Source: a phage | Length of the DNA: 64,000 nt | Strand: one strand, 5' to 3' | Sequence record: PZ229304.1 | Part shown: piece by piece, positions 1 to 64,000 of the stretch | Numbering within the stretch: the first letter of the stretch is position 1 | How the letters are laid out: each line of letters begins with the position of its first letter | Notes under the pieces: model-generated | Told to the model about the DNA's origin: nothing | The model's input: the letters and a program-made list of their open reading frames with translations, nothing else | The model's database searches: none | Made by a program: the position numbers and the translations under genes

Positions 1-848
1 ACTGGGGTGTTAACAGCGGAAGATATGCGGGGCCACCAATTAACTTTACAATTAAGAATTTGGATATTCCAGAATCTTCAATTGAGATTGCAACGGCTGG
101 ATCAGATGCTTGGGAAAACTCTACAATTGTTAGTAATATCAATTGTAATGTTTTTAAATGGCGTGGGCTACCATCTAGCTCTACCTTTAATAATATTCGT
201 TGCCGTAGTATTGACTTTATTGGTCAACACGGAAGCGGAGAAGGAAGTGGTGGCGGTTTCTATACTCGCAGCCAATTCACGTATATGAAGTGGGTAGGAT
301 GTACAGCACTTAGCGGAGATGAAACAACAGTTTCTTTTGCTAAAATCTACACTGATCGTTGCGATCAGGTTGGAAATAACTTTGGTGTTCCAACTGCTGT
401 TGATGGTACAGGTCATCGTGGGCCAGTTTTAACTACTATTTCTGAACAATATTTTACAACTTATGATGAATTCCCAGGTGGGCGTGAATTCCCTACTGGA
501 ACAGTTATTCATTGTGCAAGCGGTAAAAAACATGTTGTTACAGTAGGTGGTGCTTTCTTTAGTGCCAACGAGAAAATAAAAGCAACTGTTACAGGTCAAA
601 CCTATCTACAGTCTAATGCTTTAAACTGGGCTAGTAATGGCTACGCTAAAGCAGCAGGTACTAAGATTGTTATTCCAGGTGCAGGTGCAAATGGCGGCGA
701 TCTTGTGACAACTATAGCACGTGCTACATATGTGACAAATAGTTTGTACACAATAGATATTGCAGATCCAATTGTAACACCTACAGCAGAGAATACACAA
801 ATTAAAGCTCTGAATCCTGTTACTTTTGTTACTGTCAACAATGCTTAA
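1..848 (+). CDS. Tail fibre/tailspike protein, C-terminal part (5' end lies outside the window)
   Basis: Frame of ORF 60..848 is open back to base 1 with no stop; Gly/Thr/Ser/Asn-rich composition typical of fibre proteins; followed by a hairpin terminator and then the collagen-like fibre gene. Confidence 0.45.
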   Translation, partial: WGVNSGRYAGPPINFTIKNLDIPESSIEIATAGSDAWENSTIVSNINCNVFKWRGLPSSSTFNNIRCRSIDFIGQHGSGEGSGGGFYTRSQFTYMKWVGCTALSGDETTVSFAKIYTDRCDQVGNNFGVPTAVDGTGHRGPVLTTISEQYFTTYDEFPGGREFPTGTVIHCASGKKHVVTVGGAFFSANEKIKATVTGQTYLQSNALNWASNGYAKAAGTKIVIPGAGANGGDLVTTIARATYVTNSLYTIDIADPIVTPTAENTQIKALNPVTFVTVNNA

Positions 849-852
849 TTAA

Positions 853-874
853 AAAGGGGCGAAAGCCCCTTTAT
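853..874 (+). terminator. Rho-independent terminator-like hairpin (AGGGGC-GAAA-GCCCCT + TTAT)
   Basis: Perfect 6-bp GC-rich stem with GAAA loop directly after the stop at 846-848, followed by T-rich run. Confidence 0.55.
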
Positions 875-889
875 AAAAGGAGTAGTAAA

Positions 890-2851
890 GTGATTTTAAC
901 ACGTCCAAATAGTGCCATTGCAGACATGGTAGAGTCTCGCTATAGAAAGCGTAGAAGTTTTGCAAGTGGTTTTACCTTAAGAGATGCTCGTGAAGCATTG
1001 CTCTTTGAAACTGACGGTAACTACTATCAGTGGAAAGGTTCTCTACCTAAAGTTGTACCTGCTAACTCTACTCCTACATCTACTGGAGGGATTTCAGATA
1101 CAGCTTGGAAAAATGTGGGTAATGCAGATGACATTGCTCAAATAGAATCAGAATTAGATGCTATTGAAGCTGAAATTGAAGATCTTAGAGAATCCATACC
1201 AGAAGCTGGTAAATCAGCTTACCAGATTGCCGTAGACAATGGTTTCCAAGGTACTGAGACACAGTGGTTGGCTTCTTTAAAAGGTGATCCAGGTGCTCCA
1301 TTAAAGCTACTAGGGACGCTATCTAATACCAACCAATTACCTACAACTGGAAACAATGCAGGGGATGCATGGATTGTAGGCGAGAATATGTATGCTTGGG
1401 ATGGTACTGCTTGGAGAAAAGTAAACTCACAGGGGCCAGAAGGTAAATCAGCTTATCAAGTTTGGCTTGCAGCAGGAAACCAAGGTACAGAACTAGACTA
1501 TCTTGCTGCGATTAAAGGTGATAAAGGGGAGCCTGGCCCAGAGGGGCCACAAGGTGTGCCAGGTAACAATGCTAATGGTTTTGATTACCAAGGTGCAGCT
1601 AATTCCGTTTCAGATCTTCCTTCTGCATCTCATGGAAACACATCTCAAGCATGGAGTGTTGGTACATATCTATACGTGTCAAACGGTGTAGAATGGATCA
1701 ATATGGGCGCTATAGTGGGGCCAAAAGGAGATAAAGGCGACAAAGGAGATAAGGGTAACACTGGTGATTCAGCTTATCAAGTTTGGTTAAATGCTGGTAA
1801 CGTTGGTACTATTGACGAATATATTGCCTCTCTGAAAGGAGAAAAAGGTGATAAGGGAGACAAGGGTGATCAAGGTGCGCAGGGTATACAAGGCTTGACG
1901 GGGCCAACTGGTGCAGGGTTGACCATTATTGACATTCTGACTAGCACTTCTGAACTGCCACAAACTGGGGAAGATGGTGATGGTTATCTGATCAATAGTG
2001 AACTTTGGGTCTGGTTGCAAGGAGCCACAGAGTGGACAAATGTTGGTCGTTTAGCTGGTACTCCAATCACTGCAAAAGGACACGTTGCGTCTGCAAGTGC
2101 GCTTCCTCCTACAGCCAATTACGGTGATGCTTATCTGACGGAAGATACAGGTCATCTTTACATTTACACCTATAATGAACAAACTCAAACTGCTGAATAT
2201 GTAGATATGGGTAGTTTGAAAGGTGATAAGGGTGAAAAAGGTGACGCTGGTACTAACGGTACAGACGGTGCAACTTGGATTGTTAAAACAACAGATCCAA
2301 TCTCTAGTGATGGTAAACAAGGTGATTATGCCTTTAATATCTCCACTGGCGAGGTGTTCTTAAAAACATCTGCAACTGTCTGGACTTCTCAAGGTACACT
2401 ACCTAGCATCACAGATGCACCTAGTGATGGTAAGACTTATGCTCGTAAAGATGGAGCATGGGAAGAACTCACTAGTTCTGTAGATGGTCAAGATATAGTT
2501 CCAACAAAAGTAACAACTAATTTTATAGAGGTTACAGCATATACCAACGATTCTGTTACAGGGGACTGGACACCTCCAGGAACACATAACATGAATGTGT
2601 TGAATCTTACTGGTAACTCTACTATAAAAGCATGGCCTGGTGTCGAAGATAGCACAAAACCTAAACCATTCTCTGCAATAGTTTATCTTATCCAAGATGC
2701 CACTGGAGGTCGTACTGTTACTTTAGATCCATCTTATAAAGTAATTGGTTCTAGTGATATTAATACAGATCCTAACGGAGTAACAATACTACAACTAACA
2801 TATTGTGGTGTTGGCAATTACGTGGATGCTATTGTTGCTAAACGCACATAA
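890..2851 (+). CDS. Tail fibre protein with collagen-like Gly-X-Y repeats
   Basis: 653-aa ORF, GTG start 10 nt after AAGGAG; runs such as GPKGDKGDKGDKGNTGDS and GEKGDKGDKGDQGAQGIQGLTGPTGAG; three copies of SAYQ(I/V)..AG(N)QGTE..(W/Y)LA(S)(L)KG and four LP.TG...W/Y repeats; N-terminal coiled coil (IESELDAIEAEIEDLRE). Confidence 0.7.
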   Translation: MILTRPNSAIADMVESRYRKRRSFASGFTLRDAREALLFETDGNYYQWKGSLPKVVPANSTPTSTGGISDTAWKNVGNADDIAQIESELDAIEAEIEDLRESIPEAGKSAYQIAVDNGFQGTETQWLASLKGDPGAPLKLLGTLSNTNQLPTTGNNAGDAWIVGENMYAWDGTAWRKVNSQGPEGKSAYQVWLAAGNQGTELDYLAAIKGDKGEPGPEGPQGVPGNNANGFDYQGAANSVSDLPSASHGNTSQAWSVGTYLYVSNGVEWINMGAIVGPKGDKGDKGDKGNTGDSAYQVWLNAGNVGTIDEYIASLKGEKGDKGDKGDQGAQGIQGLTGPTGAGLTIIDILTSTSELPQTGEDGDGYLINSELWVWLQGATEWTNVGRLAGTPITAKGHVASASALPPTANYGDAYLTEDTGHLYIYTYNEQTQTAEYVDMGSLKGDKGEKGDAGTNGTDGATWIVKTTDPISSDGKQGDYAFNISTGEVFLKTSATVWTSQGTLPSITDAPSDGKTYARKDGAWEELTSSVDGQDIVPTKVTTNFIEVTAYTNDSVTGDWTPPGTHNMNVLNLTGNSTIKAWPGVEDSTKPKPFSAIVYLIQDATGGRTVTLDPSYKVIGSSDINTDPNGVTILQLTYCGVGNYVDAIVAKRT

Positions 2852-2854
2852 TCA

Positions 2855-2879
2855 AAGCCCCTTCGGGGGCTTATTATTT
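2855..2879 (+). terminator. Rho-independent terminator-like hairpin (AAGCCCC-TTCG-GGGGCTT + T-rich)
   Basis: 7-bp stem, TTCG tetraloop, followed by TATTATTT; 4 nt after stop codon. Confidence 0.55.
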
Positions 2880-2890
2880 AAGGAGATTAA

Positions 2891-5710
2891 ATGTATCCTA
2901 TTCCTTTATTTATGTCAACAACATCAGCTTCAGTAGTAACAGCTACATCTATAACCACTTCCTCTATTGGTATTGCAATAGTTGGTAGTAAAAAGCAACT
3001 GACATACACAGTTTCACCGGAAGATGGTGCGTTATTTGATATAGATTTTTCATCTTCAGATAATACCAAAATGGTTATAGATAATAATGGTATGATGGAG
3101 TTTGTTGCTGAAGGTGGTTTTGATGCAATAATGACAGCTAAAAATAATTTAGGTGCTGTCTTAACTGATCAATCTGGTGGTTATGCTTCAGAATTAAGTG
3201 TGTACACTGAAAGTCTATCTGCTATGGATGTAGGCACTACTCAACAGTTGGTTGCTACAATCAGTCCAGAAGGTGCTAAAGACCTTCCAGATATGGTAAT
3301 TACGTACACCACAACAGATCCAGAAGTGGCTACTGTAAGCCCTACAGGATTAATAACTGCTCTTAAAGATGGTAATTGCCGTATAGGTTGTACTGCAACG
3401 TATCAAGGAACAGTTGTGGCCTCTGATAGTTCTTATTTAGGTGTTAATGCTATTCCTGTTATTTCTAATGTAACAGCCGTGGCAAACAGCTATGGAGACG
3501 TTCGTGTTGCTTGGGATGTAGCTGATCCGCTAGATGGTGATACTTATACTGTAGAAGTATTAGATTTAAGTAATAATAGTGTTCAGTGGACTACAACAAC
3601 CACGAATACTCATGCTTACTTTGATATCTCTGACTCTATTCCTCTTTATGGGTTTGCTCCAACATACCTTAAAATTAGCGTTAAGAGCACCAAAGCAGCA
3701 GCCGTTATCTTTAATAACTCAATAGCTACAGATGATTCATTCATTAAAGAAGTTATTGTCTTTGCTGGACAAGATAACGTAAATGCACACTTTACAGAAC
3801 TATCTGGTGCAAATAAAGCAGCAATGAGTAGCACAACAGCCCGTAATGCATATGCTACGCAACGTGGTTTAGCAAATGCTGAAGTTCTTCCGTTAAATAC
3901 AGCTTCTGGATCATCAGCAGCAGATAAATATGCTGACGATAAAGCTGGAACAGGAACACCAGACAACTACTGGTATGATCTGGATAACACAGCAGATGGG
4001 CCATGCTTAACTAACTTTATCACTAAAGTCACACCTTATGCAAGTAAGGTTAAAGCCATTATTTGGGGACAAGGTGAAAATGATGCTGTATCAGCATCTT
4101 CAACTGTTGCAGGTAGATACAGTAACACTACACGTTACCATGATGCTACGATAGCTATCTTTGATAAGATGCGTACAATAGTTCCTGCTTCTCAAGCAAA
4201 AATTGTTTGGCAGATCCTAGGACGTTCTTATTTATATGGTGTAGAAGTCAATGGTGTGGATTGGCAGAAATACAGAAATGTACAAAGAGCCATCTCTACG
4301 GCACGTGATGATGTTATCATTGGTTCTTGGGTAGATGGTGCTGAACGTTACAGTGGTTACGTTTATGAAGAAGGTATTGATGGTCGTATCCATTATATTT
4401 CTTCTGTATACCAGACAGCAGCTACAAAACTTGCTAAATCAGCAGCAGACGGTACAGACCTAACATCAACGTCACCTGTTTGGGTTGATATGGCTGTTCC
4501 AACTGGAGCAACAGCTACTTCCCAACCTAATCAAGATACAATTTTAGCATGGGATGCTCAAGGCTATAGTAAACACTACTTCCGTAATATTAACGTCTTA
4601 ACCGCATCTGTATTAACTGAACAAACGCTTAATACGAACAGTTATACGTTTACCTATGCAGATCAAGTAGCACAATATGGTTTTGCAGCAGGAACTACTA
4701 TATTTGATGTTGCATATTATGACGAAGCAAATGATGTGTTATCTCCTTTAGTACGTTTTAATGTTAACGTTACAGCAGGAACCGAAGAAGATAAACCTGT
4801 CGTGATGGACTATGATTTGACGCAAGAAACTCTCCCATCAGATGTTAAGGTTAATGGTGGGAACTCTTTTGCTCGTGCTTCTGGAGATAAACTTGTAGCC
4901 ACTAACACCTTGGTTGCTCCGTTGGAGTATGTTGGTACTACCCCTGTAGGTAGACGTGTAACAGCTAACACAGCTACACAAATTTTTGTCAACAACGCCT
5001 TAACAAGTGCAAGCCCGTGGGTAAAGACCAACTTAACTGTTGCAGCTTCATCTGATAACTCTCCGGCTGGAACTACTGCTAATGTATTCAAATTAACTCC
5101 GACTACAACCTCTGGTAGTCATATCTTAACTGCAACATATACTAACGCGTACAACATAAATGCCGGACGTAACTGGTCTGCCTCTGTTTTCTTGAAAGCG
5201 AACGGGATTACTAAGGCTAAACTAAGATTAAAAGCAGGAACTGAAGTTAATGAGGGTACTTTTGATTTAGCAGCAGGTACATTCACAGGAAGTGAAGCTA
5301 ATATTATATCTATGGGCAACGGTTGGTATCGTGCTATTCTGCATAAAACAGGGATAGCCAAACAGTCCTTCATAAGTTTTGAAATAATTGCCTTGGATGC
5401 AACTGGTGCAGAGATTTTCGCTGGAAATGGTACTAGTAACCTTGCAGTTTGGTTGCCACAGCTTGAAGGTGCTTCTACAGGAGAAACATCAAAAGCTGGA
5501 TCGCCTTATGTCTGCACATATCCTGGAAATTTAGGAGGAGTATCCTTCACTATACCAAGGAACGGACATACTGGTGTGGATGTTTACTATTCCAACGGAG
5601 ACGTTGTTCGTGACGTATTCTCTGGTACGGCATCTACTTGGACAATAAACTACTCCAGCTTGTACGATTGGGGATCAGTCTTTATTACAGGTTTGAAATA
5701 TTACGACTAA
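2891..5710 (+). CDS. Large tail fibre/tailspike protein with Ig-like (Big_2-type) repeats, FN3-like region and SGNH/SASA-type carbohydrate esterase-like region
   Basis: 939-aa ORF with AAGGAG RBS; Big_2-like segment (ATISPEGAKDLPDMVITYTTTDPEVATVSPTGLITALKDGNCRIGCTATYQG); AGQDNVN and WGQGENDA motifs resemble the GQSNM / QGEsD motifs of sialate-O-acetylesterase-type SGNH hydrolases (from memory of the family, not searched). Confidence 0.55.
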   Translation: MYPIPLFMSTTSASVVTATSITTSSIGIAIVGSKKQLTYTVSPEDGALFDIDFSSSDNTKMVIDNNGMMEFVAEGGFDAIMTAKNNLGAVLTDQSGGYASELSVYTESLSAMDVGTTQQLVATISPEGAKDLPDMVITYTTTDPEVATVSPTGLITALKDGNCRIGCTATYQGTVVASDSSYLGVNAIPVISNVTAVANSYGDVRVAWDVADPLDGDTYTVEVLDLSNNSVQWTTTTTNTHAYFDISDSIPLYGFAPTYLKISVKSTKAAAVIFNNSIATDDSFIKEVIVFAGQDNVNAHFTELSGANKAAMSSTTARNAYATQRGLANAEVLPLNTASGSSAADKYADDKAGTGTPDNYWYDLDNTADGPCLTNFITKVTPYASKVKAIIWGQGENDAVSASSTVAGRYSNTTRYHDATIAIFDKMRTIVPASQAKIVWQILGRSYLYGVEVNGVDWQKYRNVQRAISTARDDVIIGSWVDGAERYSGYVYEEGIDGRIHYISSVYQTAATKLAKSAADGTDLTSTSPVWVDMAVPTGATATSQPNQDTILAWDAQGYSKHYFRNINVLTASVLTEQTLNTNSYTFTYADQVAQYGFAAGTTIFDVAYYDEANDVLSPLVRFNVNVTAGTEEDKPVVMDYDLTQETLPSDVKVNGGNSFARASGDKLVATNTLVAPLEYVGTTPVGRRVTANTATQIFVNNALTSASPWVKTNLTVAASSDNSPAGTTANVFKLTPTTTSGSHILTATYTNAYNINAGRNWSASVFLKANGITKAKLRLKAGTEVNEGTFDLAAGTFTGSEANIISMGNGWYRAILHKTGIAKQSFISFEIIALDATGAEIFAGNGTSNLAVWLPQLEGASTGETSKAGSPYVCTYPGNLGGVSFTIPRNGHTGVDVYYSNGDVVRDVFSGTASTWTINYSSLYDWGSVFITGLKYYD

Positions 5711-5713
5711 TAA

Positions 5714-5742
5714 AAAAGGAGCCATTAGGCTCCTTTTCTTTT
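5714..5742. terminator. Bidirectional terminator hairpin between convergent genes (AAGGAGCC-ATTA-GGCTCCTT)
   Basis: 8-bp perfect stem flanked by A-run upstream and T-run downstream; sits between + gene ending 5710 and - gene ending 5746. Confidence 0.55.
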
Positions 5743-5745
5743 ATC

Positions 5746-6177
5746 TTAATCAGTGAAAATTACGCTTACATCTTCTTTAGAAAAGAGTTTATGATCTTCA
5801 CCTTTTGTCTCAAGAGTTTCATACAGGTTAAGAAGTTCTGAAACATCTTTCTCTACCAGTTTCTTCAATGTTGCAATTTTCTGTTTGCGATTCTTAATAC
5901 GTTCAGCTACAACCTTACGTTGGTATCCAGCAGTACGATAACCTGAGAAAGTTACACCAGTGAGACTTGCAGTTACAGGATCGTAATGACGTTCAATCTG
6001 AAATTTATTAAAAGGTACAGCGTCATCACGAATAATCTTCCCGCCATTACTTACTTGACGAAGACCAGTAACTTGTTCTAGTCGTGCCATAGAAATCTTT
6101 GGAGACAGACCAGAGTCCAAGTTCATACCATTGTTAATCAGTGCTTTCAGGGTGATTTTGCTGTTCAGTGTACTCAT
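5746..6177 (-). CDS. Hypothetical protein
   Basis: 143-aa ORF in the co-directional minus-strand array; overlaps the methyltransferase 3' end by 44 nt in another frame. Confidence 0.4.
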   Translation of the reverse strand: MSTLNSKITLKALINNGMNLDSGLSPKISMARLEQVTGLRQVSNGGKIIRDDAVPFNKFQIERHYDPVTASLTGVTFSGYRTAGYQRKVVAERIKNRKQKIATLKKLVEKDVSELLNLYETLETKGEDHKLFSKEDVSVIFTD

Positions 6178-6865
6178 TTAGTCGTTCCTCCGCTTGCTTA
6201 AAAATATTTACATCGGCTTCACAGCCTAAGTATTCTCTACCTGTTAAAAGTGCCGCAACTTGTGTTGTTGCACTTCCAGAGAAGAAGTCTAAGACTACAT
6301 CTCCTTCGTTGGTGTGTATATTAATAAGGTCACAAAACAAAGTCAAGTGTTTTTGTGTTGGATGAAAACGATCTGCTCCTTGATAGATAGGATACTCAAA
6401 CACACCCTTATGGTAGGAAGCATTGAAGGTTGGCTTAGAACCTTTAACACAAACAATAGCCATTTCTTTAGCGTTACTAAGGTAGTTAACACCACTGTTG
6501 ATGGGTACAGGGTTTGTTTTAATCCATTCGATAGTACGGAACATACGAAAACCAAGCGGTTCAAGGATTTCACGTAGCTCCTGGATCTTCCAGATATCAT
6601 ACCAAACTATGCAAGTACCACCTTTTCTAAGCACCCTGTAGGCTTCTTTGAATACTTCTTTAAAGTAAGGAATATCTACAACATCCCAATCACCAAAGTT
6701 GTAAGATACACGGAATCTATCCGTATCTTTTCCAGTAGGCTCTCCAGACTGAAAATTTGTGTCACGAGAAATAGCATATGGTGGGTCAGTAAGAATCAAA
6801 TCTACACTATTGCTTTCGAGGGTTTGCAAGTAGTTTAATGCGGTGTTGTTTACAAATTCGCTCAT
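6134..6865 (-). CDS. DNA methyltransferase, beta-class amino-methyltransferase (N6-adenine or N4-cytosine)
   Basis: DPPY motif (LILTDPPYAIS) near N-terminus and SAM-binding FxGxG-like motif (DFFSGSATT) near C-terminus, the IV-then-I order typical of beta-class MTases; AGGAGA RBS. Confidence 0.8.
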   Translation of the reverse strand: MSEFVNNTALNYLQTLESNSVDLILTDPPYAISRDTNFQSGEPTGKDTDRFRVSYNFGDWDVVDIPYFKEVFKEAYRVLRKGGTCIVWYDIWKIQELREILEPLGFRMFRTIEWIKTNPVPINSGVNYLSNAKEMAIVCVKGSKPTFNASYHKGVFEYPIYQGADRFHPTQKHLTLFCDLINIHTNEGDVVLDFFSGSATTQVAALLTGREYLGCEADVNIFKQAEERLNEYTEQQNHPESTD

Positions 6866-6883
6866 TATATCTCCTTCAAAGAA

Positions 6884-6905
6884 AAGGAGCCGTTAGGCTC
6901 CTTAT
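6884..6905 (-). terminator. Terminator hairpin after the SSB-like gene (AAGGAGCC-GTTA-GGCTCCTT), near-identical to the hairpin at 5716-5735
   Basis: 8-bp stem identical to that at 5716-5735; on the minus strand followed by TTTTCTTT. Confidence 0.5.
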
Positions 6906-6925
6906 ATTCACACAATATTTAACTA

Positions 6926-7873
6926 TTAGAAACAGTGCAGGAAGTTTCGACCATACTGCAAACCAATAGGAGCAAATGGGATATCATCATCGAAATCTTG
7001 AACAACAGGTTCTGGTTCTTTCGGTGCTGGCTCTTTCTTCTCTACTTTTTTAGTTTCTTTCTTAACTTCTTGTACTGGGGCAGACATTCCACGGATAGCA
7101 GCAGCTACTTTATCAGACAAAGCAAGAACTTCACGAGCAGCTTCAATAATCTCTTCTGCCGTTACAGTCTTACCTGTATGATCACGACAAGCGTTAAGAA
7201 TTGCGTGTCCAACTGAAGCACCAAGATCATAGTCAGTCACATCAACGCCACGATCTTTAGCAATTTCTGCTTTCAGAGTAACAGTTGCAGATTGTACCAC
7301 ACCAGCCAAGTCGAAAGCATCGCCTTTCACACCAGCACGTAGAAGCTCCAGAGCGCCGTTTACAGCGTGTCCTGTTTCAATCCCTACGGTATCACGTTTT
7401 TTGTAGTTAGGCTTGCTACCTTCGTTATTAGATGGCTTATTTCCACCTTTTGAAGAAGATTGTGCTTGCTGAACACCTTCTGTTGAAAGAATAGTGATTT
7501 TACCTTTAGAGGAATTGTAGTATGTTTTGCCATTCCATTCAGAAGGTTTAACATCCATAGTTAGTTCTACACCTTTTTCGATAGTAACCCACTTGTCACC
7601 ATCTTTAACTTGCAGGTTTTCATGTTCTGGATGCAGTTTAACTTCACCTAGGCTAACCCAAACACCTTTATCATCAGCACCAGCACCTTTCTCTTTAATA
7701 AGCAGAGATGCTTTGTGAGTTGATTCAATTTTCTTATCTGGCTGACCTGCAACCTTAATATAAGAGACTTTCATTTCATCAAACTTATCTAGTTTGACAT
7801 ATTCAACGATACCTTCAGCCCAGAATGCTTCTTTTTTAGTACGACGGTCGATTTCAGAATTAATTACTGGCAT
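6926..7873 (-). CDS. Putative ssDNA-binding protein with SSB-like acidic DDDIPF motif
   Basis: 315-aa ORF; Gly/Ser/Asn-rich linker, Lys/Glu/Pro-rich tail and the motif QDFDDDIPF (identical to the bacterial SSB C-terminal tip) located 14 aa before the stop; position directly upstream of the replication genes. Confidence 0.5.
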   Translation of the reverse strand: MPVINSEIDRRTKKEAFWAEGIVEYVKLDKFDEMKVSYIKVAGQPDKKIESTHKASLLIKEKGAGADDKGVWVSLGEVKLHPEHENLQVKDGDKWVTIEKGVELTMDVKPSEWNGKTYYNSSKGKITILSTEGVQQAQSSSKGGNKPSNNEGSKPNYKKRDTVGIETGHAVNGALELLRAGVKGDAFDLAGVVQSATVTLKAEIAKDRGVDVTDYDLGASVGHAILNACRDHTGKTVTAEEIIEAAREVLALSDKVAAAIRGMSAPVQEVKKETKKVEKKEPAPKEPEPVVQDFDDDIPFAPIGLQYGRNFLHCF

Positions 7874-7889
7874 AAATTCTCCTCTATAA

Positions 7890-8288
7890 TTACATTACTT
7901 TAACACAAAACTCTCGTAAAAGAGTAGCGTCAGTTTCTTCCAACAGGTATTTACCAAGACCAATACCAAATCCTATTTCACCACTTTCAAAATGGAGAAT
8001 TTGTATCTTTTCTCCACCAAGGTTGATTACTTTTGCTTTTCCAGGATTATCCAAAACATCTCGTATTGTATCCTGTAGTAGCATTAGTTCACGTTTTGTG
8101 ATAGTGGTTTCAGATATCTCTTTGTTTTCTACTCTCACTGTTAAACGATTGTATCCACCAAAGAGACATAGTATTTGAATAAAAAAGGTATTATCTTGAG
8201 GTTCAACATCTTTTTTAGTTAGCTCAAGACGATTAGTTTCTCTACTGTAGAACGTCTCGACTAAGATTTTAGAACGATTATCTGTCAT
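7890..8288 (-). CDS. Hypothetical protein
   Basis: 132-aa ORF in the minus-strand gene array. Confidence 0.4.
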   Translation of the reverse strand: MTDNRSKILVETFYSRETNRLELTKKDVEPQDNTFFIQILCLFGGYNRLTVRVENKEISETTITKRELMLLQDTIRDVLDNPGKAKVINLGGEKIQILHFESGEIGFGIGLGKYLLEETDATLLREFCVKVM

Positions 8289-8331
8289 TCAAGTCCTCAT
8301 AATAACACATAATTATAATGTTTGTCAACAC

Positions 8332-8946
8332 TTAAATCTTAAATTCTTCGTTGTTAAATGAATCCAGTGTACGTACTTCTGGTTCTTTGGGAATGAAAAC
8401 GTCTTTTACAAAGCGGAACATAGGGAAACGTTCTGCCATTTTACGGACGTGTGCTTCTTTACCTGTGTATCGGTGATTAATAGTACAAATATTAGTTTTC
8501 AGTGCAAATTCAAAATCTGGATGATATACATAATTTTGACCATCCCAGTAACACAAGCAAATAGCTACATCAAAGTTCCATACGATTTCACTGCGTACAC
8601 CTTCTTCCATGATCATAAAGTTAAACTTAAGATCTTTATAGTATGCTTCAAATACCCATTTCAAATGTGGTAGTTCGGCATAAGTGTGTTCTGTTTGCTT
8701 AGTAAGTTGTTTAACATTACGTGCACCAACACCCAACATCAAAAACTTCTCTACTAGCACGAGTGTATTGTGGTTAGGCATACGCAAGTAAATGTCAATG
8801 TCTTGTGCAGGTTTCTCTAATCGCCAATCACGTACAGCGCCGCCAGCTACAATTGCAAACGGATCTACCAGTTGGCACATACGTAATACTTCTAAAGCTC
8901 GTACTTTTTGATCTTCAATATTCATATTTTCTCCTATCGTGTCCAC
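8332..8946 (-). CDS. Nucleotidyltransferase-like protein (poly(A) polymerase / CCA-adding enzyme head-domain-like)
   Basis: Motif IVAGGAVRDW.....DIDIY resembles the GGxVRD...DxD signature of tRNA nucleotidyltransferase/PAP head domains; only 204 aa so likely a minimal enzyme. Confidence 0.45.
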   Translation of the reverse strand: MDTIGENMNIEDQKVRALEVLRMCQLVDPFAIVAGGAVRDWRLEKPAQDIDIYLRMPNHNTLVLVEKFLMLGVGARNVKQLTKQTEHTYAELPHLKWVFEAYYKDLKFNFMIMEEGVRSEIVWNFDVAICLCYWDGQNYVYHPDFEFALKTNICTINHRYTGKEAHVRKMAERFPMFRFVKDVFIPKEPEVRTLDSFNNEEFKI

Positions 8947-9530
8947 TCTTTGTGTTGTTCTACATGCTCAAGCATTTCATTATATAGTGCTTTAAGATGT
9001 GGAACAACTCTTTCATCTTCAGTCTCAAAGAATTTTGTAAGCTGTTCTGCCTTAGCCTTCAACCAACAAAGATGCGCTTCAATTTCAGTATTAAAACGTC
9101 CCAGTGTTATAACACGTCCATCACGTTGAATATGGGCTTTATACTTTTTACGATCTTTTTCGTAACTACATCCTACCATAGTCCCATGAGATCTTTTACT
9201 TACTCTATAAGCTAAGAACTTGTTAAGATCTCCTGTTACTAAAAGACAGGTATCGGGAGAGTAAACTCTCCCTCCTATAATATCTTTATCAAGTTCTAAG
9301 TTTTCCCAGTTATCCCAAGTTTGCAACCAAGAGTAGAAATTGGAGAACAGTTTCCATTCTTCACAAACCGTCACCCCATTATAACAAGGATCACGTTCTT
9401 GTTGACAAGGGGAGTAACACCTCCCCAACATAGCCATCCATTTCATATAATGCGGCGTTAGTTTCTTACTACCAGGTAGCGTACTCTCGCCTTCCAAATC
9501 ATTAATACCTTCACCATATACGGTAAGCAT
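8934..9530 (-). CDS. Putative DNA-binding protein with AP2-like C-terminal region (homing-endonuclease-associated type)
   Basis: 198 aa; Cys/Trp-rich N-terminal half (W..ML.RC...C..ERDPCYNGVTVCEEW) and C-terminal YEKDRKKYKAHIQRDGRVITLGRFNTEIEA resembling AP2-type DNA-binding domains; weak call. Confidence 0.3.
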   Translation of the reverse strand: MLTVYGEGINDLEGESTLPGSKKLTPHYMKWMAMLGRCYSPCQQERDPCYNGVTVCEEWKLFSNFYSWLQTWDNWENLELDKDIIGGRVYSPDTCLLVTGDLNKFLAYRVSKRSHGTMVGCSYEKDRKKYKAHIQRDGRVITLGRFNTEIEAHLCWLKAKAEQLTKFFETEDERVVPHLKALYNEMLEHVEQHKEWTR

Positions 9531-9557
9531 AAAAACTCCTTTAAAATCAAAGAGATG

Positions 9558-12137
9558 TCAGTGACAAGACGCCCATGAGTTACCAACATCGTAACCAGCA
9601 GTTAGAGGTACATTAAGATTGTAATACTCACCAGCTTTATTAACAGCGATAGATGCTAATTCTCCAGCACGACTGTAGGCTGTAAACCAACCACCTTTAG
9701 GAGATTCATGTACGTTAGCCCAAATCTTGCCAGTACGTTTCTCTTCCTCTTCTTTCCAGGCGTTAACTTTATCCAAACATTCTTTATCAATTTTCTTTTG
9801 TTCTTCTGGATCATCAACTTGAGTCCAACCTAAAGATTCTTTAGAGAACCATTTAAAATGCACCAGATCACGAGTTACTTCAAGCTGCGCTTCATCGTGA
9901 TATGCAATCATTTGTTGAACGAATGACTTATTTTTCCAGTCATCAACAAAAAAGTCAACAGCTAATCCTTCTTCTTCGATAAGATCATCGTAGATAACCA
10001 TTGCTCTTTTTGCACAAATAACACCACCACTCTGGAACAGAGAGTTAAGTATTGCGTGTGCAGATCGTGTAGGTACTTTCCTACCATCAATACCAAGAAT
10101 GTATTTCTTACCTGTTTTAACCCAAAAATCATGCAGACGTTCTTTAAGAAGCGCAAGAGGTTTTGCAGCTTCCCAGAAAGCATCGTATACAAGCTGTCCT
10201 GTATACATATCACTACCAATGGTTTTTGCTACTTTTGCAGCTTGAGCACCATAAGTAATACCATACTTAACAGATTTAGCAGGGCTTCGTTCAAACTTAC
10301 GACCAATAGTATCAGAAATACGTCGAGCCATCATTGTATGAACATCATTAGGTTTTTCCAACAACAGAGCATTACAATATTCGTGTGGTTCCTGCTCGTA
10401 CCGCCAACAGTAGTGTGATTCTATTTTTGCCTCAAGAGAATCAAAGTCATAACCAATTTGGAAGTATTTTGGAACTTCTACACCAAATAAGTTACGCATT
10501 TCATATCCGTACAGAGATGTTACACGTGGGATATTTGCTACTAACCTATGTTTCATACGAGACGTAGCTGCATCACACGTTGCAGCAGGAGTTGGTATAC
10601 GACCATCAGCCCTTACTGCCGCCAGATAACCTTTATCGTAATCCTCTTCATCTTCTTCCCAATCAGCACCACCACCTAGAATAGAGTTTCTACGATGTTT
10701 ATACGTAAGATACTGCACAATCTGCGTAGCATAAGGAAACTTTTCACCTAGTGCTTCCAAGTTAGGACAAATATCCTTCTCTTGCCCTTTTGTAAAGGAA
10801 GGGTTAGTAAGCACTTTAACACCACGACCTTTAGCTTTAGCAATACGATCTCTTAGTTTCCATTCCAAAGTTTCTGGTGTGCACTCCAGATGATCACATC
10901 TATCCTGGCAGAAGTTAGATGCTAATGTTTGATCAACATAGTCACGAATAGCTTTCTCCATTTGTGCTTCATCTTTCTTAATCTTAGTGCCAGATTTAAG
11001 AGTGATATCTTTATCTTTATATTCAGATGGACTCCAACCTAAACCAACTAACCAATTTTTAATATGTGTCGTGTCGTCTAAAGTAGCAGGTACTGTAGGA
11101 TCACAAATAGGTTCTTCTGCTGGAATAGGGAGTTTAAACTCTTTACCTAATGCAAATAACCACCAACCATCTTCTTTTTGTACAAGTTCACCAGAATGTT
11201 TCTCTGCAAACTTTATCATGTTACTTGAAGGTTCACCATTCTTTTTAAACTGTAGTTTAGGTGGAATGAATGATTTCAAATAACCTTTAGTAGCAGGTTT
11301 AGGAGGTAGTACAGGTTCTGCCTCTAAACGACATGCTTCCATTCGAGCATCCAGATCACGAATATTATCTTCTGCTTGTTTCATATTGAAAGCAAAGCCA
11401 CGGTGCTCTTGACGTGTAATAATATCAGCTACACGTTGTTCTAAGTTAAATGGTTCAGACCACTTACTATAATCGCCCCACTCTTCCATCAAATAACGGA
11501 ACACTGCGGTGTTAGCTTTGTTATCGTAAATACAGTAATACAGCATATCTGCTGCAAATGTTCTAAATCTTTCAGTTTCAGGAATGTTTTTTCTGAAATC
11601 AATTTTAACATCCCCTCCAGCTTTCTTAGATAACTCTGCCAGACTATGACCACCGAAGCGATCAGGGTTTAGTGTCTTACTTAAGATCATAGTATCACAA
11701 ATTTCAATGTTACTATTACCCCAAGTATTGTACTTAATACTGTAGTTGAGTTTAAAAAATAATTTAATTGCCAGTAAGTCGAAGTTAATGATGTTGTGTC
11801 CAACTACTTTGGTAATTTTATAGTTTGAATTACCTTTAAATTTACCTGTTCCATTTACAAAATCAGGAAAATCTTTAAGAGGGAAATGGGTATATTCTAA
11901 ATGCTCATATTCCTCCAGTCGGTATTCATACTTTCCGTCAGTCTCAACATATGGACGACCATCGAAAAGATATTTATCACCATCATGGAAAGCAATAATC
12001 TCTCCAGTATCATGACTTTCGCACACAATACAGTGCATTGCAAAACTATCTTTTAAACGATATGGACTTGCCAAGTAATCTACACTTTCGTCATTAAGCA
12101 AGTTGTTACTTTCAATGTCGAAAGTAAAAGCTCCCAT
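9558..12137 (-). CDS. DNA polymerase, family A (T7 gp5-like) with 3'-5' exonuclease domain
   Basis: 859 aa; N-terminal FDIES exo motif; several segments recognisably similar to T7 DNA polymerase as recalled from memory (RFGGHSLAELSKKAGG; IDGRKVPTRSAHAILNSLFQSGG; C-terminal GNSWASCH). Confidence 0.9.
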   Translation of the reverse strand: MGAFTFDIESNNLLNDESVDYLASPYRLKDSFAMHCIVCESHDTGEIIAFHDGDKYLFDGRPYVETDGKYEYRLEEYEHLEYTHFPLKDFPDFVNGTGKFKGNSNYKITKVVGHNIINFDLLAIKLFFKLNYSIKYNTWGNSNIEICDTMILSKTLNPDRFGGHSLAELSKKAGGDVKIDFRKNIPETERFRTFAADMLYYCIYDNKANTAVFRYLMEEWGDYSKWSEPFNLEQRVADIITRQEHRGFAFNMKQAEDNIRDLDARMEACRLEAEPVLPPKPATKGYLKSFIPPKLQFKKNGEPSSNMIKFAEKHSGELVQKEDGWWLFALGKEFKLPIPAEEPICDPTVPATLDDTTHIKNWLVGLGWSPSEYKDKDITLKSGTKIKKDEAQMEKAIRDYVDQTLASNFCQDRCDHLECTPETLEWKLRDRIAKAKGRGVKVLTNPSFTKGQEKDICPNLEALGEKFPYATQIVQYLTYKHRRNSILGGGADWEEDEEDYDKGYLAAVRADGRIPTPAATCDAATSRMKHRLVANIPRVTSLYGYEMRNLFGVEVPKYFQIGYDFDSLEAKIESHYCWRYEQEPHEYCNALLLEKPNDVHTMMARRISDTIGRKFERSPAKSVKYGITYGAQAAKVAKTIGSDMYTGQLVYDAFWEAAKPLALLKERLHDFWVKTGKKYILGIDGRKVPTRSAHAILNSLFQSGGVICAKRAMVIYDDLIEEEGLAVDFFVDDWKNKSFVQQMIAYHDEAQLEVTRDLVHFKWFSKESLGWTQVDDPEEQKKIDKECLDKVNAWKEEEEKRTGKIWANVHESPKGGWFTAYSRAGELASIAVNKAGEYYNLNVPLTAGYDVGNSWASCH

Positions 12138-12205
12138 TCTCCCTCCTTAAAATATTTCTAAAGTCTTAATTTGTTAATACTGTACCATAAATTAATTGTT
12201 TTGTA

Positions 12206-12223
12206 AAGGGGCTTTCGCCCCTT
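12206..12223. terminator. Hairpin AAGGGGC-TTTC-GCCCCTT between hypothetical gene and DNA polymerase
   Basis: 7-bp perfect GC-rich stem with T-rich flank. Confidence 0.4.
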
Positions 12224-12227
12224 CTTG

Positions 12228-12623
12228 TTATTTATTGTCAGCACTTAATTGTACTTTAATAAGGCAATTAGGGACACCATTGGTATTTCTCAAGCCTACA
12301 CGGTCAATTTTAACTGTCCCTGTTAAGCCACTAAAAGTGGAAACAATGTTATTAATGTTTTCATCCTTACTAGCGATATCAAGAACAACTTTATCACTAA
12401 CATTTTTCAGCATACGATCTACAAGCTCTCCCACAAAACCACTGGTAGTTTGAATGAGAAGGTATAGGCAACCATCCTCAAACCACAAATGTTCACCATA
12501 AGCATAACCGTATGGTTCTAACTCCGATCCATCTTGAAATTTAAACTTAGCAACAGTTTTTGTATAATCATACCCTAACGCAGAAGGGGATACTCCATAA
12601 AGGATATTTTCGTTGTCTTTCAT
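12228..12623 (-). CDS. Hypothetical protein
   Basis: 131-aa ORF between primase-helicase and polymerase genes. Confidence 0.4.
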   Translation of the reverse strand: MKDNENILYGVSPSALGYDYTKTVAKFKFQDGSELEPYGYAYGEHLWFEDGCLYLLIQTTSGFVGELVDRMLKNVSDKVVLDIASKDENINNIVSTFSGLTGTVKIDRVGLRNTNGVPNCLIKVQLSADNK

Positions 12624-12632
12624 ATTTTCTCC

Positions 12633-14405
12633 TTAATAAGAACCAGCAGGAATATTCTCTGGGTTACTTGTGTATTGATCGTAATCGTGAAGTGTAGCTG
12701 TTTTAATCTCATAGAAGAAACTACCTGCTGCACCAGTCTCTGAGAACTCACGGTTCTTTAGAATGTAGCAATATGTGCGGTTACGCTCCATAGGATCTTC
12801 AGCTTGTTTATCACGCTCCAGCGCAATTGTGATACCAGCACCTTTAGCAAGGAAGCTACTACCCATTGCATCATCTTCTACAATATGCTCATTACTATTG
12901 TTAGAAGACTTTTTAACGTGTGAAATTACAACAATGGTGATTGCGTACTCTTTCATAATGCGTTTGAGCCACGTCGCAAGTTCCTCTTGTTGTGACACGT
13001 CCATACCAGAAAGCAAATCAGAATAAGGGTCGATAACAAGAATGGTTACTCCGAAATAAATAATCATTTCCAGAACCTTCTCTTTAATCACATCTACGTT
13101 AGCTCCACGATCATCACAAACATAGAAACGTGGTGTTCCATCTTCCCGTTCGTAAAAATCACGAATCTTTTCTTCATTATCTTTTAAAATCTTTTCCTTC
13201 TCTTCCTTTGTCTTACGGTGAAGAGGGATATGCAAGAATGAAGACAGTAAGTTACGAGAATACTTCTTATACGTTGCCTCCAAAGATAAAATACCAAGAG
13301 TATGTTCTGGGTGTGCAAGAATAATGTGCTTCGTAATCTCGTTAACCAACAGTGTCTTACCAATACTTGTTTTTGCAAGTATAACAGTAATTTCTTCTTC
13401 TACCAAGCCTCCACCTAACATATTAGAAGCAACACGCATGAATGGAGGAAGTGTGATCATTTTAGCTTCCAAGCATTCCAGGGCTGCTTCATACAGTACG
13501 TTAGAAGCATAAACACCAGCAGGTGTGTACAGTTTAGCTTTGAAAAAGCGATCAATAAAATGATCAATTTTTCCTTCTACTAACGCCTGGTTAGGATCTT
13601 TAACATCCGTTAGCTCCATCACGTAAACTTTATTACGTGGTAAGATTTTAACACATTTCTCAACCGCTGCACGTCCAGCTTCATCATTATCCATACACAG
13701 AACAATCTTTTTAAATTGATCTAAGAATTTATAACGATGTTGAAGCTGTTTATGTAGAGATGTTTCGCCACAAGTACCAGATACTACAGCAGGAACAGGA
13801 TATTTACCACCCTTGTTATAATCTTTTAGCATCTGTGTTGCAGCCAGCATATCGTGTTCACCACCAACGATTAGAATAGTACCGCTGTGGTTACGATATT
13901 TAAACTCACCAAAAAGATCACAATCCTTTCCTGTTTCACCAATAGGATGCGAAAAATCTTTTGGATCAATACGTTGTTTATACCCAGCAATATTGTAATC
14001 TTTAGTTGTAGGGTATAGTGTTGAAATTACTTCGCCAGTGGCTTCATCGTACATATAGCGTACACCGAAAGGTTTAGAGATATCTTCACGAATACCACGA
14101 TAACCTTTTGGATTAGTTCCAGTGCTGGCTTTTAGCTTATCATGCACTTCTGGATTAAACTCACTACCCAAGATATCCTCCTCTTCAATTTCTTCGCCGT
14201 GTGCATTTAACCATTTTTGATCAGGGATAGTAAAGCCACAAGAAAAACAATGTGCGCCTCGATGGTCTTCATCGGCATCTAAGCCATATACCATTAAATT
14301 GTTTTGTGATCGATCACGTCCTCCTTTCATACAACGAGGACACCCAGTATGTCCTTCTTGACTTAGATCAATGTTATACCCATATTTATTTACAACATAA
14401 GACAC
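12633..14405 (-). CDS. Bifunctional primase-helicase (T7 gp4-like)
   Basis: 590 aa; N-terminal zinc-binding CPRC...HCFSCG primase finger, central primase region, C-terminal DnaB-type helicase with Walker A (AKTSIGKT); adjacent to family-A polymerase. Confidence 0.85.
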   Translation of the reverse strand: MSYVVNKYGYNIDLSQEGHTGCPRCMKGGRDRSQNNLMVYGLDADEDHRGAHCFSCGFTIPDQKWLNAHGEEIEEEDILGSEFNPEVHDKLKASTGTNPKGYRGIREDISKPFGVRYMYDEATGEVISTLYPTTKDYNIAGYKQRIDPKDFSHPIGETGKDCDLFGEFKYRNHSGTILIVGGEHDMLAATQMLKDYNKGGKYPVPAVVSGTCGETSLHKQLQHRYKFLDQFKKIVLCMDNDEAGRAAVEKCVKILPRNKVYVMELTDVKDPNQALVEGKIDHFIDRFFKAKLYTPAGVYASNVLYEAALECLEAKMITLPPFMRVASNMLGGGLVEEEITVILAKTSIGKTLLVNEITKHIILAHPEHTLGILSLEATYKKYSRNLLSSFLHIPLHRKTKEEKEKILKDNEEKIRDFYEREDGTPRFYVCDDRGANVDVIKEKVLEMIIYFGVTILVIDPYSDLLSGMDVSQQEELATWLKRIMKEYAITIVVISHVKKSSNNSNEHIVEDDAMGSSFLAKGAGITIALERDKQAEDPMERNRTYCYILKNREFSETGAAGSFFYEIKTATLHDYDQYTSNPENIPAGSY

Positions 14406-14417
14406 ATGATTCTCCTA

Positions 14418-14687
14418 CTAAAATGATTCGTTTGTCTCCATAATATATTGCATTTCCAAATCTTCCATATGTTTCTTAAATTGGTAAACAATTTCCGATG
14501 GGGAAATATCTATATCAAAAAGTTCTTTTGTACCAGAATAAAACCTAATACCATCAACAATAAGACCACCATAATAATCCCAATCACTTTCTCGTGAGAA
14601 AGGATTAGGTTCTTCATAATAGTAATCTACTTCAACAATAATAGGTTCTTTATTATCTTGTTTATACTCAAAATCAAAAGTGTTCAT
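14418..14687 (-). CDS. Hypothetical protein
   Basis: 89-aa acidic/aromatic-rich ORF in array. Confidence 0.35.
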   Translation of the reverse strand: MNTFDFEYKQDNKEPIIVEVDYYYEEPNPFSRESDWDYYGGLIVDGIRFYSGTKELFDIDISPSEIVYQFKKHMEDLEMQYIMETNESF

Positions 14688-15631
14688 TATAAATCCTCGA
14701 TAAGCAGTCTGCGGGTTTCATTTAAATCATCAATATTGTAGTTATCTCTTACATACTTAGCAAGAGCTAATCCTTTCTCAATACAAACATCAGGAGATTC
14801 GATTAAGTATTCTACAATATCTTTCCACTCTTTAACTGAATCAGCAAAGAAGATTAGATCTTTAAATTCTTCAGTATAATAGTTCTCCCGTGGTGAACAA
14901 ACGAGTGGCAAACCTTTAGCACCAGCTTCAAGAATTTTTAAATTACTTTTGGCATTATTAAAATGATTATTTACTAATGGAGCTATGGAGATTTGATGAC
15001 CATCGTATGCTTCCATATAACACTCATAAGGACGAATACCTTCATAAACACAATCTGGTTGAATATCTTCTTTAATTTGCAACCATTGAGCACTACTTAA
15101 CTCTTCATGATCTCTACGAAATCCACATAAAGTTAAATCTTTACCAAAACTAGGAAGAATAGCTAAATCATGTTTATGTGTTTCACTTCCCGCCCAAACC
15201 AGTGGACTTTTAGAATAACGATCTTTCGTAAGAACAAACTGTCCTTCATCAAAAGGTAGTCCATTAGGCACAATATGTACATTATCATTGTATTGGCTTA
15301 ATTCAACCTTTAATGCTGGAGTTGTTGTAGTTACAAGATCGCTTCTTTCAAGGAACCATTTTAGATCATCTCGGATTTGATTTTCAAATAATCCTTCAAG
15401 CATATGTCCTTCAGGGATAATTAAAGAATCATCCAGATCCATTACCAATTTAAACCCAAGTTGTTTAAGAGCCAGGAAACCTGGCTTTCCACGGGTTGGT
15501 ACTCCATTGAACACAAAAATATTATGCTTAGGATTGATGGTCAGTTTGCGTTTATATGGCAAAATGATTCTATGAAAATCACATACACTATACTTTTCAT
15601 TTCCGCGTGTGTCAAGAATAATATTAGGCAT
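14687..15631 (-). CDS. Glycosyltransferase-like protein (GT-B fold, group-1-like), paralog A
   Basis: 314 aa; clear paralogy with the next gene (CDFHRI...DLDD...VTTTT...PNGLPFDEGQFVLTKDRYS...WAG...ISIAPLV.N.FNNAKSNLKILEAGAKGLP); EAGAKGLP(L/I)(V/I)CSP resembles the EAmAxGxPVVas motif of group-1 glycosyltransferases. Confidence 0.5.
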   Translation of the reverse strand: MPNIILDTRGNEKYSVCDFHRIILPYKRKLTINPKHNIFVFNGVPTRGKPGFLALKQLGFKLVMDLDDSLIIPEGHMLEGLFENQIRDDLKWFLERSDLVTTTTPALKVELSQYNDNVHIVPNGLPFDEGQFVLTKDRYSKSPLVWAGSETHKHDLAILPSFGKDLTLCGFRRDHEELSSAQWLQIKEDIQPDCVYEGIRPYECYMEAYDGHQISIAPLVNNHFNNAKSNLKILEAGAKGLPLVCSPRENYYTEEFKDLIFFADSVKEWKDIVEYLIESPDVCIEKGLALAKYVRDNYNIDDLNETRRLLIEDL

Positions 15632-15642
15632 ATCGCTCCTTA

Positions 15643-16617
15643 TTAAAGACTTTCAATAACTTGACGACGCAGTTCATTGGCATCTGCAAGATTATAATTA
15701 AGACGAACGTGTTCTGCAAGCATCATACCACGATCTTCTGTGTATCTAGGGTTTCTCATTAGCTTCACAACTTCATAATGCCAAGATGCTTTAGAGTCTG
15801 CATAGATAACAGCCTTTGCATCTACCGGATTGAAGTACGGCAGCACAGGAGAACAGATAATAGGAAGACCCTTTGCACCTGCTTCCAAAATCTTCAAATT
15901 GCTTTTACAGTTGTTGAAGTCATTATCTACCAGAGGAGCAATTGCAATACTGTGACCGTCATACACAGACATATACTCACCTAAATTTTTAATAGCTGGT
16001 TTATACTGTGCATTTGGAATTTTACGTTTTACTTTAACCCACTCCGCAGTAGTTAGATACTGACTATTATTTCCAACAGGTGCAGAAGGATACACTTCAT
16101 ACCCTGCAATTGTCAATAGTGTATCATCAAATGTATTAGCTACAAGAGATAAATCAGGTTCATGGCTTGCTCCTCCAGCCCAAATAATAGGCGTGTCAGA
16201 ATAACGGTCTTTTGTCAAAGTAAATTGACCTTCGTCGTAAGGTAGTGCGTTTCTAATAACGACAACATTACGATTTAAATGACGAATTTTGTAAGCTAGG
16301 TATTCTGTTGTTACTGTAACAACATCTGCTAACTTAACCATTTCTACAATAGTCTTTGAATGATTAGTAAATACGCCAGCCATATAATGTTCAGGATTAA
16401 GTGAATAAAAGTCATCTAAATCAACAATAATCTTAACACCTTGTGCCTTCAGGCGTTTAACTTCGTCTGCTCCATGAGAATACACTCTATTAAAAACTAA
16501 AACGTCTTTCTTAGGTTTAAACGTATTTCCAGCAAATGGCATTACAATACGATGGTAATCACAACCACTGCCTAACTTATTATCACACTTAAGTACAGGA
16601 GTATTAGGATTTACCAT
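15643..16617 (-). CDS. Glycosyltransferase-like protein (GT-B fold, group-1-like), paralog B
   Basis: Paralog of 14687..15631; start set at the ATG at 16617 preceded by GAGGAGG (the ORF-track start at 16656 lacks an RBS). Confidence 0.5.
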   Translation of the reverse strand: MVNPNTPVLKCDNKLGSGCDYHRIVMPFAGNTFKPKKDVLVFNRVYSHGADEVKRLKAQGVKIIVDLDDFYSLNPEHYMAGVFTNHSKTIVEMVKLADVVTVTTEYLAYKIRHLNRNVVVIRNALPYDEGQFTLTKDRYSDTPIIWAGGASHEPDLSLVANTFDDTLLTIAGYEVYPSAPVGNNSQYLTTAEWVKVKRKIPNAQYKPAIKNLGEYMSVYDGHSIAIAPLVDNDFNNCKSNLKILEAGAKGLPIICSPVLPYFNPVDAKAVIYADSKASWHYEVVKLMRNPRYTEDRGMMLAEHVRLNYNLADANELRRQVIESL

Positions 16618-17290
16618 ATTTTTGAGCCTCCTCATAAGAGATAAAAGTTTTACCATTGCGAAGATCCTCCAGTGATTGTTTATATTGTTCCCAGTTTACA
16701 CCAATCCCCTGTTCTTTCTCTTCTTTTGACAGATTCGCAAAAGGTAAAGGATTGTCTCCAAACACATCGTCAGGATGGATAAACGCCATAATTCGAATAG
16801 GACATGGTACGCCTGGAATACCTCGGTTCAAACCTGCCAGCGGAACGCGCTGAATCCACTCTGCATCTTCATATCCATAACCGTGGGTGTATGAGCGGAA
16901 ATAGCCAGCTTTCTCAATAACTGCACGGGAATACATACCAAACTGGCACATCCCTAGTTCCCAAATAACCACTTCCCCTTCAATACCTTTTACTTTATCT
17001 TTAAAGTATTCAGGCATACCAAAGAAATCCCAACCATTTTCCTTCGCCTGTTTTACAAAATATGTTTCCCAACCTTGAACAACAGGATAACAATCATCAT
17101 CAAAAATAAACCAGTAATCATACCCTTCATCATAAAACTTTTTCATCAGTTCATTACGAGCATATGCAACACCTTTTCGTTCCCGATCATACTGTACAAC
17201 AAAAGTAGCATTAGGATCAGTCACAAGATAGTCTTTAAGAGGACGCTTACCTACAGTAATAACACCAACACCAATTTTTGTATTTTCCAA
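16604..17290 (-). CDS. Glycosyltransferase-like protein (GT-A-like, DxD motif)
   Basis: 228 aa; WFIFDDDCYP resembles the DxD nucleotide-sugar/metal-binding motif of GT-A enzymes; clustered with the two GT-B-like paralogs. Confidence 0.4.
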   Translation of the reverse strand: MENTKIGVGVITVGKRPLKDYLVTDPNATFVVQYDRERKGVAYARNELMKKFYDEGYDYWFIFDDDCYPVVQGWETYFVKQAKENGWDFFGMPEYFKDKVKGIEGEVVIWELGMCQFGMYSRAVIEKAGYFRSYTHGYGYEDAEWIQRVPLAGLNRGIPGVPCPIRIMAFIHPDDVFGDNPLPFANLSKEEKEQGIGVNWEQYKQSLEDLRNGKTFISYEEAQKYGKS

Positions 17291-17299
17291 AATAACTCC

Positions 17300-17863
17300 T
17301 TAAATAATTTTATTCATGTCTTGACAATGTAAAAGGTGTGAAACAGCTTTTCTAGGATCATCGTTACCTAAACGGTAGGTGTGAAATAAATATAACCCAC
17401 GTAGTAAACCTAGCCTTTTATTGTTAGCGTGTAATGCTTTAGAGAAAATTATATCAAACTGTATTGATCTTTCCTCAAAAGGGATTTCATTCCACAGACT
17501 CTTACGAAAGAGAAGAAAGAATCCTGCTAAGATAGCATCTGTAGGTACTTCCTCTATTGAGTTTCCCCATTCTAGATGTGCTCTTTTTGCAATCTCAATG
17601 TGGTGTAATATATTTGGATCTTCACTTCTTTCATTATTAAATAATTGATATGTTGATCCCAATCTATTACAAGATGCACCAAGAACATCAAAATCAGGAT
17701 TTGAACGAACTATTGATTCCAGCCAAGCAGGTTGTTCTGGAAGAAGAAACATTGTATCAATGTCTCTTAGGCAAATCCAACTATCTTCTGGTAAGACACT
17801 TATTGTGTCATTGATACCTTTTCCAATATCTCCAGAAAGATAGGGAGTTATGTGAAATATCAT
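17300..17863 (-). CDS. Hypothetical protein, possibly a fourth glycosyltransferase-like protein
   Basis: 187 aa; CLRDIDTMF DxD-like motif; weak. Confidence 0.3.
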   Translation of the reverse strand: MIFHITPYLSGDIGKGINDTISVLPEDSWICLRDIDTMFLLPEQPAWLESIVRSNPDFDVLGASCNRLGSTYQLFNNERSEDPNILHHIEIAKRAHLEWGNSIEEVPTDAILAGFFLLFRKSLWNEIPFEERSIQFDIIFSKALHANNKRLGLLRGLYLFHTYRLGNDDPRKAVSHLLHCQDMNKII

Positions 17864-17920
17864 ACTCCCTCCGTATTATTACTTTAGCATTTTTAGACTA
17901 AAAAGTCCAAATGGTTTTAC

Positions 17921-18115
17921 CTATTGATTACGTTTTGCGAGTTCCATTTGGATAGCTAAACTGTGATCTCGTGCTTCCATATACTCTTTATATGTTTCAT
18001 TAAGATGATCACGACAAACATCACGCAGTTTAATCAGTTTATCTGTAGGGATACCACTAAGATCATCCCAAGATTTTACAACTTCACCAGTATCATTGAT
18101 CCCAATGGTTTTCAT
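17921..18115 (-). CDS. Hypothetical protein
   Basis: 64-aa ORF in array. Confidence 0.35.
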   Translation of the reverse strand: MKTIGINDTGEVVKSWDDLSGIPTDKLIKLRDVCRDHLNETYKEYMEARDHSLAIQMELAKRNQ

Positions 18116-18371
18116 CTACAACCTCCTTAATTGCTACAGCACAGTTTTTGCAGATACACTGCCCTTTACCTTTAGAAATCTGGATGTAAGGTTCATTTTC
18201 ATTTTCGCCCTTACGTGAGTCATATATTACAGAATTGAAGCACACAACGCAAATATTTTTTAAGATTGTATACTTATCAACTTTCTTTTTTGTTTTAAAG
18301 TTAACTTCAATAACATCAGCCATCAGTGTAACACTCCCAGTATGTTGTTTTGTGACATAACCATAGAACAT
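18093..18371 (-). CDS. Hypothetical protein with CxxC...CxxC zinc-ribbon-like motif
   Basis: CVVCFN ... CICKNC spacing suggests a zinc ribbon; real start may be the internal MADVIEV. Confidence 0.35.
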   Translation of the reverse strand: MFYGYVTKQHTGSVTLMADVIEVNFKTKKKVDKYTILKNICVVCFNSVIYDSRKGENENEPYIQISKGKGQCICKNCAVAIKEVVDENHWDQ

Positions 18372-18601
18372 TCAACATTATCGTGACTACGTGAAAAACG
18401 TTCCCAAACATCTTCATCGACTCGTAAAGCTATACAAGGATAGACGTTATCATTGATCATTTCAATTGAATAAACATCCACATTGTCTTCGTCTTCGATG
18501 AACATCATTGCAAACTGTTCTAAATGTTTCCTAATGTAATGTACATCCTCTTCTGTAAGACCAATAACAAGATAACTTGCAACGATAACGCCATCTTTCA
18601 T
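18323..18601 (-). CDS. Hypothetical protein
   Basis: 92-aa acidic ORF in array. Confidence 0.35.
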   Translation of the reverse strand: MKDGVIVASYLVIGLTEEDVHYIRKHLEQFAMMFIEDEDNVDVYSIEMINDNVYPCIALRVDEDVWERFSRSHDNVECSMVMSQNNILGVLH

Positions 18602-18611
18602 CTATATCTCC

Positions 18612-19121
18612 TTAGCGATAGAATTGATGTTCTTTGTAGCGGTACACTAGAACCATATCTTTTTCCCAGTGTGCTCTTATTGTAGATTTTTTAAAGTATA
18701 ATGCTCCTTTTGTAATATCTAATGCAATTCGTAATTCTGGAAAATGCGTATCGAGATAAAGTAGACGTTCTGCTATAGCCTTAGCTTCCTTCCACTTATC
18801 ACGTTCCATAACGTTGAATGTCTTTGTGTAAGAGAATTGTCCTTTTTGAAACAAAACTTCTTTTATAGTATCAGGGAAATATGAATCTCTAGCCCTATTC
18901 AATACTACATTACCAACAGCAGACATACCGCGCTTTCCTTGATTACGACTTTCTGCATAGATTGCACAAGCTAATAGATTTTCTTTACTATCACGCTTTG
19001 TACACTTGTGAACTACTTTAGCAGTTTTTACGTTTGCAGCTTCGGCTTGCGCCACAACAGGTGTAAATGTAAAAGCAGTTAAGGATAGTAACGCAATTGC
19101 GACAAAGGTTTTTATTGACAA
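18612..19121 (-). CDS. Secreted cell-wall hydrolase, SleB-like (candidate endolysin)
   Basis: N-terminal signal peptide (MSIKTFVAIALLSLTAFTFTPVVAQA) then CAIYAESRNQ...MSAVGNVVLNRAR, which resembles the conserved core of SleB/Hydrolase_2 cell-wall hydrolases. Confidence 0.55.
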   Translation of the reverse strand: MSIKTFVAIALLSLTAFTFTPVVAQAEAANVKTAKVVHKCTKRDSKENLLACAIYAESRNQGKRGMSAVGNVVLNRARDSYFPDTIKEVLFQKGQFSYTKTFNVMERDKWKEAKAIAERLLYLDTHFPELRIALDITKGALYFKKSTIRAHWEKDMVLVYRYKEHQFYR

Positions 19122-19182
19122 ACTTGCCTCCTATTTTGTTAAACGAACTTTTATTGTAACACAGAAGAGGCTGTTTTGCAAG

Positions 19183-19205
19183 TGGAGGGGGATAATCCCC
19201 CTCTT
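19183..19205. terminator. Hairpin GAGGGGGA-TAA-TCCCCCTC
   Basis: 8-bp perfect stem in the intergenic gap 19122-19213. Confidence 0.4.
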
Positions 19206-19213
19206 AGACTCTG

Positions 19214-19816
19214 TTAGATATTGTAAACCTTTGTATGAGTTACTACACCATTTTCTACAAAATCAATACGTTCTTGATCCGTAACTAGTGCAGACAACAC
19301 TTTAAATTTAATTTTTACACGTTCAAAAGCTGGTTGACCATCTTTAAGATAATTATGTTCGGTTGTCACTGTCTTGTTTACAAAATCAACTTTTGCTTTA
19401 CCGTTTTCGCGTAGGTGGAATGTTTTTCCTGCTTTGTACACAATTTCAACATTACCTTCGAGAGTAATTCCTTCAAAAAGTTCACCCTCTTCTTCATTTT
19501 CTTCACTTTTGAACAGACGACGAAACTCTTCCATATCAAGATAAACAACATCTTCAGAATAACTATCAGTAAGATATGTCTTACCCTCCATCAACCCGAA
19601 ATATTGCCAGATTGCCGAATAAACATCACTAGATGATCCAAGGGTTTCTCTGAGTTTAGTTCCACGGATTACTTCATAAACTTCAAAATTGAAACCAGAC
19701 TGCAAAGCATCAAACAGCACATCACTAACTTCTAAAGCATAATCTTCATTGTTGTCAATATCTACAAGAAAATTGCCGCTACGAATAAGTTTTTGACCTT
19801 CTAAAGTAATACTCAT
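19214..19816 (-). CDS. Hypothetical protein
   Basis: 200-aa ORF with strong RBS (AAGAGGAG). Confidence 0.45.
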   Translation of the reverse strand: MSITLEGQKLIRSGNFLVDIDNNEDYALEVSDVLFDALQSGFNFEVYEVIRGTKLRETLGSSSDVYSAIWQYFGLMEGKTYLTDSYSEDVVYLDMEEFRRLFKSEENEEEGELFEGITLEGNVEIVYKAGKTFHLRENGKAKVDFVNKTVTTEHNYLKDGQPAFERVKIKFKVLSALVTDQERIDFVENGVVTHTKVYNI

Positions 19817-19843
19817 TGTTTTCTCCTCTTTTATTTCAAATAT

Positions 19844-19859
19844 GCGCCCCGAAGGGCGC
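19844..19859 (-). terminator. Hairpin GCGCCC-CGAA-GGGCGC downstream of the TerD-like gene
   Basis: 6-bp GC stem with tetraloop, T/A-rich flanks. Confidence 0.4.
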
Positions 19860-19880
19860 TATGATTTATTACTTGACGTA

Positions 19881-20477
19881 TTACTCGAACCAATCGTCGC
19901 CAGCGCCAAACGCTTTAACTACATCGTAAATGTCAAGCCCAGCTTTACCTACACCATATGCTTTCAGTTTCCATTCGCTATCTTCTCGCACCAGGGAGGC
20001 AACGTGGCAAATGGTGTTACCTGCAAGTTCTGGAGCCAAGAAGTCAAAGTCCAGCAGTTCAACATTACGTTCATCATCGAAGATTTTAAGGAAACCTTCG
20101 GTAGCGTGACCAAGGCGTTTCTTACCCGTTTCGTCATCAATAGTAATTACGAATGCAATTTCCTGTGCTTCAGCAGAGATATTATCCAGTGTAACATCAA
20201 TCTGCTCCATCTGTCCTACACCATCACGAACATCTTCACCTGCAAAAGTAGAACGTTCAGGATCAAATTTCTGCGCGTAGCACACCAGGTGACGAGGAGA
20301 CAACAGTTCCGGCAGACCAGATGCATTGTGTCGGCAAATCAGAGCACTAACATCCAGATCCAGTTTTTCGTTAGATTTCCAAGAGAATTCCAGACGAATG
20401 CGTTTCAGTGCTGGTGCGATCTTTTTCAGAGAAACTTTTTCGCTAGAACCTTTTTTCAGGGAAATTTTCTGAGTCAT
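19881..20477 (-). CDS. TerD-family protein (tellurium-resistance/stress-response TerD domain)
   Basis: 198 aa; segment-by-segment similarity to E. coli/plasmid TerD as recalled (ISLKKG..KVSL; DLDVSALIC; IAFVITIDD; FLKIFDDERNVELLDFDF; EWKLKAYGVG); AAGGAG RBS. Confidence 0.75.
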   Translation of the reverse strand: MTQKISLKKGSSEKVSLKKIAPALKRIRLEFSWKSNEKLDLDVSALICRHNASGLPELLSPRHLVCYAQKFDPERSTFAGEDVRDGVGQMEQIDVTLDNISAEAQEIAFVITIDDETGKKRLGHATEGFLKIFDDERNVELLDFDFLAPELAGNTICHVASLVREDSEWKLKAYGVGKAGLDIYDVVKAFGAGDDWFE

Positions 20478-20549
20478 AATTTATTATCTCCTTTGTTGTT
20501 AATTTACGTTGTCTATTTTACTAATCTTTTCTACAAAGTCAAGCGTTTT

Positions 20550-21344
20550 TTACGCTTTTGCTCCGAATTTTTTAACCCACTCACCAAACTCTTCGGATAG
20601 CAGTTTATCGTAAAGTTCTTCGTCAGACAAGGACAAATCTGCAATACCGATAAAATCAACATTATCGTATTCTTTTGCCAAGTCTTTCAAGAATTTAAAG
20701 TTTGCATTACCTACACCAACCATAAACCAGTAAACAGGAGTGTTGCGGTGTTTGTTCAGCAAACTACGTACTGCTGAAGTATCCATGTTCTCCCCGTCAG
20801 TTTGGAAGAAAATCATTGCAGGAGTACGATCAACTTGTGCATCAGTATCTACAACCTGCTCTACAACAGTACGTGTTACTTCTACAAGTTCTTTTTTACC
20901 AGTTAGTTTAGCAAGGAAACCTTTAGCCGGAACTTCTTCATACTCAACGACTTCGCGTGTAATATTTTTCATAGGTACACTACCGAAGTATGTATCATAG
21001 ATCTCTTGCATTACTGGAGCATAGGCTGTACCACCGTTGATGCAAACATTAGACATGCAAGAGCCGACATAATCATCATACACATCAGCCGTTGCAGGAG
21101 GCAGTTCAAAAGAAGAACTATTGAAAGCCCACATGTCAATCTGTGCATTATCATCAAACTTCATACCAAACGGCAGCAGTTTACCTACAAAATCACTAAC
21201 AGTGCCATCACGATATAGCTCACACATACTACCCGAAATATCTAAGGCGCTACCGACACGAAGAACAACATCGTTAATCTTTTTCTTACGCAGAGATACA
21301 GTAAGAGTTTCTTGACGTTTTTTAAGACTGATTTTATTGGACAT
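20550..21344 (-). CDS. von Willebrand factor A (vWA) domain protein, TerY-like
   Basis: 264 aa; MIDAS-type motif DISGSM near N-terminus followed by vWA-like hydrophobic/polar pattern; immediately upstream of the TerD-like gene, as in ter loci. Confidence 0.6.
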   Translation of the reverse strand: MSNKISLKKRQETLTVSLRKKKINDVVLRVGSALDISGSMCELYRDGTVSDFVGKLLPFGMKFDDNAQIDMWAFNSSSFELPPATADVYDDYVGSCMSNVCINGGTAYAPVMQEIYDTYFGSVPMKNITREVVEYEEVPAKGFLAKLTGKKELVEVTRTVVEQVVDTDAQVDRTPAMIFFQTDGENMDTSAVRSLLNKHRNTPVYWFMVGVGNANFKFLKDLAKEYDNVDFIGIADLSLSDEELYDKLLSEEFGEWVKKFGAKA

Positions 21345-21345
21345 A

Positions 21346-21615
21346 TTATTTCTCCTTTCTGACTATAATGTTAGTAACTTCTAAATCCACTTCTACCACT
21401 TCTGTATCATATAAAATACAGTTAAGTTGACCTCTTTGTGAACCGTTCAGACACATTGCTTGGTTTGTATTAACCTTAATAAACACTAAGTTTATGAACG
21501 TATCTAAACCAGAATCTTGATAGGCAACATAATATACGAATGTATCACCTGCGTCAAGTTCTCCAAAACATTTAGGTTCATCTGATTTGTCGTCTTTGAT
21601 GTTAAATTTAAGCAC
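21346..21615 (-). CDS. Hypothetical protein
   Basis: 89-aa ORF in array. Confidence 0.35.
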   Translation of the reverse strand: MLKFNIKDDKSDEPKCFGELDAGDTFVYYVAYQDSGLDTFINLVFIKVNTNQAMCLNGSQRGQLNCILYDTEVVEVDLEVTNIIVRKEK

Positions 21616-22171
21616 TGTCTTCTCCTTTACCTGCTCTCAAGCCTAAATAGAAAGCCTCTCTGGTGATCTTTTGCAACTCGTTTAAAGCGATAGTTACAAC
21701 TAAATCATCTTCAATTTCTAGCTTTGAGTCTTCTTCTGTCTCAATGCAAGTATTATGCACTTTGTGGTAAGGATTGTCAACACGTTTAAATTTATTATTT
21801 TCAGTGCTGAAGAAGCAATCTGGATCTTCTTCCCCATCACCCAAACCCTGGTTAGGATCTTCTTCAGATCTTTCTGTTGGGATCTCACCTGTAAAGTGCT
21901 CTTCTAATACCAGAGCAATCCCATCTCCAAGATCGGAAGAGAACATCAAATTACAAACTTCTTCCCAAGGCATAGACCACTTAAATCTTTTACGATTACC
22001 ATGTTTATCTTCTTCGTTAGAGAAAACACTACCATAGCTATCATAATTCCCATACATCTCTTCGACAACCTTACCACCTTTCAAAAGAAATAGGTAGCAA
22101 GGAGAGCCATCGAAAGAGGTAGAAAGAGCAGCATTACCAGACTCTTTGCACAAGAAACTAAAACACCCCAT
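21608..22171 (-). CDS. Hypothetical protein (acidic)
   Basis: 187-aa ORF. Confidence 0.4.
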   Translation of the reverse strand: MGCFSFLCKESGNAALSTSFDGSPCYLFLLKGGKVVEEMYGNYDSYGSVFSNEEDKHGNRKRFKWSMPWEEVCNLMFSSDLGDGIALVLEEHFTGEIPTERSEEDPNQGLGDGEEDPDCFFSTENNKFKRVDNPYHKVHNTCIETEEDSKLEIEDDLVVTIALNELQKITREAFYLGLRAGKGEDSA

Positions 22172-22371
22172 TATACACCAGCCTTAAGATCAATTAAAGC
22201 CAAAGTTGTTTCAGAGTGTGTTTGCTCGTCTACAGGTGCAGTCATATGATAATACAAAAAATCTTCGGCATCATACCAATCTGACTCTTGACCTTGTTTC
22301 CAACCATCAATGAAAGCATCTTCCATAATTGTTTGTAACTCTTCACGAGTTAAGTGAATATCTTTACTCAT
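22171..22371 (-). CDS. Hypothetical protein
   Basis: 66-aa ORF with start/stop overlap to neighbours. Confidence 0.35.
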   Translation of the reverse strand: MSKDIHLTREELQTIMEDAFIDGWKQGQESDWYDAEDFLYYHMTAPVDEQTHSETTLALIDLKAGV

Positions 22372-22604
22372 TACACATTCTCCTCTTTTACCAATTCCAT
22401 CGTTGAACTATCAAAACCATCTTTAGAAGAATAGGTATAGACAGAACGTAGTTCGCGCAGGACAGTGAATACATTAGGATCATCTAACCAAGCATCCTGG
22501 AGGAGAACATAACGATCTTCATTGTCGTACTGGACAGCAATCATAGAACCAGACAGTTTGTAAATTTTAATATTCATAATATATTTCTCCTTAAAGTAGA
22601 CCAC
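22371..22604 (-). CDS. Hypothetical protein
   Basis: 77-aa ORF. Confidence 0.35.
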   Translation of the reverse strand: MVYFKEKYIMNIKIYKLSGSMIAVQYDNEDRYVLLQDAWLDDPNVFTVLRELRSVYTYSSKDGFDSSTMELVKEENV

Positions 22605-23694
22605 GTTTAACAGTTTGAATCATGCCATCTTCAAGAGATTGCACTTCTTGAATGTAATCAATACGAGCAGCACGGGCTTCAGTGTTGATTCGGTTAGTTT
22701 CTTCCAACATTTTAACTAAGTTTTCTTGATCACGACGTAATGTTTCAATATCCAACACTTGACGATTAGCAAGTTGTGTAGCTTCAATTTGGTTTTGTGC
22801 AGCAAGATCACTACCCATTGCAATAGCAGCATTAAATTCATTCAGTACATTGTTCTGTGTATCGGCTGCTTTCTTCTGGCGTAGACTTTCAATATACATA
22901 GAAAAGTTTGCAGAGTAAGCAGGAATAACATTATTCACAATATTACGGGCTGATCGCATCAAACTTGCAGATACTTTCTGCATACTTTGTACACGTGGCC
23001 CCATCTGAACACACAGTAAGCGTAGGGCTTTCAGGTCTGCAATACGAATTTCAAGCAGATCCATAGTATCACGAGTACGTTGACGCTCTTCTACCTCATT
23101 TTCAGGCAGTGTATTAAGGCGAACTTCTTCTTTTTCATAAGTAGCTGTTAGAAGCTCTATATCTCTGTTTAAGCTAAGAGCATATTTGGCAATAGCCTCT
23201 TCTAAACGTTGCAGATATCGTAAAGAATCTTCTTCTTTTTTCAAGTCTGTTTGGAGTGTCTTTACCAAACCTTCAATACGATTATTGATGGTGTCAAATT
23301 CTCCAAACAAATCTTCTTTCATACCTAATACTTTCTTAACTAACTTACCTAAACCTTTAGATTGTTTAATAGAATTAGGATCAAGTTGCTTTGCTTGCTT
23401 AATAAGTGCAGTTAAACGTTCACTCATTTCATCTCCCTGAGATGAACGCTGGTGTTTAAGCACTTCAGCATTAAGGTTACGAAGAGTAAGTCCTGCATCA
23501 GCACCAACCTGTTCAATCTCTTCACGAGACATTGGAGGCAGCATTTGTACAGGTCGTGCAACAGCAGGGGCATATACAGGACTTGCATCCATAGCAGTTG
23601 GAGCAAACAAAGACTTACTTTTTTCTGTTGTTGCCGTGAATACACTCATTTCAGACGGTTTGCTTTTTACGGCACTGATAAAAGGACTGGACAT
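22591..23694 (-). CDS. TelA/KlaA-like (toxic anion resistance family) coiled-coil protein, tentative
   Basis: 367 aa, predominantly coiled-coil, size and composition compatible with TelA; assignment leans on genomic context (TerD, vWA, TerC neighbours) rather than a recognised signature. Confidence 0.4.
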   Translation of the reverse strand: MSSPFISAVKSKPSEMSVFTATTEKSKSLFAPTAMDASPVYAPAVARPVQMLPPMSREEIEQVGADAGLTLRNLNAEVLKHQRSSQGDEMSERLTALIKQAKQLDPNSIKQSKGLGKLVKKVLGMKEDLFGEFDTINNRIEGLVKTLQTDLKKEEDSLRYLQRLEEAIAKYALSLNRDIELLTATYEKEEVRLNTLPENEVEERQRTRDTMDLLEIRIADLKALRLLCVQMGPRVQSMQKVSASLMRSARNIVNNVIPAYSANFSMYIESLRQKKAADTQNNVLNEFNAAIAMGSDLAAQNQIEATQLANRQVLDIETLRRDQENLVKMLEETNRINTEARAARIDYIQEVQSLEDGMIQTVKRGLL

Positions 23695-23762
23695 TCAATT
23701 TCCTCCATATTCTTTAGTAGATGGTGATACCTCTGTACCACCATCATAACACAAATTAAGTA

Positions 23763-24614
23763 TTAAACAAACATATCTAAATAATTTGTAGTAATAAACG
23801 CCCCATCTGCTTCCAGATTAACATAACCAGTAGCATTAGTGGTTAAGAAATCCAGATCGAAGGACTCTTTAACACCCCGTACCTCAACACGAGAGATATC
23901 GAATACAGGTAGTGTAACAGCCTCTTCGTGCAATACCGTACCTTTGTAGGTTGCCTTAATGATAAACTTGATATTACCCGTTCCAGCATCATACAAAACA
24001 CTTTCAAACCCTTTGAGAGTATATTTATCACCAGAAGTGAAGTGCAAAGTTGCTTTGTTTACAGTACGTTTTTTACGAGGAGTTCCTTTCACACGTTTAT
24101 GATCACTACGTTTTTTGTATTTAGGAATGAATACAAACGATACACTCTCAAGAAAGGTATCAACATCAAGGATTTTAATATCCTCTGTTGCAGCAAATTT
24201 TGAAGTCGTTGCATCAAAATGCTTTTCCCTGCGATCATACATAAAGATATCAAACCGATCTTCTAAATCAAACAAATTATGTATTTTAATTTCAGAATGC
24301 TTGCGCATTGCAGCAACCTTGAACTCTTCAAAACGTGGGTGTTCTACAAGTTCTTCAAGTTTTACACCAAAGACAGTATATTGCTTCGGAGTTTTTTCTG
24401 GTGTTGGCATTACAGAAGCATAATCCCCGATTGCGCTCTTAAAGCAAAATTGTTCTTGACCTGTATTTTTACCAACGAATTTACAGTATTCGTCATCGTG
24501 CATACTTTCCTGGGTAGTACCAACAAACTCAAAACCATCTTTATTCTTCTCAAGAATTTCTTGATTAAAGATCCAACCTTCCAGGCGATACACTTTACCA
24601 ACTTCTAGTTTCAT
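23763..24614 (-). CDS. Hypothetical protein
   Basis: 283-aa ORF. Confidence 0.4.
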   Translation of the reverse strand: MKLEVGKVYRLEGWIFNQEILEKNKDGFEFVGTTQESMHDDEYCKFVGKNTGQEQFCFKSAIGDYASVMPTPEKTPKQYTVFGVKLEELVEHPRFEEFKVAAMRKHSEIKIHNLFDLEDRFDIFMYDRREKHFDATTSKFAATEDIKILDVDTFLESVSFVFIPKYKKRSDHKRVKGTPRKKRTVNKATLHFTSGDKYTLKGFESVLYDAGTGNIKFIIKATYKGTVLHEEAVTLPVFDISRVEVRGVKESFDLDFLTTNATGYVNLEADGAFITTNYLDMFV

Positions 24615-24649
24615 CTGTTTCTCCTTCTTATTTAATCTGTATTAAATTA

Positions 24650-25240
24650 TTAACGACGACGTGAGCTACTAAAACTACGTTTCGACGAAGAATAACTTTT
24701 CGAAGACTTACTATAAGAGCTAATAGGACTTGAGTAAGACTTACGAGCAGAGTAATCACTATTCACTTTTGTTGTTGATGGGCGTGAATACGTTTGTACA
24801 CTTTGCTGCTTAATTGTGTTTTGTTTAGTTGTTGTATATGTATTCCCTTGTTTATCATAAAAACTATGCTTTTGTGTTGTATATGCTTTACTATTAGTTG
24901 CAGGAGCAGCATTGTTATTAATAATGGTTGTATTGCTACCACCATCTCTATAACCACCACCGCCACTATTACCACTCAACATATGACCAAGAAGCATACC
25001 TGTAGCAAAGTCACCTACACCAGAAGAACCACTGCCGCCTCCTTGAACAACAACTGTTGAAGGTTGTGCAGGTGCTGCTTGAACAACTTGAGGTGCAGGT
25101 TGATTTACATATTGTTCATCTACCATCTGATTTGGTGTTTGTTGGTAACGTTGATTTTGTACATTTTCAGAATCATCACAACCTACCAGCAATGCACTAC
25201 CTAAAACAACTGCAACAATAAAAGATTTAATGTTTTTCAT
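24650..25240 (-). CDS. Lipoprotein with glycine-zipper-like and Ser/Tyr/Lys-rich low-complexity regions
   Basis: Start set at MKNIKSF (GAGAGGG RBS); signal peptide with lipobox LLVGC; Gly-rich stretch GSGSSGVGDFATGMLLGHMLSGNSGGGG; C-terminal SYSKSSKSYSSSKRSFSSSRRR. Confidence 0.5.
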   Translation of the reverse strand: MKNIKSFIVAVVLGSALLVGCDDSENVQNQRYQQTPNQMVDEQYVNQPAPQVVQAAPAQPSTVVVQGGGSGSSGVGDFATGMLLGHMLSGNSGGGGYRDGGSNTTIINNNAAPATNSKAYTTQKHSFYDKQGNTYTTTKQNTIKQQSVQTYSRPSTTKVNSDYSARKSYSSPISSYSKSSKSYSSSKRSFSSSRRR

Positions 25241-25433
25241 TTGTAACCCTCTCATTTAAAGTCTCAACACAATTTTTAAAATCCCTAGAGAAACAATACA
25301 TCTGCTCTCCGTTCCTGTTGATAGTAATTGTATGGTTATCAATATATGTTGTCAAGATAAAAATTAAACAAAACAACCCTAAAGCAAAACAAATATTTTC
25401 AAACAGAATCCAAAGAACACGTAAAACCACCAT
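25227..25433 (-). CDS. Small membrane protein (hypothetical)
   Basis: 68 aa with one hydrophobic span; overlaps lipoprotein start by 14 nt. Confidence 0.3.
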   Translation of the reverse strand: MVVLRVLWILFENICFALGLFCLIFILTTYIDNHTITINRNGEQMYCFSRDFKNCVETLNERVTNEKH

Positions 25434-25448
25434 CAGATCACCTCAATA

Positions 25449-25466
25449 AAGCCCCCGAAGGGGCTT
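25449..25466. terminator. Hairpin AAGCCCC-CGAA-GGGGCTT
   Basis: 7-bp perfect stem between TerC-like gene and small membrane gene. Confidence 0.4.
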
Positions 25467-25472
25467 AATGAA

Positions 25473-26450
25473 TTAAGCAACAGCCTGGTCTTCTTTTTCA
25501 GGGAAGATTAAACTTGCAAGAACACCCAGCCCAAGAGTACCTAACACAATATACATACTGATCGTCGGGTCAATGTGTGCTGGCAGGAAACTCATTTTTG
25601 CGTGCAGAGTTTCTGCAAACGGATGATACATCAGTTTTACACCCACAAATACCAGGACTACGATAACTGCTTTCTCCAGATGAACCAAATATTTCAGTGC
25701 AACACTAAGAACAAAGAACAGAGCACGTAAACCTAAGATTGCACAGAGCATCGAAGAGAACACCAGCAGAGGTTCTTGTGTCACTGCAATTACTGCTGGA
25801 ACAGAGTCTACTGCAAAGATTACGTCAACCATTTCCATTACAAACACACAAACCAGAGCCGGAGTTGCTACACGAACACCATTTTTGATTGTGAAGAACT
25901 TCTCACCATCCATCTGATCAGATACAGGGAACAGCTTACGAACAATGCGAGTAGCCCAGTGTTTAGAGTAATCAACTTCTGCATCATTATCTCCAGCGAA
26001 TACCATTTTAGCCGCACAGAAAAGGATGACAGCACCGAAGAAGATATTAACATACCAGCCCAAACTCAACAAGTAAGTACCTACTGCTACAAACACACCT
26101 CGGAAGACAATCGCACCTGCAATACCCCAAAGTAGAATCTTGTGTTGCAAGTGTGTGCTTTTAATACCAAAACTTGCGAATACTGCCACAAATACTACTA
26201 AGTTATCTACAGAAAGAGATTTCTCCAACACATACCCACTCAAAAACAAGCTCGCAAAATCAGCACCGTGTTGGAAGTATACAAAACCATAGTAGGCTAA
26301 TGATACCCCAATCCAGAAAATTGACCAACCAATTGCAGATTTAAATGAAATTTCTTTGTTTTCTCTGTGTCCAAAGAAATCAATACAAATCGACAACACT
26401 AAAATACCCACTAAAACAACCACATCAATAATTGGGAAACCCAGTTGCAT
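25473..26450 (-). CDS. TerC-family integral membrane protein
   Basis: 325 aa, multiple TM segments; LSVDNLVVFVAVFASFG matches the conserved TerC SxDN motif region. Confidence 0.7.
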   Translation of the reverse strand: MQLGFPIIDVVVLVGILVLSICIDFFGHRENKEISFKSAIGWSIFWIGVSLAYYGFVYFQHGADFASLFLSGYVLEKSLSVDNLVVFVAVFASFGIKSTHLQHKILLWGIAGAIVFRGVFVAVGTYLLSLGWYVNIFFGAVILFCAAKMVFAGDNDAEVDYSKHWATRIVRKLFPVSDQMDGEKFFTIKNGVRVATPALVCVFVMEMVDVIFAVDSVPAVIAVTQEPLLVFSSMLCAILGLRALFFVLSVALKYLVHLEKAVIVVLVFVGVKLMYHPFAETLHAKMSFLPAHIDPTISMYIVLGTLGLGVLASLIFPEKEDQAVA

Positions 26451-26527
26451 TCTTTCCTCCTCTTTAATGCGGAGGACAATCCTCCGCTCTATGTCTTATA
26501 CTATAAACTGTTTTTAAAGAAAGTCAA

Positions 26528-26776
26528 CTAGTTCAGTTCTGTAATTTTAAGTTTATCTTCTTTGTTAATGATAGGGAAAGCTACAGCATCACCTACATCA
26601 TCAATAAAGCAAATAGCAAGACCACCTTCCACTTTGCTAACCTGACCGTTAAAGGCATGATACGGGGCAGGAACTTCATCCCCATCTTCAATGAGAATAG
26701 CCTCGTAAACCTTGCCGATAGTACAATCACGGGTGTTTATAAATTTTTCAAGCACTTCAACATTTACTTTACGCAT
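26528..26776 (-). CDS. Hypothetical protein
   Basis: 82-aa ORF. Confidence 0.35.
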   Translation of the reverse strand: MRKVNVEVLEKFINTRDCTIGKVYEAILIEDGDEVPAPYHAFNGQVSKVEGGLAICFIDDVGDAVAFPIINKEDKLKITELN

Positions 26777-26790
26777 ATAAAGATCCTCTC

Positions 26791-26997
26791 TTATTTGTTA
26801 GATTGAAAGATACCACGAAGTACCGCAAGAATGAACGTCACACAGACTACACTCCAAAACGTTACAGGAACATGATGCCAGTCTAAGCCGATAATGTCAA
26901 TCATATAGTTGTATGCTAAAAGCAGTAACCAACTAGGGATTAACACAATCAAGAACACAACAATAAAACAACCTAATACTGCTAAAACACCTGCCAT
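26791..26997 (-). CDS. Small membrane protein (two predicted TM helices)
   Basis: 68 aa, almost entirely hydrophobic. Confidence 0.35.
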   Translation of the reverse strand: MAGVLAVLGCFIVVFLIVLIPSWLLLLAYNYMIDIIGLDWHHVPVTFWSVVCVTFILAVLRGIFQSNK

Positions 26998-27006
26998 ACT
27001 TTCTCC

Positions 27007-27723
27007 TTATTTCAGTTTGTAAACAATTACATTTAAACCTTTGTTCACTAGAGTTTCTTCGATCATAAGTTTTACAATATTCCAAGAACCTCCAGCCAAA
27101 CCACAACCAAGCATTGGTAAACCTACAATTTTACCGCCTGAAGATACAACATCGTCTCCCATACTATCTAACGCATTGTAGATAGCTTCATAATCCAGGT
27201 CACGCTTACCTTCCTCACGACGACTATAACCATATTGTCCATATAAATTATAAATTGTCAAATTGTTTTCTGTATACTTAGTAAACGTACCTAATTTTTT
27301 ATAATCACCACGTTTAGTGGCACAATCTGCTTTAAACGCACCAGGCCACTTGCTTTTAATTTTTGGTGCAATACCACTACCCATAGTGCAAAAACAGTTA
27401 CAGCAGTGTGCTATAGCGTCTATATCGCCTCTCTCGGCTGCTGCTAAAAGATCACCGTATACCTCAATGATACCTGCTGGATAACTTGTTACAATTTCAT
27501 CTTCCCAATACATTTTCTCTACACCACCGATCAGTGCAAAGTTTTGTGTAATGCGATCATCAATATAGTTAAGACCTGAAACATACACAGCATATTCATC
27601 CTGTGCTGTAATGCCTTGTACACGAATTCTTAAGACACCATCTTTATCTGTTGCTACGCGCCCAAAATCTTTTTCTGTAATATTGGTGATAGGATCTCCG
27701 AAAGTCATTACTTTATTAGACAT
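27007..27723 (-). CDS. Macro-domain-like protein (ADP-ribose binding/processing)
   Basis: Start set at MSNKV (AAGGGGA RBS, 8-nt overlap with upstream gene); DIDAIAHCCNCFCTMGSGIA resembles the macro-domain AIVNAAN...GGGGV(D)GAI region and GKIVGLPMLGCGLAGGSW the downstream FPxIStG-like region. Confidence 0.5.
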   Translation of the reverse strand: MSNKVMTFGDPITNITEKDFGRVATDKDGVLRIRVQGITAQDEYAVYVSGLNYIDDRITQNFALIGGVEKMYWEDEIVTSYPAGIIEVYGDLLAAAERGDIDAIAHCCNCFCTMGSGIAPKIKSKWPGAFKADCATKRGDYKKLGTFTKYTENNLTIYNLYGQYGYSRREEGKRDLDYEAIYNALDSMGDDVVSSGGKIVGLPMLGCGLAGGSWNIVKLMIEETLVNKGLNVIVYKLK

Positions 27724-28573
27724 AATAATCCCCTTTAACATTAGATTTGTTGATAATGTTGCTTTCAAAAAATTGACGCAGGAAATCAAAGTTCTCTTTG
27801 TATTTTTCAATATTATTGTAACCTTCTGCAAGGCAACCAAAGAACAGTTGTTCTACATAATACAAAGGAAGTTGTGAAAGTGCAATTTTAAAATCAACTT
27901 CGCTTTGACTCATTAGATACTTAATAGGACGAACCAAACATTTAGCATCAGTTTCTTGCTTAATCATTTTAATAAAAGCTGCCAGGTTATTGATATAGTT
28001 GAAGTTAAGTGCAGCTTCGGTGTTGGCTTCTGTACCTTCATACTTTGCAAAGTACAGGAAAAACGTATCGTTTTCAACACCTTCTTTGTCTAAAATTTCA
28101 ATAAGTTTTTCTTCGTGTGTTCCTGTAATATTAACATCATCAATGAAAATCAGAGTTTTATTACCCCAGAAATCACGATTGATAGAGAAAGTGTCACCAT
28201 CGATCAAAGCCTTACGATCTTCTTTGCTAAGAAATCCATAATCATTGATATAACTCACTTTACGATGAACGATATCCCACTCCACTGCTTTACCTCCTTT
28301 GATAGAGATTAGGTAGTTGAGGTGATCTACAAAATGCTCAGATAACACTGTAGCTGCATTTTTCACATAATTATATGGAGATGGAATAACAACAAAACTT
28401 TCATTTACTAGTCGTTCTTCATATTTAGAAAAGAAACTTTCAGCCAGAATGCGTCCCATTCTTTTTGCTGCCTGGTTACTGCCAAACTTTAGTTTGGAAT
28501 AATCTGCAATGTTAAATTTTGCTTCCTTCAGGTTAGTAAAAGTATTAGCAAAATGTTGAATTTGATTACGCAT
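27716..28573 (-). CDS. Phosphoribosyltransferase (type I PRTase fold) domain protein
   Basis: 285 aa; KTLIFIDDVNITGTHEE matches the PRPP-binding motif (hydrophobic-hydrophobic-DD-x-x-TG-x-T) of type I PRTases. Confidence 0.5.
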   Translation of the reverse strand: MRNQIQHFANTFTNLKEAKFNIADYSKLKFGSNQAAKRMGRILAESFFSKYEERLVNESFVVIPSPYNYVKNAATVLSEHFVDHLNYLISIKGGKAVEWDIVHRKVSYINDYGFLSKEDRKALIDGDTFSINRDFWGNKTLIFIDDVNITGTHEEKLIEILDKEGVENDTFFLYFAKYEGTEANTEAALNFNYINNLAAFIKMIKQETDAKCLVRPIKYLMSQSEVDFKIALSQLPLYYVEQLFFGCLAEGYNNIEKYKENFDFLRQFFESNIINKSNVKGDYYV

Positions 28574-29222
28574 TAATAAGTTCCTCTTTTTTAAGTTTAG
28601 CCAACAAGTCTTCTGGATTAATAATATGACAGAACTTCATCCCTATGTCAACAGCTTTTCCATCATAAATCAAACTATCTCCAACGTGTAAAATCTCCTC
28701 TGGTGCGAGATCAAACGTTACCATTTCATCAAAAGAGAGTTTAAAAAACCTAGGATCTGGTTTACACAAGCAAAACTCGTCAGAAAAATGCATAAAGTCG
28801 AATGGTAATTTTGTTAAACCAGAATATACAGCTAAGAAACTACCTGGTACAAAATTAGTATTACTCTTAATACTCAAAGAGTAGGTTGAACTTAGCTCTT
28901 CCAACTTCTTGCAAAGTTCAGGATTCAATGTTGGAGGATGTTTTATAAACATTGCTAAACAGTCTCTTTTTAACCCATCCACTTTATCAAGATCAATATT
29001 CAAATGAGTAGAAAGTGTTTCCCAAGCATTCCTAGACGTTCCACAAATTCCTTTTTCTGCTTTTAAATCCAGGAGAGTTTTTACCTCTTTATATACGGTA
29101 GCTGCTTCTGCTTCAGAACAAGAGGCATACTCGGCAATAACCTTGTTGCGTTCTTCTGCATACAAAGGATTAGCAGTAATAAGAGTATTCCATACATCAA
29201 AAGAAATATGCTTAACAGTCAT
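28566..29222 (-). CDS. HAD-superfamily hydrolase-like protein
   Basis: Start set at MTVKH (GGAGG RBS); motif-I-like FDVWNTL (nucleophile Asp, second Asp replaced by Asn) and motif-IV-like VGDSLIYDG; 8-nt overlap with PRTase gene. Confidence 0.45.
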   Translation of the reverse strand: MTVKHISFDVWNTLITANPLYAEERNKVIAEYASCSEAEAATVYKEVKTLLDLKAEKGICGTSRNAWETLSTHLNIDLDKVDGLKRDCLAMFIKHPPTLNPELCKKLEELSSTYSLSIKSNTNFVPGSFLAVYSGLTKLPFDFMHFSDEFCLCKPDPRFFKLSFDEMVTFDLAPEEILHVGDSLIYDGKAVDIGMKFCHIINPEDLLAKLKKEELINA

Positions 29223-29391
29223 TTTTAATCCTCCGTCCAAAAGAATATCATCTGCTTAATTTTATTGATCTCTTGATGTAGTAACTTTCCAGCATGTGAT
29301 TGATCTTTAATATTGACAGCAAGAATTTCAAGCTCCGTTAGTTTTTCCTGGATAGCTTTATATTCATCATCTGTAAGCATTTTCTTCCCCT

Positions 29392-29583
29392 TTAGAATGG
29401 TAATCTTTGTATGTCACTTATACCCACACCAAGAAGTCTAGCAATATCCTTATCTAAAAGCAACTCTTTTTGTTCTAAAATGTTAATCAGATCTCCTAAT
29501 ACTTCTTTAATATCACGATCATTTTTAGCAACGTGACCACCTGCGGTATCAACTTTATCTTTAAAAACAAAATAATGATCCAT
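29392..29583 (-). CDS. Hypothetical protein
   Basis: Start set at the internal ATG preceded by GGAGGG. Confidence 0.3.
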   Translation of the reverse strand: MDHYFVFKDKVDTAGGHVAKNDRDIKEVLGDLINILEQKELLLDKDIARLLGVGISDIQRLPF

Positions 29584-29602
29584 AATACCCTCCATATAAA
29601 TA

Positions 29603-29626
29603 AAGGAGGCTTTCGCCTCCTTTTAT
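29603..29626 (-). terminator. Terminator hairpin AAGGAGGC-TTTC-GCCTCCTT after the ATPase gene
   Basis: 8-bp perfect stem; T-run follows on the minus strand. Confidence 0.5.
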
Positions 29627-29629
29627 CAC

Positions 29630-30790
29630 TTAGTAAGAACGACCACCAAACACATACTCTGTGTAGTTTTTACGTTCTTTGTTTTTAATAACAACTTCAA
29701 TGTTGTTGCCTTTATCATCGGTGAACACAAAGTGATAACCGTCACCACCCATTGTACGGATGTGTTTTTCATCATACGTCAGCAAGATACGGTCTACACC
29801 CCAGTAGTAGTCACCTTCTTCGTCTTTATCTTCTACGGTAACTACTCCTTCCATTTCAGGAAGATGCTCTTCTCCTGACTTATGATCTACAGCTACAACA
29901 TAACGATTACCGCTAAACAAACCTTGTGCTGTCATACCGTCAATATCTGTATCTGACGAAACATCTCCTGTACGATCTACACCGTTAACTTTCAGAAGTT
30001 TAACTTCTTTTGCAGCATAGCGGTGTTCAGTGATACTGATACCCATTAATGCAAGTGCATCAGAGAATTTGTCATTAGGGTAACGGTTAAGTTCTTCTAC
30101 TAAGGACTGAACAATATCAAAGTTCAAATCCACGGAAAGATTATAAAGCGTTTCAAAATCTGGTAAAAAGGCTTTGTTCTCCAGATTTTTAGCCAGATAG
30201 TCATCCATAGTAGCTTTAGGTAGTTTCTTATAGCTAAAGCTGTAGAAAATACGGCTAGGACGATTACGCAAAAATTCTGATACATAACCATCATTTTTAG
30301 TCAATACAAACAGCTTGTCGTAGCCACCTACACCATCCAGCAGGGTAAGCAAACCATCTTGTGCATCTTTTTCAGCATACAGTTTATCAAATTCATCGAT
30401 CATAATCATCACAGGCTGTGTGATTTTAGACATAAAATTGATAAAGCCTTCACCATTAAAAGCACTACCGATAGAAATAGTAGGAATACCCATTTCACGA
30501 AGAGCAGAAGACAGCATTTTAGCTTGCAAAGTTTTACCGCTACCTTTCGTACCCTCAAGGAGAACGCCTGTGTTTTTACCTTTGCGGCTAAGGAACGTCT
30601 TGATAATACGTTCTGATTTATCATCAGTATCACCGTATGTTACTGAAGGGACTTCCATATCGTTTTTAGGATACAGGAAGAACTCGCCACTTTGAGTAAC
30701 ACCTACACCAAAAGTTCCTGCTGGAATTTCTTCAATATCTGTACCAGATTTCTGACGCAGGAAGATTTGATTGCCGAATACTGTAAACAT
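29630..30790 (-). CDS. P-loop ATPase (AAA+-like), paralog 1
   Basis: 386 aa; Walker A GTKGSGKT, Walker B IMIDEFDK, LTKN sensor-like and NRPSRIFY (SRC-box-like) motifs; paralogous to 45807..46934. Confidence 0.55.
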   Translation of the reverse strand: MFTVFGNQIFLRQKSGTDIEEIPAGTFGVGVTQSGEFFLYPKNDMEVPSVTYGDTDDKSERIIKTFLSRKGKNTGVLLEGTKGSGKTLQAKMLSSALREMGIPTISIGSAFNGEGFINFMSKITQPVMIMIDEFDKLYAEKDAQDGLLTLLDGVGGYDKLFVLTKNDGYVSEFLRNRPSRIFYSFSYKKLPKATMDDYLAKNLENKAFLPDFETLYNLSVDLNFDIVQSLVEELNRYPNDKFSDALALMGISITEHRYAAKEVKLLKVNGVDRTGDVSSDTDIDGMTAQGLFSGNRYVVAVDHKSGEEHLPEMEGVVTVEDKDEEGDYYWGVDRILLTYDEKHIRTMGGDGYHFVFTDDKGNNIEVVIKNKERKNYTEYVFGGRSY

Positions 30791-30810
30791 AGTTTTCTCC
30801 TCTATTTAAT

Positions 30811-31281
30811 TTAGTCAGATTCCCAAATGTTGTCTTTCTTAACCCACATTCGTTGATTATCTGAACCTCTATAACGTTTCGTTGTTGGTTGATTCATATC
30901 ATACTTACCATCTATCACTATGTCAACCAGTTTTTTAATTTTCTCTGGAATTTCTTCAAAAAGATATCCTGTATATAAGACAATATCTTTTTTGTTTCCA
31001 AAACAATCTCTTACCTTCTCAAGAACATACTCTACAGTGTCAATGTTCTCTTTGTCAAGAGGTTCACCACCTAAAACTGTTAATCCTTTAATGAAAGGTC
31101 GAGATAAATCTTCCAAGATAAGATCTAATGTTTCAGCAGTGAACTCTTGTCCGTAGTTATACGACCAGGCTTTCTGGTTAAAGCAGCCACGGCAACCGTG
31201 GCTACAACCGCTCACCCACAAAGAGCATCTTACACCGTCACCGTTGAGCATGTCAACAGGTTCATATCCGGCGTAATTCAA
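30811..31281 (-). CDS. nrdG: Anaerobic ribonucleotide reductase activating protein (radical SAM)
   Basis: 156 aa; CSLWVSGCSHGCRGC radical-SAM cysteine cluster; close overall resemblance to E. coli NrdG; 4-nt overlap with nrdD. Confidence 0.85.
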   Translation of the reverse strand: MNYAGYEPVDMLNGDGVRCSLWVSGCSHGCRGCFNQKAWSYNYGQEFTAETLDLILEDLSRPFIKGLTVLGGEPLDKENIDTVEYVLEKVRDCFGNKKDIVLYTGYLFEEIPEKIKKLVDIVIDGKYDMNQPTTKRYRGSDNQRMWVKKDNIWESD

Positions 31282-33077
31282 AAGTGTTTCTCCCTTTCTA
31301 GTACCTCTTGCATTTTACCTTTATTATAAGGGCGAGAATTAGGGGCAGAAAGGTATCCTGACACTCTTCTGATTACAGATATGGATTCTTCTTCATGATT
31401 ACCGCAACTTGGACACTCGAAGCCTTTAGCTGTTGCCTTAAATTCACCATGAAAACCACATTTGAAACACTGATCTACAGGTTGGTTCACGCCAAAATAA
31501 GGAATTTTGTTGTAGGCATAATCTACAAGAGTTTCCAGTGCTTGCAAGTTATTTTTAAGGTTTGGTGTTTCTACATAACCTATGTTCCCACCATTACTAA
31601 TTTGTGCAAAACCTTCCTCATAATCCCACTTTTGGAACGGGGTAGTGTGCATCCACACAGGTTGATGGAAAGAGTTTGTCAAGTAGTCACGATCAATAGA
31701 ACCAGGATAGCGATCATTTAATGCTTTGGCAAATTTATAGCACAAGGATTCTGCTGGTGTTCCATACAAACTAAAAGCTAAACCAGAACGTTCTTTAAAT
31801 GTGCAACAGATATCCTTCATATATTGAAGGATGTTTTTACCCATTGCTTTTGGATTGGTGTTATTTGGGTATAAAATCTCCATAGCTTCTGCTAAACCTA
31901 CATAACCGATACTAATAGAGGCATAACCACCTTCAAATAGTTTACCAATCTCTTCATTAGCTTCTAGTCGAGCTAAAGCCCCTTCCATAAACAATGTAGG
32001 GTTTTGAGATGCTTTGGTATGTCTAATACGGTTAACACGTAGCATATGTGCCTTATACGCCATCTCCATATGTTGTTCCAACAGTTCAGTAAATAAGATG
32101 CCCTTTTCACGGGACTCTGCTGCAATGATAGGTAAGTTTAAAGAAACTACGCCTAAGTTGAAACGACCATCATATTTTTCACCTTGCTCTGTTGCATAGT
32201 ATGACAAGAAGCTACGGCAACCCATGCTTGTGACGCGACCATCTGAAGATCCTGTAACTTCTTTGTTTAAAGGTACAGAGATAAAATCAGGATAAATGCG
32301 TTCAGCACAACACTCCATTGCCAGTTGCTTCAAATCATAGTTTGGATCGCCAGCTTTCATGTTAACACCATCTTCCAAGAAGAAGATAACTTTAGGAAAT
32401 ACAGGAGTTACCCTATCTTTCCCTAAGCCTTGTTTGTGCACCATCAGGTAGTTTTTAGTGATCATTCTACCAAAAGCAGAGGTATCCAAACCTAAACTAA
32501 TTGTTATAAAAGGTGACTGACCATTTACACTCATTAGGGTGTTCACCTGGTAGATTAAAGTTTGCATTGCATCGTACACCTGTTTATCTACCATACGCAT
32601 AGCAATATCATAATCACCAACATCAGCATAGATTTTATTAAAACTTGCTTTAACGTATTGACTAAGCCCAGTATCAATATGTGCACAAGTTTGTCCACCA
32701 TATTGGCTAGAAGCTACTGCTTGAATAATTTGAGTTAGGACAGTAGTTGCTACACCGATAGATTTTGGTTTTTCAATATGTGCATTACCAATACGGAAAC
32801 CGTTCTCAAGCATATCTTGGTAATTTACCAGGCAACAATTAGTTAAAGGTGAGAGTAAATAATCTAAATCGTGGATGTGACCATACCCACTTTTATGCCA
32901 TTCTGCTAAATCTTCCGGTAAAATATGGGTCATTGCCATGTGCTTGCTTAGGATACCTGCTAGTAAATCTCGGTGAGTATTAACAATCATTGCAGGTTTG
33001 TTTGCATTTTCACGAGTAAATTCTTCGGATGTTTGTTCGAGGAATCCGATTACATCCTCATATAGTTTTTGGGTCAT
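31278..33077 (-). CDS. nrdD: Anaerobic ribonucleoside-triphosphate reductase (class III)
   Basis: 599 aa; C-terminal zinc ribbon (CFKCGFHGEF...CPSCGN) followed by glycyl-radical motif RRVSGYL. Confidence 0.9.
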   Translation of the reverse strand: MTQKLYEDVIGFLEQTSEEFTRENANKPAMIVNTHRDLLAGILSKHMAMTHILPEDLAEWHKSGYGHIHDLDYLLSPLTNCCLVNYQDMLENGFRIGNAHIEKPKSIGVATTVLTQIIQAVASSQYGGQTCAHIDTGLSQYVKASFNKIYADVGDYDIAMRMVDKQVYDAMQTLIYQVNTLMSVNGQSPFITISLGLDTSAFGRMITKNYLMVHKQGLGKDRVTPVFPKVIFFLEDGVNMKAGDPNYDLKQLAMECCAERIYPDFISVPLNKEVTGSSDGRVTSMGCRSFLSYYATEQGEKYDGRFNLGVVSLNLPIIAAESREKGILFTELLEQHMEMAYKAHMLRVNRIRHTKASQNPTLFMEGALARLEANEEIGKLFEGGYASISIGYVGLAEAMEILYPNNTNPKAMGKNILQYMKDICCTFKERSGLAFSLYGTPAESLCYKFAKALNDRYPGSIDRDYLTNSFHQPVWMHTTPFQKWDYEEGFAQISNGGNIGYVETPNLKNNLQALETLVDYAYNKIPYFGVNQPVDQCFKCGFHGEFKATAKGFECPSCGNHEEESISVIRRVSGYLSAPNSRPYNKGKMQEVLEREKHF

Positions 33078-33166
33078 TAATCCTCCGTGGAAAATAAAAG
33101 CCAGCTTAATGCTGGCTTTAGGGTGGATCTTTATTTTAAATCTTTTTCGTAAGATTGTCCTTGATC

Positions 33167-34117
33167 TTAGTCAAGGTTTTTGGTAATACGTGTACAACCG
33201 TCAGAAGTCAAACCGTCAACTTGAGTTTCCCAAGTACCATGAATATTTCGGAACAATGTTGTTACACCTTTTGGTTCATTAATAATGATTGCCATAACAA
33301 GTTTAGGATCGATAACAGACATAATCTTTTCCTCAATACCCTCTGTAATAACATTATTGCGCACAATATTAATTGCATCTTCTTGTACAGTAAGAACACT
33401 TACGTTCTTAAGAGTATATACCTGCTGTGTAGTGTAAATGATACGAACATAACTTACAGAACGAGTAGGCACAGGTTTACGCGGTCGGCGAAAACGTGGT
33501 TTTGGTGAAGATTCAGTTTTACTTTCATCTTTTGAATAATACTCCTCAAACAGTTTAGTAAATGTTTTTACATCAACTACAAACCGATCTTTCCGATATG
33601 GAGAATTCTTATGTGCACCATTAATACCACTGTTTTCATCGAAGAAAGTAATGTTTTCTTCAGTTGAATACATTAGATAATGATCTGCATTTTTCCAATG
33701 TGGTTGTGGACAACGAGGATTACAAACGGAAAGCAGATAATTAATATTTTCTTCCGTGGCCTCAGTATCCAGGAAACACGTATTATGCACAGTCAGTTGT
33801 ACTTTTTCAGCCATATCTTTTTCTTTATCTTCTTTAGCAAGATATTCAGTACGAATAATCTCCAGAAAACCTTCAGGTGTTACTTCCATAAATTTATATT
33901 CAGGATGAAGCTCCATATATTCAAACCCACAACCATCTAACTGCTGTAGGAAGTTAGGGTAGAAGAACAAATCATTAACACTGTGAATCAGATCATTGAT
34001 TTCTGCTTCAGTTGTGTAACCAAAACTCTTGTGAATTGCTTCGTTAAGAATATGCAGGATACCCATCTCTTCTGCTGCTTTTTTAACTTCCAGTTTATTA
34101 GCGTAAAATGCAATCAT
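33167..34117 (-). CDS. Hypothetical protein
   Basis: 316-aa ORF. Confidence 0.4.
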   Translation of the reverse strand: MIAFYANKLEVKKAAEEMGILHILNEAIHKSFGYTTEAEINDLIHSVNDLFFYPNFLQQLDGCGFEYMELHPEYKFMEVTPEGFLEIIRTEYLAKEDKEKDMAEKVQLTVHNTCFLDTEATEENINYLLSVCNPRCPQPHWKNADHYLMYSTEENITFFDENSGINGAHKNSPYRKDRFVVDVKTFTKLFEEYYSKDESKTESSPKPRFRRPRKPVPTRSVSYVRIIYTTQQVYTLKNVSVLTVQEDAINIVRNNVITEGIEEKIMSVIDPKLVMAIIINEPKGVTTLFRNIHGTWETQVDGLTSDGCTRITKNLD

Positions 34118-34134
34118 TATGTTCTCCTTCTAAA

Positions 34135-34569
34135 TTAGTTTAAAATTTCTTTTGCAATGGTAGAAGCAAGTTTTCCATCATATTGATTCGGATACTCTGC
34201 TTTAAGGTGTTTCATCATATCTGGCATTTTCTTGCCTGTCAAGGCAAATTCTTCAGCAATAGAGCGAAGATCATCTTCAGATAGCATTTCTGGCAAATAT
34301 TTTTCCAGAGTGGTGATATCACGCATAGCTCGCTCACACTTGCTAATGGAGGCATTAACTTTCTTAAGCGAGTCTAGTTCCTCTTTAGCGTGTGCAATAC
34401 CAATCTTAACAATGTTAATCATAATATCGTCTTCTGATTTGTTTAGATTTGCCTTTTGAGTACGAGCAAGGTCAAACTCACCAATAATATTAGTTAACAA
34501 AGCAAAAGCACCCTTGTCGGTTGTACGTGCTAAGATACGATCTGCTTTCATTTGTGTCACAATAGACAT
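34135..34569 (-). CDS. GatB/YqeY-domain protein
   Basis: 144 aa; C-terminal ...EYLPEMLSEDDLRSIAEEF...MKHLKAEYPNQYDGKLASTIAKEILN matches the YqeY/GatB C-terminal pattern (..YLP..LSeeE...a...MK.l......DGK.vs..vK..L). Confidence 0.5.
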   Translation of the reverse strand: MSIVTQMKADRILARTTDKGAFALLTNIIGEFDLARTQKANLNKSEDDIMINIVKIGIAHAKEELDSLKKVNASISKCERAMRDITTLEKYLPEMLSEDDLRSIAEEFALTGKKMPDMMKHLKAEYPNQYDGKLASTIAKEILN

Positions 34570-34581
34570 TCTATTCTCCTC

Positions 34582-35154
34582 TTATTTGCTAATGCTTTGA
34601 ATGTTATTTACAACACGGTTTATTGCCAGTGAAGCCCTAGGCTCTGCAATACCTGTTGCATAGATATAAGGATGACCTCTTGGAGACTCCCTCATACCGA
34701 ATGAACCTAATTCTAAACCATATTCATCCTCTACGTCAACCCCAATATTAGTGGGTACTAAATATGTTTTAACTCCATAATAAGTAGAGAAGAAACAGCG
34801 CATAGCGTTAGCATACTCTTCAATTGTAGCATCAGGGTAGAACTCAATCAACTCCAATTTCAAGAAAATATTAAAATGAGTATCATCTAAATTTTCTTCT
34901 GTACGGTAACATGGTGTTAGTGCCATATACGGATTACCTGCTGCAAATTCAAAACCATCCTTCTCCATTTGCAGGAAAGATTGTTCTGCACTGGCTACAT
35001 AGTATTTACCGTTAGGATGCCCTAATGGGCGATCCTCTTTATTTTCTGGTAGTGTGTACGCCAGTATATCAGCATCCACGAGATATGGAACTTCCAACAT
35101 TTGTGCAAACCGACCATAGTAATCAATAGCTTGAGCTATTACTGCAACATTCAT
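34582..35154 (-). CDS. Hypothetical protein
   Basis: 190-aa ORF. Confidence 0.4.
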   Translation of the reverse strand: MNVAVIAQAIDYYGRFAQMLEVPYLVDADILAYTLPENKEDRPLGHPNGKYYVASAEQSFLQMEKDGFEFAAGNPYMALTPCYRTEENLDDTHFNIFLKLELIEFYPDATIEEYANAMRCFFSTYYGVKTYLVPTNIGVDVEDEYGLELGSFGMRESPRGHPYIYATGIAEPRASLAINRVVNNIQSISK

Positions 35155-35402
35155 GATCGACCTCCATTGCGGAATGCACGTTTAGTAATGTTTGACATAG
35201 TGATCAAATCTTGAAGCGTCATATCAGGAAAATGCTGTTCAAGAACACCTTCAACAGCGCCTACAATATCTGATAACTCAATAAGTTGCATCAGTTTGCA
35301 ATCTTGATCAATAGCATCTTGAAGTTCATAAAGCTCTTCTTGAATCTTAGCAACAGAACCATATTCCTCTTTGCTAATCTCCTTCAAATGATACCCTGCC
35401 AC
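35151..35402 (-). CDS. Hypothetical protein
   Basis: 83-aa ORF, 4-nt overlap with downstream gene. Confidence 0.35.
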   Translation of the reverse strand: MAGYHLKEISKEEYGSVAKIQEELYELQDAIDQDCKLMQLIELSDIVGAVEGVLEQHFPDMTLQDLITMSNITKRAFRNGGRS

Positions 35403-35412
35403 TTTAACCCCC

Positions 35413-38187
35413 TTAGTTTACCAGTTTATTTATATCTGGTAAAAGATTTATTTCACCTAAAAAATCACCTTCACCTTCCTCTAACCAACTCTCATATGCT
35501 TGTGCATGATTATAGTTACCATCAAAAGAATCTGCAACAAATTTTTCTACAGTTTTTCGAGATGTGTCAGCGCCAAATACACCAAGTTTAATACCATTGA
35601 TCGGTAAAGTGGTACTTGTTGGTACTTTCTCTGTTGCAACACGGTTGATATCTATAATCTCCTGTACGGTTGTGTTCCATTGTAAGCATTTAACACAACG
35701 GGTATGCGCTACATACAGTAGGTTTCGCTCTGCCTCTTCCAGTCCTACCCATTCACCAGTCTTTTTATCATAGTTGGAAGGAAAATCATTAGCAACAATA
35801 ACCTGATCCCACTCCAAACCTTTAGACTTGTGTGCTGTAGTCAGTGTGACTTTTGCTGTAGGAGAATTTCTATGCGTTCTAAGTGTATGTGCTATAGTGT
35901 TTGCCTTACCAGAAACTACGATGTTTAACAAGCGTTTAGCATCTGGATCAGCCTCTGCACACTCAACAAATTCATTCCAGTCTGCGTAAGGTAATACAGT
36001 TTCATGTTTTACTTTCTCAATATCTCCTCTCCGAAGAGCATTAACACTATCTACCATAGAGATAAAATCCCTGGTATCTACGTTAATAATAATTTCTTCC
36101 CCATCTGCAATACGATCCATTGCCTCCATAAGCAAGGTTAAATTCTTGCGAAAGATGATAGTGTAAGGTTTTGTATAGTCTACAACATCTGATTTGTAGC
36201 TACCTACTACAGTATCAAAGCCTTTACCAACCAAAGGGTGACGCAAAGGTTCTTTATCGCTTAAAATCATATTGGCAATGTTTGCCACTTTGGGGCCAAA
36301 ACGGAAGCAAGCAGTTAATGGAAGCTCTGCTCCATACTTAGCTGTTTCAATCATCATATTAGAGCTACCTCTAAATTGATAAATGCAGTTGTGGCTAAGA
36401 ATTTCATTACCAAAGAAGTTAGCAGTATCCTCTACTTCAATATCATAATAGATACCTTCACTATCTACAATGTCCACAATTTCTTCTGCCGTTACAGTAT
36501 CACCATCTTTTACCAACACAGACATGCCTTTAAACAAACCCGCCGCCGGAATTAAAGTATATTTGGCGGTGTTCACAGAGGACATGCATTCTTTTAAAGA
36601 TGCAAACGGCACTATTTCAAGGATCTTTTGTGCAAAACTCAATGCTTCACGATAAGAATTGAAATATTTACGTACACGGTAACGACCTTCCAACTTAGCA
36701 ACACTTACGCTTACACCTGCTTCAATGAGTGAAGCATAGATTGACATTTCACTTTCTGTCCACTCAAAACTAACTTGTGTTCCTTTACAACCTTGTGCTC
36801 GCAAAGTCACTGTTAACATTTTTCTTTCATCTACTGCACAATTGATGCTGTGCCAATGTGGATAAGCAAAATGATAATCTTTATCCTCTAAAAGTTTAAA
36901 ACCGTTTTGTCCGAATTGTTCAAAAATGTTATTGATCCTTTCTTGATTAATGCCGCGTGAACTTGCTTCAAATACACAAGTAGGAATGCCATATTGTAAA
37001 CTGTATGCCATTTCTTTTTCCATAGCAGCTTCACGGTTTTCAACAATATCCAACACCCATAATTTCTGTGCTTTTTCAGAACGTGTACGTTGCCCCAGTT
37101 TAGAAAAACCTTCTTTATCATCGAATTTGTTAGTGATCCCTACTCGGAAACCTAAATCTTTCCTCCACATTAGGTATACCACCATCTGATCATCTTTCAG
37201 AACATAGGATGAAGCCCAAATACGATGGTTATGTGTCATATCTAAAGTTTTACCTGTGGCAGTAATAATATTCCTACCTTTTGTACGTGTAGATAAAGTC
37301 TTATTTGTTACTTTTCTAAATGTAATTTTACCATTAGAATAAGACTCTACCTTATCACCGATTTGTAGGTCTTTCATTGTAACCTGACCATTCTCGGTAT
37401 TAAGTACCGTGTTTTCCGACACACATTGGAATTCATCGCCCACTACCACAATTTGTTTTGCAGATTTAGCATTTCGCAGAATAGACAAGAATGCAGGGTT
37501 AACATCCTGGAATTCATCACCAAAAATAATGTCATAACCAAGGTCAGCACCTGATAATTCAAACAATTTTACATAGGTGTCATGCGTCATCAAAGTATCT
37601 GTGTTAGGATCGATGCGCTCTCGCCACAATTGTTTTGCATACTTAACTACTTCTGTAATTAGTTTGTGTTCGTTAATACCTTTTCTTTTAATATCTGCAA
37701 GATGTACACTAGGAAAATGTTTACGGCTGATAAAAGGATCATCCGAAAATTCAAACTTACCTACGGTTTGCTTGATCATTAAACCAATCATAGCACGAGT
37801 TAACAGTGTTTTCCCTCGTTTATCAATAAGATTATTAATCTTAAATTTCTTTGCTATCTCGCTACCTGTACCTGCAACGTTAACATACTGTCCTTCTGGT
37901 CGTGACAGTTTTGCACGTAAACGATGATCCAGGAATTGATAGCAAATAGAATGCAATGTACGGCATTCTACATTTAGTGGCATCTTACGTCGTGCTTCTT
38001 CTGCCATGCTTTTATTGAAAGCTAAGTAAAGAATGCGATCTTCTGTACTGTTAGCCAGCAAATAAAGTGTTGACGTTTTGCCTGATCCAGATTTAGCTTG
38101 GATAGTTAAAAAGCGATGGTCTGGAAAAGCCTCCTTAATAGCTGTTTGCTCTTCTGTTGGAGTGAAGCTCAACTCTTTCTTAGCCAT
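35413..38187 (-). CDS. Superfamily-1 DNA helicase (UvrD/Dda-like) interrupted by an intein
   Basis: Start set at MAKKEL (GAGAGG RBS); Walker A AKSGSGKTST, motif II FGDEFQD; motif III is split: VVVGDEFQ | C...346 aa...HN | CIYQFRGSS, which rejoins to VGDEFQCIYQFRGS. Confidence 0.8.
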   Translation of the reverse strand: MAKKELSFTPTEEQTAIKEAFPDHRFLTIQAKSGSGKTSTLYLLANSTEDRILYLAFNKSMAEEARRKMPLNVECRTLHSICYQFLDHRLRAKLSRPEGQYVNVAGTGSEIAKKFKINNLIDKRGKTLLTRAMIGLMIKQTVGKFEFSDDPFISRKHFPSVHLADIKRKGINEHKLITEVVKYAKQLWRERIDPNTDTLMTHDTYVKLFELSGADLGYDIIFGDEFQDVNPAFLSILRNAKSAKQIVVVGDEFQCVSENTVLNTENGQVTMKDLQIGDKVESYSNGKITFRKVTNKTLSTRTKGRNIITATGKTLDMTHNHRIWASSYVLKDDQMVVYLMWRKDLGFRVGITNKFDDKEGFSKLGQRTRSEKAQKLWVLDIVENREAAMEKEMAYSLQYGIPTCVFEASSRGINQERINNIFEQFGQNGFKLLEDKDYHFAYPHWHSINCAVDERKMLTVTLRAQGCKGTQVSFEWTESEMSIYASLIEAGVSVSVAKLEGRYRVRKYFNSYREALSFAQKILEIVPFASLKECMSSVNTAKYTLIPAAGLFKGMSVLVKDGDTVTAEEIVDIVDSEGIYYDIEVEDTANFFGNEILSHNCIYQFRGSSNMMIETAKYGAELPLTACFRFGPKVANIANMILSDKEPLRHPLVGKGFDTVVGSYKSDVVDYTKPYTIIFRKNLTLLMEAMDRIADGEEIIINVDTRDFISMVDSVNALRRGDIEKVKHETVLPYADWNEFVECAEADPDAKRLLNIVVSGKANTIAHTLRTHRNSPTAKVTLTTAHKSKGLEWDQVIVANDFPSNYDKKTGEWVGLEEAERNLLYVAHTRCVKCLQWNTTVQEIIDINRVATEKVPTSTTLPINGIKLGVFGADTSRKTVEKFVADSFDGNYNHAQAYESWLEEGEGDFLGEINLLPDINKLVN
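36388..37425 (-). mobile_element. Intein (about 346 aa, Cys1 ... His-Asn, +1 Cys) inserted in helicase motif III; size suggests an embedded homing-endonuclease domain
   Basis: N-terminal Cys directly after GDEFQ, block-B-like TxxH (DMTHNH), C-terminal ILSHN followed by extein Cys; excision restores a canonical helicase motif. Confidence 0.7.
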
Positions 38188-38188
38188 T

Positions 38189-38665
38189 TCAACCTCTCTT
38201 AATTTGTTTAACAAGCATAGGAACAAAGTCTCGTTTTAAAATTTGTTCAATAATATGATCAGGTAGCTGTTGGAAATTATAATTAAAAGCTACTGTCTCA
38301 CCTTTAGGTGTTTCTACCCGCACATATAACATGTTACGAAGTTTATCCACTTGTGCTGTATATTCTAAACCATGTAATTGATGCATTGCAAACATCAAAT
38401 CATCAGTTTCAGTTTGGAATCTATCCCTTCCCTGCATCAAGGACAAGGAAAAAGGTAGATTTTCCCTAAGAGCCACCTTCTTAGGCACTAGTGAAGGGAA
38501 ATACTCCCCAATAACTGCCTGTGTAAGCTGAATACACTCTTTTTCAAGCTGGTTTTGTTCCTTGAGTTCACAAACACTCTTTTGTAAAGTGTTAACCTCT
38601 TTTTGCAAAGCTGCTAGTTGAGCACTTAACTTTCTTTTTTGATTACGACCAAAACGTTTAGACAT
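38189..38665 (-). CDS. Hypothetical protein (coiled-coil N-terminus)
   Basis: 158-aa ORF. Confidence 0.4.
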   Translation of the reverse strand: MSKRFGRNQKRKLSAQLAALQKEVNTLQKSVCELKEQNQLEKECIQLTQAVIGEYFPSLVPKKVALRENLPFSLSLMQGRDRFQTETDDLMFAMHQLHGLEYTAQVDKLRNMLYVRVETPKGETVAFNYNFQQLPDHIIEQILKRDFVPMLVKQIKRG

Positions 38666-38673
38666 ATTTCCCC

Positions 38674-39189
38674 CTAGTAAAACCCTTTAACAATTTGTAT
38701 TAACTCGGCACAACGGTTGACCAACTTTTCATCGTACAATACACGTTGTGGCATATTTTGTATAATATACTCCATTTGCTCATGCCATGTCCACTTTTCT
38801 TTTTTGTCCGGGATAACATCACTAGCACGAGAATTATCTTTTAATGTTTGTATAATCCAATTACTTGGAAAGTGCTCTCCACCTTTCTTAAATGGTTTAT
38901 AGTGGCCTAGAGTGAATTGAGAATCCCCTGTTAGAGCACCCAATTTATTTAGATGGATAATCAAACTACGAAACACATAATATTCATAGATGTTATCCAC
39001 CGTATAGCAAGCATAATATTTCAAGATGCCCTTATCTCGCGGATACTTACCAACATCCAGATTGCACCAGTTGACATTTTCTGGGTCATAGTGGTGTTCC
39101 TTAAGCCATATTTCTCTTTCATCAAAGTCTGGATATATTACCGCCCTGCTTACAGAGTCAACAAGTTGAGATTGAGCATCAAAAAACAT
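38674..39189 (-). CDS. Hypothetical protein
   Basis: 171-aa ORF. Confidence 0.4.
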   Translation of the reverse strand: MFFDAQSQLVDSVSRAVIYPDFDEREIWLKEHHYDPENVNWCNLDVGKYPRDKGILKYYACYTVDNIYEYYVFRSLIIHLNKLGALTGDSQFTLGHYKPFKKGGEHFPSNWIIQTLKDNSRASDVIPDKKEKWTWHEQMEYIIQNMPQRVLYDEKLVNRCAELIQIVKGFY

Positions 39190-39210
39190 TATATTTTCCT
39201 TATTGGTTTG

Positions 39211-39651
39211 TTAAACGTTTTCTAAATCTTTTAAGGCATTACCCAACGTTAAAACAATAACATCGTTTGCTGCCTCTTCCCCATTGATATTGGTGAAATT
39301 TGGTGTGACAAAAGTAACCATATAAAACTCGTCCACCTGGAAGATAGCAATAACACCATCCATCTTAACATCTTGACGAAAGGAAAAACCAATCATCTTC
39401 TCTTGCAAAGGCATATCCCCTTCCTTCATTACCGCTAGGGAGTTTTCAGGAATGTTATATTTATCTGCTCCTATGTAGATGTACGTAATGTTATCTTTAT
39501 CGTGATGATACAGGGTTGCTTTTTCCATATCTAAACCTGACAAATCAAATACGTTAATTTCTTGTGTAGTCTTCATAAATATCCTCCCAAATCCAATAAT
39601 CATCTGTGTAAGTAGGATGCCTTTTATCCCACTCTGTTCTAGCCCAAGCAA
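39211..39651 (-). CDS. Hypothetical protein
   Basis: 146-aa ORF; true start may be internal because the 5' end overlaps the upstream gene. Confidence 0.35.
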   Translation of the reverse strand: MLGLEQSGIKGILLTQMIIGFGRIFMKTTQEINVFDLSGLDMEKATLYHHDKDNITYIYIGADKYNIPENSLAVMKEGDMPLQEKMIGFSFRQDVKMDGVIAIFQVDEFYMVTFVTPNFTNINGEEAANDVIVLTLGNALKDLENV

Positions 39652-39940
39652 CCGCTGCTACCAACACATCACCATGACAAGGTTGAGGTGAGCAGAAGCA
39701 AACTAAGTCTTTCCCTTCTAATTCTAACAAATCCTCAAGAGTGATTTTACCACAACGAATTTGTTCCCACAACCACTCTTTATATCTTTGTATAGTTGAT
39801 CCTCGTGGTTCGTCATCCTTTAACTTAAAAGGATTTGCAAACTTTGAGGCTTTTAACCCCATATGAGGCATAGCTCTGCCAATGTACACTGCACCTTCAG
39901 GTATTACTTTACCTAAGTGGTAAAAATTTAATACTTTCAT
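39554..39940 (-). CDS. DUF4326-like protein
   Basis: Start set at MKVLNF; pattern YIGR....NPF...........Y..WL.........LEGKDLVCFCSPQPCHGDVL recalls the DUF4326 family. Confidence 0.4.
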   Translation of the reverse strand: MKVLNFYHLGKVIPEGAVYIGRAMPHMGLKASKFANPFKLKDDEPRGSTIQRYKEWLWEQIRCGKITLEDLLELEGKDLVCFCSPQPCHGDVLVAAVAWARTEWDKRHPTYTDDYWIWEDIYEDYTRN

Positions 39941-39941
39941 A

Positions 39942-40292
39942 TTAACCCAAACACATCTGTGCAATCAAGCCCTGTATAAATTTATTAGCTTCTTTACTGT
40001 CGTAGTCAGTCTCTTCTGGATATCCATCTTCATCGTACACAACTGTACCTTCAATATACCCTGCCTCAATTAAGGCGCGGATCATATCAAATTGCCAGCA
40101 TGAGTTACCAAATGGACGTTTACCATTAAAACACTCTTCTTCTCTCCATAACGTAGAGAGTAGTTGTCGGAAATATTCCCGTACAGTGACAGTACCAAGA
40201 TCTGAATCCTCAAACATAACATCCAGGGCATCAGGATTGCTTTTCTCTACATAAGGAATATATTTAACACCATTAATAGTTACATCAAGCAT
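39942..40292 (-). CDS. Hypothetical protein
   Basis: 116-aa ORF. Confidence 0.4.
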   Translation of the reverse strand: MLDVTINGVKYIPYVEKSNPDALDVMFEDSDLGTVTVREYFRQLLSTLWREEECFNGKRPFGNSCWQFDMIRALIEAGYIEGTVVYDEDGYPEETDYDSKEANKFIQGLIAQMCLG

Positions 40293-40655
40293 TTATTTCT
40301 CCTTATCATCATATTCTAGGAACATATCTGCACGATATGCTTTACGCTCTTCAAACTTAGCAGGATCTACAACAATAAGCAATACAAGGTTAACATCTAA
40401 ATACTTCTTAACAAATAGAAATAAATCTTTTCCACAGTTAAAACCTATACCAGTATAGGCATCCCCATATTGATCTACTGATTTAATCTTCTTACTAACC
40501 GTACATTCTATGCTATTCTTTTCTTCTTGGTATAAGGCTTTCCCACCCCAATATGTAAAGAATTTAGTACCGTCAGCACCAAGTTTAAAACCCTCTGTTG
40601 CATGTCCCGCAAATGAAAGTAAACATAACCAAGTGATCATCAGGTACTTTAGCAT
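40293..40655 (-). CDS. Secreted hypothetical protein
   Basis: Start set at MLKYL; signal-peptide-like N-terminus MLKYLMITWLCLLSFAGHA. Confidence 0.4.
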   Translation of the reverse strand: MLKYLMITWLCLLSFAGHATEGFKLGADGTKFFTYWGGKALYQEEKNSIECTVSKKIKSVDQYGDAYTGIGFNCGKDLFLFVKKYLDVNLVLLIVVDPAKFEERKAYRADMFLEYDDKEK

Positions 40656-40656
40656 T

Positions 40657-41139
40657 TTAACCACCCAATTGCAAATGTTTAGAAAGAACAATATCCCACT
40701 GATCACCACAACCATTATCTATGCGGAACATAATGTACGTATCATCTTCTTCTACGACATACAATACCTCATAGGAATTACAACAACCTTCCCAATTTTT
40801 AACAGCCTCTGGTGTATCATGTGTAAAAATTTCATTACCATCATATGACCAAAACAAAGGGGTGAGGTTTTCGAACGTCAGTGAAGTAGGATTTACTTCA
40901 TCTTTAACTGCTTCCTCATATTCTTTATGCGTTTGTACTGCTTTAGTTAGTGTACTCATGTCTATCTCCTTTTCTCCTTCTTGACTATGGAGGATAGCAA
41001 ACTCTCTAAACTCCACTTCACGCCATGTTTTCAGGTAGTGCTTTATAATTTTATCAACATCTGCCTGTTCAACATTACTTTTCAAGCAATAGTAATCATG
41101 GTCTTCGCCCATTCTACCCCATATGCTATACATTGCCAT
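40657..41139 (-). CDS. Hypothetical protein
   Basis: 160-aa ORF. Confidence 0.4.
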   Translation of the reverse strand: MAMYSIWGRMGEDHDYYCLKSNVEQADVDKIIKHYLKTWREVEFREFAILHSQEGEKEIDMSTLTKAVQTHKEYEEAVKDEVNPTSLTFENLTPLFWSYDGNEIFTHDTPEAVKNWEGCCNSYEVLYVVEEDDTYIMFRIDNGCGDQWDIVLSKHLQLGG

Positions 41140-41407
41140 CTGATTGATCCTTTACATTGTTCTTGGCATACACAGGAATAACATCGTCGTGATCTTTATT
41201 ACTTTCATCTGTTAAAGCCCAAAACAATTTACCTGCTGGATGTTTAAAGATGTAGGCAATAGGTTCCTCTTCCTGTGCTTCTTTGCTACGGATACCATCC
41301 CGCCAGGCAAGCCAAGTGTAGATCATCACTTCTTGACGTTCTTCTTCGTTAGGCCACATATGTGGTGGAAAGTTTTTATCAAACCATTGCTTAAATTCTT
41401 CGGTCAT
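41126..41407 (-). CDS. Hypothetical protein
   Basis: 93-aa ORF. Confidence 0.4.
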   Translation of the reverse strand: MTEEFKQWFDKNFPPHMWPNEEERQEVMIYTWLAWRDGIRSKEAQEEEPIAYIFKHPAGKLFWALTDESNKDHDDVIPVYAKNNVKDQSDGNV

Positions 41408-41417
41408 AATCTACTCC

Positions 41418-41582
41418 TTAGCGTACAAAGTCAACTTCTGCTTCTTTCAGCTTTGACACTTCTACATAACCACCATGATCATCTTTAATCCATTCTTTTC
41501 CTTTACGGATGATAACAGGATATGTAGAGTGAGTAAGTTTAGGTACAGATCTTTTTGTTTTAGTGATAGAAATGTTTTGCAT
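41418..41582 (-). CDS. Small hypothetical protein (54 aa, below ORF-track cutoff)
   Basis: ATG preceded by AAGGAG at correct spacing; fills the otherwise uncalled gap 41408-41642. Confidence 0.3.
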   Translation of the reverse strand: MQNISITKTKRSVPKLTHSTYPVIIRKGKEWIKDDHGGYVEVSKLKEAEVDFVR

Positions 41583-41642
41583 AGTAGTCTCCTTAGTAAA
41601 TTTTACATAGAGTCTAGATTATTTAGTAGATAGAGTCAATAA

Positions 41643-41909
41643 CTAATTACTGTTAGATCTGTATTCTGTCTTCCATTCGCAATGGTAAACTTCAACAGGT
41701 TCTAACTTCCAATGTTCAGGAACTAATTCAGGACAATATCTACAAAAGAGAAATAGATAGATAACTAAGACAGGTATTAAATAGTAAAATGGTATACGAT
41801 CATAACCATACTTACGAGATAACATGTAGACATAGAGATAGGGTATAACAATTAATCCTATAACTATAAGTAAGAAGAGAAGTATAAACCTTAGTGTAGT
41901 AACATCCAT
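41643..41909 (-). CDS. Small membrane protein (hypothetical)
   Basis: 88 aa with hydrophobic N-terminal half. Confidence 0.3.
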   Translation of the reverse strand: MDVTTLRFILLFLLIVIGLIVIPYLYVYMLSRKYGYDRIPFYYLIPVLVIYLFLFCRYCPELVPEHWKLEPVEVYHCEWKTEYRSNSN

Positions 41910-42073
41910 AGTATTCTCCTATACAGTAATATACTCTGTTCCTGCCCCTCCATGAGTGACAGGAACAATATCTATAGAGAATACTAACTCGCTTCGCTCG
42001 TCACCTTTCAGGTTTAGGGTAGCATGTTTTTCTGAAAAAGTCAATACTCTCCACAAAACTTTACAAAATACTT

Positions 42074-42346
42074 TTACATAGGTACAACAGAGTCTGTTTT
42101 GAAGTCGTACATATGATTTACACCTGTGATTTTTGACATAGAGATTGCACGTTTAGCACCTGCAATTACCTGGTCTGTCTTCTTAATCTCTTCACGGAAC
42201 TTACGTACAGTTAAAGAGAAGAAACGATGATCCATCCATTGACGATTCACACGATCACGCTTGAAGTGACGGAAATCCTCAATCTGTTTATTGCGCAATC
42301 GGCGCAGTACATGCAATAGTTGATAGTAAGGGTGTTTATTTTTCAT
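42074..42346 (-). CDS. Hypothetical protein (basic)
   Basis: 90-aa ORF. Confidence 0.35.
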   Translation of the reverse strand: MKNKHPYYQLLHVLRRLRNKQIEDFRHFKRDRVNRQWMDHRFFSLTVRKFREEIKKTDQVIAGAKRAISMSKITGVNHMYDFKTDSVVPM

Positions 42347-42349
42347 AAA

Positions 42350-42778
42350 TTATTCTCCAAATCGAAAATCGTCAATATCATCAAACCATACACAATGGCG
42401 AGTCCTTTCTTTTTCTGTTGCAGACATTGTTTCAACAGCTTTAGGACTAAGCACAACAGGAATGTAACGAACAGGTCGTTCATAATAGTAGCCATACTTT
42501 TCTGTATTAGCTGCCTCAAAGACTTTACGGCGTTCTTCAAGATCTTCTATGGTGAATCCTACCATATAACCATCATGTTTGCTACCCCATCCTTCCTCAC
42601 TTTCAACAATCGGGATATAAAAGCCGTTACGCGTCCCTGACGCTGGTTCTTCTTGAGCCTGAAGGCAAGCCTCCCATCCTGCTTTAAAGACGTTATAGAG
42701 CGATTTACGCACGTTATGAGTGCCACTTTCGCTTGCTGGATAGAGTTCATTAAATTTGTCTTGAATTTGTTGTGTCAT
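42350..42778 (-). CDS. Hypothetical protein
   Basis: 142-aa ORF. Confidence 0.4.
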   Translation of the reverse strand: MTQQIQDKFNELYPASESGTHNVRKSLYNVFKAGWEACLQAQEEPASGTRNGFYIPIVESEEGWGSKHDGYMVGFTIEDLEERRKVFEAANTEKYGYYYERPVRYIPVVLSPKAVETMSATEKERTRHCVWFDDIDDFRFGE

Positions 42779-42921
42779 ACTCGCCCCTTAGTGATTATTT
42801 GACCAGCTAAACAAATAGCTTGTAGTACAATAAAGAAGTAGCCTAATTTTACACTACCTAATACCCAGAATGCAATGTTTGCAAACAAACAAAAAGCAAT
42901 ATTAAGTTTAAAGAATAACAT

Positions 42922-43188
42922 TTAATCCCCTTCATATTTAGGTAAAGGCATATATGCCACAATAGGAGGGTAATCAAAGTGAAAATGATGGTTCACCACA
43001 ATAATCTTACCAGACATACTTTTATGCACTTCACAATACCCTTTTCCACCATCTTCCATTACCACCACATACTCACCTAGTGGGATATCGTATGGATCTT
43101 CTACTTTTACCCATTCTGTCATTTTGTAAACTCCTCGTAGTAAGGTAAAGCCTTGATCAGTTGTTCTGAAGTGCCATTTTGCACCCAC
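42922..43188 (-). CDS. Hypothetical protein
   Basis: 88-aa ORF. Confidence 0.35.
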   Translation of the reverse strand: MGAKWHFRTTDQGFTLLRGVYKMTEWVKVEDPYDIPLGEYVVVMEDGGKGYCEVHKSMSGKIIVVNHHFHFDYPPIVAYMPLPKYEGD

Positions 43189-43286
43189 GTAACACCATTG
43201 TCAACAGAAACATACCCTTTTTTGTCAATAAATTTACGCAGACAGCCAGTGAACTTATTTTTGTAGATAACCATGTTTACTCCTTG

Positions 43287-43640
43287 TTACATCCACAGAT
43301 TATGAAAATACTTAGCGAACAAAATGCGACCTTCTAAACGATCTTGCCGCTGTTTTTCATTAACTTCTTCTGGTGGAGTTGAGTCCTTAAAAGAAGACTC
43401 CATTTTTTCAAGAATTTCTAACCAGTGTTCTGCTGCTCGTTCTTCCATATAAGGTAGATAGTCACCTTTAGCGTGTGGGTACATCCGACGAAGTAACCCA
43501 CTAGGAATTTTAACATTGTTTGTGGCTATCACTTTTGCACGATACGCAGAAAGTGCGTTGTAGATCAGTTTACTTAGTGTCACATCCAGATCAAGAAGAT
43601 CACTCTCTTCAAATTGAATTTCATCGTGTACAATTTTCAT
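43287..43640 (-). CDS. Hypothetical protein
   Basis: 117-aa ORF. Confidence 0.4.
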   Translation of the reverse strand: MKIVHDEIQFEESDLLDLDVTLSKLIYNALSAYRAKVIATNNVKIPSGLLRRMYPHAKGDYLPYMEERAAEHWLEILEKMESSFKDSTPPEEVNEKQRQDRLEGRILFAKYFHNLWM

Positions 43641-43924
43641 CGTGCCTTCTCCCGATCTGCATCTAATTTCAACAAGAAAGCTGTATACTCTTCCGAACCT
43701 TGGTGTAAAAACATGTGATAAGAGCTTACCAGTTTCTTCGTTGTCGTATAACGTTCCATTTCCCCAACAACACCTCCACCTAGTGTGTAGAGCACAATAC
43801 CTTCAACTCCAACATAGGTTACTACTTCAACCAAATCTGTGTTATCCCAATAGTAGTTAGGTGACACAATAAGATCGCCCACTGCCAGTTTAATGTTTGC
43901 TACTTCATCTTGTGAATAGTACAT
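43637..43924 (-). CDS. Hypothetical protein
   Basis: 95-aa ORF, 4-nt overlap. Confidence 0.35.
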   Translation of the reverse strand: MYYSQDEVANIKLAVGDLIVSPNYYWDNTDLVEVVTYVGVEGIVLYTLGGGVVGEMERYTTTKKLVSSYHMFLHQGSEEYTAFLLKLDADREKAR

Positions 43925-43936
43925 TTTGTTCTCCTC

Positions 43937-44227
43937 TCACATTAAGACACGTTTTGTATTGATGGGGGCATTGTCGAACATGTTTATCACTTTGTCAAGT
44001 TTGTGTATTAACTCGTTCGTAATGTTCCACTCTTTGTATGATCTCCATTGCTTCTTATTCTCACCTACCTGGTGTAAAACTTTTATTGGTGCATTCAAAC
44101 GTACATTGCGTTCTTTGTCCTCTTCAAAAGAGGCTAACCATTTTTCGTTATGTCCATGAACAGCAATAATAATGCCAAAACCATCAAAAGTTTCTGTAAT
44201 ATTCTTAGTTGCTAGTGTGATGTTCAT
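43937..44227 (-). CDS. Hypothetical protein
   Basis: 96-aa ORF; first gene of the minus-strand block. Confidence 0.35.
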   Translation of the reverse strand: MNITLATKNITETFDGFGIIIAVHGHNEKWLASFEEDKERNVRLNAPIKVLHQVGENKKQWRSYKEWNITNELIHKLDKVINMFDNAPINTKRVLM

Positions 44228-44286
44228 ATCTAACCTCTTTTGTTACGATGCACACAGAGTACCAGAAATTAATTTCAGATCAAGTA

Positions 44287-44315
44287 TTGACATACTGTTT
44301 TATTGTGCTAATCTT
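44287..44315 (+). promoter_or_regulatory. Sigma70-like promoter (TTGACA -35, weak -10) in the divergent region
   Basis: Exact TTGACA at 44287-44292; AT-rich -10 candidates 16-18 nt downstream; upstream of gene 44347..44898. Confidence 0.35.
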
Positions 44316-44346
44316 AATGCATACACAAATGAGAGGAGATAAACGA

Positions 44347-44898
44347 ATGCAAAACATCGATCTTACTTGGATAGAAGCCAAAGAAGCAATGTTAAAAGGT
44401 AAACGCGTTAAACATAAATACTTTTGCGAAGGAGAATGGTTTGAAATGCGTAACCGATCCCTTATAGATGAAAAAGGGAATGACATGCAACAATGGTTCA
44501 AAAATGAAATTTGGCAGGGAACAGGTTGGTCTGTAGTTGAAGAGCAGCCTAGCTCAAGCGCACTGTTTAGCCCTATTATGTATCGCGTTATCGGTGCTTT
44601 AGTTGTTGATCACGGGATTGCAGTGGAAAAAGAATGCTGGGAAGAGGTATCTTTTTTCAACCTGGCTTCTTATGCAAAAAGCCATATGCACTTGTTTGAA
44701 GAAGGGGATGAATTTGTTCTTCGTATGCGATATGGCAAAGAATTCAGATTACCACTTGATAACGATGTAGACACTGTTGTAAAATGGTTAGCAGAGCATT
44801 ACGCTTACGATGCAATTTGTGGTCGCAGCTTCGGCAACGAACGCTGGGACATGATTTGTGAAAAATATGATTTTGAGCCGGAGTACGGAGTTTTATAA
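44347..44898 (+). CDS. Hypothetical protein
   Basis: Start set at MQNIDLTW (GAGGAG RBS); in-frame within ORF 44248..44898. Confidence 0.4.
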   Translation: MQNIDLTWIEAKEAMLKGKRVKHKYFCEGEWFEMRNRSLIDEKGNDMQQWFKNEIWQGTGWSVVEEQPSSSALFSPIMYRVIGALVVDHGIAVEKECWEEVSFFNLASYAKSHMHLFEEGDEFVLRMRYGKEFRLPLDNDVDTVVKWLAEHYAYDAICGRSFGNERWDMICEKYDFEPEYGVL

Positions 44899-45149
44899 TG
44901 TTAAGTATCAAACCTAAAATGATAACAGAAGACGAAGCAGACTTTATTTTCAAATGTGGACGTGTATGGAGAGAATTCACAAAAGGAAATGAAGTGGTTG
45001 TTGTTGTCGAACACAAGATATCTATCCAGGATCTGTTTGGACAATATGTTGATGTTATTAAATTAGGTATTGACAAGGGTTTAGTTGAGGTGTTAACATT
45101 AGATCAAGTTGAAGCAGAGCACCTCGATAAAGTGGTGGTTGAATTTTAA
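44898..45149 (+). CDS. Hypothetical protein
   Basis: 83-aa ORF. Confidence 0.35.
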   Translation: MLSIKPKMITEDEADFIFKCGRVWREFTKGNEVVVVVEHKISIQDLFGQYVDVIKLGIDKGLVEVLTLDQVEAEHLDKVVVEF

Positions 45150-45169
45150 AATACAGACGGGAGAAAGGT

Positions 45170-45343
45170 ATGAGTTTCTTTGTTACAGTATTTATGGCTA
45201 TCTGGATTGTAGTCTCACTCGTTCTTTTCCTGGTGGGTTGTCTGGAAGAGATTAAGAAAGCGGTTATTTGCGGTTTCTTTGGCTTTATTATCTCTCCTGC
45301 CTGGATGTGGTTCTTCATTATGATTGGTTTCCTTAAAAGGTAA
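45170..45343 (+). CDS. Small membrane protein (57 aa, below ORF-track cutoff)
   Basis: ATG after GGGAGAAAGG; highly hydrophobic (MSFFVTVFMAIWIVVSLVLFLVG...). Confidence 0.3.
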   Translation: MSFFVTVFMAIWIVVSLVLFLVGCLEEIKKAVICGFFGFIISPAWMWFFIMIGFLKR

Positions 45344-45357
45344 GTGAGGAATAAAGA

Positions 45358-45795
45358 ATGAGTAAAACAAACGCAATCGCAGATAAAGCAACGGATGTAC
45401 TTCTGAACATGGTTAACGTCACTATTCAAACAATGAGTGATGTTGTAGAGTTTGGAAAACAACAAATTCCAGAAGTAATCCATCAATTATTAGTGTGGAA
45501 AGCAGTATCCGCAGGTTTATGGCAACTTTTTAGTATTTGCTTTATGTTTATTACTTTTATTGCTGTGCGGAACCTCGTAAAAGCAATTAAAGATAAAGAA
45601 TGCCTGTGGTCACGAGATCGCTATGGTGAAGTATCTCCTTTACCTATTGTTGGCCTTGTTGTCTGTGCTTTCTTTTTCTTTTTAGGATTTGTTATTTTCT
45701 TTTCGAATTTTGATTGGCTAAAAATCATTATTGCACCAAAAGTGTATCTGATTGAATTTGCTGCTGATTTAATTCGTTCATCTCAACAAAAATAA
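45358..45795 (+). CDS. Membrane protein (hypothetical)
   Basis: 145 aa with several hydrophobic segments. Confidence 0.4.
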   Translation: MSKTNAIADKATDVLLNMVNVTIQTMSDVVEFGKQQIPEVIHQLLVWKAVSAGLWQLFSICFMFITFIAVRNLVKAIKDKECLWSRDRYGEVSPLPIVGLVVCAFFFFLGFVIFFSNFDWLKIIIAPKVYLIEFAADLIRSSQQK

Positions 45796-45806
45796 AAGGG
45801 GTTAAA

Positions 45807-46934
45807 ATGAAATACACGATTTATGGTGATATTGTAAGTGTAAATAAAGATATGGGCGTGGAATCTAACTATCTTCCACCTGGATTCTATACTGTTAGTC
45901 GTGATCCCCTTGGCAATTACTTTTTAAGCCGTGGTAATCTAACAGGTGTACCGGATGTTCTGTATGGTGAAACAGAAAAACGAGCAAATCACGTTATTCG
46001 TACATTCCATCGCCGGAGTGCACAAGGTAAAAATACAGGCTTGCTTCTGACAGGAACTAAGGGCAGTGGTAAAACTATGTTAGCCAAACTCATTAGTCGT
46101 GACCTTGTAGAAGAAGGTATTCCAACTATTATGGTTACTCAAGCCTACAGTGATGCTAATTTCATTGAACTTATTAGTAAGATCACCGACAAAGCAGTGA
46201 TTATTTTTGACGAATTTGATAAAGTATATGAGAAGAAACAAGATCAAGAAGCACTTCTCACTTTGTTAGATGGTACTGGCAGTGGTAATAAACTGTTTAT
46301 TCTAACTAAAAACAGTGGCTTTATCTCTGAATTCTTTCTAAATCGTCCTAGTCGTGTGTTTTATAATTTTAATTATGATAAAATCTCACTAGAAACTATG
46401 ATTGACTATTTAGATAAAAACCTGGATAACAAAGCACACTTGGATAATTTCCAAAGGCTTTGGGATGTAAGTTTAGAGTTGTCCTTTGATGTGATCCAAG
46501 GTATAGTAGAAGAACTTAATTTCTACCCTGATTTATCCTTTAAAGAATGCATCTCTATGATGGGCGTTTCTTTGGGTGGTGGTAATAAGTGGGATATCAG
46601 CAGCGTTGTTATTAATGGGAAACTTCAGAAAGTTAGCTGGGTATCTAGTTGGCATAACTTCACACCTGCAATCTTTTTAGGTGGCTCGTGCACACTAGAC
46701 GTGTACTTGTCATCTCCAAGTGATGCAGACTCTAAAGAAGCCCTTGCTAATAGCTCTTACGTGGTTTTTGATGATGAAGGAGATGCTCGAATTCCATTGA
46801 ATGCGACAAAAATGAAAGCAGATCTTATTACAGGCGGTAAAATCGTTGTGTTTAGTGATGATCCAGAAGATTCTTTCCGTATTGTTCTGGAACCAACTAT
46901 CACCAATGGTGCAACTTTGGCAAGTGTGTTTTAA
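45807..46934 (+). CDS. P-loop ATPase (AAA+-like), paralog 2
   Basis: 375 aa; collinear with 29630..30790 (GTKGSGKT, IIFDEFDK, LTKN, NRPSRVFYNF). Confidence 0.55.
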   Translation: MKYTIYGDIVSVNKDMGVESNYLPPGFYTVSRDPLGNYFLSRGNLTGVPDVLYGETEKRANHVIRTFHRRSAQGKNTGLLLTGTKGSGKTMLAKLISRDLVEEGIPTIMVTQAYSDANFIELISKITDKAVIIFDEFDKVYEKKQDQEALLTLLDGTGSGNKLFILTKNSGFISEFFLNRPSRVFYNFNYDKISLETMIDYLDKNLDNKAHLDNFQRLWDVSLELSFDVIQGIVEELNFYPDLSFKECISMMGVSLGGGNKWDISSVVINGKLQKVSWVSSWHNFTPAIFLGGSCTLDVYLSSPSDADSKEALANSSYVVFDDEGDARIPLNATKMKADLITGGKIVVFSDDPEDSFRIVLEPTITNGATLASVF

Positions 46935-46948
46935 GTAAGCCAGCAAAT

Positions 46949-46975
46949 AAAAACCCGCTTCGGCGGGTTTTCTTG
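46949..46975 (+). terminator. Rho-independent terminator (AAACCCGC-TTCG-GCGGGTTT + TCTTG)
   Basis: 8-bp perfect stem with tetraloop and T-rich tail 15 nt after stop. Confidence 0.55.
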
Positions 46976-47008
46976 CATTAATGCCAGATTTAATAAGAGG
47001 AGTAGTAG

Positions 47009-48202
47009 ATGGCAGCACCAAAATCATGGGAACAATATAAAGAAGAGTGTCAACCTATTGCGAATAATAAAGGGATTGAGATCCTAGGATATGTTGAACC
47101 GTTTATAGGTTGTGATACGAAAATGATTCTACGCTGTAGGCAGGAACATGAATGGAAGACTTGTAGTATTAGTAATTTCAAGCACGGTAACAGTTGTCCT
47201 ATCTGTTCTGGTAAGAAGCCGTTAACATGGGAAACAGAATTGCCGATCTTGGAAGAGATAGCACAGAAGAAGGGGTATCAGGTGTTAGGGTACGTTGGAG
47301 AATGGAAAGGGAATAAAACAAAACTTGATTTGTTGTGCCATTGTGGGAATAGATGGCAAAGTACAGCAATTCATCAATTTAAAGGCGGTCGAGGTTGTCC
47401 ACAATGTAGGGGGGAGAATACAAGGAAGGCACTAACAATGTCCGACGATCAACATATTGCAGATTTCTTTTCTACAGGGAAATTTAAGGAAGGCACTATC
47501 TTCACTAACACAGGAACACGGAGTAAAGGATGCAGGCATAGTATCTGGATGGTTGAATGTCCTGTTTGCTCTCATGATGAATATGTTCAAGCAGGTGTTT
47601 GTGATGGTAAATTTTACTCTGAAGGAAATAACCTTAAACGAGGGTGCATTCCGTGTCGTTGTGGAAACTATCGGTATACAGAAGACCAGATCACCTATAG
47701 GGTAAAAAAGGAAGTAGAAGGGCAAGGGTATGTCTGGGTAGGTTGGATCGGTAAACCGTCTAGAAGTCACGGTAAGTTTAAATATCTTTGTCTTGTGCAT
47801 GGGGAACAGACAGGGAGGGCTAATAACTTATTAAGCCTCGGTCAAGGTTGTCCACAGTGTGCTGGTCATAATCAACAGCAATTATATATTAATATTGTTA
47901 AAGATAATGATATTATAGTGGCTCTTAAGTTTGGTATAGCTAAAGATAGTGATAGGCGATTAAATAGTCAAAATAGTTGTAATATGTTTTTTATGGAGCG
48001 TATTTGTTTATATGATTTTAGCACAGTGAAACAATGTAAGGCTGCTGAAAGAGCTATAAAGAAAAAATTAAAAACTGGTATTTTAACGGAAAGAGAGTTG
48101 AAAGACGGTTATACAGAAACAGTAAGTGTTTCTGATTTGGAAAATCTTCAAGAAATTATTACACAACATGGTGGCAAATTAGTATATAATAAGGAGATGT
48201 AA
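47009..48202 (+). CDS. Zinc-ribbon repeat protein with C-terminal T5orf172/GIY-YIG-like region (tentative)
   Basis: 397 aa; four repeats each ending in a CxxC pair (CPICSG, CPQCRG, CIPCRCG, CPQCAG) with a conserved GY.VLGYV / TK(M/L) / EW pattern; C-terminus QLYINIVKDNDIIVALKFGIAKDSDRRL weakly resembles T5orf172-type domains. Confidence 0.35.
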   Translation: MAAPKSWEQYKEECQPIANNKGIEILGYVEPFIGCDTKMILRCRQEHEWKTCSISNFKHGNSCPICSGKKPLTWETELPILEEIAQKKGYQVLGYVGEWKGNKTKLDLLCHCGNRWQSTAIHQFKGGRGCPQCRGENTRKALTMSDDQHIADFFSTGKFKEGTIFTNTGTRSKGCRHSIWMVECPVCSHDEYVQAGVCDGKFYSEGNNLKRGCIPCRCGNYRYTEDQITYRVKKEVEGQGYVWVGWIGKPSRSHGKFKYLCLVHGEQTGRANNLLSLGQGCPQCAGHNQQQLYINIVKDNDIIVALKFGIAKDSDRRLNSQNSCNMFFMERICLYDFSTVKQCKAAERAIKKKLKTGILTERELKDGYTETVSVSDLENLQEIITQHGGKLVYNKEM

Positions 48203-48754
48203 ATGCGGATTACTGATAAATATGTGTTCTTCTTCTCGGCAAAAGATGAATTTAGCAACTGGTATCTATCATCTTTTATTGAACCTTTAGCTCCCAAGTA
48301 TAATAATTCTATTACAAGTTCTGTTGAATTTACTTGTGTGGAACAATATATGATGTGGAGAAAAGCATGTTTGTTTTATGATTACAACATTGCATCTTCT
48401 ATTTTAACCGGAGATCTAAGATATACAGGAGAAAAAGAACAGGCATATTATAAGCGACTAGGTAGATTAGTTAAAGATTACGATGAAGCTACTTGGACTT
48501 CTTTACGGGAGAAGATTGTCAAGCGTGGTTTGTATCTTAAATACACACAAAATGAAGATCTCAAAAATAAACTTATCGCTTACGCAGATAAGGAGTTCGT
48601 AGAGGCAAGCCCTTATGATTCTATTTATGGTATCAAAATGGGAATGTGGGATCGTGATGTGGAAAATAAGGACTGTTGGAAAGGACAAAATCTTTTAGGA
48701 AAATGGCATACAGACCTTGCTGTTTATCTAAAAGCACAATCTGATATTTCCTGA
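48203..48754 (+). CDS. NADAR (YbiA/DUF1768-like) domain protein
   Basis: 183 aa; N-terminal FFFS...FSNWY.S.F......F..VEQYMMW.KA.LF.D matches the YbiA/NADAR signature as recalled. Confidence 0.55.
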   Translation: MRITDKYVFFFSAKDEFSNWYLSSFIEPLAPKYNNSITSSVEFTCVEQYMMWRKACLFYDYNIASSILTGDLRYTGEKEQAYYKRLGRLVKDYDEATWTSLREKIVKRGLYLKYTQNEDLKNKLIAYADKEFVEASPYDSIYGIKMGMWDRDVENKDCWKGQNLLGKWHTDLAVYLKAQSDIS

Positions 48755-48968
48755 TATTTTGAAAATTTTTATTTTTATAAAAAGGGGTGTGGGTTTCATG
48801 TACGGAAATCCACCCTCTGAATAATATATCCAGAGTAAATATTATTCTGTACTCTGTTAATAAAGTATTTAATTTGTTTGTTGGACTATGGTATCTGATC
48901 TTTAAAAGGCATACTATCTCTTAACTACTACTTATAACAGAACAGTAAAATCATTTTTATAAAAAGGA

Positions 48969-49170
48969 CAAAATTATTTAAAGTTTTTACAGATTTTTGG
49001 GTACAAATTTTGAAAATGAAAAGTTCAAGTTTGGTCAAAATTATTTAAAGTTTTTGTATGTATTTCTATCCAGATTTTGAAAATGAAAACTTCAATTTTT
49101 TAAAAATTCCCCAGTTTATTTAAAGTTTTTTTGCCTTTTTCCGTAGAAAAATCAAAAATGAAAAGTTCAA
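48969..49170. repeat. Three direct repeats (about 65-75 bp period) each containing TTATTTAAAGTTTTT and TTGAAAATGAAAA(G/C)TTCAA
   Basis: Units begin near 48969, 49036 and 49110; the second motif is itself a partial palindrome (TTGAA...TTCAA); region is non-coding and AT-rich. Confidence 0.6.
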
Positions 49171-49195
49171 TTTCGTGTTTTTATAGGTGTGCGTA

Positions 49196-49303
49196 TGATA
49201 ATCATTCTCATTTGTAAATGAGAATCATTATCATTTAAGTATGTAAGTGATAATCATTCTCATTAAGAGAATGAGAATCATTAGCAAATGAGAATTTTTC
49301 TCA
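49196..49303. promoter_or_regulatory. Cluster of five Fur-box-like 15-mers (TGATAATCATTCTCA and variants)
   Basis: Sites at 49196-49210, 49219-49233, 49248-49262, 49272-49286, 49289-49303; best sites match the 7-1-7 Fur consensus TGATAATnATTATCA at 14/15. Confidence 0.5.
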
Positions 49304-49567
49304 TTTAGAGAATAACGCGCAGGGGCGGTGTTTGTCTCGCGCTCCCGTGTCCCCTCGCCATACAATAAGAATAGCATAACCAACAACAAAAGCAAGCGAT
49401 TATTTTTATCTTTACATTTCTTTACAAATTTATTTTAGACGAGCTACCGGCGATCAACCTTCCAACCAGTGCCCCCTGGTATGTTAGCCCCGCCTTTACG
49501 CCGTGGGGGTGGCGCTTCCTCTTCTGTATGTAAAACAGTATAAGCCCGATCCCTGGGCTTGTCAAGA

Positions 49568-49834
49568 TTATTTTTTGTTTTCTTGCCAGGATAGGACACC
49601 TAACCAAAAATACATGTCGCCCCGCGCCCCTGGTGGGATCTTGCTTTCCCCGCCGCCACTGCAAGCCCATAGATAACCATTAGCGAACGGATCAAAGTTT
49701 TCTATTTCTTCCACCTTATGATCGCCCAGGTTGAGAACGGTTTCGACCTTTAAGCCCGTTGCGCTTGCTACCTGGTGCACCGTGCCGCCTTGCCAGCCCA
49801 ATGAGTGCATAAGGTGTAAAGTAGTATTTGTCAT
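49568..49834 (-). CDS. Hypothetical protein in GC-rich island (low confidence)
   Basis: 88-aa ORF with weak RBS; surrounding 49310-50050 is visibly more GC-rich than the rest of the window. Confidence 0.25.
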   Translation of the reverse strand: MTNTTLHLMHSLGWQGGTVHQVASATGLKVETVLNLGDHKVEEIENFDPFANGYLWACSGGGESKIPPGARGDMYFWLGVLSWQENKK

Positions 49835-49945
49835 GGTATCGCCCTTTCTTTGATGTGCGCCCTGGTTGGCGCGGTAGAAAGATAATAGCCGTTTCCTTTA
49901 TAGATAGCAAGCAAAAAAAGAAATGAAAAAAGATTAAAAAAATGG

Positions 49946-49974
49946 TTGACGTTCCTCACCTGGTAGCGTAATAT
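49946..49974 (+). promoter_or_regulatory. Sigma70-like promoter (TTGACG-17-TAATAT)
   Basis: Near-consensus hexamers with 17-nt spacer. Confidence 0.4.
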
Positions 49975-50206
49975 TCATCTTGTCGAGGGGGGCAAGGCAC
50001 AACGACAATAAACAATAGGCGGGTGCAATGCATGACGGGCAAAGGTGAGGATCTCCACAATCCACCGTCACAATAACATTACTTATAAAAGGTTGATAAC
50101 GATGATCAAGAAAGAAAATAGCTTGACGGTTGGAACGATTAACGCTATCATTCTCGCCGTTCCATTTTGGATTGTAGTGGCGGTTGTTATTTTCTAAAAA
50201 ATATTC

Positions 50207-50265
50207 TTGACAACGTTTTTTAATCTGATAAGATGTATCACATAGGGCGGCAATAGTGCCGCTCA
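50207..50265 (+). promoter_or_regulatory. Early promoter cassette: TTGACA-16-TAAGAT, conserved CACATAGGGCGG and imperfect 5' hairpin
   Basis: Exact -35; conserved post--10 motif; hairpin GGCGGCA-ATAG-TGCCGC(T)C; upstream of gene 50287. Confidence 0.5.
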
Positions 50266-50286
50266 TAACAGAAGAGAGAAATAATC

Positions 50287-50559
50287 ATGGCATCATATAG
50301 CGCATCAATGATCGTAGCTGGCATCACTGGTAAACCTATGCGCGGTGGCGGATCTTTCGCTAACATCAATATTGATGGACGTTTATCCCTGGACGCAGCG
50401 ATCACCGTGGCACGGGAAACGTTTAAAAAAGAATGTAATTTCAATAAACAAGATTATCTCGGTTTCGCTATTGAAAAAACCGCGCGATTTGTGGATTATA
50501 AAAGCCCGAAAATGATCGACACTACACTAAAAGCGCAAGATGTAGCGTTTTTGCTTTAA
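50287..50559 (+). CDS. Hypothetical early protein
   Basis: 90-aa ORF following promoter cassette. Confidence 0.45.
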   Translation: MASYSASMIVAGITGKPMRGGGSFANINIDGRLSLDAAITVARETFKKECNFNKQDYLGFAIEKTARFVDYKSPKMIDTTLKAQDVAFLL

Positions 50560-50562
50560 GGC

Positions 50563-50623
50563 TTGACACTGAAAAATACTTTGTTAATATATACCACATA
50601 AGGCGGGGAAATGGTTTCCCGCC
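50563..50623 (+). promoter_or_regulatory. Early promoter cassette: TTGACA-16-TAATAT + CACATAAGGCGGGG + hairpin GGCGGGGAAA-TGG-TTTCCCGCC
   Basis: Consensus-like hexamers; 9-bp stem hairpin at 50603-50623. Confidence 0.6.
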
Positions 50624-50645
50624 AAATCAAAGAAAGGGTAATGCA

Positions 50646-51008
50646 ATGAGCAAGCAAATCAATACTATCATGTTTAATCTGGTATCTTTCCGCGATGACG
50701 TGAAAAACCTTTCGCGTGGTGCAGTGGATGCACGGATCGAAAGCTATCGCACACAGATCGCAACGTTACCGCTGAAACGTGATCAACATGCCGCTAATAT
50801 GATGCTTGATGCTATGATTAAAAAGATGATTCAATGTGATCTTACTCTGGCTTATGAATATGCTGGCGATCTCTTTGTAACGTATAACAAGCCCGTTCCA
50901 GGTATGAGCACCACGGAAGAATTGCATGCCTTAAATCTGCGACAAGATGCATGGGATAACATGCGCCGTGTTATGGTATGGGTAGAAAGCGGCAAAATTT
51001 ACGCGTAA
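50646..51008 (+). CDS. Hypothetical early protein
   Basis: 120-aa ORF. Confidence 0.45.
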   Translation: MSKQINTIMFNLVSFRDDVKNLSRGAVDARIESYRTQIATLPLKRDQHAANMMLDAMIKKMIQCDLTLAYEYAGDLFVTYNKPVPGMSTTEELHALNLRQDAWDNMRRVMVWVESGKIYA

Positions 51009-51012
51009 AGAT

Positions 51013-51065
51013 TGACATTACACGAAAACCTGATAAGCTATCTTAAAGCGGGAATAGTTCCCGCT
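51013..51065 (+). promoter_or_regulatory. Early promoter cassette (TTGACA, weak -10) + hairpin GCGGGAA-TAG-TTCCCGC
   Basis: Exact -35 at 51013-51018; hairpin 51048-51064. Confidence 0.4.
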
Positions 51066-51083
51066 TACATAGGATAAAACTTT

Positions 51084-51230
51084 ATGAAACAATATGTAAT
51101 GAGTATTCATACCAAAAACGGCGCTACTGTTACGACTCCGGCACGGTTTGCACTTGTAAACCGTTGCAAGAGACTAAAACGAGAGCTAAAAAATAACCGT
51201 GCAACCGGTTTTAAACGCTGGGGAGGATAA
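51084..51230 (+). CDS. Small basic hypothetical protein (48 aa)
   Basis: ATG downstream of promoter cassette; below ORF-track cutoff. Confidence 0.3.
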   Translation: MKQYVMSIHTKNGATVTTPARFALVNRCKRLKRELKNNRATGFKRWGG

Positions 51231-51232
51231 TC

Positions 51233-51493
51233 TTGTTTTTTCTAAAAGTTTTTGATAATGTGATCGCTTTTGAACATGCTACGACGTTCGACCTGGCGAG
51301 ATACGCTATCAGGTTTAAAGATAATGTTTATCCCCGTGCTGGCGGCGGTTACACTATTTTTAATCATCGTAACGCTCAATTAACGGATATAACTAATCCA
51401 GGCCCTGGAGTGTATCGCATAGGCTGGCTACCGTCAAAAGACGCGGCAAGCATGTTTAAGGTATGTAAACTACTAACAGAAGAGGCGAACTAA
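51233..51493 (+). CDS. Hypothetical early protein (TTG start)
   Basis: 86-aa ORF; TTG 5 nt after GGGAGGA. Confidence 0.4.
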   Translation: MFFLKVFDNVIAFEHATTFDLARYAIRFKDNVYPRAGGGYTIFNHRNAQLTDITNPGPGVYRIGWLPSKDAASMFKVCKLLTEEAN

Positions 51494-51494
51494 C

Positions 51495-52049
51495 ATGGGG
51501 CGTGAGTATGTGATCCAGTCCTGGGTAAAGCATGACGCTAATGATCCGCGCATAATACCAGATGACATGATCGATCACATGGTAGGGTATAGCGGGGAGC
51601 AGATAGGAAATCGAGCGGCAAAGAGCAACGGCAACACAAAGGCGCGATCCGTTCGCCCTGGTTGGCTGGCAAATGGTAACGCTGACATTGCAAGCGCCGC
51701 AGATCCAAGCGATGACGCTAAAAATAATCCCTTGTACAGCATTGATCCGGCTTTTAAGGTGTTGGAAGAGTATCCCGCTAAATTAGCCGCACTAGATAAG
51801 GCATACGAAGAAAAGCGCATGGCATGGACTGTATACAACACCGCTAAAATGGTGCTAGATGCAAAATTGATTAAAGCCCAGGAGAAGATCAATAAACTTG
51901 TTACCATAGCGCAAGAGGAAGACCAGGACGACCAGGAGGAAGAGGAAGAAATCATGCCTATCCTGGAAGAGGAAGAGATCCAGCCATACATGCCGACGGA
52001 AGAGGAAAAAAGACAAGCCCTAAAAAATTACGAAAATTGTATTGTGTAA
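51495..52049 (+). CDS. Hypothetical early protein with acidic C-terminal region
   Basis: 184 aa; EEDQDDQEEEEE stretch. Confidence 0.45.
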   Translation: MGREYVIQSWVKHDANDPRIIPDDMIDHMVGYSGEQIGNRAAKSNGNTKARSVRPGWLANGNADIASAADPSDDAKNNPLYSIDPAFKVLEEYPAKLAALDKAYEEKRMAWTVYNTAKMVLDAKLIKAQEKINKLVTIAQEEDQDDQEEEEEIMPILEEEEIQPYMPTEEEKRQALKNYENCIV

Positions 52050-52052
52050 GGC

Positions 52053-52109
52053 TTGACATATGCAAACAAGCCCCGTAATATGTACCACATAAAGCGGGGC
52101 AACGCCCCA
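52053..52109 (+). promoter_or_regulatory. Early promoter cassette: TTGACA-17-TAATAT + CACATAAAGCGGGG + short hairpin
   Basis: Consensus-like hexamers; GGGGC-AAC-GCCCC hairpin. Confidence 0.5.
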
Positions 52110-52130
52110 TAAGGTGAAATAAAAAATCAC

Positions 52131-52158
52131 TTGACACCTGAAATCAGTAAGCTATAAT
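52131..52158 (+). promoter_or_regulatory. Perfect-consensus sigma70 promoter (TTGACA-16-TATAAT), tandem to the cassette 75 bp upstream
   Basis: Both hexamers identical to consensus with 16-nt spacer; 37 nt upstream of ATG at 52196. Confidence 0.6.
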
Positions 52159-52195
52159 GCTTATATAGATTGAAACATTACTAAGGAATAAAAGC

Positions 52196-52375
52196 ATGGC
52201 TATTATTGCAAAGACTGAGATCGTAGGTTTAGATTCTATCATCCTGGCATATGAGGAAGCTATAGAAATGTATGTGGTTTCCTATGGTGATTATATCCGT
52301 GAATATAAATCTATTGATCTAGCTTTTGAATGTTATATTCGCCAGGTAAATAAAGCATACGATGATTATCGTTAA
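52196..52375 (+). CDS. Small hypothetical protein (59 aa)
   Basis: ATG after AAGGAATAAAAGC; just below ORF-track cutoff. Confidence 0.35.
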   Translation: MAIIAKTEIVGLDSIILAYEEAIEMYVVSYGDYIREYKSIDLAFECYIRQVNKAYDDYR

Positions 52376-52470
52376 AAGTTTTAGTCTTGTGCTATTGACA
52401 ACGAACGATAGTACAAGCATAATAACTTTTATCGGGAATACTCCTAACTAATCAAAAGAGATTAAAGACT

Positions 52471-52836
52471 ATGGCTAAAAATATCAATGTTTCTGCTTAT
52501 GCTACCCTGGCTAACACTGCTAAAATTGAACTATCCAGCATTGAAGCGGTACATATTAGCGCCCGTCGCTGGTTTCAAAAGTCTTATGGTAATACTTATT
52601 TCTCTTTGATGGTTGACGTTGAGATCGGCGGTAAACTGATTGAAGTCGTTAACGTTCCGTTTCAATATGGCTACGGGGATCATTTTGATACCGTTGCCCT
52701 AGAAGAGTTTAGCAAGGTTATCAACCTGGAAGGTAAAGACTTTTCAAATTATGCTTACCTTTCCCGCTTTTGCCGTGATAATGGGATCGCTGTATACAGT
52801 CATGCAAGCGATGTTAAACGTAAAAAAGATTTATAA
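52471..52836 (+). CDS. Hypothetical early protein
   Basis: 121-aa ORF with RBS. Confidence 0.45.
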   Translation: MAKNINVSAYATLANTAKIELSSIEAVHISARRWFQKSYGNTYFSLMVDVEIGGKLIEVVNVPFQYGYGDHFDTVALEEFSKVINLEGKDFSNYAYLSRFCRDNGIAVYSHASDVKRKKDL

Positions 52837-52842
52837 AAAGCA

Positions 52843-52901
52843 TTGACAGCACGAATAAAAAGCATATAATACTTATATCGAGAGCGGGAATAGTTCCCGC
52901 C
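52843..52901 (+). promoter_or_regulatory. Early promoter cassette: TTGACA-16-TATAAT + hairpin GCGGGAA-TAG-TTCCCGC
   Basis: Consensus hexamers; hairpin 52884-52900. Confidence 0.6.
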
Positions 52902-52924
52902 TCACTGAAAAAGAGATTAACATC

Positions 52925-53164
52925 ATGGCTAAATCTAAAATGTACAACGGTCACAAAAATAAAACTCATTGGAATGTAAGCCTTTGGATCAACAATGATG
53001 AAGGTTTTTATAATCTTGCACGTGAATTTATTGCAGCTAACACCAATAAGAATGACGCAGCGCGTGATATGATGCTATTTCTTGAAAGTATGGATCAAGA
53101 TAAAACGCCAGACGGTTACAAGTTCAGTAAAACTGCAATCCGCGCCGCGATGGTTGGAATGTAA
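52925..53164 (+). CDS. Hypothetical early protein
   Basis: 79-aa ORF. Confidence 0.45.
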   Translation: MAKSKMYNGHKNKTHWNVSLWINNDEGFYNLAREFIAANTNKNDAARDMMLFLESMDQDKTPDGYKFSKTAIRAAMVGM

Positions 53165-53259
53165 AGGAGACATAAAAATGAAACATCGTTCGACCTATCT
53201 CACAAAACGTTTTAGCTTAGATCATAAATTGGGCTATTACGGAAGAAATAGAAAATAAT

Positions 53260-53319
53260 TTGACAACGTTTTAAATTAGTGTAATATATATCACATAGGG
53301 CGGGAAATGGTTTCCCGCC
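53260..53319 (+). promoter_or_regulatory. Early promoter cassette: TTGACA-16-TAATAT + CACATAGGGCGGG + hairpin GGCGGGAAA-TGG-TTTCCCGCC
   Basis: Consensus-like hexamers; 9-bp stem at 53299-53319. Confidence 0.6.
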
Positions 53320-53341
53320 AAATCAAAGAAAGGTTATCATT

Positions 53342-53569
53342 ATGGCTATCGTTATTGTTCGCGTATCCGGTACGGTTGGAATCTCTCAGGTAGTAGCAGT
53401 TATCACAGAGAAGAAAGGAGATGATCTTCACTCCTCCTTGAATAGCTGGGCGGTCGCTAATTTTGGGCAATGGTCGAGCGTTGAGTACATCGAATCCTAC
53501 CAGGTGCCAACGATTAGCCTGACCGATCTGAATGTTGATCGCTTGTTGTGCCTGGATCAATTAAATTAA
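53342..53569 (+). CDS. Hypothetical early protein
   Basis: 75-aa ORF. Confidence 0.45.
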   Translation: MAIVIVRVSGTVGISQVVAVITEKKGDDLHSSLNSWAVANFGQWSSVEYIESYQVPTISLTDLNVDRLLCLDQLN

Positions 53570-53577
53570 AAATAATA

Positions 53578-53635
53578 TTGACAAGATAACTAAAATCAGT
53601 AAAATGTAATGCATAGGGCGGCACTATTGCCGCCC
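53578..53635 (+). promoter_or_regulatory. Early promoter cassette: TTGACA-16-TAAAAT + GCATAGGGCGG + hairpin GGGCGGCA-CTAT-TGCCGCCC
   Basis: Perfect 8-bp stem at 53616-53635. Confidence 0.55.
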
Positions 53636-53655
53636 TAGTGAGAGAGATTATCAAA

Positions 53656-53871
53656 ATGGCTAATATCCGCACACTGTTAAAAAATGCAAGTCAAGTTTTA
53701 TTTTCAGATGACGAATATTTTAATAAAGATATTACAGGCGTGAAAAATTTAAAAGACGTGAAGGATGTTATCGGTATCCGTGGATCTTTACGTAAAGGTG
53801 ACATATACGGTAACAAGGTGCAGTATAAACTGTCAAAAGATTATGATTTTACTTTGACAATTATTTCATAA
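53656..53871 (+). CDS. Hypothetical early protein
   Basis: Start set at MANIRTLL downstream of the cassette. Confidence 0.4.
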   Translation: MANIRTLLKNASQVLFSDDEYFNKDITGVKNLKDVKDVIGIRGSLRKGDIYGNKVQYKLSKDYDFTLTIIS

Positions 53872-53877
53872 AACTAC

Positions 53878-53938
53878 TTGCAAACCTGGTAAAATAAAGT
53901 AAACTATATTCATTAAGGCGGTGGAATAGCCAACCGCC
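53878..53938 (+). promoter_or_regulatory. Early promoter cassette variant: TTGCAA-16-TAAACT + imperfect hairpin GGCGGT...ACCGCC
   Basis: -35 variant; hairpin 53917-53938. Confidence 0.4.
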
Positions 53939-53962
53939 TAACAAAGAGAAGAGGAAAACATC

Positions 53963-54133
53963 ATGATCACTTTCGCTACCCGTGAAGCCGCTCGCAACGT
54001 TGCACGTAAAGTTAACGCCGCCAACCTGGGCGCTACGCTTAAAGCCCCGGTAAAAGATGAATCAGGAAAATGGATCTTCCCTGGTCTGCGTCACGCTGAT
54101 AAGCTGGGAACATTAACGTTAAAAAATAAATAA
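53963..54133 (+). CDS. Small hypothetical protein (56 aa)
   Basis: ATG after AGAGGAAAACATC; below ORF-track cutoff. Confidence 0.3.
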   Translation: MITFATREAARNVARKVNAANLGATLKAPVKDESGKWIFPGLRHADKLGTLTLKNK

Positions 54134-54140
54134 TATTCGC

Positions 54141-54199
54141 TTGACAGTAGCATCATTTATAAGTAAAGTAACAACAACGGCGGGAAATGGTTTCCCGCC
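54141..54199 (+). promoter_or_regulatory. Early promoter cassette: TTGACA-17-TAAAGT + hairpin GGCGGGAAA-TGG-TTTCCCGCC
   Basis: Hairpin 54179-54199 identical to that at 53299-53319. Confidence 0.55.
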
Positions 54200-54219
54200 A
54201 TCAATAAAGAGATAAGATT

Positions 54220-54579
54220 ATGAAATCAGCAAAAGCAATTAAAACTTACATTTTGTCGGCTATTTCTTTTGATGGTACTACAACCGAAAAAGAAAAAATC
54301 ACCGAACTGATGCGCCGTTTTAATTCTGAATACTGGTATCCCGATAATCAAAAACGTTACAATTATAACGTGATCAAGGCGATAGCCTCATGGTTACAAG
54401 GTTTACCGTCAGAAATCAATATTGCTTTTGATTATAACGAGATCGATCACTTGTTAATTGAATGGAAGTACATAAAAGAAACAAGCAAAGAAACAACCGT
54501 TACCCGTGAGCGGGAAAATTATTGGTTATATATTGCAAGCATGATCGTAATCCTGGCAAAACAGCATAACGTGGCGTAA
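54220..54579 (+). CDS. Hypothetical early protein
   Basis: 119-aa ORF. Confidence 0.45.
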   Translation: MKSAKAIKTYILSAISFDGTTTEKEKITELMRRFNSEYWYPDNQKRYNYNVIKAIASWLQGLPSEINIAFDYNEIDHLLIEWKYIKETSKETTVTRERENYWLYIASMIVILAKQHNVA

Positions 54580-54594
54580 TTAAGAGGAAGAAAC

Positions 54595-54732
54595 ATGAAC
54601 GCATCACAGCAGATCGAAAAATTCAACCGCAGCAAGGCGCGTAAAGATTGGAACGAAGAGATCACCAAAAAAGGTGACAAGCGGAACAAAACAAAGAGAG
54701 ATCGCAGCACAAAAAGATACTGGAACGAATAA
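54595..54732 (+). CDS. Small basic hypothetical protein (45 aa)
   Basis: ATG after AAGAGGAAG; Lys/Arg-rich. Confidence 0.3.
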   Translation: MNASQQIEKFNRSKARKDWNEEITKKGDKRNKTKRDRSTKRYWNE

Positions 54733-54735
54733 CAA

Positions 54736-54762
54736 AAAAGGGCGCAATAAGCGCCCTTTTAG
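54736..54762 (+). terminator. Rho-independent terminator (AAGGGCGC-AATAA-GCGCCCTT + TT)
   Basis: 8-bp GC stem directly after the stop at 54730-54732. Confidence 0.5.
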
Positions 54763-54850
54763 CTTATATAGAGGCTTGTTACCCATAGGCAATGGTAACG
54801 CCAGGGCAAGCCTATAAATCAACGTTAGACGGCTTTACAGGAGCTTTAAA

Positions 54851-55033
54851 ATGAGATTAGAAGAAATAAGCAAGGCACTAGCCCAGGGGCAAAGGTTAAA
54901 CGCCCGTTATCGTGATCAATATGGTTTCATAACTAGCGGCGTGATCCTGGGGATTGAAGACAATAAGATTTTTATTGACACGTTGAAAAACGTTGTATAT
55001 AGTGACAATATAATCTCAATAAAACATATATGA
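54851..55033 (+). CDS. Hypothetical early protein
   Basis: 60-aa ORF. Confidence 0.4.
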   Translation: MRLEEISKALAQGQRLNARYRDQYGFITSGVILGIEDNKIFIDTLKNVVYSDNIISIKHI

Positions 55034-55041
55034 GGCAAGAA

Positions 55042-55443
55042 ATGAAAAAATTATTGATCGCTGGTTTACTCTCTTTTGGCATGGTTGGAACATCTAGCGC
55101 GGCGATATCCTCCACAGTAGCAGAATTAAGCGCCGTTGATGCAATGGAAAACGTCATGCTTATTAACAATGCGATCCCCGATGAAATCATGGAGGATTCA
55201 CACATGATCGCTTATGGTGCTGTTACACAACTAACGGCAAAAATAGATAAATCTATTGTTAATGGCTTAAATGAAGATGTACCATGTGAAATTATTACAA
55301 GTGTGCTGACTACTCAAAATTTTACGCCGTGGTTAAAAAGTATTCAAAAAGTACACAGTACAGCCGCAGATCGTAGCAATGAAAAACTAGTGTCAGCACT
55401 TGCAACGTATACCCTGGCAAAATGCACCGAGATAAAAGATTGA
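55042..55443 (+). CDS. Secreted hypothetical protein
   Basis: Start set at MKKLLIAGLLSFGMVGTSSAA (signal-peptide-like). Confidence 0.45.
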   Translation: MKKLLIAGLLSFGMVGTSSAAISSTVAELSAVDAMENVMLINNAIPDEIMEDSHMIAYGAVTQLTAKIDKSIVNGLNEDVPCEIITSVLTTQNFTPWLKSIQKVHSTAADRSNEKLVSALATYTLAKCTEIKD

Positions 55444-55466
55444 CAACATAGAAAGCACGTTATAAG
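55440..55466 (+). promoter_or_regulatory. Sigma70-like promoter (TTGACA-15-TATAAG), no 5' hairpin
   Basis: Exact -35; upstream of gene 55491. Confidence 0.35.
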
Positions 55467-55490
55467 ATACACACAACAAAGGAGAACTAC

Positions 55491-55787
55491 ATGAACGGCA
55501 TAGCTAAAACGTTTTTTCTTTTTTCTGGTGTAAATGATCCATCAATAAAAGTCGATAGTGTAAAAGAAAACAATACTATCACAGCTAAATTGTATCAAGA
55601 TGAAACAAATAACGTGCTAATCATTAATCTTAAAGAAATAACAAAAGGTTATTATGCTATTGCTTACCATGCGATTTATCATGCTGGTACTAGTGAGGAA
55701 GTGCAAACAAGCAACAACGAAAGCGCGGCGCTACCTGGTGATCTGGTGCTGGGCGTTATCAGTTTAATTGTCAATGATTTTTTTTAA
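55491..55787 (+). CDS. Hypothetical early protein
   Basis: 98-aa ORF with AAGGAG RBS. Confidence 0.45.
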   Translation: MNGIAKTFFLFSGVNDPSIKVDSVKENNTITAKLYQDETNNVLIINLKEITKGYYAIAYHAIYHAGTSEEVQTSNNESAALPGDLVLGVISLIVNDFF

Positions 55788-56052
55788 GGAGTAAAACCAT
55801 GCCCTATTTACATTTATTTTTCGGTATCTTATTGACGGGATCTTTTTTCTTCTGTATGCTTGTTTCTATTGTAAACCACGTTTTAAGACATTAAGGAAAC
55901 AGCATGAAAATTATTCCCGTACAATATAGCGTAATAAATCCAGCATACGAGGAAGGAAGGAAAACAAGCATGGCTTTATGTTGTATTACTACTATAGCCA
56001 TGTTGTTATACATTGTGTTTTAATAGGTTTTATAGTTGTACGCTTTAAAGGC

Positions 56053-56081
56053 TTGACAATTTTTTGTTATGCTTTAAACTA
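56053..56081 (+). promoter_or_regulatory. Sigma70-like promoter (TTGACA, weak -10)
   Basis: Exact -35 at 56053-56058. Confidence 0.35.
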
Positions 56082-56123
56082 TATCTTGAAAACGGCAAAG
56101 GCCGCAAACAAAAGGGTAAAATT

Positions 56124-56447
56124 ATGAAATCTGTGATCGGTGTTTATTTGGATAACTCTGATTTTTTCTATCATCGCGCTCGTTTCCTTGATGCGATTGA
56201 AATGATAGAATCAGGCTTTAAAGAGTATCGCCTTGCACATGATGACCTGGAAGCATTACAGGGCAATAGTGTTTTTACATTGCAAGCGAAAGCACTATGT
56301 AAAAGCCGGATCGACATTGCGAGCAAAAAGATAGAACGCGGCATGTCCTGGTTGCGCACCGCAGAAATCAACATGGGGCAATGGCACGGCGAAAACTTAG
56401 AAAATAAACATACTTTTGTCAATGTAGAAAATATTGAAGATTATTGA
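56124..56447 (+). CDS. Hypothetical early protein
   Basis: Start set at MKSVIGVY. Confidence 0.4.
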   Translation: MKSVIGVYLDNSDFFYHRARFLDAIEMIESGFKEYRLAHDDLEALQGNSVFTLQAKALCKSRIDIASKKIERGMSWLRTAEINMGQWHGENLENKHTFVNVENIEDY

Positions 56448-56510
56448 TTGACAGCACACCTGATAAGTAGTATATTGTATCTCATAGAGCGGGGAAATGG
56501 TTTCCCCGCC
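56448..56510 (+). promoter_or_regulatory. Early promoter cassette: TTGACA-17-TATATT + CTCATAGAGCGGGG + hairpin GCGGGGAAA-TGG-TTTCCCCGC
   Basis: 9-bp stem at 56489-56509. Confidence 0.55.
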
Positions 56511-56529
56511 TTAAAAGAAGAGATAAGCT

Positions 56530-56814
56530 ATGAAGATCACAAAAGCACTTTCCAACTATGCAGCACGTCGCGGCTTATGTTTAACCGTTGAAAACCTGGG
56601 GAAAGAAGATTTTTTGTGCTTTTGGGAGCTTGAGAATGATAATGAGTGGATCTTCTCTTATTCTATCTGCGAAGATCAAAACGGTTGTTTATTAACCTGG
56701 CGCGGTAATATCTATCTACCGGAAGAAATCAAAGAAGAATTGCCAGGCACGATCATGACTGAGAAACAGCTTAAGGAAGTGATCAATTTTGTAGGGCAAA
56801 ACATTAAAAAATAA
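56530..56814 (+). CDS. Hypothetical early protein
   Basis: 94-aa ORF. Confidence 0.45.
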   Translation: MKITKALSNYAARRGLCLTVENLGKEDFLCFWELENDNEWIFSYSICEDQNGCLLTWRGNIYLPEEIKEELPGTIMTEKQLKEVINFVGQNIKK

Positions 56815-56815
56815 T

Positions 56816-56875
56816 TTGACACCAGGCAAACAACGTAGTAAAGTTTATCACATAGGGCGGGAAATGGTTTCCCGC
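56816..56875 (+). promoter_or_regulatory. Early promoter cassette: TTGACA-17-TAAAGT + CACATAGGGCGGG + hairpin GCGGGAAA-TGG-TTTCCCGC
   Basis: Hairpin 56857-56875. Confidence 0.55.
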
Positions 56876-56897
56876 TCACAACAAAAGAGAACAAATC

Positions 56898-57068
56898 ATG
56901 ATCCCGACTATGTTTTACGTATCGCGCAAAGGTCACAATATTTTTTGGTCTGAAGATTTAAATGAAGCCATGACGTTTGCCCGTGATCGTGTTGCTATCG
57001 GTGGCGTTAACATTACTGTAACCGATGAAAACGGCATTGAATACTATAACGGCGACGATGAAGAGTAA
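56898..57068 (+). CDS. Small hypothetical protein (56 aa)
   Basis: ATG downstream of cassette; below ORF-track cutoff. Confidence 0.3.
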   Translation: MIPTMFYVSRKGHNIFWSEDLNEAMTFARDRVAIGGVNITVTDENGIEYYNGDDEE

Positions 57069-57115
57069 TTAATGAGGCGGGGGAGTATTCCCCGCCGTCA
57101 ATAAAGAGGTAAATC

Positions 57116-57385
57116 ATGAAAATATCATTTGACGTTGCAATCAAGGCCATCGAATCCGGTTACACCCTGGTAAAAGATGATAAGGCTAAAATAGTGCATC
57201 ATGTTAACAAGGAAACAGGCGAAAGCATGATCACATATAAAGCCGCCTACTTTCTCCAATCAGTAGCAGATCCGCGCGTACAGCGCCAGGTCACGGCGGC
57301 TATTGCTAAAAAATTATGTGCTTTACAGGGCACAAGTTTTAACGAGATCCCGCCGTGTTTTGACTGGTCGAGCTTGAAAAAATAG
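57116..57385 (+). CDS. Hypothetical early protein
   Basis: 89-aa ORF preceded by hairpin GGCGGGGGA-GTA-TTCCCCGCC (57077-57097) and AAGAGG RBS. Confidence 0.45.
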   Translation: MKISFDVAIKAIESGYTLVKDDKAKIVHHVNKETGESMITYKAAYFLQSVADPRVQRQVTAAIAKKLCALQGTSFNEIPPCFDWSSLKK

Positions 57386-57386
57386 T

Positions 57387-57448
57387 TTGACAATATGCGG
57401 TTATCTGGTAAAGTGTACCACGTAGGGCGGGGCAATAAGGCAACGCCC
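57387..57448 (+). promoter_or_regulatory. Early promoter cassette: TTGACA-16-TAAAGT + CACGTAGGGCGGGG + imperfect hairpin
   Basis: Conserved post--10 motif; GC-rich inverted repeat 57425-57448. Confidence 0.45.
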
Positions 57449-57466
57449 ACTAATGAGGGTAAAATC

Positions 57467-57571
57467 ATGTTAGAGAAAATTTTCACGGTTGTAGTAGTGG
57501 GCCTGGCGTTATCGGTTGGATTGGTTGCAACTATGGCTAACATGATCCTATCTTCCCACGGTATTGGATAA
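57467..57571 (+). CDS. Small membrane peptide (34 aa)
   Basis: ATG after GAGGGTAAAATC; hydrophobic (VVVGLALSVGLVATMANMIL). Confidence 0.25.
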   Translation: MLEKIFTVVVVGLALSVGLVATMANMILSSHGIG

Positions 57572-57581
57572 GGTGAATCAA

Positions 57582-57815
57582 ATGATCACGAATAAGACAG
57601 GTAAAACAGAATTTTTACGCGGCTTGCAAATAGGTAAACCTGAAATCTGGCATTGCACTAAAACACCACGTGACGAAATGAAAGATTTCACCGCTACTTT
57701 ACAACGTGTTAAAATATCTATCACACAGAAAAAAGCCTTGTTAGTAGTAGAAAACGAGATCCCGCAAACCAGATCGGGAATGATTTACATTTTACCCGTA
57801 ACGGTCACGGCGTAG
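57582..57815 (+). CDS. Hypothetical early protein
   Basis: Start set at MITNKTG (AAGGTG RBS) within ORF 57564..57815. Confidence 0.4.
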   Translation: MITNKTGKTEFLRGLQIGKPEIWHCTKTPRDEMKDFTATLQRVKISITQKKALLVVENEIPQTRSGMIYILPVTVTA

Positions 57816-57943
57816 GCTTTTGGGATCGCCCTGAAATATACACTACTAACACCGCCAACCGCCTAACAAATGCGGCTAAATTAATGCCATCGGTGCATGC
57901 TTACATTGGTGAAGATAATTTGATTTATATTGAATAAAAAGTA

Positions 57944-58003
57944 TTGACACCGATCCCCCAATATGTTACTATTTACCACGTAGGCGGGAAATGGTTTCCC
58001 GCC
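57944..58003 (+). promoter_or_regulatory. Early promoter cassette: TTGACA-17-TACTAT + CACGTAGGCGGG + hairpin GGCGGGAAA-TGG-TTTCCCGCC
   Basis: Hairpin 57983-58003. Confidence 0.55.
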
Positions 58004-58026
58004 AGGTAATCAAAAAGGTAAATACT

Positions 58027-58416
58027 ATGCGCAACCTGGTTTCTGTTTCTAACGTTGAAAAATTCCAATCTTTACAGGGTATCGTTAACAACGTAGCGCC
58101 TTTTTTAGTCAATGGCTTGATTGCAAAGATGAAGAATAAACATCATGCCGCATGGTCTGCTTACTGCTTTGACAATGATGAAAAAGCGGCTGAAATGATG
58201 TTAAATATGCTGTTAGACAGTGTAGAATCATCTTTACCGGAAAACATCGCAGAAGAGATCACCTATCGTTATAATATGGCGATCACTTACCAGGAGGTTG
58301 CGCAATTTAATATGATGGACGATGACGAACAACAGGATCAGGAAATATTCTGGGAGTATGCGGATCGTCAATCGGCTTTTGATGAAAAGTTAGCGATGTA
58401 TTATAACGAATATTAA
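58027..58416 (+). CDS. Hypothetical early protein (acidic C-terminus)
   Basis: Start set at MRNLVS; the ORF-track ATG at 57991 lies inside the hairpin loop. Confidence 0.45.
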   Translation: MRNLVSVSNVEKFQSLQGIVNNVAPFLVNGLIAKMKNKHHAAWSAYCFDNDEKAAEMMLNMLLDSVESSLPENIAEEITYRYNMAITYQEVAQFNMMDDDEQQDQEIFWEYADRQSAFDEKLAMYYNEY

Positions 58417-58429
58417 TACACGGTAAAAG

Positions 58430-58458
58430 AAAGGGGCGCACTAAGCGCCCTTTTTTGT
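58430..58458 (+). terminator. Rho-independent terminator (GGGCGC-ACTAA-GCGCCC + TTTTTT)
   Basis: GC stem followed by six T residues, 14 nt after stop. Confidence 0.6.
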
Positions 58459-58801
58459 ATTCTTTTTTCACAATGGAAGCGACACGTAAAGAATAGGCGT
58501 AAAGGTGGCGTAAAACCATCTAAAACCGACTGTAACCGCTTAAACAAGGTAGGAATGATTAATCACCTTACCAGGATGAAAAAGCTGTTATAAAGCTATA
58601 TAGGGCGTTTAAAGCACATAGGAAATAATTTGCTTTTTATCTTGCCTTTTATTCTGCTTTTGATTATTATTATGGAACGGGCGGCACCTGGGAACAGGGG
58701 AAGATAATCACCGGACGACCCCGCTATATATTGATAGCTAACATCTATCAAACAACAAAACATCAAAGGAATAAACTATCAAATCTTTACAATCTCATCT
58801 A

Positions 58802-58830
58802 TTGACCGGTAAATCATAGCAGTTTAATAT
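58802..58830 (+). promoter_or_regulatory. Sigma70-like promoter (TTGACC-17-TAATAT)
   Basis: Near-consensus hexamers upstream of gene 58879. Confidence 0.4.
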
Positions 58831-58878
58831 TGTTTTTAGAGGGTAGAACATACCCAAAACGAAAACAGGAAAAAGAAA

Positions 58879-59115
58879 ATGAAAGAAGTCATGATCCTCA
58901 AAAAATCACCTATTTTACGTGGTGGCTTTATCGCTTACTCTGATGATCTGTTAATTGCAACGGTTGCAAAAATACTAAAATCAGAAGAGGATAGTAAAAA
59001 CGGCGTTTATCGTATCTGTTTCACCCGTGGGAAATTGCAAGGCAAGATCGCCTATGCTTTTGATTTACAAGATGTAAATGATAAAATCTGCGCTGTTATT
59101 GATTATGCAAAATAA
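58879..59115 (+). CDS. Hypothetical early protein
   Basis: 78-aa ORF. Confidence 0.45.
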   Translation: MKEVMILKKSPILRGGFIAYSDDLLIATVAKILKSEEDSKNGVYRICFTRGKLQGKIAYAFDLQDVNDKICAVIDYAK

Positions 59116-59127
59116 TTAACTTTCTTA

Positions 59128-59156
59128 TTGACACCGGATCACGCTTACATTATTAT
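59128..59156 (+). promoter_or_regulatory. Sigma70-like promoter (TTGACA-17-TATTAT) followed by conserved CACGTAGGGC
   Basis: Consensus-like hexamers; conserved post--10 element but no GGCGGG hairpin. Confidence 0.5.
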
Positions 59157-59202
59157 TTATCACGTAGGGCAAATCATTTTAAACGGTAAACGAGGAATCA
59201 CC

Positions 59203-59586
59203 ATGAGCAATATCATCAACCTGGCGGCTACTGTAAACGGTAAAGATTTTAACGGCGCTGTAGATCGTGATCCTATGTGGTGCTTATCCGTGTTTAAAGG
59301 CGATCTGGTTGAAGTTAGAACAACCGAAGGTTATAGCGACGATTATAAATGCGAGATCCATTTACACAACTGGTACACGGGTAAAACTTATGCGCTGAAT
59401 CATGCGTTTATCGGCAAGGTTGAATATAGAGAAATGATCGACGAAGAAACGGGGCAAGATTTTAGCGATTATGTTTATATCCGTTCCGAGACATTAGCAG
59501 AACGTTTGATCGAGAAAATGAAAGCAAAAAATAAAATTAATTTAGCTCATTGGATTGATATAACAAACGATCCAGCTTATAAGTAA
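59203..59586 (+). CDS. Hypothetical early protein
   Basis: Start set at MSNIINL (GAGGA RBS) within ORF 59128..59586. Confidence 0.45.
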   Translation: MSNIINLAATVNGKDFNGAVDRDPMWCLSVFKGDLVEVRTTEGYSDDYKCEIHLHNWYTGKTYALNHAFIGKVEYREMIDEETGQDFSDYVYIRSETLAERLIEKMKAKNKINLAHWIDITNDPAYK

Positions 59587-59599
59587 ATGACACTTCACA

Positions 59600-59629
59600 C
59601 CAGGGCGCACAAAGCGCCCTTTCTTTTTA
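59600..59629 (+). terminator. Rho-independent terminator (AGGGCGC-ACAAA-GCGCCCT + TTCTTTTT)
   Basis: 7-bp GC stem and T-rich tail 14 nt after stop; closes the early-gene block. Confidence 0.6.
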
Positions 59630-59835
59630 CCTAAATAAAGATGATAGCTTTTACCTATCAAAAACGTTCACCGAAAAAAGTGAATAGATCGCGGTATCGA
59701 GCTAATCAAGGAGCAGATGAACAACCATACCATGAAGATCATAAGGCGCTTACAGCGTGTTTTAGACCGCTTATTTTTAATTTCTTCATGCAACTATTTG
59801 GCAAAAACAGCCTTTTTCTTGTCTTTCCTCTTAAA

Positions 59836-59908
59836 TGATAATCATTCTTATTTATAGCTGATTATTTATGCAATAAACTGCATAATGCAATAATGATAAT
59901 CATTCTTA
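59836..59908. promoter_or_regulatory. Two Fur-box-like sites (TGATAATCATTCTTA) 58 bp apart
   Basis: 59836-59850 and 59894-59908; second site extends to ATAATGATAATCATTCTTA (16/19 to classic Fur box GATAATGATAATCATTATC). Confidence 0.45.
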
Positions 59909-60295
59909 ACTTATGACCATCTAACCTATAAAATAATAAGTTATCTAACTAAATTAAAACTAATTATCTTACTTTTATTTATAACTTACTGTTACTATCT
60001 CATTGATAACCTTATATTAAACAACAATAACTAATATAAATCATTACTAAGCTAAATATAATCTATCTAACCTTTAAAACTATAACTATAATCTATTGAA
60101 TTATTGCACAAAGTAACTATTAAATCGTTAGTAACATTACTAAATAATTAATATCCTATCTATTTATGATCTAATCTTTACATTCCTATCTATTACCTAA
60201 ATAATCATTTCATATAGTAATCATTTCATACAATAACTATAACAAGAAATATAATTCGCAAGCGTATCATTAGCAGCCTATGCCGGACACATAGG

Positions 60296-60442
60296 CGGCT
60301 AATAATAACGCAACTACACACCCCACATAATAACTATCACCGATAGTTATTATTTGTGCTTATGTAGCTTGCAACAACTGCAAGCGCAACAATATACATG
60401 GTATATTGTATCCCTTACATTGTTGCGGTGCGTTATTATTAG
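60296..60442. repeat. Nested palindromic region: long-range inverted repeat enclosing three hairpins
   Basis: Outer arms GCTAATAATAACGCAAC (60298-60314) / GTTGCG..GCGTTATTATTAGC (60422-60442); inner perfect 12-bp palindrome ATAATAACTATC-ACC-GATAGTTATTAT (60327-60353); GCTTGCA-ACAAC-TGCAAGC (60367-60385); CAATATAC-ATGG-GTATATTG (60388-60407). Confidence 0.55.
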
Positions 60443-60771
60443 CTAATGTTTAGAACATTGGCTATAATATAAGCTAAATCATAAGCTATGCAATAATAAA
60501 CATGGTGAATAATGACATTGATGATCATAATGCGCCACCTTCCAGGGGGCGCTATGTGAACACAAAGAAATCTTTCTTGTCAAGAAAATATTACTACTAT
60601 TGCGCAAAATTATTTATATCTGAATAGATGATTTTTTATGCTATTGCCCCCTTGATTATTACTATTTGTTGCCCTAACTATTGTCATTTGTTGAGCCTAC
60701 TTTCTTAAAAGCGCAATAAATCAGAATTATCTTGATTTTTAGTCGGTTTTATAGTACAGAAAGTATGCAAA

Positions 60772-60786
60772 TGATAATCATTATCA
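60772..60786. promoter_or_regulatory. Perfect match to the 15-bp 7-1-7 Fur-box consensus (TGATAATCATTATCA)
   Basis: Extended context AATGATAATCATTATC equals positions 4-19 of the classic 19-bp Fur box. Confidence 0.55.
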
Positions 60787-60952
60787 GCTATCTTCCACGG
60801 GTGGCACTATTTCACGCCAGATCATTTCATTTGGCAAGGTGTATATAGATGTTTAGAAATGCCAAGCCATTGATTTACTTAGAATTTATCTGTTTTGTTG
60901 TGAGTAGTGCCTTTCTTGCTCAGAAAATAATCAAAAGTCTTATAAGTCATTG

Positions 60953-60990
60953 AATGATAATGCAAATGATAATTATTCTCATTGATATTT
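60953..60990. repeat. GATAAT hexamer repeat cluster (AATGATAATGCAAATGATAATTATTCTCATTGATA)
   Basis: Several GATAAT/ATTATC-type hexamers in direct and inverted orientation, followed by a G-rich tract. Confidence 0.4.
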
Positions 60991-61428
60991 GAGGGGGACG
61001 GTCGGCAGAAATCGGGGGGCGCTGAAAATCGCGTTAAGCACCTCTCGCAAGCGAGCAGTATTTTGCGGCAAGTTATTGATATTATTGACTTTACGCTTAA
61101 GAAAAGGGGGCGTGTCGAAATAAATCGGGTATACCGGAAAATTTTTGTGGCATAGATATTTATTTGTCTATATTATGTACAAAGGGGTGTGTTAAAAATA
61201 ATAGGTATATATAGAATAATTGATAGGGAAATCCTATACTAAATCCTTCATTAATGATGTTCCTATGTTGCTGTTCTTGTAATAGATGAAAAGACGCTAT
61301 ATGATGTGTGGCATGAAACGTAAACTTATAAGATGCAAATAATGCTTGCATTGAATAGAAATGTCTATACACTGTGTTTCATAAGATATGCAATATCGCG
61401 CATAACAAACTACTAATGAGAGGTGTAA

Positions 61429-61887
61429 ATGAAAACTGTATCTTTGTATCTTGCTAACACGGAGCGTGTACATAATCTTGTAAAAGAATGCGGTGTGAGT
61501 GTTCAATTTAACATAGGAAAGCCTTCCGTGGTGACAGGCAGTGAGATGTGTGTTATTGATTTCCTCAATGAATATTTTCGTGGAAAACCTATTGCTCGTC
61601 ACTTCATTCGAGAAATGCGAGATGTACAACAGGATTATGAATTCTACCCAGAAATTTGTGAACGCTATGAAACTATTCTTAGTTCTGTAGAAGATCCAGA
61701 TACCAGTGAAACAGGTGTTTCCCACTTACTGTGGATGTTGAATGAAATTCAGGATGGGTGTAATGGTATGTCTGAAACCAAACGCCATCGTTGGCTAGGC
61801 TATATTCAGGGTGTTATGGTTATGAAAAACCTTATTACAGTGAGTGATGAACGTAACGCTACACGCCCCGTCTTTAATGGAGCATAA
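61429..61887 (+). CDS. Hypothetical protein
   Basis: 152-aa ORF with GAGAGGTG RBS; first gene after the 1.8 kb non-coding region. Confidence 0.45.
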   Translation: MKTVSLYLANTERVHNLVKECGVSVQFNIGKPSVVTGSEMCVIDFLNEYFRGKPIARHFIREMRDVQQDYEFYPEICERYETILSSVEDPDTSETGVSHLLWMLNEIQDGCNGMSETKRHRWLGYIQGVMVMKNLITVSDERNATRPVFNGA

Positions 61888-61888
61888 C

Positions 61889-62104
61889 ATGAAAAGCATT
61901 CAGGTGTGTATTGAAAATAATTGTGGTTATCTTGGGTTGACACATGTTGCTTTCCCTCTTATGTTAGATGCTGATATCGCTTACAGCGGAGTTGCTTATG
62001 TGTCATTCAAGACAATGAGCCAAGTACCTGGCTGGAAGTGGGAAGTAGTTGATGTTGTTGAAGGAGAAGATTATGTTTTCCTTCCACACGAATATACTGT
62101 TTAA
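61889..62104 (+). CDS. Hypothetical protein
   Basis: Start set at MKSIQVCIEN (ATG 61889, GGAG RBS). Confidence 0.4.
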   Translation: MKSIQVCIENNCGYLGLTHVAFPLMLDADIAYSGVAYVSFKTMSQVPGWKWEVVDVVEGEDYVFLPHEYTV

Positions 62105-62119
62105 AGAGAGGAAAAGAAG

Positions 62120-62302
62120 ATGGATAAACAAACTACTGTGTACTTAGTAACAAAGAATACCCTAGACTGGAACCAATGCAGCACTGTCCCTTACAAGATC
62201 TGTGCAACATTAGAACTAGCACAACGCGCAGAAGCAGAAGTGGATGCCATGCAAATGCAACACAGCTATGGTGAGATCATTCCTCTTACTCTTGAACAAT
62301 AA
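62120..62302 (+). CDS. Hypothetical protein
   Basis: 60-aa ORF. Confidence 0.4.
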   Translation: MDKQTTVYLVTKNTLDWNQCSTVPYKICATLELAQRAEAEVDAMQMQHSYGEIIPLTLEQ

Positions 62303-62313
62303 GGATTTGTGTA

Positions 62314-62766
62314 ATGTTTGAAATTGGTAAAGTGTATCGTTTTAAAAACCCATCTTATATCCGTAAGTTTGCTAACATGTCTGAGTGCAATAGCAGGATT
62401 GCTTCTTTTTTAGGTGATTCCTATTTTCGTGTATTAGATGTGGATGATTGGTATGGTGTCACTGCTTTGCAATCCTTAGCAGGAGAACAAGAAATTATCG
62501 CTCAAAATGAAGGAGACTTTCTTCAGTGTTACACGTTGCTTGCAAAAAGTGAGTTTGAGTATTTTGTAGAAGTAGTAGAGGAAGCACCAAAAAGTAAACA
62601 CGAAGAGAAATACCTGCTTGTAGTGGATGGAGTTCCGATCATGGAAACCATCTCCCGTGAGGAAGTTGAAAAAGAGGCGAAACGTTACAAGCTGGATCGT
62701 ACACAGGGTGTAGTTGAAATCTATTCTCTTGTTGGTGTTGCAGATATTAGTGTGAACATCGTATAA
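62314..62766 (+). CDS. Hypothetical protein
   Basis: 150-aa ORF. Confidence 0.45.
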   Translation: MFEIGKVYRFKNPSYIRKFANMSECNSRIASFLGDSYFRVLDVDDWYGVTALQSLAGEQEIIAQNEGDFLQCYTLLAKSEFEYFVEVVEEAPKSKHEEKYLLVVDGVPIMETISREEVEKEAKRYKLDRTQGVVEIYSLVGVADISVNIV

Positions 62767-62769
62767 TAT

Positions 62770-62982
62770 ATGTGTAATGACAGATACATTCTTCGTGTAT
62801 CTGATAAGTCTCCTATGTTTGACTGGCGGGGCTGGTGGCTACTAGCTCCGATGCAAGGTCTGACAGACGTGGAAAAGGAGGCTTATGTGTATACAAAAGA
62901 AGAGATAGAAGATAGTCTTTATTTGACAGATAACATTAAGAATGGTATCTTTGAGTGTAAATTGAAAGGAGAGGAAGAATGA
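62770..62982 (+). CDS. Hypothetical protein
   Basis: 70-aa ORF. Confidence 0.4.
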   Translation: MCNDRYILRVSDKSPMFDWRGWWLLAPMQGLTDVEKEAYVYTKEEIEDSLYLTDNIKNGIFECKLKGEEE

Positions 62983-63278
62983 CTGTTACAGAAAAACTGC
63001 GTTGTATTGCAAAGCAAAGTGGAGAAGGTTTATGGTTTCCTATTGATGAAGTTATTCAGGACTGTTATGACCAGGCTAAGACTGGCAAATACTCCAAAGC
63101 ATTTAAACCATCTGTTTTCGGTTTGGATGACTATCCGACAAATGAACAAGCAAGGAAACGCCAAGTTGATTTGATTGATCTTGCTATGGAAGCACTACGA
63201 GAGCGTGGGCTTAGTAAGGTGTATGCTTTAAACACCAAAGAGGGTTTTGTAGATTCAGTGATCGTAGATTGGCATTAA
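62979..63278 (+). CDS. Hypothetical protein
   Basis: 99-aa ORF, 4-nt overlap with upstream gene. Confidence 0.45.
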   Translation: MTVTEKLRCIAKQSGEGLWFPIDEVIQDCYDQAKTGKYSKAFKPSVFGLDDYPTNEQARKRQVDLIDLAMEALRERGLSKVYALNTKEGFVDSVIVDWH

Positions 63279-63291
63279 GGAGAATAGTAAA

Positions 63292-63642
63292 GTGTGTAAC
63301 ATGAAAAGCAGCCCTTATTTGCTACAATTTTATGAATGGTGGTTAGAACAAGAAGATACAAACTTTAGCAAAAAGCATTATGGTCTTTGCACGTGTCTTG
63401 TAGACTTCTTATACAATATTGCTTGGATAAAAGATGTTGAGAATGTAGCAAACCTCCAGTCTTCTGTACGAGAGGAAATGAAGGAACAATTTAAGAAAGC
63501 AGGTTTGAACCATTTACACCCATTTAATACAGATTTCTCGCACTACTTTACGGAAACAGAGCTAGGCATTGCACACCTTAATAAAGAACGTGTACAATGG
63601 GTGATTGATCGTATTCGTGATATGGAGGAATACAATGGTTAA
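63292..63642 (+). CDS. Hypothetical protein
   Basis: 116-aa ORF; GTG start 9 nt after AAGGAG (alternative ATG at 63301). Confidence 0.4.
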   Translation: MCNMKSSPYLLQFYEWWLEQEDTNFSKKHYGLCTCLVDFLYNIAWIKDVENVANLQSSVREEMKEQFKKAGLNHLHPFNTDFSHYFTETELGIAHLNKERVQWVIDRIRDMEEYNG

Positions 63643-63853
63643 GTTTAAAACTTTCTGTGCAATCACTGTTTGTCTTATTCTTGCATACGTGTTATTCTCT
63701 GGTATCGTTCGTTTAGGTGAATATATGGCAAGAGAAGCTCGTGAAAGTGAAGCTAAAAAAGAACAGTGTATTGTGTTCAAGCATCAAAGAGATGCTGAAA
63801 AGTTTCTCGCACTTGATTGCAATCGTTATGTATCTTATCAAATGTATGAGTAA
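63635..63853 (+). CDS. Membrane-anchored hypothetical protein
   Basis: Start set at MVKFKTF (GGAGG RBS); N-terminal hydrophobic segment. Confidence 0.4.
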   Translation: MVKFKTFCAITVCLILAYVLFSGIVRLGEYMAREARESEAKKEQCIVFKHQRDAEKFLALDCNRYVSYQMYE

Positions 63854-63863
63854 GGAGGATTTA

Positions 63864-64000
63864 TGGTAAAACGTCTGGAATGGGATGCGTGTACTGCTCA
63901 CGCTTGTCACTGTGATATTGTGGAAGATCCTAATGGAGAAATGGTGTATTATGAGGATTACGAAGCATTGCATAATGCTGTGATCGCTTTACTGGATGAT
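63864..64000 (+). CDS. Hypothetical protein, 5' part (continues beyond window end)
   Basis: ATG after AAGGAGGAT; Cys/His-rich start (CTAHACHCD); no stop before window end. Confidence 0.35.

What the first reader, a model, noticed from the sequence alone, without database searches (positions are those of the whole stretch)
50207..59156. Array of about 15 modular early-promoter cassettes with a conserved 5' hairpin (PeSL-like organisation)
Almost every small gene between 50.2 and 59.6 kb is preceded by TTGACA, a 16-17 nt spacer, a TAnnnT -10, a conserved CAC(A/G)TAGGGCGGG element and a hairpin whose commonest form is GGCGGGAAA-TGG-TTTCCCGCC (identical copies at 53299, 54179 and 57983; variants elsewhere), then an RBS. 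This implies host sigma70 drives the block and that each mRNA starts with the same stable stem-loop, which could stabilise the transcript, bind a regulator, or act as a recombination module. Similar promoter-stem-loop cassettes have been described in hyperplastic regions of T4-type phages, as I recall.
Basis: seen in the sequence. Interest (0 to 1): 0.6.

Follow-up and report, generated by a model that had tools for sequence, protein, structure and literature searches.

The report
Promoter–hairpin gene cassettes in a coliphage
A 10-kb block of small unknown-function genes in a phi92-type E. coli phage is built from repeated units (host-type promoter, short GC hairpin, ribosome site, gene) that recombine with one another, much like the PeSL cassettes of T4-type phages but with the hairpin placed inside the transcript.

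Summary
Between 49.9 and 59.2 kb the + strand carries 18 near-consensus sigma70-type promoters, against 2.5±1.5 in shuffles and 1 on the other strand. Twelve are followed 6-14 nt (mode 10-11) after the -10 by a GC hairpin anchored by GCGG…CCGC. Three more units are partial.

The window is a Justusliebigvirus (phi92/phAPEC8 group). In a complete relative the element is confined to this block, plus one copy elsewhere.

Stems covary, the position relative to the -10 is fixed, and no T-tract follows on the sense strand. Predicted 5' leaders fold better than shuffles (z -2.4 to -4.5).

Indel, replacement and reordering junctions among relatives fall in the cassettes, with 14-70 bp of shared sequence at five junctions. 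Hairpin types are swapped at orthologous sites.

The same promoter→hairpin→RBS layout, with different stem sequences, occurs in an rV5-like phage and a jumbo phage.

Best reading: a PeSL-like modular early-gene array whose hairpin is the 5' end of each mRNA, acting as a stabiliser or context insulator. That function is inferred, and start sites are unmapped.

GenBank records already mark the element, as "PHIRE promoter" or as an opposite-strand terminator. I rate it a new variant of a known kind, of moderate interest.

The parts
50207..50264 (+). Cassette: -35 TTGACA 50207, -10 TAAGAT 50229-50234, hairpin GGGCGGCA-atag-TGCCGCTC 50245-50264. Gene ATG at 50287.
   Evidence: z -3.57
50563..50623 (+). 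Cassette: TTGACA-16-TAATAT, hairpin GGCGGGGAA-atgg-TTTCCCGCC 50602-50623. ATG at 50646.
   Evidence: z -2.61
51012..51066 (+). Cassette: TTGACA-16-TAAGCT, hairpin AAGCGGGAA-tag-TTCCCGCTT 51046-51066. ATG at 51084.
   Evidence: z -3.87
52053..52108 (+). Cassette: TTGACA-17-TAATAT, short hairpin GGGGC-aac-GCCCC 52096-52108. It is followed directly by a second promoter.
52131..52158 (+). Consensus promoter TTGACA-16-TATAAT without hairpin. ATG at 52196.
52395..52423 (+). Promoter TTGACA-17-CATAAT without GC hairpin. ATG at 52471.
52843..52900 (+). Cassette: TTGACA-16-TATAAT, hairpin GCGGGAA-tag-TTCCCGC 52884-52900. ATG at 52925.
   Evidence: z -2.39
53260..53319 (+). Canonical cassette: TTGACA-16-TAATAT, ATATCACATAG, hairpin GGCGGGAAA-tgg-TTTCCCGCC 53299-53319. 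ATG at 53342.
   Evidence: z -2.63
53578..53637 (+). Cassette: TTGACA-16-TAAAAT, perfect 10-bp hairpin TAGGGCGGCA-ctat-TGCCGCCCTA 53614-53637. The loop is inverted relative to relatives. ATG at 53656.
   Evidence: z -3.79
53878..53938 (+). Partial cassette: weak promoter TTGCAA-16-TAAACT, bulged hairpin GGCGGTGG-aatag-CCAACCGCC 53917-53938. ATG at 53963.
54141..54199 (+). Cassette: TTGACA-17-TAAAGT, hairpin 54179-54199 (exact canonical copy). ATG at 54220.
   Evidence: z -3.51
54736..54760 (.). Bidirectional intrinsic terminator AAAAGGGCGC-aataa-GCGCCCTTTT. It belongs to a 3-copy terminator family and is distinct from the cassette hairpins.
   Evidence: D7
54975..55003 (+). Promoter TTGACA-17-TATAGT, no hairpin.
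55440..55468 (+). Promoter TTGACA-17-TAAGAT, no hairpin. Its -35 overlaps the stop codon of the upstream gene.
56053..56105 (+). Promoter TTGACA-16-TAAACT with only a weak 4-bp hairpin CGGC-aaag-GCCG. ATG at 56124.
56448..56509 (+). Cassette: TTGACA-17-TATATT, hairpin GCGGGGAAA-tgg-TTTCCCCGC 56489-56509. ATG at 56530.
   Evidence: z -3.83
56816..56877 (+). Cassette: TTGACA-17-TAAAGT, hairpin GGGCGGGAAA-tgg-TTTCCCGCTC 56855-56877. ATG at 56898. The hairpin type differs from the orthologous site in ESCO8 and muut.
   Evidence: z -3.78
57076..57096 (+). Promoterless hairpin GGCGGGGGA-gta-TTCCCCGCC between the stop codon at 57068 and the RBS of the gene at 57116.
57387..57448 (+). Cassette: TTGACA-16-TAAAGT, CACGTAG, interrupted hairpin GGGCG…CGCCC 57425-57448. 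ATG at 57468. Junction of a 217-bp insertion in Paula, ESCO8 and muut.
   Evidence: z -3.33
57944..58003 (+). Cassette: TTGACA-17-TACTAT, hairpin 57983-58003 (exact canonical copy). ATG at 58027.
   Evidence: z -2.55
58428..58456 (.). Bidirectional intrinsic terminator (GGGGCGCACTAAGCGCCCC with A and T tracts).
58802..58855 (+). Promoter TTGACC-17-TAATAT with AU-richer hairpin GGGTA-gaaca-TACCC. ATG at 58879. This module is replaced by another gene in Paula, muut and SD2.
59128..59168 (+). Promoter TTGACA-17-TATTAT plus TTATCACGTAGGGC, without a hairpin. It looks like the product of a deletion between two CACGTAGG motifs, because ESCO8 keeps a hairpin and an extra gene here. ATG at 59203.
59602..59620 (+). 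Intrinsic terminator closing the block.
26469..26527 (-). The only cassette outside the block: TTGACT-16-TATAGT, GACATAGA, hairpin GCGGAGGA-ttg-TCCTCCGC. It is in sense orientation to a - strand gene (Paula_0136, tellurium-resistance-like).
   Evidence: (z -4.54)

Best explanation
The block is an array of self-contained gene cassettes. Each unit has five parts:
- an A/T-rich upstream stretch;
- a near-consensus sigma70 promoter read by host RNA polymerase;
- a start site probably at the conserved purine 8 nt after the -10;
- 4-5 unpaired nucleotides, then a 5-10 bp GC hairpin with an invariant GCGG…CCGC clamp, a variable inner stem, and mostly an (A)UGG or (A)UAG loop;
- a 17-22 nt A-rich unstructured leader with the Shine-Dalgarno sequence, then a small ORF of unknown function.

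Shown here: the promoters and hairpins exist far above chance, in one orientation and at a fixed spacing. The hairpins are not intrinsic terminators by sequence. The cassettes recombine with one another, so genes are inserted, deleted, replaced and reordered between related phages at these elements.

Inferred: the genes are early. The hairpin is the 5' end of each mRNA. There it would slow 5'-end-dependent decay and shield the ribosome site from upstream sequence, both in primary transcripts and in read-through transcripts cut in the AU-rich promoter RNA just upstream. Every gene would then be expressed the same way wherever the cassette lands.
For: Promoters and motifs in the window:
- 18 sites scoring >=10/12 on the + strand against 1 on the - strand; shuffles give 2.5±1.5.
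- GCGG-N6-16-CCGC occurs at 13 loci in 64 kb, 12 of them in the block. The motif [AG]TA[AG][AG]GCGG occurs only in sense orientation.

Genome-wide distribution: in the complete Paula genome, 11 of 13 motif copies lie in the block and one lies before one other gene. No RNA polymerase is annotated.

Geometry across 7 Stephanstirmvirinae loci:
- 81 promoter-plus-hairpin cassettes with 30 distinct hairpin cores.
- The stem starts 10 nt (35 cases) or 11 nt (17 cases) after the -10.
- Pair types vary at every stem position.
- There are 19 G·T against 5 A·C pairs.
- After the -10, position 7 is C in 46/59 distinct cassettes, position 8 a purine in 56/59, position 9 T in 53/59. The hairpin ends mostly 17-22 nt before the ATG.

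Folding: twelve predicted leaders fold with the hairpin 3-5 nt from the 5' end and a mostly open SD, z -2.4 to -4.5.

Termination: no cassette hairpin has a T-tail on the + strand, whereas three true terminators do.

Other lineages: the same order and spacing, with unrelated stem sequences, occur in rV5-like Gotham and jumbo phage UB.

Recombination:
- 15 indel or replacement events against 4 close relatives, with 17 of 23 end points inside cassette intervals that make up 20% of the block (P = 5e-8).
- BLAST segments overlap by 14-70 bp at five junctions.
- Hairpin type is swapped at an orthologous site, and gene order differs from Phapecoctavirus.

Background: stabilising 5' stem-loops in ompA and papA appear as references 92-95 in the review PMC3997798. 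The T7 gene 10 leader parallel is from my own knowledge.
Against: - No transcript data exist for this phage group in the literature I could search. Start sites and early timing are therefore inferred from sequence.
- With 4-5 unpaired 5' nucleotides the hairpin may not block RppH or RNase E fully. RppH needs only 2-3 unpaired nucleotides; this was shown for the Bacillus enzyme (PMC3997798). Its extension to E. coli is from my own knowledge.
- Seven to nine promoters in the block manage without a GC hairpin, and one hairpin has no promoter, so the two parts are separable.
- Sense and antisense folding energies are similar for many copies. The strand that folds is only weakly indicated, by the G·T excess.
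- The fixed spacing could partly reflect common descent of copies rather than selection.
- Cassettes make up 64% of the non-coding DNA in the block. Enrichment of junctions over 'any intergenic site' is therefore modest.
Confidence: 0.6

Rival explanations
1. The stem-loop is a terminator or attenuator for transcription arriving from upstream promoters, as proposed for PeSLs. It would keep each gene's expression independent and prevent build-up of read-through.
For: A PeSL stem-loop lowered lacZ expression as much as rrnB T1 (PMC2839356). The block has up to 11 promoters in a row with no true terminator between them. One hairpin (57076) sits directly after a stop codon without a promoter.
Against: None of the hairpins is followed by a T-tract on the sense strand; the tails are A-rich. 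The hairpin lies downstream of its own promoter in 81 of 81 cassettes, so a real terminator would also stop its own transcript. True terminators in the same block are built differently and come before the next promoter. That E. coli intrinsic termination needs the U-tract is established knowledge.
Confidence: 0.12
2. The element is an operator. The invariant GCGG clamp and conserved (A)URG loop would be recognised, as RNA or as DNA, by a phage or host protein that controls the whole set of genes together. Possible actions are shut-off, targeted decay or antitermination.
For: The 5' GCGG is invariant across 27 distinct variants. Loops are (A)TGG or (A)TAG in 20 of 31 cores while inner stems change. 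The motif rTAGGGCGG is conserved next to the stem. Similar AAATGRTT loop contexts occur in the jumbo phage UB.
Against: rV5-like cassettes have unrelated loops: AAC, GACG, AAAG. One window copy has the loop inverted without loss of the cassette. No candidate binding protein was identified. Loop conservation can be explained by recent copying among cassettes.
Confidence: 0.12
3. The palindromes have no RNA role. They persist as DNA-level recombination or template-switch hot spots, or as selfish repeats that spread together with the promoters.
For: Junction homology lies within the cassettes. The left arm of a hairpin was used in a microhomology deletion in SD2. At 53614 the loop is inverted and a G·T pair corrected, the signature of quasipalindrome template switching on DNA.
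Against: The position relative to the -10 and to the start codon is fixed in three phage lineages with unrelated stem sequences. Pairing is maintained through many different stems. G·T pairs exceed A·C pairs 19 to 5.
Confidence: 0.1
4. The conserved 20-mer rTAGGGCGGCAATGGTGCCG is a phage-specific promoter, as annotated from PHIRE in the phAPEC8 GenBank record.
For: The phAPEC8 record JX561091 labels exactly these elements 'putative promoter determined with PHIRE'. From my own knowledge, the motif loosely resembles the T7-group core CACTATAGGG, which is also followed by a 5' stem-loop.
Against: PHIRE only reports over-represented 20-mers. Every copy sits 10-11 nt behind a near-perfect sigma70 -10. 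No phage RNA polymerase or sigma factor is annotated in the complete relative. The stem sequence varies freely, which a promoter would not tolerate.
Confidence: 0.03
5. The hairpins are terminators for antisense transcription, as annotated on the opposite strand in the phage Paula record.
For: Paula LR865361 marks 9 of them as terminators on the strand opposite to the genes. On that strand the hairpin is followed by the moderately T-rich complement of the -10 region. Two of 13 pass a T-tail criterion.
Against: Eleven of 13 fail the T-tail criterion. Only one strong promoter-like site points into the block on the - strand. Three bidirectional terminators already guard the block. The adjacent motif and fixed spacing tie the hairpin to the sense promoter.
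Confidence: 0.03

Closest known systems
PeSLs (promoter-early stem-loops) of T4-type phages RB49/phi1, T4/PST and KVP40/nt-1 (Arbiol et al. 2010, PMC2839356; Comeau et al. 2014, PMC4122927)
   Same: Both are repeated intergenic modules of about 100 bp. Each has an A/T-rich upstream region, a strong sigma70-like promoter, a GC stem-loop, and the SD and ATG of a small unknown-function gene. Both are concentrated in a variable region, and indels, replacements and gene displacement between close relatives have junctions in or next to the modules.
   Different: The host phage is not T4-like; it belongs to Stephanstirmvirinae. The stem-loop is always downstream of the -10, starting about +4 or +5, so it is transcribed from its own promoter. 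In published PeSLs it lies upstream of the promoter (T4/PST, nt-1) or mostly inside it (RB49/phi1). No T-tract follows the stem here, so terminator activity is doubtful. Mini-circles were not tested.
5'-terminal stabilising stem-loops of mRNAs (ompA and papA 5' UTRs; the phage T7 gene 10 leader). References 92-95 in PMC3997798; details from my own knowledge.
   Same: A stable hairpin sits within a few nucleotides of the predicted 5' end and is followed by an unstructured A-rich leader and the SD. The T7 class III leaders likewise start with a stem-loop directly after a conserved promoter.
   Different: Here the 5' end is predicted, not mapped. There are 4-5 unpaired nucleotides before the stem. 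The element is repeated before a dozen genes and also serves as recombination homology. A stabilising effect has not been tested.
Database annotations of the same element: 'putative promoter determined with PHIRE' in phAPEC8 (JX561091) and opposite-strand 'terminator' in phage Paula (LR865361)
   Same: These are the same sequences at the same places.
   Different: Neither annotation recognises a promoter-plus-hairpin unit. Both readings fit the sequence evidence poorly; see the rival explanations.
Phage N4 virion-RNA-polymerase hairpin promoters and lambdoid nut/boxB sites (considered from my own knowledge)
   Same: All are short hairpins with a 3-nt or small loop near the start of early transcripts.
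   Different: No virion or single-subunit RNA polymerase is annotated in the complete relative. The hairpin follows a sigma70 promoter. No N-like antiterminator or boxA was looked for, and terminators are few inside the block.

Membership tests
PeSL (promoter-early stem-loop cassette) | Strong sigma70-like promoter with an A/T-rich upstream region | tested here: met
   18 sites scoring >=10/12 on the + strand against 2.5±1.5 in shuffles. A-rich runs precede the -35 elements.
PeSL (promoter-early stem-loop cassette) | GC-rich stem-loop within the same intergenic module | tested here: met
   12 full cassettes plus 3 partial ones. Hairpins have 5-10 bp stems and the leaders give z -2.4 to -4.5.
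PeSL (promoter-early stem-loop cassette) | Stem-loop placed upstream of or within the promoter. [quoted passage not shown] | tested here: not met
   In 81 of 81 cassettes from 7 loci the stem starts 6-14 nt (mode 10-11) after the -10, beyond the usual start position.
PeSL (promoter-early stem-loop cassette) | Stem-loop acts as a transcription terminator or attenuator | not testable with these tools
   By sequence, no T-tail follows on the sense strand for any cassette hairpin. Activity needs an experiment.
PeSL (promoter-early stem-loop cassette) | Concentrated in a hyperplastic region next to small genes of unknown function | tested here: met
   In Paula, 11 of 13 genome-wide motif copies lie in the block. 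Ten of 10 proteins fall in PHROGs of unknown function, and 9 of 10 have no Pfam family.
PeSL (promoter-early stem-loop cassette) | Indel or replacement junctions between close relatives lie in the elements | tested here: met
   17 of 23 end points fall in cassette intervals (P = 5e-8 against whole-block length). BLAST segments overlap by 14-70 bp at 5 junctions. Enrichment over non-coding DNA alone is modest.
PeSL (promoter-early stem-loop cassette) | Excision as mini-circles by recombination between flanking elements | not testable with these tools
   This needs inverse PCR on infected cells or virion DNA.
PeSL (promoter-early stem-loop cassette) | Carried by a T4-type phage | tested here: not met
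   The window is 96-98% identical to Justusliebigvirus genomes (Stephanstirmvirinae).
5'-terminal stabilising mRNA stem-loop | Hairpin within a few nucleotides of the mapped 5' end | not testable with these tools
   Only predicted. C7-R8-T9 is conserved after the -10, which leaves 4-5 unpaired nucleotides.
5'-terminal stabilising mRNA stem-loop | Structure more stable than chance and maintained by compensating changes | tested here: met
   z -2.4 to -4.5 for 12 leaders. 30 distinct cores keep pairing with different pairs at every stem position.
5'-terminal stabilising mRNA stem-loop | Lengthens mRNA half-life | not testable with these tools
   This needs a rifampicin chase with stem mutants.
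Intrinsic (Rho-independent) terminator | GC hairpin followed by a T-rich tract on the transcribed strand | tested here: not met
   None of 13 hairpins meets this on the + strand and 2 of 13 on the - strand. The three genuine terminators (54736, 58428, 59602) do meet it.
Phage-polymerase promoter (PHIRE annotation; T7- or N4-like) | A phage-encoded RNA polymerase or sigma factor that could read it | tested here: not met
   None of the 309 annotated features of the complete Paula genome is an RNA polymerase. This rests on annotation, not on a profile search.

The most novel reading that the evidence does not exclude
The hairpin, with its invariant GCGG clamp and (A)URG loop, is a shared RNA operator. 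A phage-encoded or host RNA-binding protein would recognise the 5' end of every cassette mRNA and switch the whole set off or on together, for example by targeted decay or translational shut-off after the early phase. Because the operator travels with each cassette, newly acquired genes would be wired into the regulon at once. The cassettes would also move between unrelated coliphage families (Stephanstirmvirinae, Vequintavirinae, Asteriusvirus).
Probability: 0.12. Interest if true: 0.7.

Novelty: new variant of a known kind. Interest (0 to 1): 0.45.

Why it matters
If the reading is right, promoter-plus-stem-loop gene cassettes are not a peculiarity of T4-type phages. They would be a general way for large E. 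coli phages to carry, express and exchange small accessory genes, many of which are likely host-takeover or anti-defence functions.

The version here puts the hairpin at the start of the mRNA. That suggests a built-in 5' cap-like structure which makes expression independent of where the cassette lands.

There are also practical gains. The result corrects two conflicting database annotations of the same element. It gives compact, portable expression units for phage engineering. It marks the places where these therapeutic-candidate phages most often gain and lose genes.

Tried and rejected
Searches that found nothing:
- Rfam gave no family at gathering score in the whole window. Only weak, implausible sub-threshold hits appeared in 49.8-61.5 kb.
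- Literature searches for transcript maps or promoter studies of Phapecoctavirus, Justusliebigvirus or Vequintavirinae found none. The rV5 paper lists sigma70 promoters without comment on hairpins. The phAPEC8 genome paper is not held.
- The cassette has no match in 5,426 complete E. coli genomes, so a host origin is rejected.
- The exact 21-mer occurs in only two IMG/VR contigs, so the sequence is lineage-restricted.

Formal pair counting with the count of structure pairs was not done. MAFFT aligned the variants on the loop (A1) or on the invariant GCGG (A2), not in structural register, because stems differ in length. I tallied pairs from the loop outward in a script instead.

Sense-versus-antisense folding energies did not separate the strands cleanly. 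Only the G·T against A·C count leans towards the sense strand.

The opposite-strand terminator reading and the PHIRE promoter reading were examined and judged unlikely; see the rival explanations. A resemblance of CACrTAGGG plus 5' stem-loop to the T7-group promoter core and gene 10 leader, and of the 3-nt-loop hairpins to N4 promoters, was set aside. No phage RNA polymerase is annotated in a complete relative.

A conserved non-coding stretch at 58642-58735 was folded and is not more stable than shuffles (z -0.72).

Several fetched loci (L003-5, L007, L009, L010) never reached the script machine. Gotham was therefore read by eye, and muut and SD2 were fetched again.

Full report
**What the window is.** The region 50000-59700 is 96-98% identical to Justusliebigvirus genomes of the phi92/phAPEC8 group (Stephanstirmvirinae, about 146-149 kb myoviruses of E. 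coli), such as ESCO8, J-01 and Paula. In Paula's annotation the block corresponds to phi92 gp226-gp248. It begins at a divergent-promoter region and ends at a terminator, which is followed by about 1.7 kb of AT-rich non-coding DNA.

**Check of the observation.**
- The 21-mer GGCGGGAAATGGTTTCCCGCC is present exactly at 53299, 54179 and 57983. Copies with one or two mismatches lie at 56856 and 50603. No match is expected in shuffles.
- In 49800-59700, sigma70-like sites scoring at least 10 of 12 number 18 on the + strand and 1 on the - strand. Two hundred dinucleotide shuffles give 2.48±1.54, maximum 7.
- Twelve promoters are followed by a GC hairpin. Three further units are partial: a weak promoter with hairpin at 53878, a promoterless hairpin at 57076, and an AU-richer hairpin at 58802.
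- Seven to nine promoters have no GC hairpin or only a very weak one.
- GCGG-N6-16-CCGC palindromes occur at 13 loci in the 64 kb: 12 in the block and one at 26469.
- The adjoining motif [AG]TA[AG][AG]GCGG occurs 8 times on the + strand, all in the block. It occurs once on the - strand, at 26492 in front of a - strand gene.
- The repeat finder recovers the hairpin-plus-leader family (7-8 copies), the promoter-plus-motif family (5-7 copies), and a separate family of three true terminators.

**Distribution.** In the complete Paula genome the motif occurs 13 times. Eleven copies are in the block, all in sense orientation. One lies before the tellurium-resistance-like gene that matches window 26527, and one is a stray. 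Outside the block, strong promoter-like sites in the window are not followed by such hairpins, apart from 26527. A BLAST search with one cassette finds 409 places in 135 phage records, essentially all phi92/phAPEC8-type with a few rV5-type. It finds nothing in 5,426 E. coli genomes.

**Anatomy.** I compared seven loci: the window, Paula, ESCO8, muut, SD2, phAPEC8 and 536P1.
- They hold 81 promoter-plus-hairpin cassettes with 30 distinct hairpin cores.
- The first stem base lies 10 nt (35 cases) or 11 nt (17 cases) after the -10, range 6-14.
- The outer GCGG…CCGC is invariant. The inner stem differs in sequence and length, for example GAAA/TTTC, CA/TG, GGAA/TTCC, AGGA/TCCT and GGGC/GCCC, and every stem position shows several pair types.
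- G·T pairs outnumber A·C pairs 19 to 5.
- Loops are (A)TGG or (A)TAG in 20 of 31 cores.
- After the -10, position 7 is C in 46 of 59 distinct cassettes, position 8 is a purine in 56, and position 9 is T in 53. The hairpin ends mostly 17-22 nt before the ATG.
- E. coli RNA polymerase usually starts 7-8 nt after the -10, at a purine preceded by a pyrimidine (established knowledge). The transcript would therefore begin AUAG or GUAG, leaving about 4-5 unpaired nucleotides before the stem.
- Twelve predicted leaders fold with the hairpin 3-5 nt from the 5' end and a mostly unpaired Shine-Dalgarno region. Their z-scores against dinucleotide shuffles run from -2.4 to -4.5.

**Not terminators by sequence.** None of the cassette hairpins is followed by a T-rich tail on the + strand, and two of thirteen pass on the - strand. 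The three genuine terminators (54736, 58428, 59602) have A and T tracts and come before the next promoter, not after it.

**Existing annotations.** The phAPEC8 record labels rTAGGGCGGCAATGGTGCCG as 'putative promoter determined with PHIRE', directly 3' of 'host dependent promoter determined with MEME'. The Paula record labels the hairpins as terminators on the strand opposite to the genes. The repeat has therefore been noticed, but not as a promoter-hairpin unit. I found no paper on it for this phage group.

**Recombination.** BLAST of the block against four Justusliebigvirus relatives gives 15 insertion, deletion or replacement events.
- Seventeen of 23 end points fall inside cassette intervals (-35 to ATG+6), which are 20% of the block (binomial P = 5e-8).
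- Cassettes make up 64% of the non-coding DNA, so enrichment over intergenic space alone is modest.
- More telling, five junctions show overlapping alignment ends of 14-70 bp inside cassettes (at 52865-52879, 52864-52934, 53621/53890, 57377-57437 and 59154-59168). This is what recombination between cassettes predicts.
- One deletion in muut runs exactly from one -35 to another (49953|51012).
- The hairpinless promoter at 59128 looks like the product of a deletion between two CACGTAGG motifs, because ESCO8 still has the hairpin and an extra gene there.
- At one orthologous site the hairpin type differs: GGGCGGGAAA…TTTCCCGCTC in the window at 56816, against GGGCGGCA…TGCCGCTC in ESCO8 and muut.
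- Against Phapecoctavirus 536P1 the same genes occur in a different order.
- Genes of the block are also shared with rV5-like phages, jumbo phages and, for 64 bp, with 51-kb siphoviruses.

**Other lineages.**
- The rV5-like phage Gotham has the same order and spacing with other stems. Examples are TATACT-TAAACACACA-GGCGGGAA-aac-TTCCCGCC and TATATT-AAAACTCAA-GGGGGCAA-gacg-TTTGCCCCC. It also has promoterless intergenic hairpins (read by eye).
- The jumbo phage UB (Asteriusvirus) has TTG(A/C)AA-16-TATAAT, nnnTTACATCAAG, then GGGGAGAA-atga-TTCTCCCC, a leader and an ATG at six genes.
- The C-A-T at positions 7-9 after the -10 is kept in both lineages.
- The layout is therefore maintained with unrelated stems. 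This argues for a role tied to the transcript start rather than to one DNA sequence.

**Gene content.** Ten of ten proteins tested fall in PHROGs of unknown function. Nine of ten have no Pfam family. The exception, 59203-59586, belongs to Phage_30_8, the family of T4 gp30.8, with E = 5e-29.

**Interpretation.** The block is best read as an array of self-contained cassettes: host-type promoter, 5' hairpin, open A-rich leader with SD, and a small gene.
- Shown here: the elements, their orientation and spacing, structure conservation, the lack of terminator tails, and recombination at the cassettes.
- Inferred: early timing, the start site, and the function of the hairpin.
- My preferred mechanism has three parts:
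  - The hairpin forms the 5' end of each mRNA.
  - It slows 5'-end-dependent decay.
  - It keeps upstream RNA from pairing with the ribosome site.
- This would also apply to read-through transcripts cut in the AU-rich promoter RNA just upstream.
- The precedents are the ompA and papA 5' stem-loops (references in PMC3997798) and the T7 gene 10 leader (my own knowledge).
- Weak points are the 4-5 unpaired nucleotides, the promoters that lack hairpins, and the absence of any transcript data.
- Five rivals remain in play:
  - a PeSL-type attenuator;
  - a shared operator for a regulator;
  - a DNA-only recombination element;
  - a phage-specific promoter;
  - an antisense terminator.
- The report sections above weigh each of these.

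**Comparison with PeSLs.** The match is in kind: promoter plus stem-loop modules flanking small unknown genes in a plastic region, with junctions in the modules. The differences are three. The stem-loop is downstream of the -10 and transcribed, whereas published PeSLs have it upstream of or within the promoter. There is no T-tract. The phage family is different. I therefore file it as working like a PeSL array in genome dynamics, but as a distinct variant in architecture. It is of moderate interest, and higher if the cross-family spread and a 5'-end function are confirmed.

Noticed in passing
window 49191-49285; 59831-59907; 60767-60785; 60956-60986: Fur-box-like repeats (consensus GATAATGATAATCATTATC; the best copy, GCAAATGATAATCATTATC at 60767, has 2 mismatches) cluster in the two non-coding regions that flank the cassette block. 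There are 43 hits with <=5 mismatches against 6.9 in mononucleotide shuffles, though the AT-rich context inflates this. They could be iron-regulated operators or replication iterons.
   Followed up: partly
window 53614-53637: The loop is CTAT here where Paula, ESCO8 and SD2 have ATAG, its reverse complement. The G·T pair of the relatives is a G-C pair here, giving a perfect 10-bp palindrome. This is the pattern expected from template switching at a quasipalindrome.
   Followed up: partly
window 57764-57771: The window lacks about 235 bp that Paula, ESCO8 and muut have. The deletion has a 7-bp overlap at the junction and removes the end of one gene and the start of the next. It leaves a fused or truncated ORF (57593-57815), a probable pseudogene.
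   Followed up: partly
window 58642-58735; L007 7075-7160: A non-coding stretch behind a weak promoter (TTGCCT-17-TATTAT) contains GGCGGCACCTGGGAACAGGGGAAGATAATCACCGG. It resembles a stretch in the rV5-like phage Gotham (GGCAGGCACCTGGCGACGGGGGGAGACAATCACCGG). It has no Rfam hit, and its fold is not better than shuffles (z -0.72).
   Followed up: partly
window 54730-54760, 58424-58454, 59593-59623: The three intrinsic terminators of the block are copies of one family (GGGCGCAnnAAGCGCCC with flanking A and T tracts). The terminators are therefore repeated modules too (family D7).
   Followed up: no
window 59203-59586: The last gene of the block belongs to Pfam Phage_30_8, the family of T4 gp30.8 (E = 5e-29). 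It is the only protein of ten tested with a Pfam family.
   Followed up: no
window 52196, 52471, 52925, 53342, 53656: Five genes start with ATGGCTA(A/T). One deletion in muut and SD2 (52202|52471) joins two of these start codons through this 7-bp identity.
   Followed up: no
window 48969-49099: There is a tandem repeat of a 67-bp unit, two copies at 81% identity, just upstream of the divergent promoter region. muut annotates repeat_regions here.
   Followed up: no
window 56692-56755: A 64-bp stretch inside the gene 56530-56814 matches about 51-kb siphoviruses (swan01, tonijn, tiwna and others) at 83-85% identity. This hints at exchange of a gene fragment with an unrelated phage group.
   Followed up: no
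GenBank records MG0656xx (hits H47, H49, H50, H84, H85): About 20 records named 'Campylobacter phage' with host C. jejuni match this coliphage block or its cassettes at 82-87% identity. Their genome sizes are those of rV5-like or phi92-like phages. They look like mislabelled or contaminant genomes.
   Followed up: no
window 26469-26527 (- strand): A single cassette of the same family sits far from the block, in front of the gene that Paula annotates as a membrane-bound tellurium-resistance protein. It is conserved at the same place in Paula.
   Followed up: partly

What the first reader, a model, noticed from the sequence alone, without database searches (positions are those of the whole stretch)
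59587..61428. A 1.8 kb non-coding AT-rich region with further Fur-box matches, including a perfect 7-1-7 site
No convincing ORF occupies this segment between the early-gene terminator and the next gene block. It contains TGATAATCATTCTTA twice (59836, 59894), an exact TGATAATCATTATCA (60772-60786, 17 of 19 to the classic Fur box) and a GATAAT hexamer cluster (60953-60990) next to a G-rich tract. Together with the cluster at 49.2 kb, Fur-like sites bracket the early-gene block on both sides. The region is a candidate for a regulatory hub, replication origin, genome terminus or non-coding RNA locus.
Basis: seen in the sequence. Interest (0 to 1): 0.65.

Follow-up and report, generated by a model that had tools for sequence, protein, structure and literature searches.

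The report
Phage genome ends carrying Fur boxes
This 1.8 kb gene-free stretch is where the two physical ends of a phi92-like E. coli phage genome meet; it holds the 343-bp terminal repeat, four conserved sites that match the host's iron-regulator (Fur) binding sites, and a previously undescribed folded RNA-like element.

Summary
The segment has no conserved ORF, and every quoted motif is at the stated coordinates and far beyond chance, even against shuffles of this AT-rich segment.

What it is: the window comes from a Justusliebigvirus (phi92-like myovirus). By homology, window 60694-61036 is the 343-bp direct terminal repeat (DTR). It is bounded by cut sites conserved across genera (TGTTG^AGC and CGTTA^AGC). 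The finding therefore consists of right-end non-coding DNA, the DTR, and the left-end leader before the first early gene.

The Fur-like sites:
- They are conserved at matching positions in about 20 relatives from several lineages.
- Site D sits about 75 nt (73-81) from the right cut in the relatives that have it.
- In a complete relative they occur at only two loci.
- A weight matrix built from phage sites alone picks the Fur-regulated ent/fep promoters as its top hits in 50 kb of E. coli K-12.
- The same motif arrays lie in phage T5's injection-stop region and at the left end of a Klebsiella jumbo phage.

Window 60274-60443 holds a ~170-nt element with strong covariation that favours the minus strand; Rfam has no match.

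Not shown: Fur binding itself, the role of the sites, and transcription of the element. I found no support for a replication origin.

The parts
59602..59620 (+). Rho-independent terminator hairpin ending the upstream gene (T4 gp30.8-like, 59203-59586)
   Evidence: 7-bp stem with 6 G-C pairs, T-rich tail. Hairpin conserved in all aligned genera. Pfam PF06019 for the upstream gene.
59680..59709 (.). Conserved block GTGAATAGATCGCGGTATCGAGCTAATCAA, function unknown
   Evidence: Nearly invariant between Justusliebigvirus and Phapecoctavirus in alignment A1.
59830..59856 (.). Fur-type site A (AATGATAATCATTCTTATTTA)
   Evidence: Exact 13-mer core. Phage-derived PWM scores 21.9 and 23.5. Orthologous site in phAPEC8, phiWec186, ZCKP1 and the Klebsiella relative.
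59866..59885 (.). Conserved palindrome TTATGCA-N6-TGCATAA between sites A and B
   Evidence: Conserved in all six aligned genomes. TRF flags an ATGCAATA repeat at 59868-59895.
59888..59914 (.). Fur-type site B (AATAATGATAATCATTCTTAAC)
   Evidence: Exact core. 16 of 19 positions to the Fur consensus. PWM 17.8. Weaker conservation in other genera.
59900..60260 (.). G-depleted, 80% A+T spacer with short CTATCTA / ACCTAAATAA-type repeats; variable between genera
   Evidence: G 3.9% against C 16.3% on the + strand. Repeats D3, D5, D6, D14 and D19. Large indels between genera.
60274..60443 (-). Conserved ~170-nt structured element: a 14-bp closing stem, a three-way junction with two long arms, and a 3' hairpin. 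Candidate ncRNA.
   Evidence: 19 distinct homologues: 97.7% of cells paired, 13 pairs with compensatory changes, 0 of 500 shuffles reach this. A further helix shows 7 distinct complementary arm combinations. Minus-strand MFE -81.7 kcal/mol, z -9.3, against plus-strand -65.5. The minus strand is more stable in all 19. One copy per genome. No Rfam match.
60689..60698 (.). Left DTR boundary / terminase cut site TGTTG^AGCCT (cut between 60693 and 60694)
   Evidence: phi92 record position 1 maps to window 60694. The boundary ATGTTG|AGCAAG is identical in Schickermooser, which has an exact 329-bp DTR.
60694..61036 (.). Direct terminal repeat (343 bp), present once here because the assembly is collapsed
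   Evidence: phi92 annotation DTR-L 1-343 and DTR-R 148270-148612, mapped by blastn at 97.5% identity. BME3 has a 342-bp DTR by PhageTerm. The records of phi92, BME3 and Klebsiella phage phi1_175008 end at window 61035 or 61036.
60760..60792 (.). Fur-type site C, a perfect 7-1-7 TGATAATCATTATCA, about 80 nt inside the left terminus
   Evidence: 17 of 19 to the Fur consensus. PWM 26.8. Present in all Justusliebigvirus relatives examined, weaker or shifted in other genera.
60955..60987 (.). Fur-type site D (TGCAAATGATAATTATTCTCATTGATA), about 75 nt (73-81) before the right cut in the relatives that carry it
   Evidence: PWM 24.1. Offset to the right cut is 73-81 nt in about 20 genomes across lineages.
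61030..61040 (.). Right DTR boundary / terminase cut site CGCGTTA^AGCA (cut between 61036 and 61037)
   Evidence: Same sequence at the boundary in phi92, Schickermooser and phAPEC8-type genomes.
61037..61428 (+). Left-end leader before the first early gene. Contains the conserved block 61180-61232 (candidate promoter or regulatory site) and is an insertion hot spot.
   Evidence: Block conserved between genera. Weak sigma-70-like matches at 61147-61176 and 61192-61220. Relatives carry two or three extra genes in the homologous interval.

Best explanation
The segment is the concatemer-junction (genome-end) region of a phi92-like myovirus.

Shown by homology:
- Terminase cuts replicated DNA at two conserved GTTR^AGC sites, at 60693/60694 and 61036/61037.
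- The 343 bp between the cuts ends up at both ends of the packaged genome.
- 59587-60693 is therefore the non-coding right end, and 61037-61428 is the leader of the left-end early genes.

Shown by sequence statistics and conservation:
- The region carries four operators of the E. coli Fur-box type, two of them inside the repeat, so each virion DNA has six.
- It also carries a covarying structured element of about 170 nt.

Inferred:
- Host Fur-Fe2+ dimers bind these sites and the larger array 11.7 kb away. This would form nucleoprotein complexes at the genome ends that couple an early step (entry, or early transcription from the ends) or terminase cutting to the host's iron state.
- Many replicating copies would also titrate Fur, by the logic of the Fur titration assay.
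- The structured element most likely acts as a minus-strand RNA.
For: Terminus:
- phi92's annotated DTRs map to 60694-61036.
- BME3 has a 342-bp DTR determined with PhageTerm.
- Stephanstirmvirinae genomes are stated to end in DTRs.
- Schickermooser has an exact 329-bp repeat with the same two boundary sequences.
- Several records start or stop at these positions.

Fur type:
- 17 of 19 to the consensus and a perfect 7-1-7 site.
- Enrichment against whole-window and local shuffles.
- Positional conservation in about 20 relatives, with site D at an offset of about 75 nt (73-81) from the right cut.
- In the 147-kb genome of alia the motif occurs at only two loci.
- A PWM built from 65 phage sites ranks the fepB-entC and fepA-fes promoters as hits 1-3, and fepD-entS as hits 6-7, in 50 kb of E. 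coli K-12.
- The same arrays occur in unrelated phages: the T5 injection-stop region and the Muenster left end. This argues for a shared host protein.

Structure.
Against: - No binding data exist, and the held literature does not mention Fur for these phages or for T5.
- No conserved sigma-70 promoter overlaps the sites. The promoter scan is not enriched (19 found against 15.8 expected), so classical Fur repression is unsupported.
- The near-fixed distance of site D from the cut would suit a phage terminase-recognition protein just as well.
- The termini of this particular isolate were not measured; only homology supports them.
- Transcription of the structured element is unproven. No conserved promoter or terminator flanks it.
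Confidence: 0.6

Rival explanations
1. The palindromic sites are recognised by a phage-encoded protein (small terminase or another end-binding or regulatory protein), not by Fur. They would work like cosB or pac sites that position terminase at the two cuts.
For: Sites C and D lie about 80 and 66 nt from the two cut sites. D sits at a nearly constant offset (73-81 nt) across lineages. The motif is limited to two non-coding loci per genome. No promoter overlaps the sites.
Against: Sites A and B, and the largest array, lie 0.8 kb and 11.7 kb from any cut. The same motif occurs in the unrelated T5-like and Alcyoneusvirus phages. It cannot be told apart from chromosomal Fur operators by PWM. No DNA-binding domain was found in the neighbouring genes.
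Confidence: 0.2
2. The segment is a replication origin: an AT-rich unwinding element plus structured DNA that primes or loads the replisome.
For: An 80% A+T tract at 59900-60260. A strongly structured element with strand asymmetry that could act as single-stranded DNA. T5's comparable region carries DnaA boxes.
Against: There are no DnaA boxes in 59587-61428, and none are enriched in the window. There are no iterons and no adjacent initiator gene. The AT-rich tract is poorly conserved between genera.
Confidence: 0.08
3. The Fur-like matches are a by-product of AT-rich, repetitive non-coding DNA and have no specific function.
For: The segment is 31-35% G+C and full of short repeats.
Against: Dinucleotide-preserving shuffles of the segment itself never reach the observed counts. 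The sites are conserved while the flanking DNA diverges to about 73% identity with many indels.
Confidence: 0.04
4. The structured element at 60274-60443 acts as DNA (a hairpin or cruciform used during duplication of the terminal repeat or concatemer processing, as proposed for the right end of T7) rather than as an RNA.
For: It lies 250 bp from the DTR boundary and occurs once per genome. No conserved promoter or terminator was found around it (and reading).
Against: The closing stem's arms are 116 nt apart, so extrusion from duplex DNA is unlikely. Non-Watson-Crick cells are G.U on the minus strand and A.C on the plus strand (101 against 1). The minus strand is about 19 kcal/mol more stable in all 19 homologues. 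This points to a single strand of one sense.
Confidence: 0.25

Closest known systems
Direct terminal repeats of phage phi92 (NC_023693, DTR-L 1-343 / DTR-R 148270-148612) and other Stephanstirmvirinae
   Same: 97.5% identical sequence, the same 343-bp length, and the same boundary sequences TGTTG|AGC and CGTTA|AGC. The same neighbours: a gp30.8-like gene upstream and the gp001 homologue downstream.
   Different: Nothing substantive. The window shows one collapsed copy, and the termini of this isolate were not measured. The annotations seen and the held papers say nothing about the sites inside the repeat.
E. coli Fur box (GATAATGATAATCATTATC; 7-1-7 and hexamer-array descriptions; operators of ent/fep, fhu and related genes). 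The consensus and the Fur regulation of ent/fep are established knowledge.
   Same: A perfect 7-1-7 site, 17 of 19 to the consensus, and overlapping 6-nt registers. A phage-derived PWM recovers the ent/fep operators as top hits.
   Different: The sites are not placed over a recognisable -35/-10 pair. They lie in a virulent phage's terminal repeat and non-coding ends rather than upstream of iron genes. Binding is untested.
Phage T5 injection-stop signal region (iss; Repeat Region 3, DRE/DRC repeats; Davison, bioRxiv 10.1101/866236)
   Same: A non-coding, highly conserved, repeat-dense region at a terminal-repeat boundary. It carries arrays of the same AATGA(T/G)AAT(C/G)ATT(A/C)TCATT unit. T5 also has a perfect TGATAATCATTATCA about 0.23 kb from its left end.
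   Different: T5's repeat is 10 kb and the arrays sit next to paired DnaA boxes, which are absent here. In the window the true array lies at 49.2 kb, outside the finding; the finding itself holds single sites. Two-step DNA transfer is not known for phi92-like phages.
Concatemer junction of T7-like phages (terminal repeat flanked by short repeat arrays; a hairpin-forming sequence near the right end). Recalled from memory, not tested here.
   Same: A short DTR with sequence-specific cuts, flanking non-coding DNA with short repeats, and early genes reading inward from the left end.
   Different: No sequence similarity, no known host transcription-factor sites in T7 ends, and a myovirus of about 147 kb rather than a 40-kb podovirus.

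Membership tests
phi92-type short direct terminal repeat | The same sequence is present at both physical ends of virion DNA | not testable with these tools
   No reads are available for this isolate. Relatives meet the feature: phi92 annotation, BME3 by PhageTerm, and Schickermooser with an exact 329-bp repeat at both record ends.
phi92-type short direct terminal repeat | Homologous repeat with conserved boundary (cut-site) sequences | tested here: met
   blastn maps phi92 position 1 to 60694 and its last base to 61036. The boundaries TGTTG|AGC and CGTTA|AGC are shared across two genera and found in about 20 relatives.
E. coli Fur box | Match to the 19-bp consensus, the 7-1-7 inverted repeat, or three or more GATAAT-type hexamers | tested here: met
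   17 of 19 and a perfect 7-1-7 at 60767-60786. Three further sites score PWM 17.8-24.1 (best register per site).
E. coli Fur box | Cannot be told apart from genuine chromosomal Fur operators | tested here: met
   The phage-only PWM places hits 1-3 and 6-7 in the three Fur-regulated ent/fep intergenic regions, which make up 1.5% of the 50 kb scanned. Caveat: the seed equals the Fur core.
E. coli Fur box | The operator overlaps a promoter so that Fur binding represses transcription | tested here: inconclusive
   Only weak sigma-70-like matches overlap sites C and D on the minus strand. The scan is not enriched (19 against 15.8 expected), and no conserved -35/-10 pair was seen.
E. coli Fur box | Bound by Fur in vitro or in vivo | not testable with these tools
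   Needs EMSA or footprinting, a Fur titration assay, or ChIP.
T5-type injection-stop signal region | Conserved non-coding repeat region at a terminal-repeat boundary, with DRE/DRC-type arrays | tested here: inconclusive
   The same unit is present. Within the finding there are only single sites; the array is at 49190-49310, 11.7 kb from the right end.
T5-type injection-stop signal region | Paired DnaA boxes within inverted repeats (IRD'/IRC') | tested here: not met
   There is no TTWTNCACA in 59587-61428. The window holds 12 matches against 11.8 expected.
T5-type injection-stop signal region | Two-step DNA transfer that halts at the site | not testable with these tools
   Needs blender-shear or time-resolved entry experiments.
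Any described RNA family (Rfam 15) | Covariance-model match at or near the gathering score | tested here: not met
   No hit over 60274-60443 at E up to 10. ARAGORN finds no tRNA or tmRNA in the window.
Bacterial or phage replication origin | DnaA boxes or iterons beside an AT-rich unwinding element and an initiator gene | tested here: not met
   An AT-rich tract is present. There are no DnaA boxes, no iterons, and no initiator among the neighbours.

The most novel reading that the evidence does not exclude
Fur-box arrays would be a shared, convergently used 'end module' of large enterobacterial phages with terminal repeats: phi92-like, T5-like and Alcyoneusvirus.

In this reading, host Fur is the missing host factor that marks the first-entering DNA and pauses or gates entry. 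This would include T5's long-unexplained injection-stop signal.

The parallel in phi92-like phages is as follows. The block between the right terminus and the 49.2-kb array is 11.7 kb, about 8% of the genome. It consists of small genes read towards the end. It would be a T5-like first-step-transfer region.

The minus-strand structured RNA at 60274-60443 would be a new phage ncRNA, made from the end that enters.
Probability: 0.15. Interest if true: 0.85.

Novelty: new variant of a known kind. Interest (0 to 1): 0.62.

Why it matters
It locates the physical ends and cut sites of this phage's genome. That matters for annotation and for engineering phages of this family, several of which are described as therapy candidates.

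Conserved host Fur-type operators inside a virulent phage's terminal repeat are not mentioned in the annotations or held papers I examined. The same arrays sit in T5's injection-stop region.

If Fur binds them, phage entry, early expression or packaging would be tied to host iron status. The mechanism of T5's two-step DNA transfer, open for decades, would gain a directly testable host factor.

The covarying ~170-nt element is a candidate new phage RNA family.

Tried and rejected
- Protein-coding reading: rejected. All ORFs of 41 aa or more are disrupted in relatives.
- Known RNA families, tRNA and tmRNA: no match.
- DnaA boxes and iterons, for the origin hypothesis: absent.
- Sigma-70 promoter scan: not enriched. 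By reading, no conserved -35/-10 overlaps the Fur-like sites or precedes the structured element. A TATAAT sits directly upstream of the element only in the phAPEC8 group.
- The 37-nt repeat family D1 as a promoter: no consistent hexamers. The copy at 60512 does not score as Fur-like.
- Simple hairpin GCTTGCAA-N3-TTGCAAGC as the conserved structure: replaced by a longer helix that uses its 'loop', because that helix covaries.
- More distant relatives (L005-L008), T5 and Muenster: they lack the structured element.
- Metagenome pattern scan: mostly chance palindromes. A minority of loci, about 10 by blastn, were true relatives.
- Literature: the phi92 genome paper is not held. Searches for Fur boxes in virulent phages or T5 found only a Fur box upstream of sitABCD in lambdoid phages.
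- Flanking genes: no DNA-binding domain recognised.
Full report
**Observation**

The segment 59587-61428 lies between a terminator hairpin (59602-59620) and the ATG at 61429. It holds no ORF longer than 70 aa. Each ORF of 41 aa or more is interrupted by stops or frameshifts in close relatives (phi92, arall, inny) or in other genera. It is therefore truly non-coding.

- AATGATAATCATTCTTA at 59834 and 59892.
- The perfect 7-1-7 site TGATAATCATTATCA at 60772-60786, 17 of 19 to GATAATGATAATCATTATC.
- A GATAAT cluster at 60956-60988 next to a G-rich tract.

They are not a by-product of AT-richness. Dinucleotide-preserving shuffles of the whole window expect 0.03 matches of the 19-mer with up to 3 mismatches, against 6 seen. 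Shuffles of the segment alone give 0.000 exact cores against 3 seen, and 0.094 sites of the 7-1-7 pattern with up to 2 mismatches against 4 seen; 0 of 500 shuffles reach the observed counts.

**What the window is**

The segment is 94-96% identical to many Justusliebigvirus genomes (phi92-like myoviruses, Stephanstirmvirinae). It is about 73% identical, in patches, to Phapecoctavirus. Most careful annotations leave it empty; some pipelines fill it with 10-11 'hypothetical proteins'.

**The genome ends**

The phi92 reference record annotates a left terminal repeat at 1-343 and a right one at 148270-148612. blastn maps phi92 base 1 to window 60694 and its last base to window 61036, at 97.5% identity over the left-end alignment that spans the repeat. 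Independent support:
- Phage BME3 has a 342-bp DTR by PhageTerm, and its record ends at window 61035.
- Klebsiella phage phi1_175008 also ends there.
- A 2025 paper states that Stephanstirmvirinae genomes end in direct terminal repeats.
- The Phapecoctavirus Schickermooser carries an exact 329-bp repeat at both record ends.

The boundaries are the same in both genera...TGTTG|AGC... on the left and ...CGCGTTA|AGC... on the right. This suggests a common cut motif, GTTR^AGC. I found these two boundary motifs at consistent spacing in about 20 relatives.

The finding therefore divides into three parts:
- The right-terminal non-coding DNA, 59587-60693.
- The DTR, 60694-61036, present once in this collapsed assembly.
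- The left-end leader, 61037-61428, ahead of the phi92 gp001 homologue.

The leader is an insertion hot spot. Relatives carry two or three extra genes in the homologous interval.

**The Fur-type sites**

There are four sites: A 59830-59856, B 59888-59914, C 60760-60792 and D 60955-60987. C and D lie inside the DTR, so virion DNA carries six.

Conservation:
- Across about 20 relatives from several lineages, a site is kept 300-420 nt upstream of the structured element.
- Another site (D) is kept 73-81 nt, usually 75, before the right cut, while the surrounding DNA diverges with many indels.
- In the complete 147-kb genome of alia, the core with up to 1 mismatch occurs only here and in one array that corresponds to window 49190-49310.

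To ask whether the motif is really of the Fur type, I built a weight matrix from 65 phage sites only. I seeded it with the phage's own repeat, which does equal the Fur core. I then scanned E. coli K-12 positions 600-650 kb. Hits 1-3 fall in the fepB-entC and fepA-fes divergent promoters, and hits 6-7 in fepD-entS. Together these regions make up 1.5% of the sequence scanned. Fur regulation of these operons is established knowledge.

The sites are thus operationally indistinguishable from host Fur operators. Binding itself is inferred, not shown.

**Link to other phages**

A sensitive search with the 49.2-kb array hit three groups:
- Phage T5 at 9608-9709, inside the annotated injection stop signal of the left terminal repeat.
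- Other Tequintavirus genomes.
- The non-coding left end of the PhageTerm-defined terminal repeat of Klebsiella jumbo phage Muenster.

Reading those loci shows six or more tandem units of AATGA(T/G)AAT(C/G)ATT(A/C)TCATT in each. In T5 the matrix scores 9548-9725, a region that spans the estimated first-step-transfer shear point at 9618. It also scores a perfect TGATAATCATTATCA about 0.23 kb from the left terminus.

Davison's analysis of 25 T5-like phages calls these units DRE/DRC repeats and palindromes, stresses their conservation, and proposes DnaA boxes as the stop signal. It never mentions Fur. Searches of the held literature found no report of Fur boxes in T5 or in virulent coliphage ends.

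The same motif in three unrelated phage groups that share hosts favours a host protein as the binder over a phage-specific one.

**Differences from T5**

The finding has no DnaA boxes, the repeat is 343 bp rather than 10 kb, and the finding holds single sites rather than an array.

One parallel is worth recording. The array at 49.2 kb lies 11.7-11.8 kb from the right terminus, about 8% of the genome. The genes in between are small and read towards that end, as do dmp, A1 and A2 in T5. T5's first-step DNA is 7.9% of its genome. This is an analogy, not evidence.

**The structured element**

Window 60274-60443 contains nested inverted repeats that are conserved across lineages. I aligned 19-20 distinct homologues from phage records, IMG/VR and metagenomes.

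Evidence for a conserved structure:
- 97.7% of cells form standard pairs.
- 13 pairs show compensatory changes.
- No shuffle of 500 reaches the observed values.
- Sliding the 3' partners collapses pairing to 23-51%.
- A further helix, which uses the 'loop' of an invariant 19-nt palindrome, shows seven distinct complementary arm combinations.

Evidence for the minus strand:
- On the structure predicted for the minus strand, non-Watson-Crick cells are G.U on the minus strand and A.C on the plus strand (101 against 1). In the one helix predicted identically on both strands, the count is 10 against 1.
- The minus strand folds about 19 kcal/mol better in all 19 homologues.
- For the window, the minus strand gives -81.7 kcal/mol (z -9.3) against -65.5 for the plus strand.

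A covariance model finds one copy per genome. It finds none in more distant relatives, T5 or Muenster. Rfam has no match.

The asymmetry points to a single-stranded minus-sense molecule, most simply an RNA. I found no conserved promoter or terminator, so transcription remains to be shown. A DNA role in end processing is a live rival.

**Other anatomy**

- An 80% A+T tract at 59900-60260 is depleted of G on the + strand (3.9% G against 16.3% C). It carries short repeats and is variable between genera.
- A block at 59680-59709 and a palindrome at 59866-59885 are conserved.
- A conserved block at 61180-61232 in the leader may be a promoter or regulatory site.

**Mechanism and confidence**

Firm, about 0.9: this is the terminal / concatemer-junction region, with a 343-bp DTR and two conserved cut sites.

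Likely, about 0.6-0.7: host Fur binds the four sites.

Open: what that binding does. The options are gating of an early step at the entering end, iron-dependent control of transcription from the ends, assistance to terminase, or titration of Fur by replicating DNA. The phage encodes iron-dependent ribonucleotide reductases.

The replication-origin reading has no support.

**Novelty**

The DTR itself is known for phi92. The following are not described in the sources I could examine:
- Fur-type operators conserved inside and beside the repeat.
- Their identity with the T5 injection-stop repeats.
- The covarying element.

Noticed in passing
window 48969-49310: A non-coding hub. A ~67-bp unit is repeated twice (TRF 48969-49099), with a third, more divergent copy seen by eye up to about 49170. 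It is followed directly by an array of about 10 overlapping Fur-type registers (49190-49310) and a GC-rich stretch. The array lies 11.7-11.8 kb (about 8% of the genome) from the right terminus and matches the T5 injection-stop region.
   Followed up: partly
L141/L144 (phage T5 NC_005859: 9548-9725 and ~235-249): T5's injection-stop region consists largely of Fur-type units spanning the estimated shear point at 9618. A perfect TGATAATCATTATCA also lies inside dmp, 0.23 kb from the left terminus. The T5 analysis I read does not mention Fur.
   Followed up: partly
L142 (Klebsiella phage Muenster MT708547: 785-1110, 1306, 2422): Seven or more Fur-type units in the 1.3-kb non-coding left end of the PhageTerm-predicted terminal repeat region (annotated span 1-20030), plus single sites near the first genes.
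   Followed up: partly
window 59900-60260: A 360-nt tract with 3.9% G against 16.3% C on the + strand (C-poor on the minus strand, just downstream of the structured element). It is rich in AAN/ARN-like triplets and short CTATCTA repeats, and is variable between genera.
   Followed up: partly
window 61037-61428 versus L002, L003, L011, L013: The interval between the DTR and the first early gene is a gene-insertion hot spot. inny, PATM and phAPEC8 carry two extra small genes there and phiWec186 three, all absent from this window.
   Followed up: partly
window 36857-36886: A consensus DnaA box (TTATCCACA, minus strand) sits directly next to a weaker Fur-like site (AAAATGATAATCTTTATCC, PWM 12.6). 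This echoes the DnaA-box plus array arrangement in T5.
   Followed up: no
window 47009-48754: The genes just upstream of the hub encode a CapR / T5orf172-type endonuclease-like protein and a NADAR-domain protein.
   Followed up: no
records MG065645, MG065689, MG065639, MG065656: Four unannotated records named 'Campylobacter phage' are about 96% identical to this E. coli phage region, so the host label looks doubtful.
   Followed up: no
window 53603-53758 (-): A sub-threshold Rfam match to the hilD 3'UTR (29.4 bits against a gathering score of 74, E 0.007). Probably chance.
   Followed up: no
records PP357458, OR786310, PQ631072: Several relatives' records start within a few hundred bases of the 49.2-kb hub rather than at the DTR. 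This may be arbitrary linearisation, or it may reflect a coverage or break feature there.
   Followed up: no

What the first reader, a model, noticed from the sequence alone, without database searches (positions are those of the whole stretch)
60296..60442. Nested palindromic element: long inverted repeat enclosing three consecutive hairpins
Outer arms GCTAATAATAACGCAAC / GTTGCG..GCGTTATTATTAGC flank a perfect 12-bp-arm palindrome (ATAATAACTATC-ACC-GATAGTTATTAT), a 7-bp-arm hairpin (GCTTGCA...TGCAAGC) and an 8-bp-arm hairpin (CAATATAC-ATGG-GTATATTG). Such dense dyad symmetry in non-coding DNA is characteristic of replication origins, packaging or nicking sites, or structured RNAs.
Basis: seen in the sequence. 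Interest (0 to 1): 0.5.

Follow-up and report, generated by a model that had tools for sequence, protein, structure and literature searches.

The report
Conserved DNA fold beside phage terminal repeat
The nested palindrome is real: it is a strongly conserved four-way fold of one DNA strand (or its transcript), it sits just upstream of the terminal repeat in phi92-like phages, similarly placed counterparts occur in rV5-like phages, and its most likely job is in replicating or maturing the genome end.

Summary
A 15-bp outer stem (60298-60312/60429-60443) encloses three arms and forms a compact four-way junction. A further hairpin, H0 (60270-60302), lies just before it. This is the strongest 160-nt fold in the whole 64-kb window.

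The window is a phi92-like myophage with a T7-like replisome. The element is single-copy and non-coding. It lies 251 bp upstream of the 343-bp direct terminal repeat (DTR; window 60694-61036).

All 133 related phage records carry it. In 31 homologs 97% of pair cells are Watson-Crick and 15 pairs show compensatory double changes. Wobble pairs and folding energy both point to the bottom (-) strand as the folded strand.

A weakly CM-matched nested palindrome in rV5-like phages and a sequence-unrelated one in Mydovirus/Seunavirus-like phages occupy the same position. Each lies about 210-300 bp upstream of a DTR determined with PhageTerm.

There is no Rfam, tRNA, terminator or mobile-element match.

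Best explanation (about 0.38): a bottom-strand fold that primes or organises duplication of the terminal repeat, like the T7 right-end hairpin repeat. Rivals are an origin/primer RNA and a minus-strand ncRNA. The function is inferred, not shown.

The parts
60270..60302 (-). Hairpin H0. Core stem 60276-60282/60290-60296, loop CCGGACA. The extension TTAGC 60270-74 / GCTAA 60298-60302 competes with the outer stem.
   Evidence: Inverted repeat I2. The 7 core pairs are 100% paired in 28 sequences, and 3 pairs show double changes (GC<->CG twice, UA<->CG). All 38 columns of 60260-60297, which cover the H0 core, are invariant in 5 Justusliebigvirus genomes.
60298..60312 (-). Outer stem, left arm (GCTAATAATAACGCA).
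   Evidence: 100% complementary to 60429-60443 (I4). Eleven bp are invariant, and 3 inner pairs covary (AU/CG, CG/GC, GC/CG/AU) across 29 distinct sequences.
60314..60367 (-). Arm 1. Base helix CTACA 60314-18 / TGTAG 60363-67. Middle helix CACA / TGTG. Terminal hairpin P1 60327-38 / 60342-53 with a 3-nt loop.
   Evidence: Folds. P1 has 6 of 9 pairs with compensatory double changes, and its stem sequence differs completely between genera. On the - strand the base helix gains a conserved U.G/C-G pair.
60367..60385 (-). Arm 2 (P2): GCTTGCA, loop, TGCAAGC. The stem is invariant and the loop varies.
   Evidence: Six of the seven stem pairs are identical in all 29 distinct homologs. The loop-closing pair is A.C in 3 of them, including the window. 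Loops vary: ACAAC, ACAAT, ATAAT, ATTAT, ATGCT and others.
60385..60427 (-). Arm 3. Base helix CGCAACAAT 60385-93 / ATTGTTGCG 60419-27, with the optional terminal hairpin P3 60390-97 / 60401-08.
   Evidence: The base helix covaries (UA/CG/UG, UA/CG). P3 is present only in Justusliebigvirus and KP2025, where it is compensated as GATGTAT/ATACATC. It is absent in Phapecoctavirus, Tr1 and several metagenomic relatives.
60429..60443 (-). Outer stem, right arm (TGCGTTATTATTAGC).
59950..60259 (.). A 310-bp tract of 19.7% GC between the last gene's terminator region and H0. It contains the tandem 16-mers at 60202-60233. It may be a DNA-unwinding region; whether it belongs to the element is uncertain.
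   Evidence: It is not conserved in sequence between genera. The equivalent tract is AT-rich in some relatives (23-32% GC) but not in L151.
60694..61036 (+). Single copy of the 343-bp direct terminal repeat. It marks the physical genome ends, so the window reads through a concatemer-junction-like join.
   Evidence: Aligns end to end with both annotated DTR copies of phi92. A 342-bp DTR was found for BME3 with PhageTerm (PMC12210895). Both boundaries are conserved islands across genera.
59602..59620 (+). Intrinsic terminator after the gp30.8-like gene (59128-59586). It marks the end of the upstream transcription unit.

Best explanation
The element is a cis-acting fold of the bottom (-) DNA strand. 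It belongs to the right-end (concatemer-junction) module of a phage that packages unit genomes with short direct terminal repeats.

Concatemers hold one repeat copy per junction, so that copy must be duplicated before packaging. I propose the following sequence.
1. The bottom strand left of the repeat becomes single-stranded. This could happen by displacement from a nick at a repeat boundary, or when it is the lagging-strand template of a leftward fork.
2. The strand snaps into the H0 plus four-way-junction fold.
3. The fold then acts in one of two ways. It may be the loading and priming site for the phage's T7-gp4-like primase-helicase. Or, after nicking, it may act as a snap-back primer.
4. 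Either way, new top-strand synthesis runs rightward through the repeat to the end. This regenerates a complete right end.

This is the role assigned to the inverted repeat 190 bp left of the T7 terminal repeat.

Shown here: the structure, its conservation and covariation, the strand bias, its position relative to the determined ends, and the T7-like replisome. Inferred: every functional step.
For: Structure and selection
- The fold is exceptional.
- In the 24-homolog alignment (23 distinct sequences), 97.1% of pair cells are standard pairs, against 21-48% when partners are slid. Fifteen pairs have double changes, against 2-7 in slid controls.
- Among five Justusliebigvirus genomes all 10 variable columns fall in loops or bulges, or at one wobble site. 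Meanwhile 21-30% of flanking spacer columns vary.
- The element is one of only a few conserved islands in the 1.8-kb non-coding gap between genera.

Strand
- In the 31-homolog alignment (29 distinct), A.C on the + strand (G.T on the - strand) occupies 25 cells in about 8-9 events. G.T on the + strand occupies 6 cells in 1 event.
- The - strand folds better in 26 of 26 homologs (DNA -36.6 against -32.0 kcal/mol; RNA -63.4 against -47.7).
- A conserved U.G/C-G pair exists only on the - strand.

Position
- The element ends 251 bp before the DTR in the window.
- It lies upstream of the DTR in every relative compared: about 200 bp in Schickermooser (329-bp DTR), about 275 bp in phi1_175008 (343-bp DTR), and up to about 500 bp in KP13-26.
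- A CM-detectable counterpart in rV5-like LL12 (24.2 bits, E 2.5e-6; fold z -11.1) lies about 213 bp upstream of a 459-bp DTR determined with PhageTerm.
- A third nested palindrome is unrelated in sequence but also has an outer stem and three arms. It occurs in Mydovirus/Seunavirus-type phages (fold z -9.4). In KPP-1 it lies about 300 bp upstream of the 514-bp DTR found by coverage and PhageTerm, described there as T7-type packaging.

Machinery and precedent
- The window encodes a family-A DNA polymerase and a Toprim+DnaB_C primase-helicase.
- T7's best inverted repeat near its right end is centred about 190 bp left of the right terminal repeat.
- A hairpin DNA containing the terminal repeat, and models based on strand displacement or primase initiation, are cited for T7 (PMC4281155). 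The details of Chung, Nardone and Hinkle 1990 come from my own recollection.

No conserved sigma-70 promoter precedes the element on the - strand, and no U-tract terminator follows it on either strand.
Against: - No experimental datum links the element to end formation.
- The whole module is syntenic: gp30.8-like gene, spacer, element, then DTR. Shared ancestry could therefore explain the adjacency to the DTR without any functional link.
- The element-to-DTR distance varies from about 200 to about 500 bp.
- Conserved G.T wobble pairs and the large RNA-energy advantage of the - strand fit an RNA at least as well as single-stranded DNA.
- The T7 repeat is a simple imperfect hairpin, not a four-way junction, and shares no sequence with this element.
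- An 80% AT tract next to the element in this genus suits an origin equally well.
Confidence: 0.38

Rival explanations
1. Replication origin. A transcript made leftward through the element on the - strand folds, then forms a persistent hybrid in the adjacent 80% AT tract. There the gp4-like helicase-primase loads and leading-strand synthesis starts. This would be an origin of the T7 phiOR, T4 oriF or ColE1 RNA II kind.
For: - A 310-bp tract of 19.7% GC lies immediately 3' of H0 on the - strand, with tandem 16-mers.
- The region is a large non-coding gap.
- The replisome is T7-like.
- T7 has an annotated promoter, phiOR, at the equivalent place about 550 bp left of its right repeat. From my own recollection, phiOR also serves as a secondary origin.
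- The - strand bias and G.U pairs fit an RNA.
Against: - The cumulative GC-skew minimum is at about 44 kb and follows gene orientation, with nothing at 60.3 kb. The rV5 authors saw the same (PMC3606486).
- There is no conserved - strand promoter.
- There are no DnaA boxes nearby.
- The AT-rich tract is not conserved in sequence, and it is absent from the Mydovirus-type relative (40.5% GC).
Confidence: 0.2
2. A trans-acting or cis-regulatory non-coding RNA of about 180-200 nt is transcribed from the - strand. It would comprise the four-way junction followed by H0, with a function unrelated to the genome ends.
For: - The - strand is 15.8 kcal/mol more stable with RNA parameters in 26 of 26 homologs.
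- Wobble pairs are conserved on that strand only.
- Covariation is strong.
- The alternative H0 versus outer-stem pairing resembles an RNA switch.
Against: - No Rfam family matches the element or its analogues.
- There is no conserved promoter and no intrinsic terminator.
- The element is antisense to all neighbouring genes.
- Compensation is almost purely Watson-Crick on the + strand reading (1446 WC cells, 6 G.T).
- The loops are mostly 3 nt and lack GNRA/UNCG motifs.
- Three sequence-divergent versions keep the same position relative to the DTR, which a free-standing RNA gene does not require.
Confidence: 0.2
3. A double-stranded recognition site, either a pac-like site for the small terminase or an operator cluster, whose dyad symmetry reflects dimeric protein binding rather than any folded strand.
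For: - The P2 stem (TTGCAA N3 TTGCAA) and 11 bp of the outer arms are invariant in sequence.
- ATTAGC-type motifs recur around the element.
- The element is close to the packaging cut sites.
Against: - The P1, H0 and arm-3 stems change sequence completely while keeping complementarity. Duplex recognition does not predict this.
- The outer arms are 116 nt apart and still covary.
- Strand-asymmetric wobble has no meaning for a duplex site.
- ATTAGC is not enriched in the window (45 matches against 42 expected).
Confidence: 0.1
4. A transcription block or insulator (RNA hairpin or DNA structure) stops read-through from the upstream operon into the terminal repeat. Alternatively, the element is a neutral or selfish palindrome kept symmetrical by template-switch correction.
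For: - It lies between two co-directional transcription units.
- The Vequintavirus counterpart is annotated as 'terminator' in two GenBank records.
- Quasipalindrome correction can create concerted double changes without selection (general knowledge).
Against: - A canonical terminator already sits at 59602-59620, and the element has no U-tract.
- The + strand transcript is the weaker fold and carries the A.C mismatches.
- The element is single-copy and absent from E. coli genomes and plasmids.
- Stems are under clear purifying selection, and three lineages keep the architecture.
Confidence: 0.07

Closest known systems
Inverted repeat about 190 bp left of the right terminal repeat of phage T7. 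It is the site of the hairpin-ended concatemer-processing intermediate (Chung, Nardone and Hinkle 1990; cited in PMC4281155).
   Same: - Both phages have short non-permuted direct terminal repeats and a family-A polymerase plus gp4-type primase-helicase.
- In both, a dyad-symmetric element lies a few hundred bp inside the right end, on the unique side of the repeat. In T7 its centre is about nt 39588; here the element ends 251 bp before the DTR.
- Both are non-coding or nearly so.
   Different: - The T7 repeat is one imperfect 19-nt-arm hairpin. This element is a 146-nt four-way junction with an extra hairpin.
- There is no sequence similarity.
- The in vivo hairpin intermediate is documented only for T7.
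Single-strand initiation signals: the phage G4 complementary-strand origin (three hairpins recognised by primase), the phiX174 primosome assembly site, f1 (-) origin, plasmid sso, and F Frpo.
   Same: All are roughly 130-300 nt, strand-specific, multi-hairpin folds of one DNA strand. They act only when that strand is single-stranded and direct primer synthesis. The strand specificity matches the strand-biased wobble seen here.
   Different: Those elements live on ssDNA phages or rolling-circle and conjugative plasmids. This one is in a 146-kb dsDNA myophage next to its terminal repeat. No sequence motifs are shared, and priming has not been tested.
Terminal fold-backs of linear replicons: the AAV and parvovirus inverted terminal repeats (T- or Y-shaped, about 120-145 nt) and the palindromes of Streptomyces telomere 3' overhangs.
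   Same: Both have nested palindromes with a long outer stem enclosing short hairpins with 3-nt loops. The size is similar (146 nt against 145 nt for AAV2). Both have a proposed role in priming synthesis at a genome end.
   Different: Those structures sit at the very terminus and exist in flip/flop or paired inverted copies. This element is about 600 bp inside the right end, is single-copy, and forms a four-way rather than a three-way junction.
Transcription-primed origins: T7 phi1.1A/B and phiOR, T4 oriF/oriG, and ColE1 RNA II.
   Same: In each a structured transcript or promoter lies next to an AT-rich unwinding region. T7 phiOR occupies the same genomic neighbourhood.
   Different: No promoter could be identified here, and there is no skew or other origin signature.

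Membership tests
T7-type right-end hairpin repeat (concatemer-processing element) | The host phage has short, non-permuted direct terminal repeats and a T7-like replisome. | tested here: met
   The 343-bp DTR maps to 60694-61036. BME3 has a 342-bp DTR by PhageTerm. The window encodes PolA and a Toprim+DnaB_C protein.
T7-type right-end hairpin repeat (concatemer-processing element) | The dyad element lies a few hundred bp to the left of the right-end repeat copy. | tested here: met
   The distance is 251 bp in the window and about 200-500 bp in relatives. It is about 213 bp in LL12, about 300 bp in KPP-1 and 190 bp in T7.
T7-type right-end hairpin repeat (concatemer-processing element) | A hairpin-ended DNA intermediate forms at the repeat in infected cells, and the element is needed for processing and packaging. 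| not testable with these tools
   This needs intracellular DNA analysis and mutants.
T7-type right-end hairpin repeat (concatemer-processing element) | Sequence or structure homology to the T7 repeat. | tested here: not met
   CM R1 finds nothing meaningful in the T7 right end (best 4.8 bits, E 1.4). The architectures also differ.
Rfam RNA families, tRNA and tmRNA | A covariance-model match at or near the gathering score, or an ARAGORN call. | tested here: not met
   There is no hit in 60260-60450. The hits elsewhere in the region are sub-threshold chance matches to snoRNA and miRNA models. The LL12-type and Mydovirus-type analogues give no hits. No tRNA was found.
Intrinsic (rho-independent) terminator | A GC-rich stem directly followed by a U/T tract. 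| tested here: not met
   The terminator scan finds only 59602-59620 and an overlapping minus-strand site at 59618-59589. The sequence following the outer stem and H0 has no T-run on either strand.
Replication origin | An adjacent AT-rich unwinding region. | tested here: met
   GC is 19.7% over 59950-60259, against 37.8% for the window. The tract is not universal in relatives.
Replication origin | Initiator sites or a promoter, a skew inflection, and a marker-frequency peak. | tested here: inconclusive
   There is no DnaA box nearby and no conserved promoter. The skew minimum lies at 44 kb. Marker frequency is not testable here.
Single-strand initiation signal (G4 oric, sso or ssi type) | A strand-specific multi-hairpin fold of one DNA strand. 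| tested here: met
   The four-way junction covaries. The - strand is favoured in 26 of 26 homologs and by the wobble bias.
Single-strand initiation signal (G4 oric, sso or ssi type) | Primer synthesis by primase or RNA polymerase on the folded strand. | not testable with these tools
   This needs an in vitro priming assay.
Parvovirus-type inverted terminal repeat or telomere fold-back | The element is located at the physical terminus of the genome. | tested here: not met
   The element ends 251 bp before the DTR, which puts it about 600 bp from the right end.
Mobile or repetitive palindromic element (MITE, REP, ERIC) | Multiple dispersed copies, presence in host genomes, and target-site duplications. 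| tested here: not met
   There is one copy in 64 kb. There is no match in 5,426 E. coli genomes or 72,556 plasmids. All 133 phage records hold it, with essentially one match per record (134 places in 133 records).

The most novel reading that the evidence does not exclude
The whole rV5/phi92 supergroup (at least 315 sequenced phages in Stephanstirmvirinae and Vequintavirinae) carries a dedicated bottom-strand, branched fold-back element (four-way in two of the three versions found, three-way in the Vequintavirus version) just inside the right genome end. This element would be the cis-acting primer or organiser for duplicating short direct terminal repeats. That would be a general, previously unrecognised solution to the terminal-repeat duplication problem. 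Until now the problem has had only the T7 hairpin intermediate as experimental evidence.
Probability: 0.3. Interest if true: 0.8.

Novelty: new variant of a known kind. Interest (0 to 1): 0.6.

Why it matters
How phages with short direct terminal repeats regenerate the second repeat copy from concatemers is still unsettled, even for T7. The models rest on one hairpin intermediate described in 1990.

This element gives a sharply defined target for experiments. It is conserved, it covaries, and it is strand-specific. It sits at the equivalent position in a large family of therapeutic and model coliphages (phi92, rV5, phAPEC8 and the BASEL Bas phages). Stem-disrupting and stem-restoring mutants would directly test whether a folded single strand is needed for end maturation or for replication initiation.

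There are practical uses as well. The element is a reliable marker for orienting and opening assemblies of these phages, because the DTR starts about 200-500 bp downstream. It is also a region to leave intact when engineering them.

Tried and rejected
- Rfam scans of the region and of the two analogous elements found no family. ARAGORN found no tRNA.
- The promoter and terminator scan found nothing specific to the element. A custom sigma-70 scan of the - strand upstream region in 25 homologs found no consistently placed promoter.
- GC skew tracks gene orientation only.
- DnaA-box search found none near the element.
- I looked for extra copies of the conserved motifs. GCAAGCG is enriched in the window (11 against 3.4 expected), but the other sites have no common context. 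ATTAGC is not enriched.
- The host and mobile-element hypothesis failed: there is no match in E. coli genomes or plasmids.
- I looked for a mirror-image element on the other side of the DTR and found none.
- The metagenome pattern scan returned mostly chance matches to the short P2 palindrome. Only nine of the returned loci were true homologs after filtering.
- The neighbouring genes gave no functional hint. They are gp30.8-like (PF06019) or PHROGs of unknown function.
- The phi92 genome paper (J Virol 2012) is not in the held library. Literature searches for a transcriptome, or for any earlier description of the element, found nothing.
- CM R1 did not detect the Mydovirus-type element. I therefore treat it as an analogue, not a proven homolog.
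- A T7-primase-like GTGTC site lies in the H0 loop on the - strand, but it is not conserved in the Klebsiella group, so I dropped it.

Full report
**What is there**

- The perfect outer arms are 60298-60312 and 60429-60443 (15 bp).
- P1 is 60327-38/60342-53 with loop ACC.
- P2 is 60367-73/60379-85 with loop ACAAC.
- P3 is 60390-97/60401-08 with loop ATG.

Folding adds two helices: CTACA/TGTAG (60314-18/60363-67) and CGCAACAAT/ATTGTTGCG (60385-93/60419-27). The three hairpins therefore become the arms of a compact four-way junction closed by the outer stem.

A further hairpin, H0 (60270-60302), lies directly before the junction. Its base pairs the same GCTAA that starts the outer stem, so the two structures compete.

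The fold is far from chance. The z-score is -8.4 as DNA, and none of 200 shuffles does as well. It is the single best of 3193 sliding 160-nt windows in the 64-kb window.

**Where it is**

The window belongs to a phi92-like myophage (Justusliebigvirus, Stephanstirmvirinae). Its replisome is T7-like, with a family-A polymerase and a Toprim+DnaB_C primase-helicase.

The element lies in a 1.8-kb non-coding gap. On the left is a gp30.8-like gene (ends 59586, terminator 59602-59620). On the right is the first gene of the genome, the phi92 gp001 homologue (starts 61429).

Aligning the two annotated terminal repeats of phi92 places the 343-bp direct terminal repeat at 60694-61036. An independent PhageTerm result for phage BME3 gives 342 bp (PMC12210895). 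The element therefore ends 251 bp before the repeat, about 600 bp inside the right physical end of the virion DNA. There is only one copy in the window, and nothing comparable lies on the other side of the repeat.

**Conservation and covariation**

Three BLAST searches with divergent queries each return the same number of records, 133, with the same organism make-up. All are Stephanstirmvirinae-like phages, with essentially one match per record. E. coli genomes and plasmids have none.

Within Justusliebigvirus the element is 97-99% identical, while the surrounding 1.2 kb is about 94% identical. In five genomes H0 is invariant and the element is 93% invariant, against 70-79% for the two flanking spacers. 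All ten variable columns fall in loops or bulges, or at one wobble position. Between genera the element is one of only a few conserved islands in the gap. The others are the terminator and operator region and the two repeat boundaries.

I collected 31 homologs from GenBank phages, IMG/VR and metagenomes. I built a covariance model and re-aligned the sequences.
- On the hand-independent MAFFT alignment, 93.5% of pair cells are standard pairs and 14 pairs have changes on both sides.
- On the model alignment of 24 homologs the figures are 97.1% and 15 pairs (96 cells). When the 3' partners are slid they drop to 21-48% and 2-7 pairs.
- H0, the inner part of the outer stem, P1 and the base of arm 3 all covary.
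- P1 has entirely different stem sequences in different lineages: ATAACTATC, GGAATAATC, GAAACTATT, GTGACTATT and CAACGATT.
- P2 keeps an invariant stem with a variable loop.
- P3 is an optional arm tip, present only in Justusliebigvirus and KP2025.

**Which strand folds**

On the top strand the non-Watson-Crick cells are mostly A.C: 25 cells in about 8-9 independent events. G.T accounts for 6 cells in 1 event. A.C on the top strand is G.T on the bottom strand.

The bottom strand is the more stable fold in 26 of 26 homologs. The means are -36.6 against -32.0 kcal/mol with DNA parameters and -63.4 against -47.7 with RNA parameters. An alignment fold of the bottom strand shows a helix-extending U.G pair in 19 of 22 sequences that becomes C-G in the other three.

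The folded species is therefore the bottom strand or its RNA copy. The event count is small (binomial p of roughly 0.02-0.04), so I treat this as strong but not conclusive.

**A wider pattern**

The rV5-like phage LL12 has a 459-bp repeat determined with PhageTerm (PMC6658697). About 213 bp from it, on the side of the gp30.8-like gene, lies a very strong nested palindrome with an 18-bp outer stem (z -11.1). The covariance model detects it in the matching orientation (24.2 bits, E 2.5e-6). It shares the P1 sequence (TAACCATC...GATAGTT), including the same C.A mismatch. In total 118 Vequintavirus records carry it.

Using the gp30.8-like protein as an anchor, I found a third element in Mydovirus/Seunavirus/Certrevirus-type phages (64 records). 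It has a 21-bp outer stem enclosing three arms (z -9.4) and shows compensatory changes among three examples. It has no significant similarity to the model. In KPP-1 it lies about 300 bp from the 514-bp repeat found by coverage and PhageTerm, described there as T7-type packaging (PMC9862379).

The order is therefore gp30.8-like gene, spacer, nested palindrome, a few hundred bp, terminal repeat. It holds in three lineages that together have at least 315 sequenced genomes.

**What it is not**

- It is not an Rfam family, tRNA or tmRNA.
- It is not an intrinsic terminator, because there is no T-tract.
- It is not a dispersed or host-derived repeat.
- It is not protein-coding.
- A purely duplex protein-binding site does not explain long-range covariation or strand-biased wobble.

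**Most likely mechanism (inference)**

T7-type phages must duplicate the single repeat present at each concatemer junction. For T7, a hairpin-ended DNA containing the repeat has been reported, and models based on strand displacement or primase-initiated synthesis are cited (PMC4281155). T7's best inverted repeat near the right end is centred about 190 bp left of its repeat. That agrees with my recollection of Chung, Nardone and Hinkle (1990).

I propose that the four-way fold is the functional counterpart in the rV5/phi92 supergroup. When the bottom strand left of the repeat is single-stranded, it folds. It then either recruits the gp4-like primase-helicase or acts as a snap-back primer. Top-strand synthesis then runs through the repeat to the end. 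Confidence is about 0.38.

Two rivals fit the strand bias equally well.
- A transcription-primed origin that uses the adjacent 80% AT tract, about 0.20. It lacks a skew signal, a promoter and a universal AT tract.
- A minus-strand non-coding RNA, about 0.20. It lacks a promoter, a terminator and any known family.

A duplex pac or operator site (about 0.10) and a terminator, insulator or neutral palindrome (about 0.07) fit poorly.

**Novelty and limits**

I found no description of this element. The richly annotated phi92 record has no feature there. The rV5 paper only labels the region 'non-coding'. Two GenBank records call the Vequintavirus version a 'terminator'. The phi92 genome paper could not be read.

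The kind of element, a dyad element inside the right end of a terminal-repeat phage, has the T7 precedent. The branched architecture, the strand specificity and the breadth of conservation are new.

Everything about function is inference. Synteny by descent could explain the constant position next to the repeat. The covariation sample is phylogenetically clustered.

Noticed in passing
window 49190-49310; 59834-59850; 59892-59908; 60767-60785; 60962-60985; 36867-36885: A 19-bp palindromic motif (AATGAkAATCATTmTCATT) shares its core with the E. coli Fur box. Matches to the Fur consensus with up to 3 mismatches number 6, against 0.03 expected. At least five copies at 49.2 kb form the second strongest fold in the window. 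Two copies lie inside the terminal repeat. This could be a host Fur operator (iron-responsive early genes) or a phage repressor operator.
   Followed up: partly
window 60686-60739 and 61008-61064: Both boundaries of the terminal repeat are conserved islands across genera, while the spacers around them are not. These are probably the terminase nick or cut sites. A small hairpin, CTCG-CAAG-CGAG, sits at 61043-61054 just right of the right boundary.
   Followed up: partly
window 59950-60259: A 310-bp tract of only 19.7% GC contains a 16-bp tandem repeat (TAATCATTTCATAyAr, 60202-60233) and many short AT-rich repeats. It is not conserved in sequence between genera.
   Followed up: partly
L137 (LL12) 3040-3370 and Vequintavirus relatives (alignment A6): In LL12, phiWec191, A142 and magaca (4 of 5 genomes aligned; not V18) the Vequintavirus nested palindrome is flanked on both sides by the direct repeat ATGCAAACGAATGGCATGGC. 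LL12 also has a 33-nt insertion at the tip of the long arm.
   Followed up: no
window 35413-38226 (-) and 36857-36865: A UvrD-like helicase ORF is interrupted by an intein (Intein_splicing/Hint domains). A perfect DnaA box, TTATCCACA, lies at 36857-36865 next to a Fur-like site.
   Followed up: no
window 45807-46934, 47009-48202, 22591-23694: Three ORFs have notable domains: AAA/nSTAND-NTPase-like, CapR homology and TelA-like. They may be involved in host takeover or anti-defence.
   Followed up: no
window 60335 (P1): The window's P1 is a perfect palindrome. Seven of the eight other Justusliebigvirus copies aligned, and the rV5-like LL12 counterpart, carry C instead of T here. That gives C.A on the top strand and G.T on the bottom strand, so it is an old, tolerated wobble.
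   Followed up: yes
window 516, 6191, 42730, 49392, 49762, 51690, 52804, 56282, 60258, 60380, 61047: The heptamer GCAAGCG occurs 11 times, against 3.4 expected. Three of these are around the element and the repeat boundary, but the other sites share no context.
   Followed up: partly
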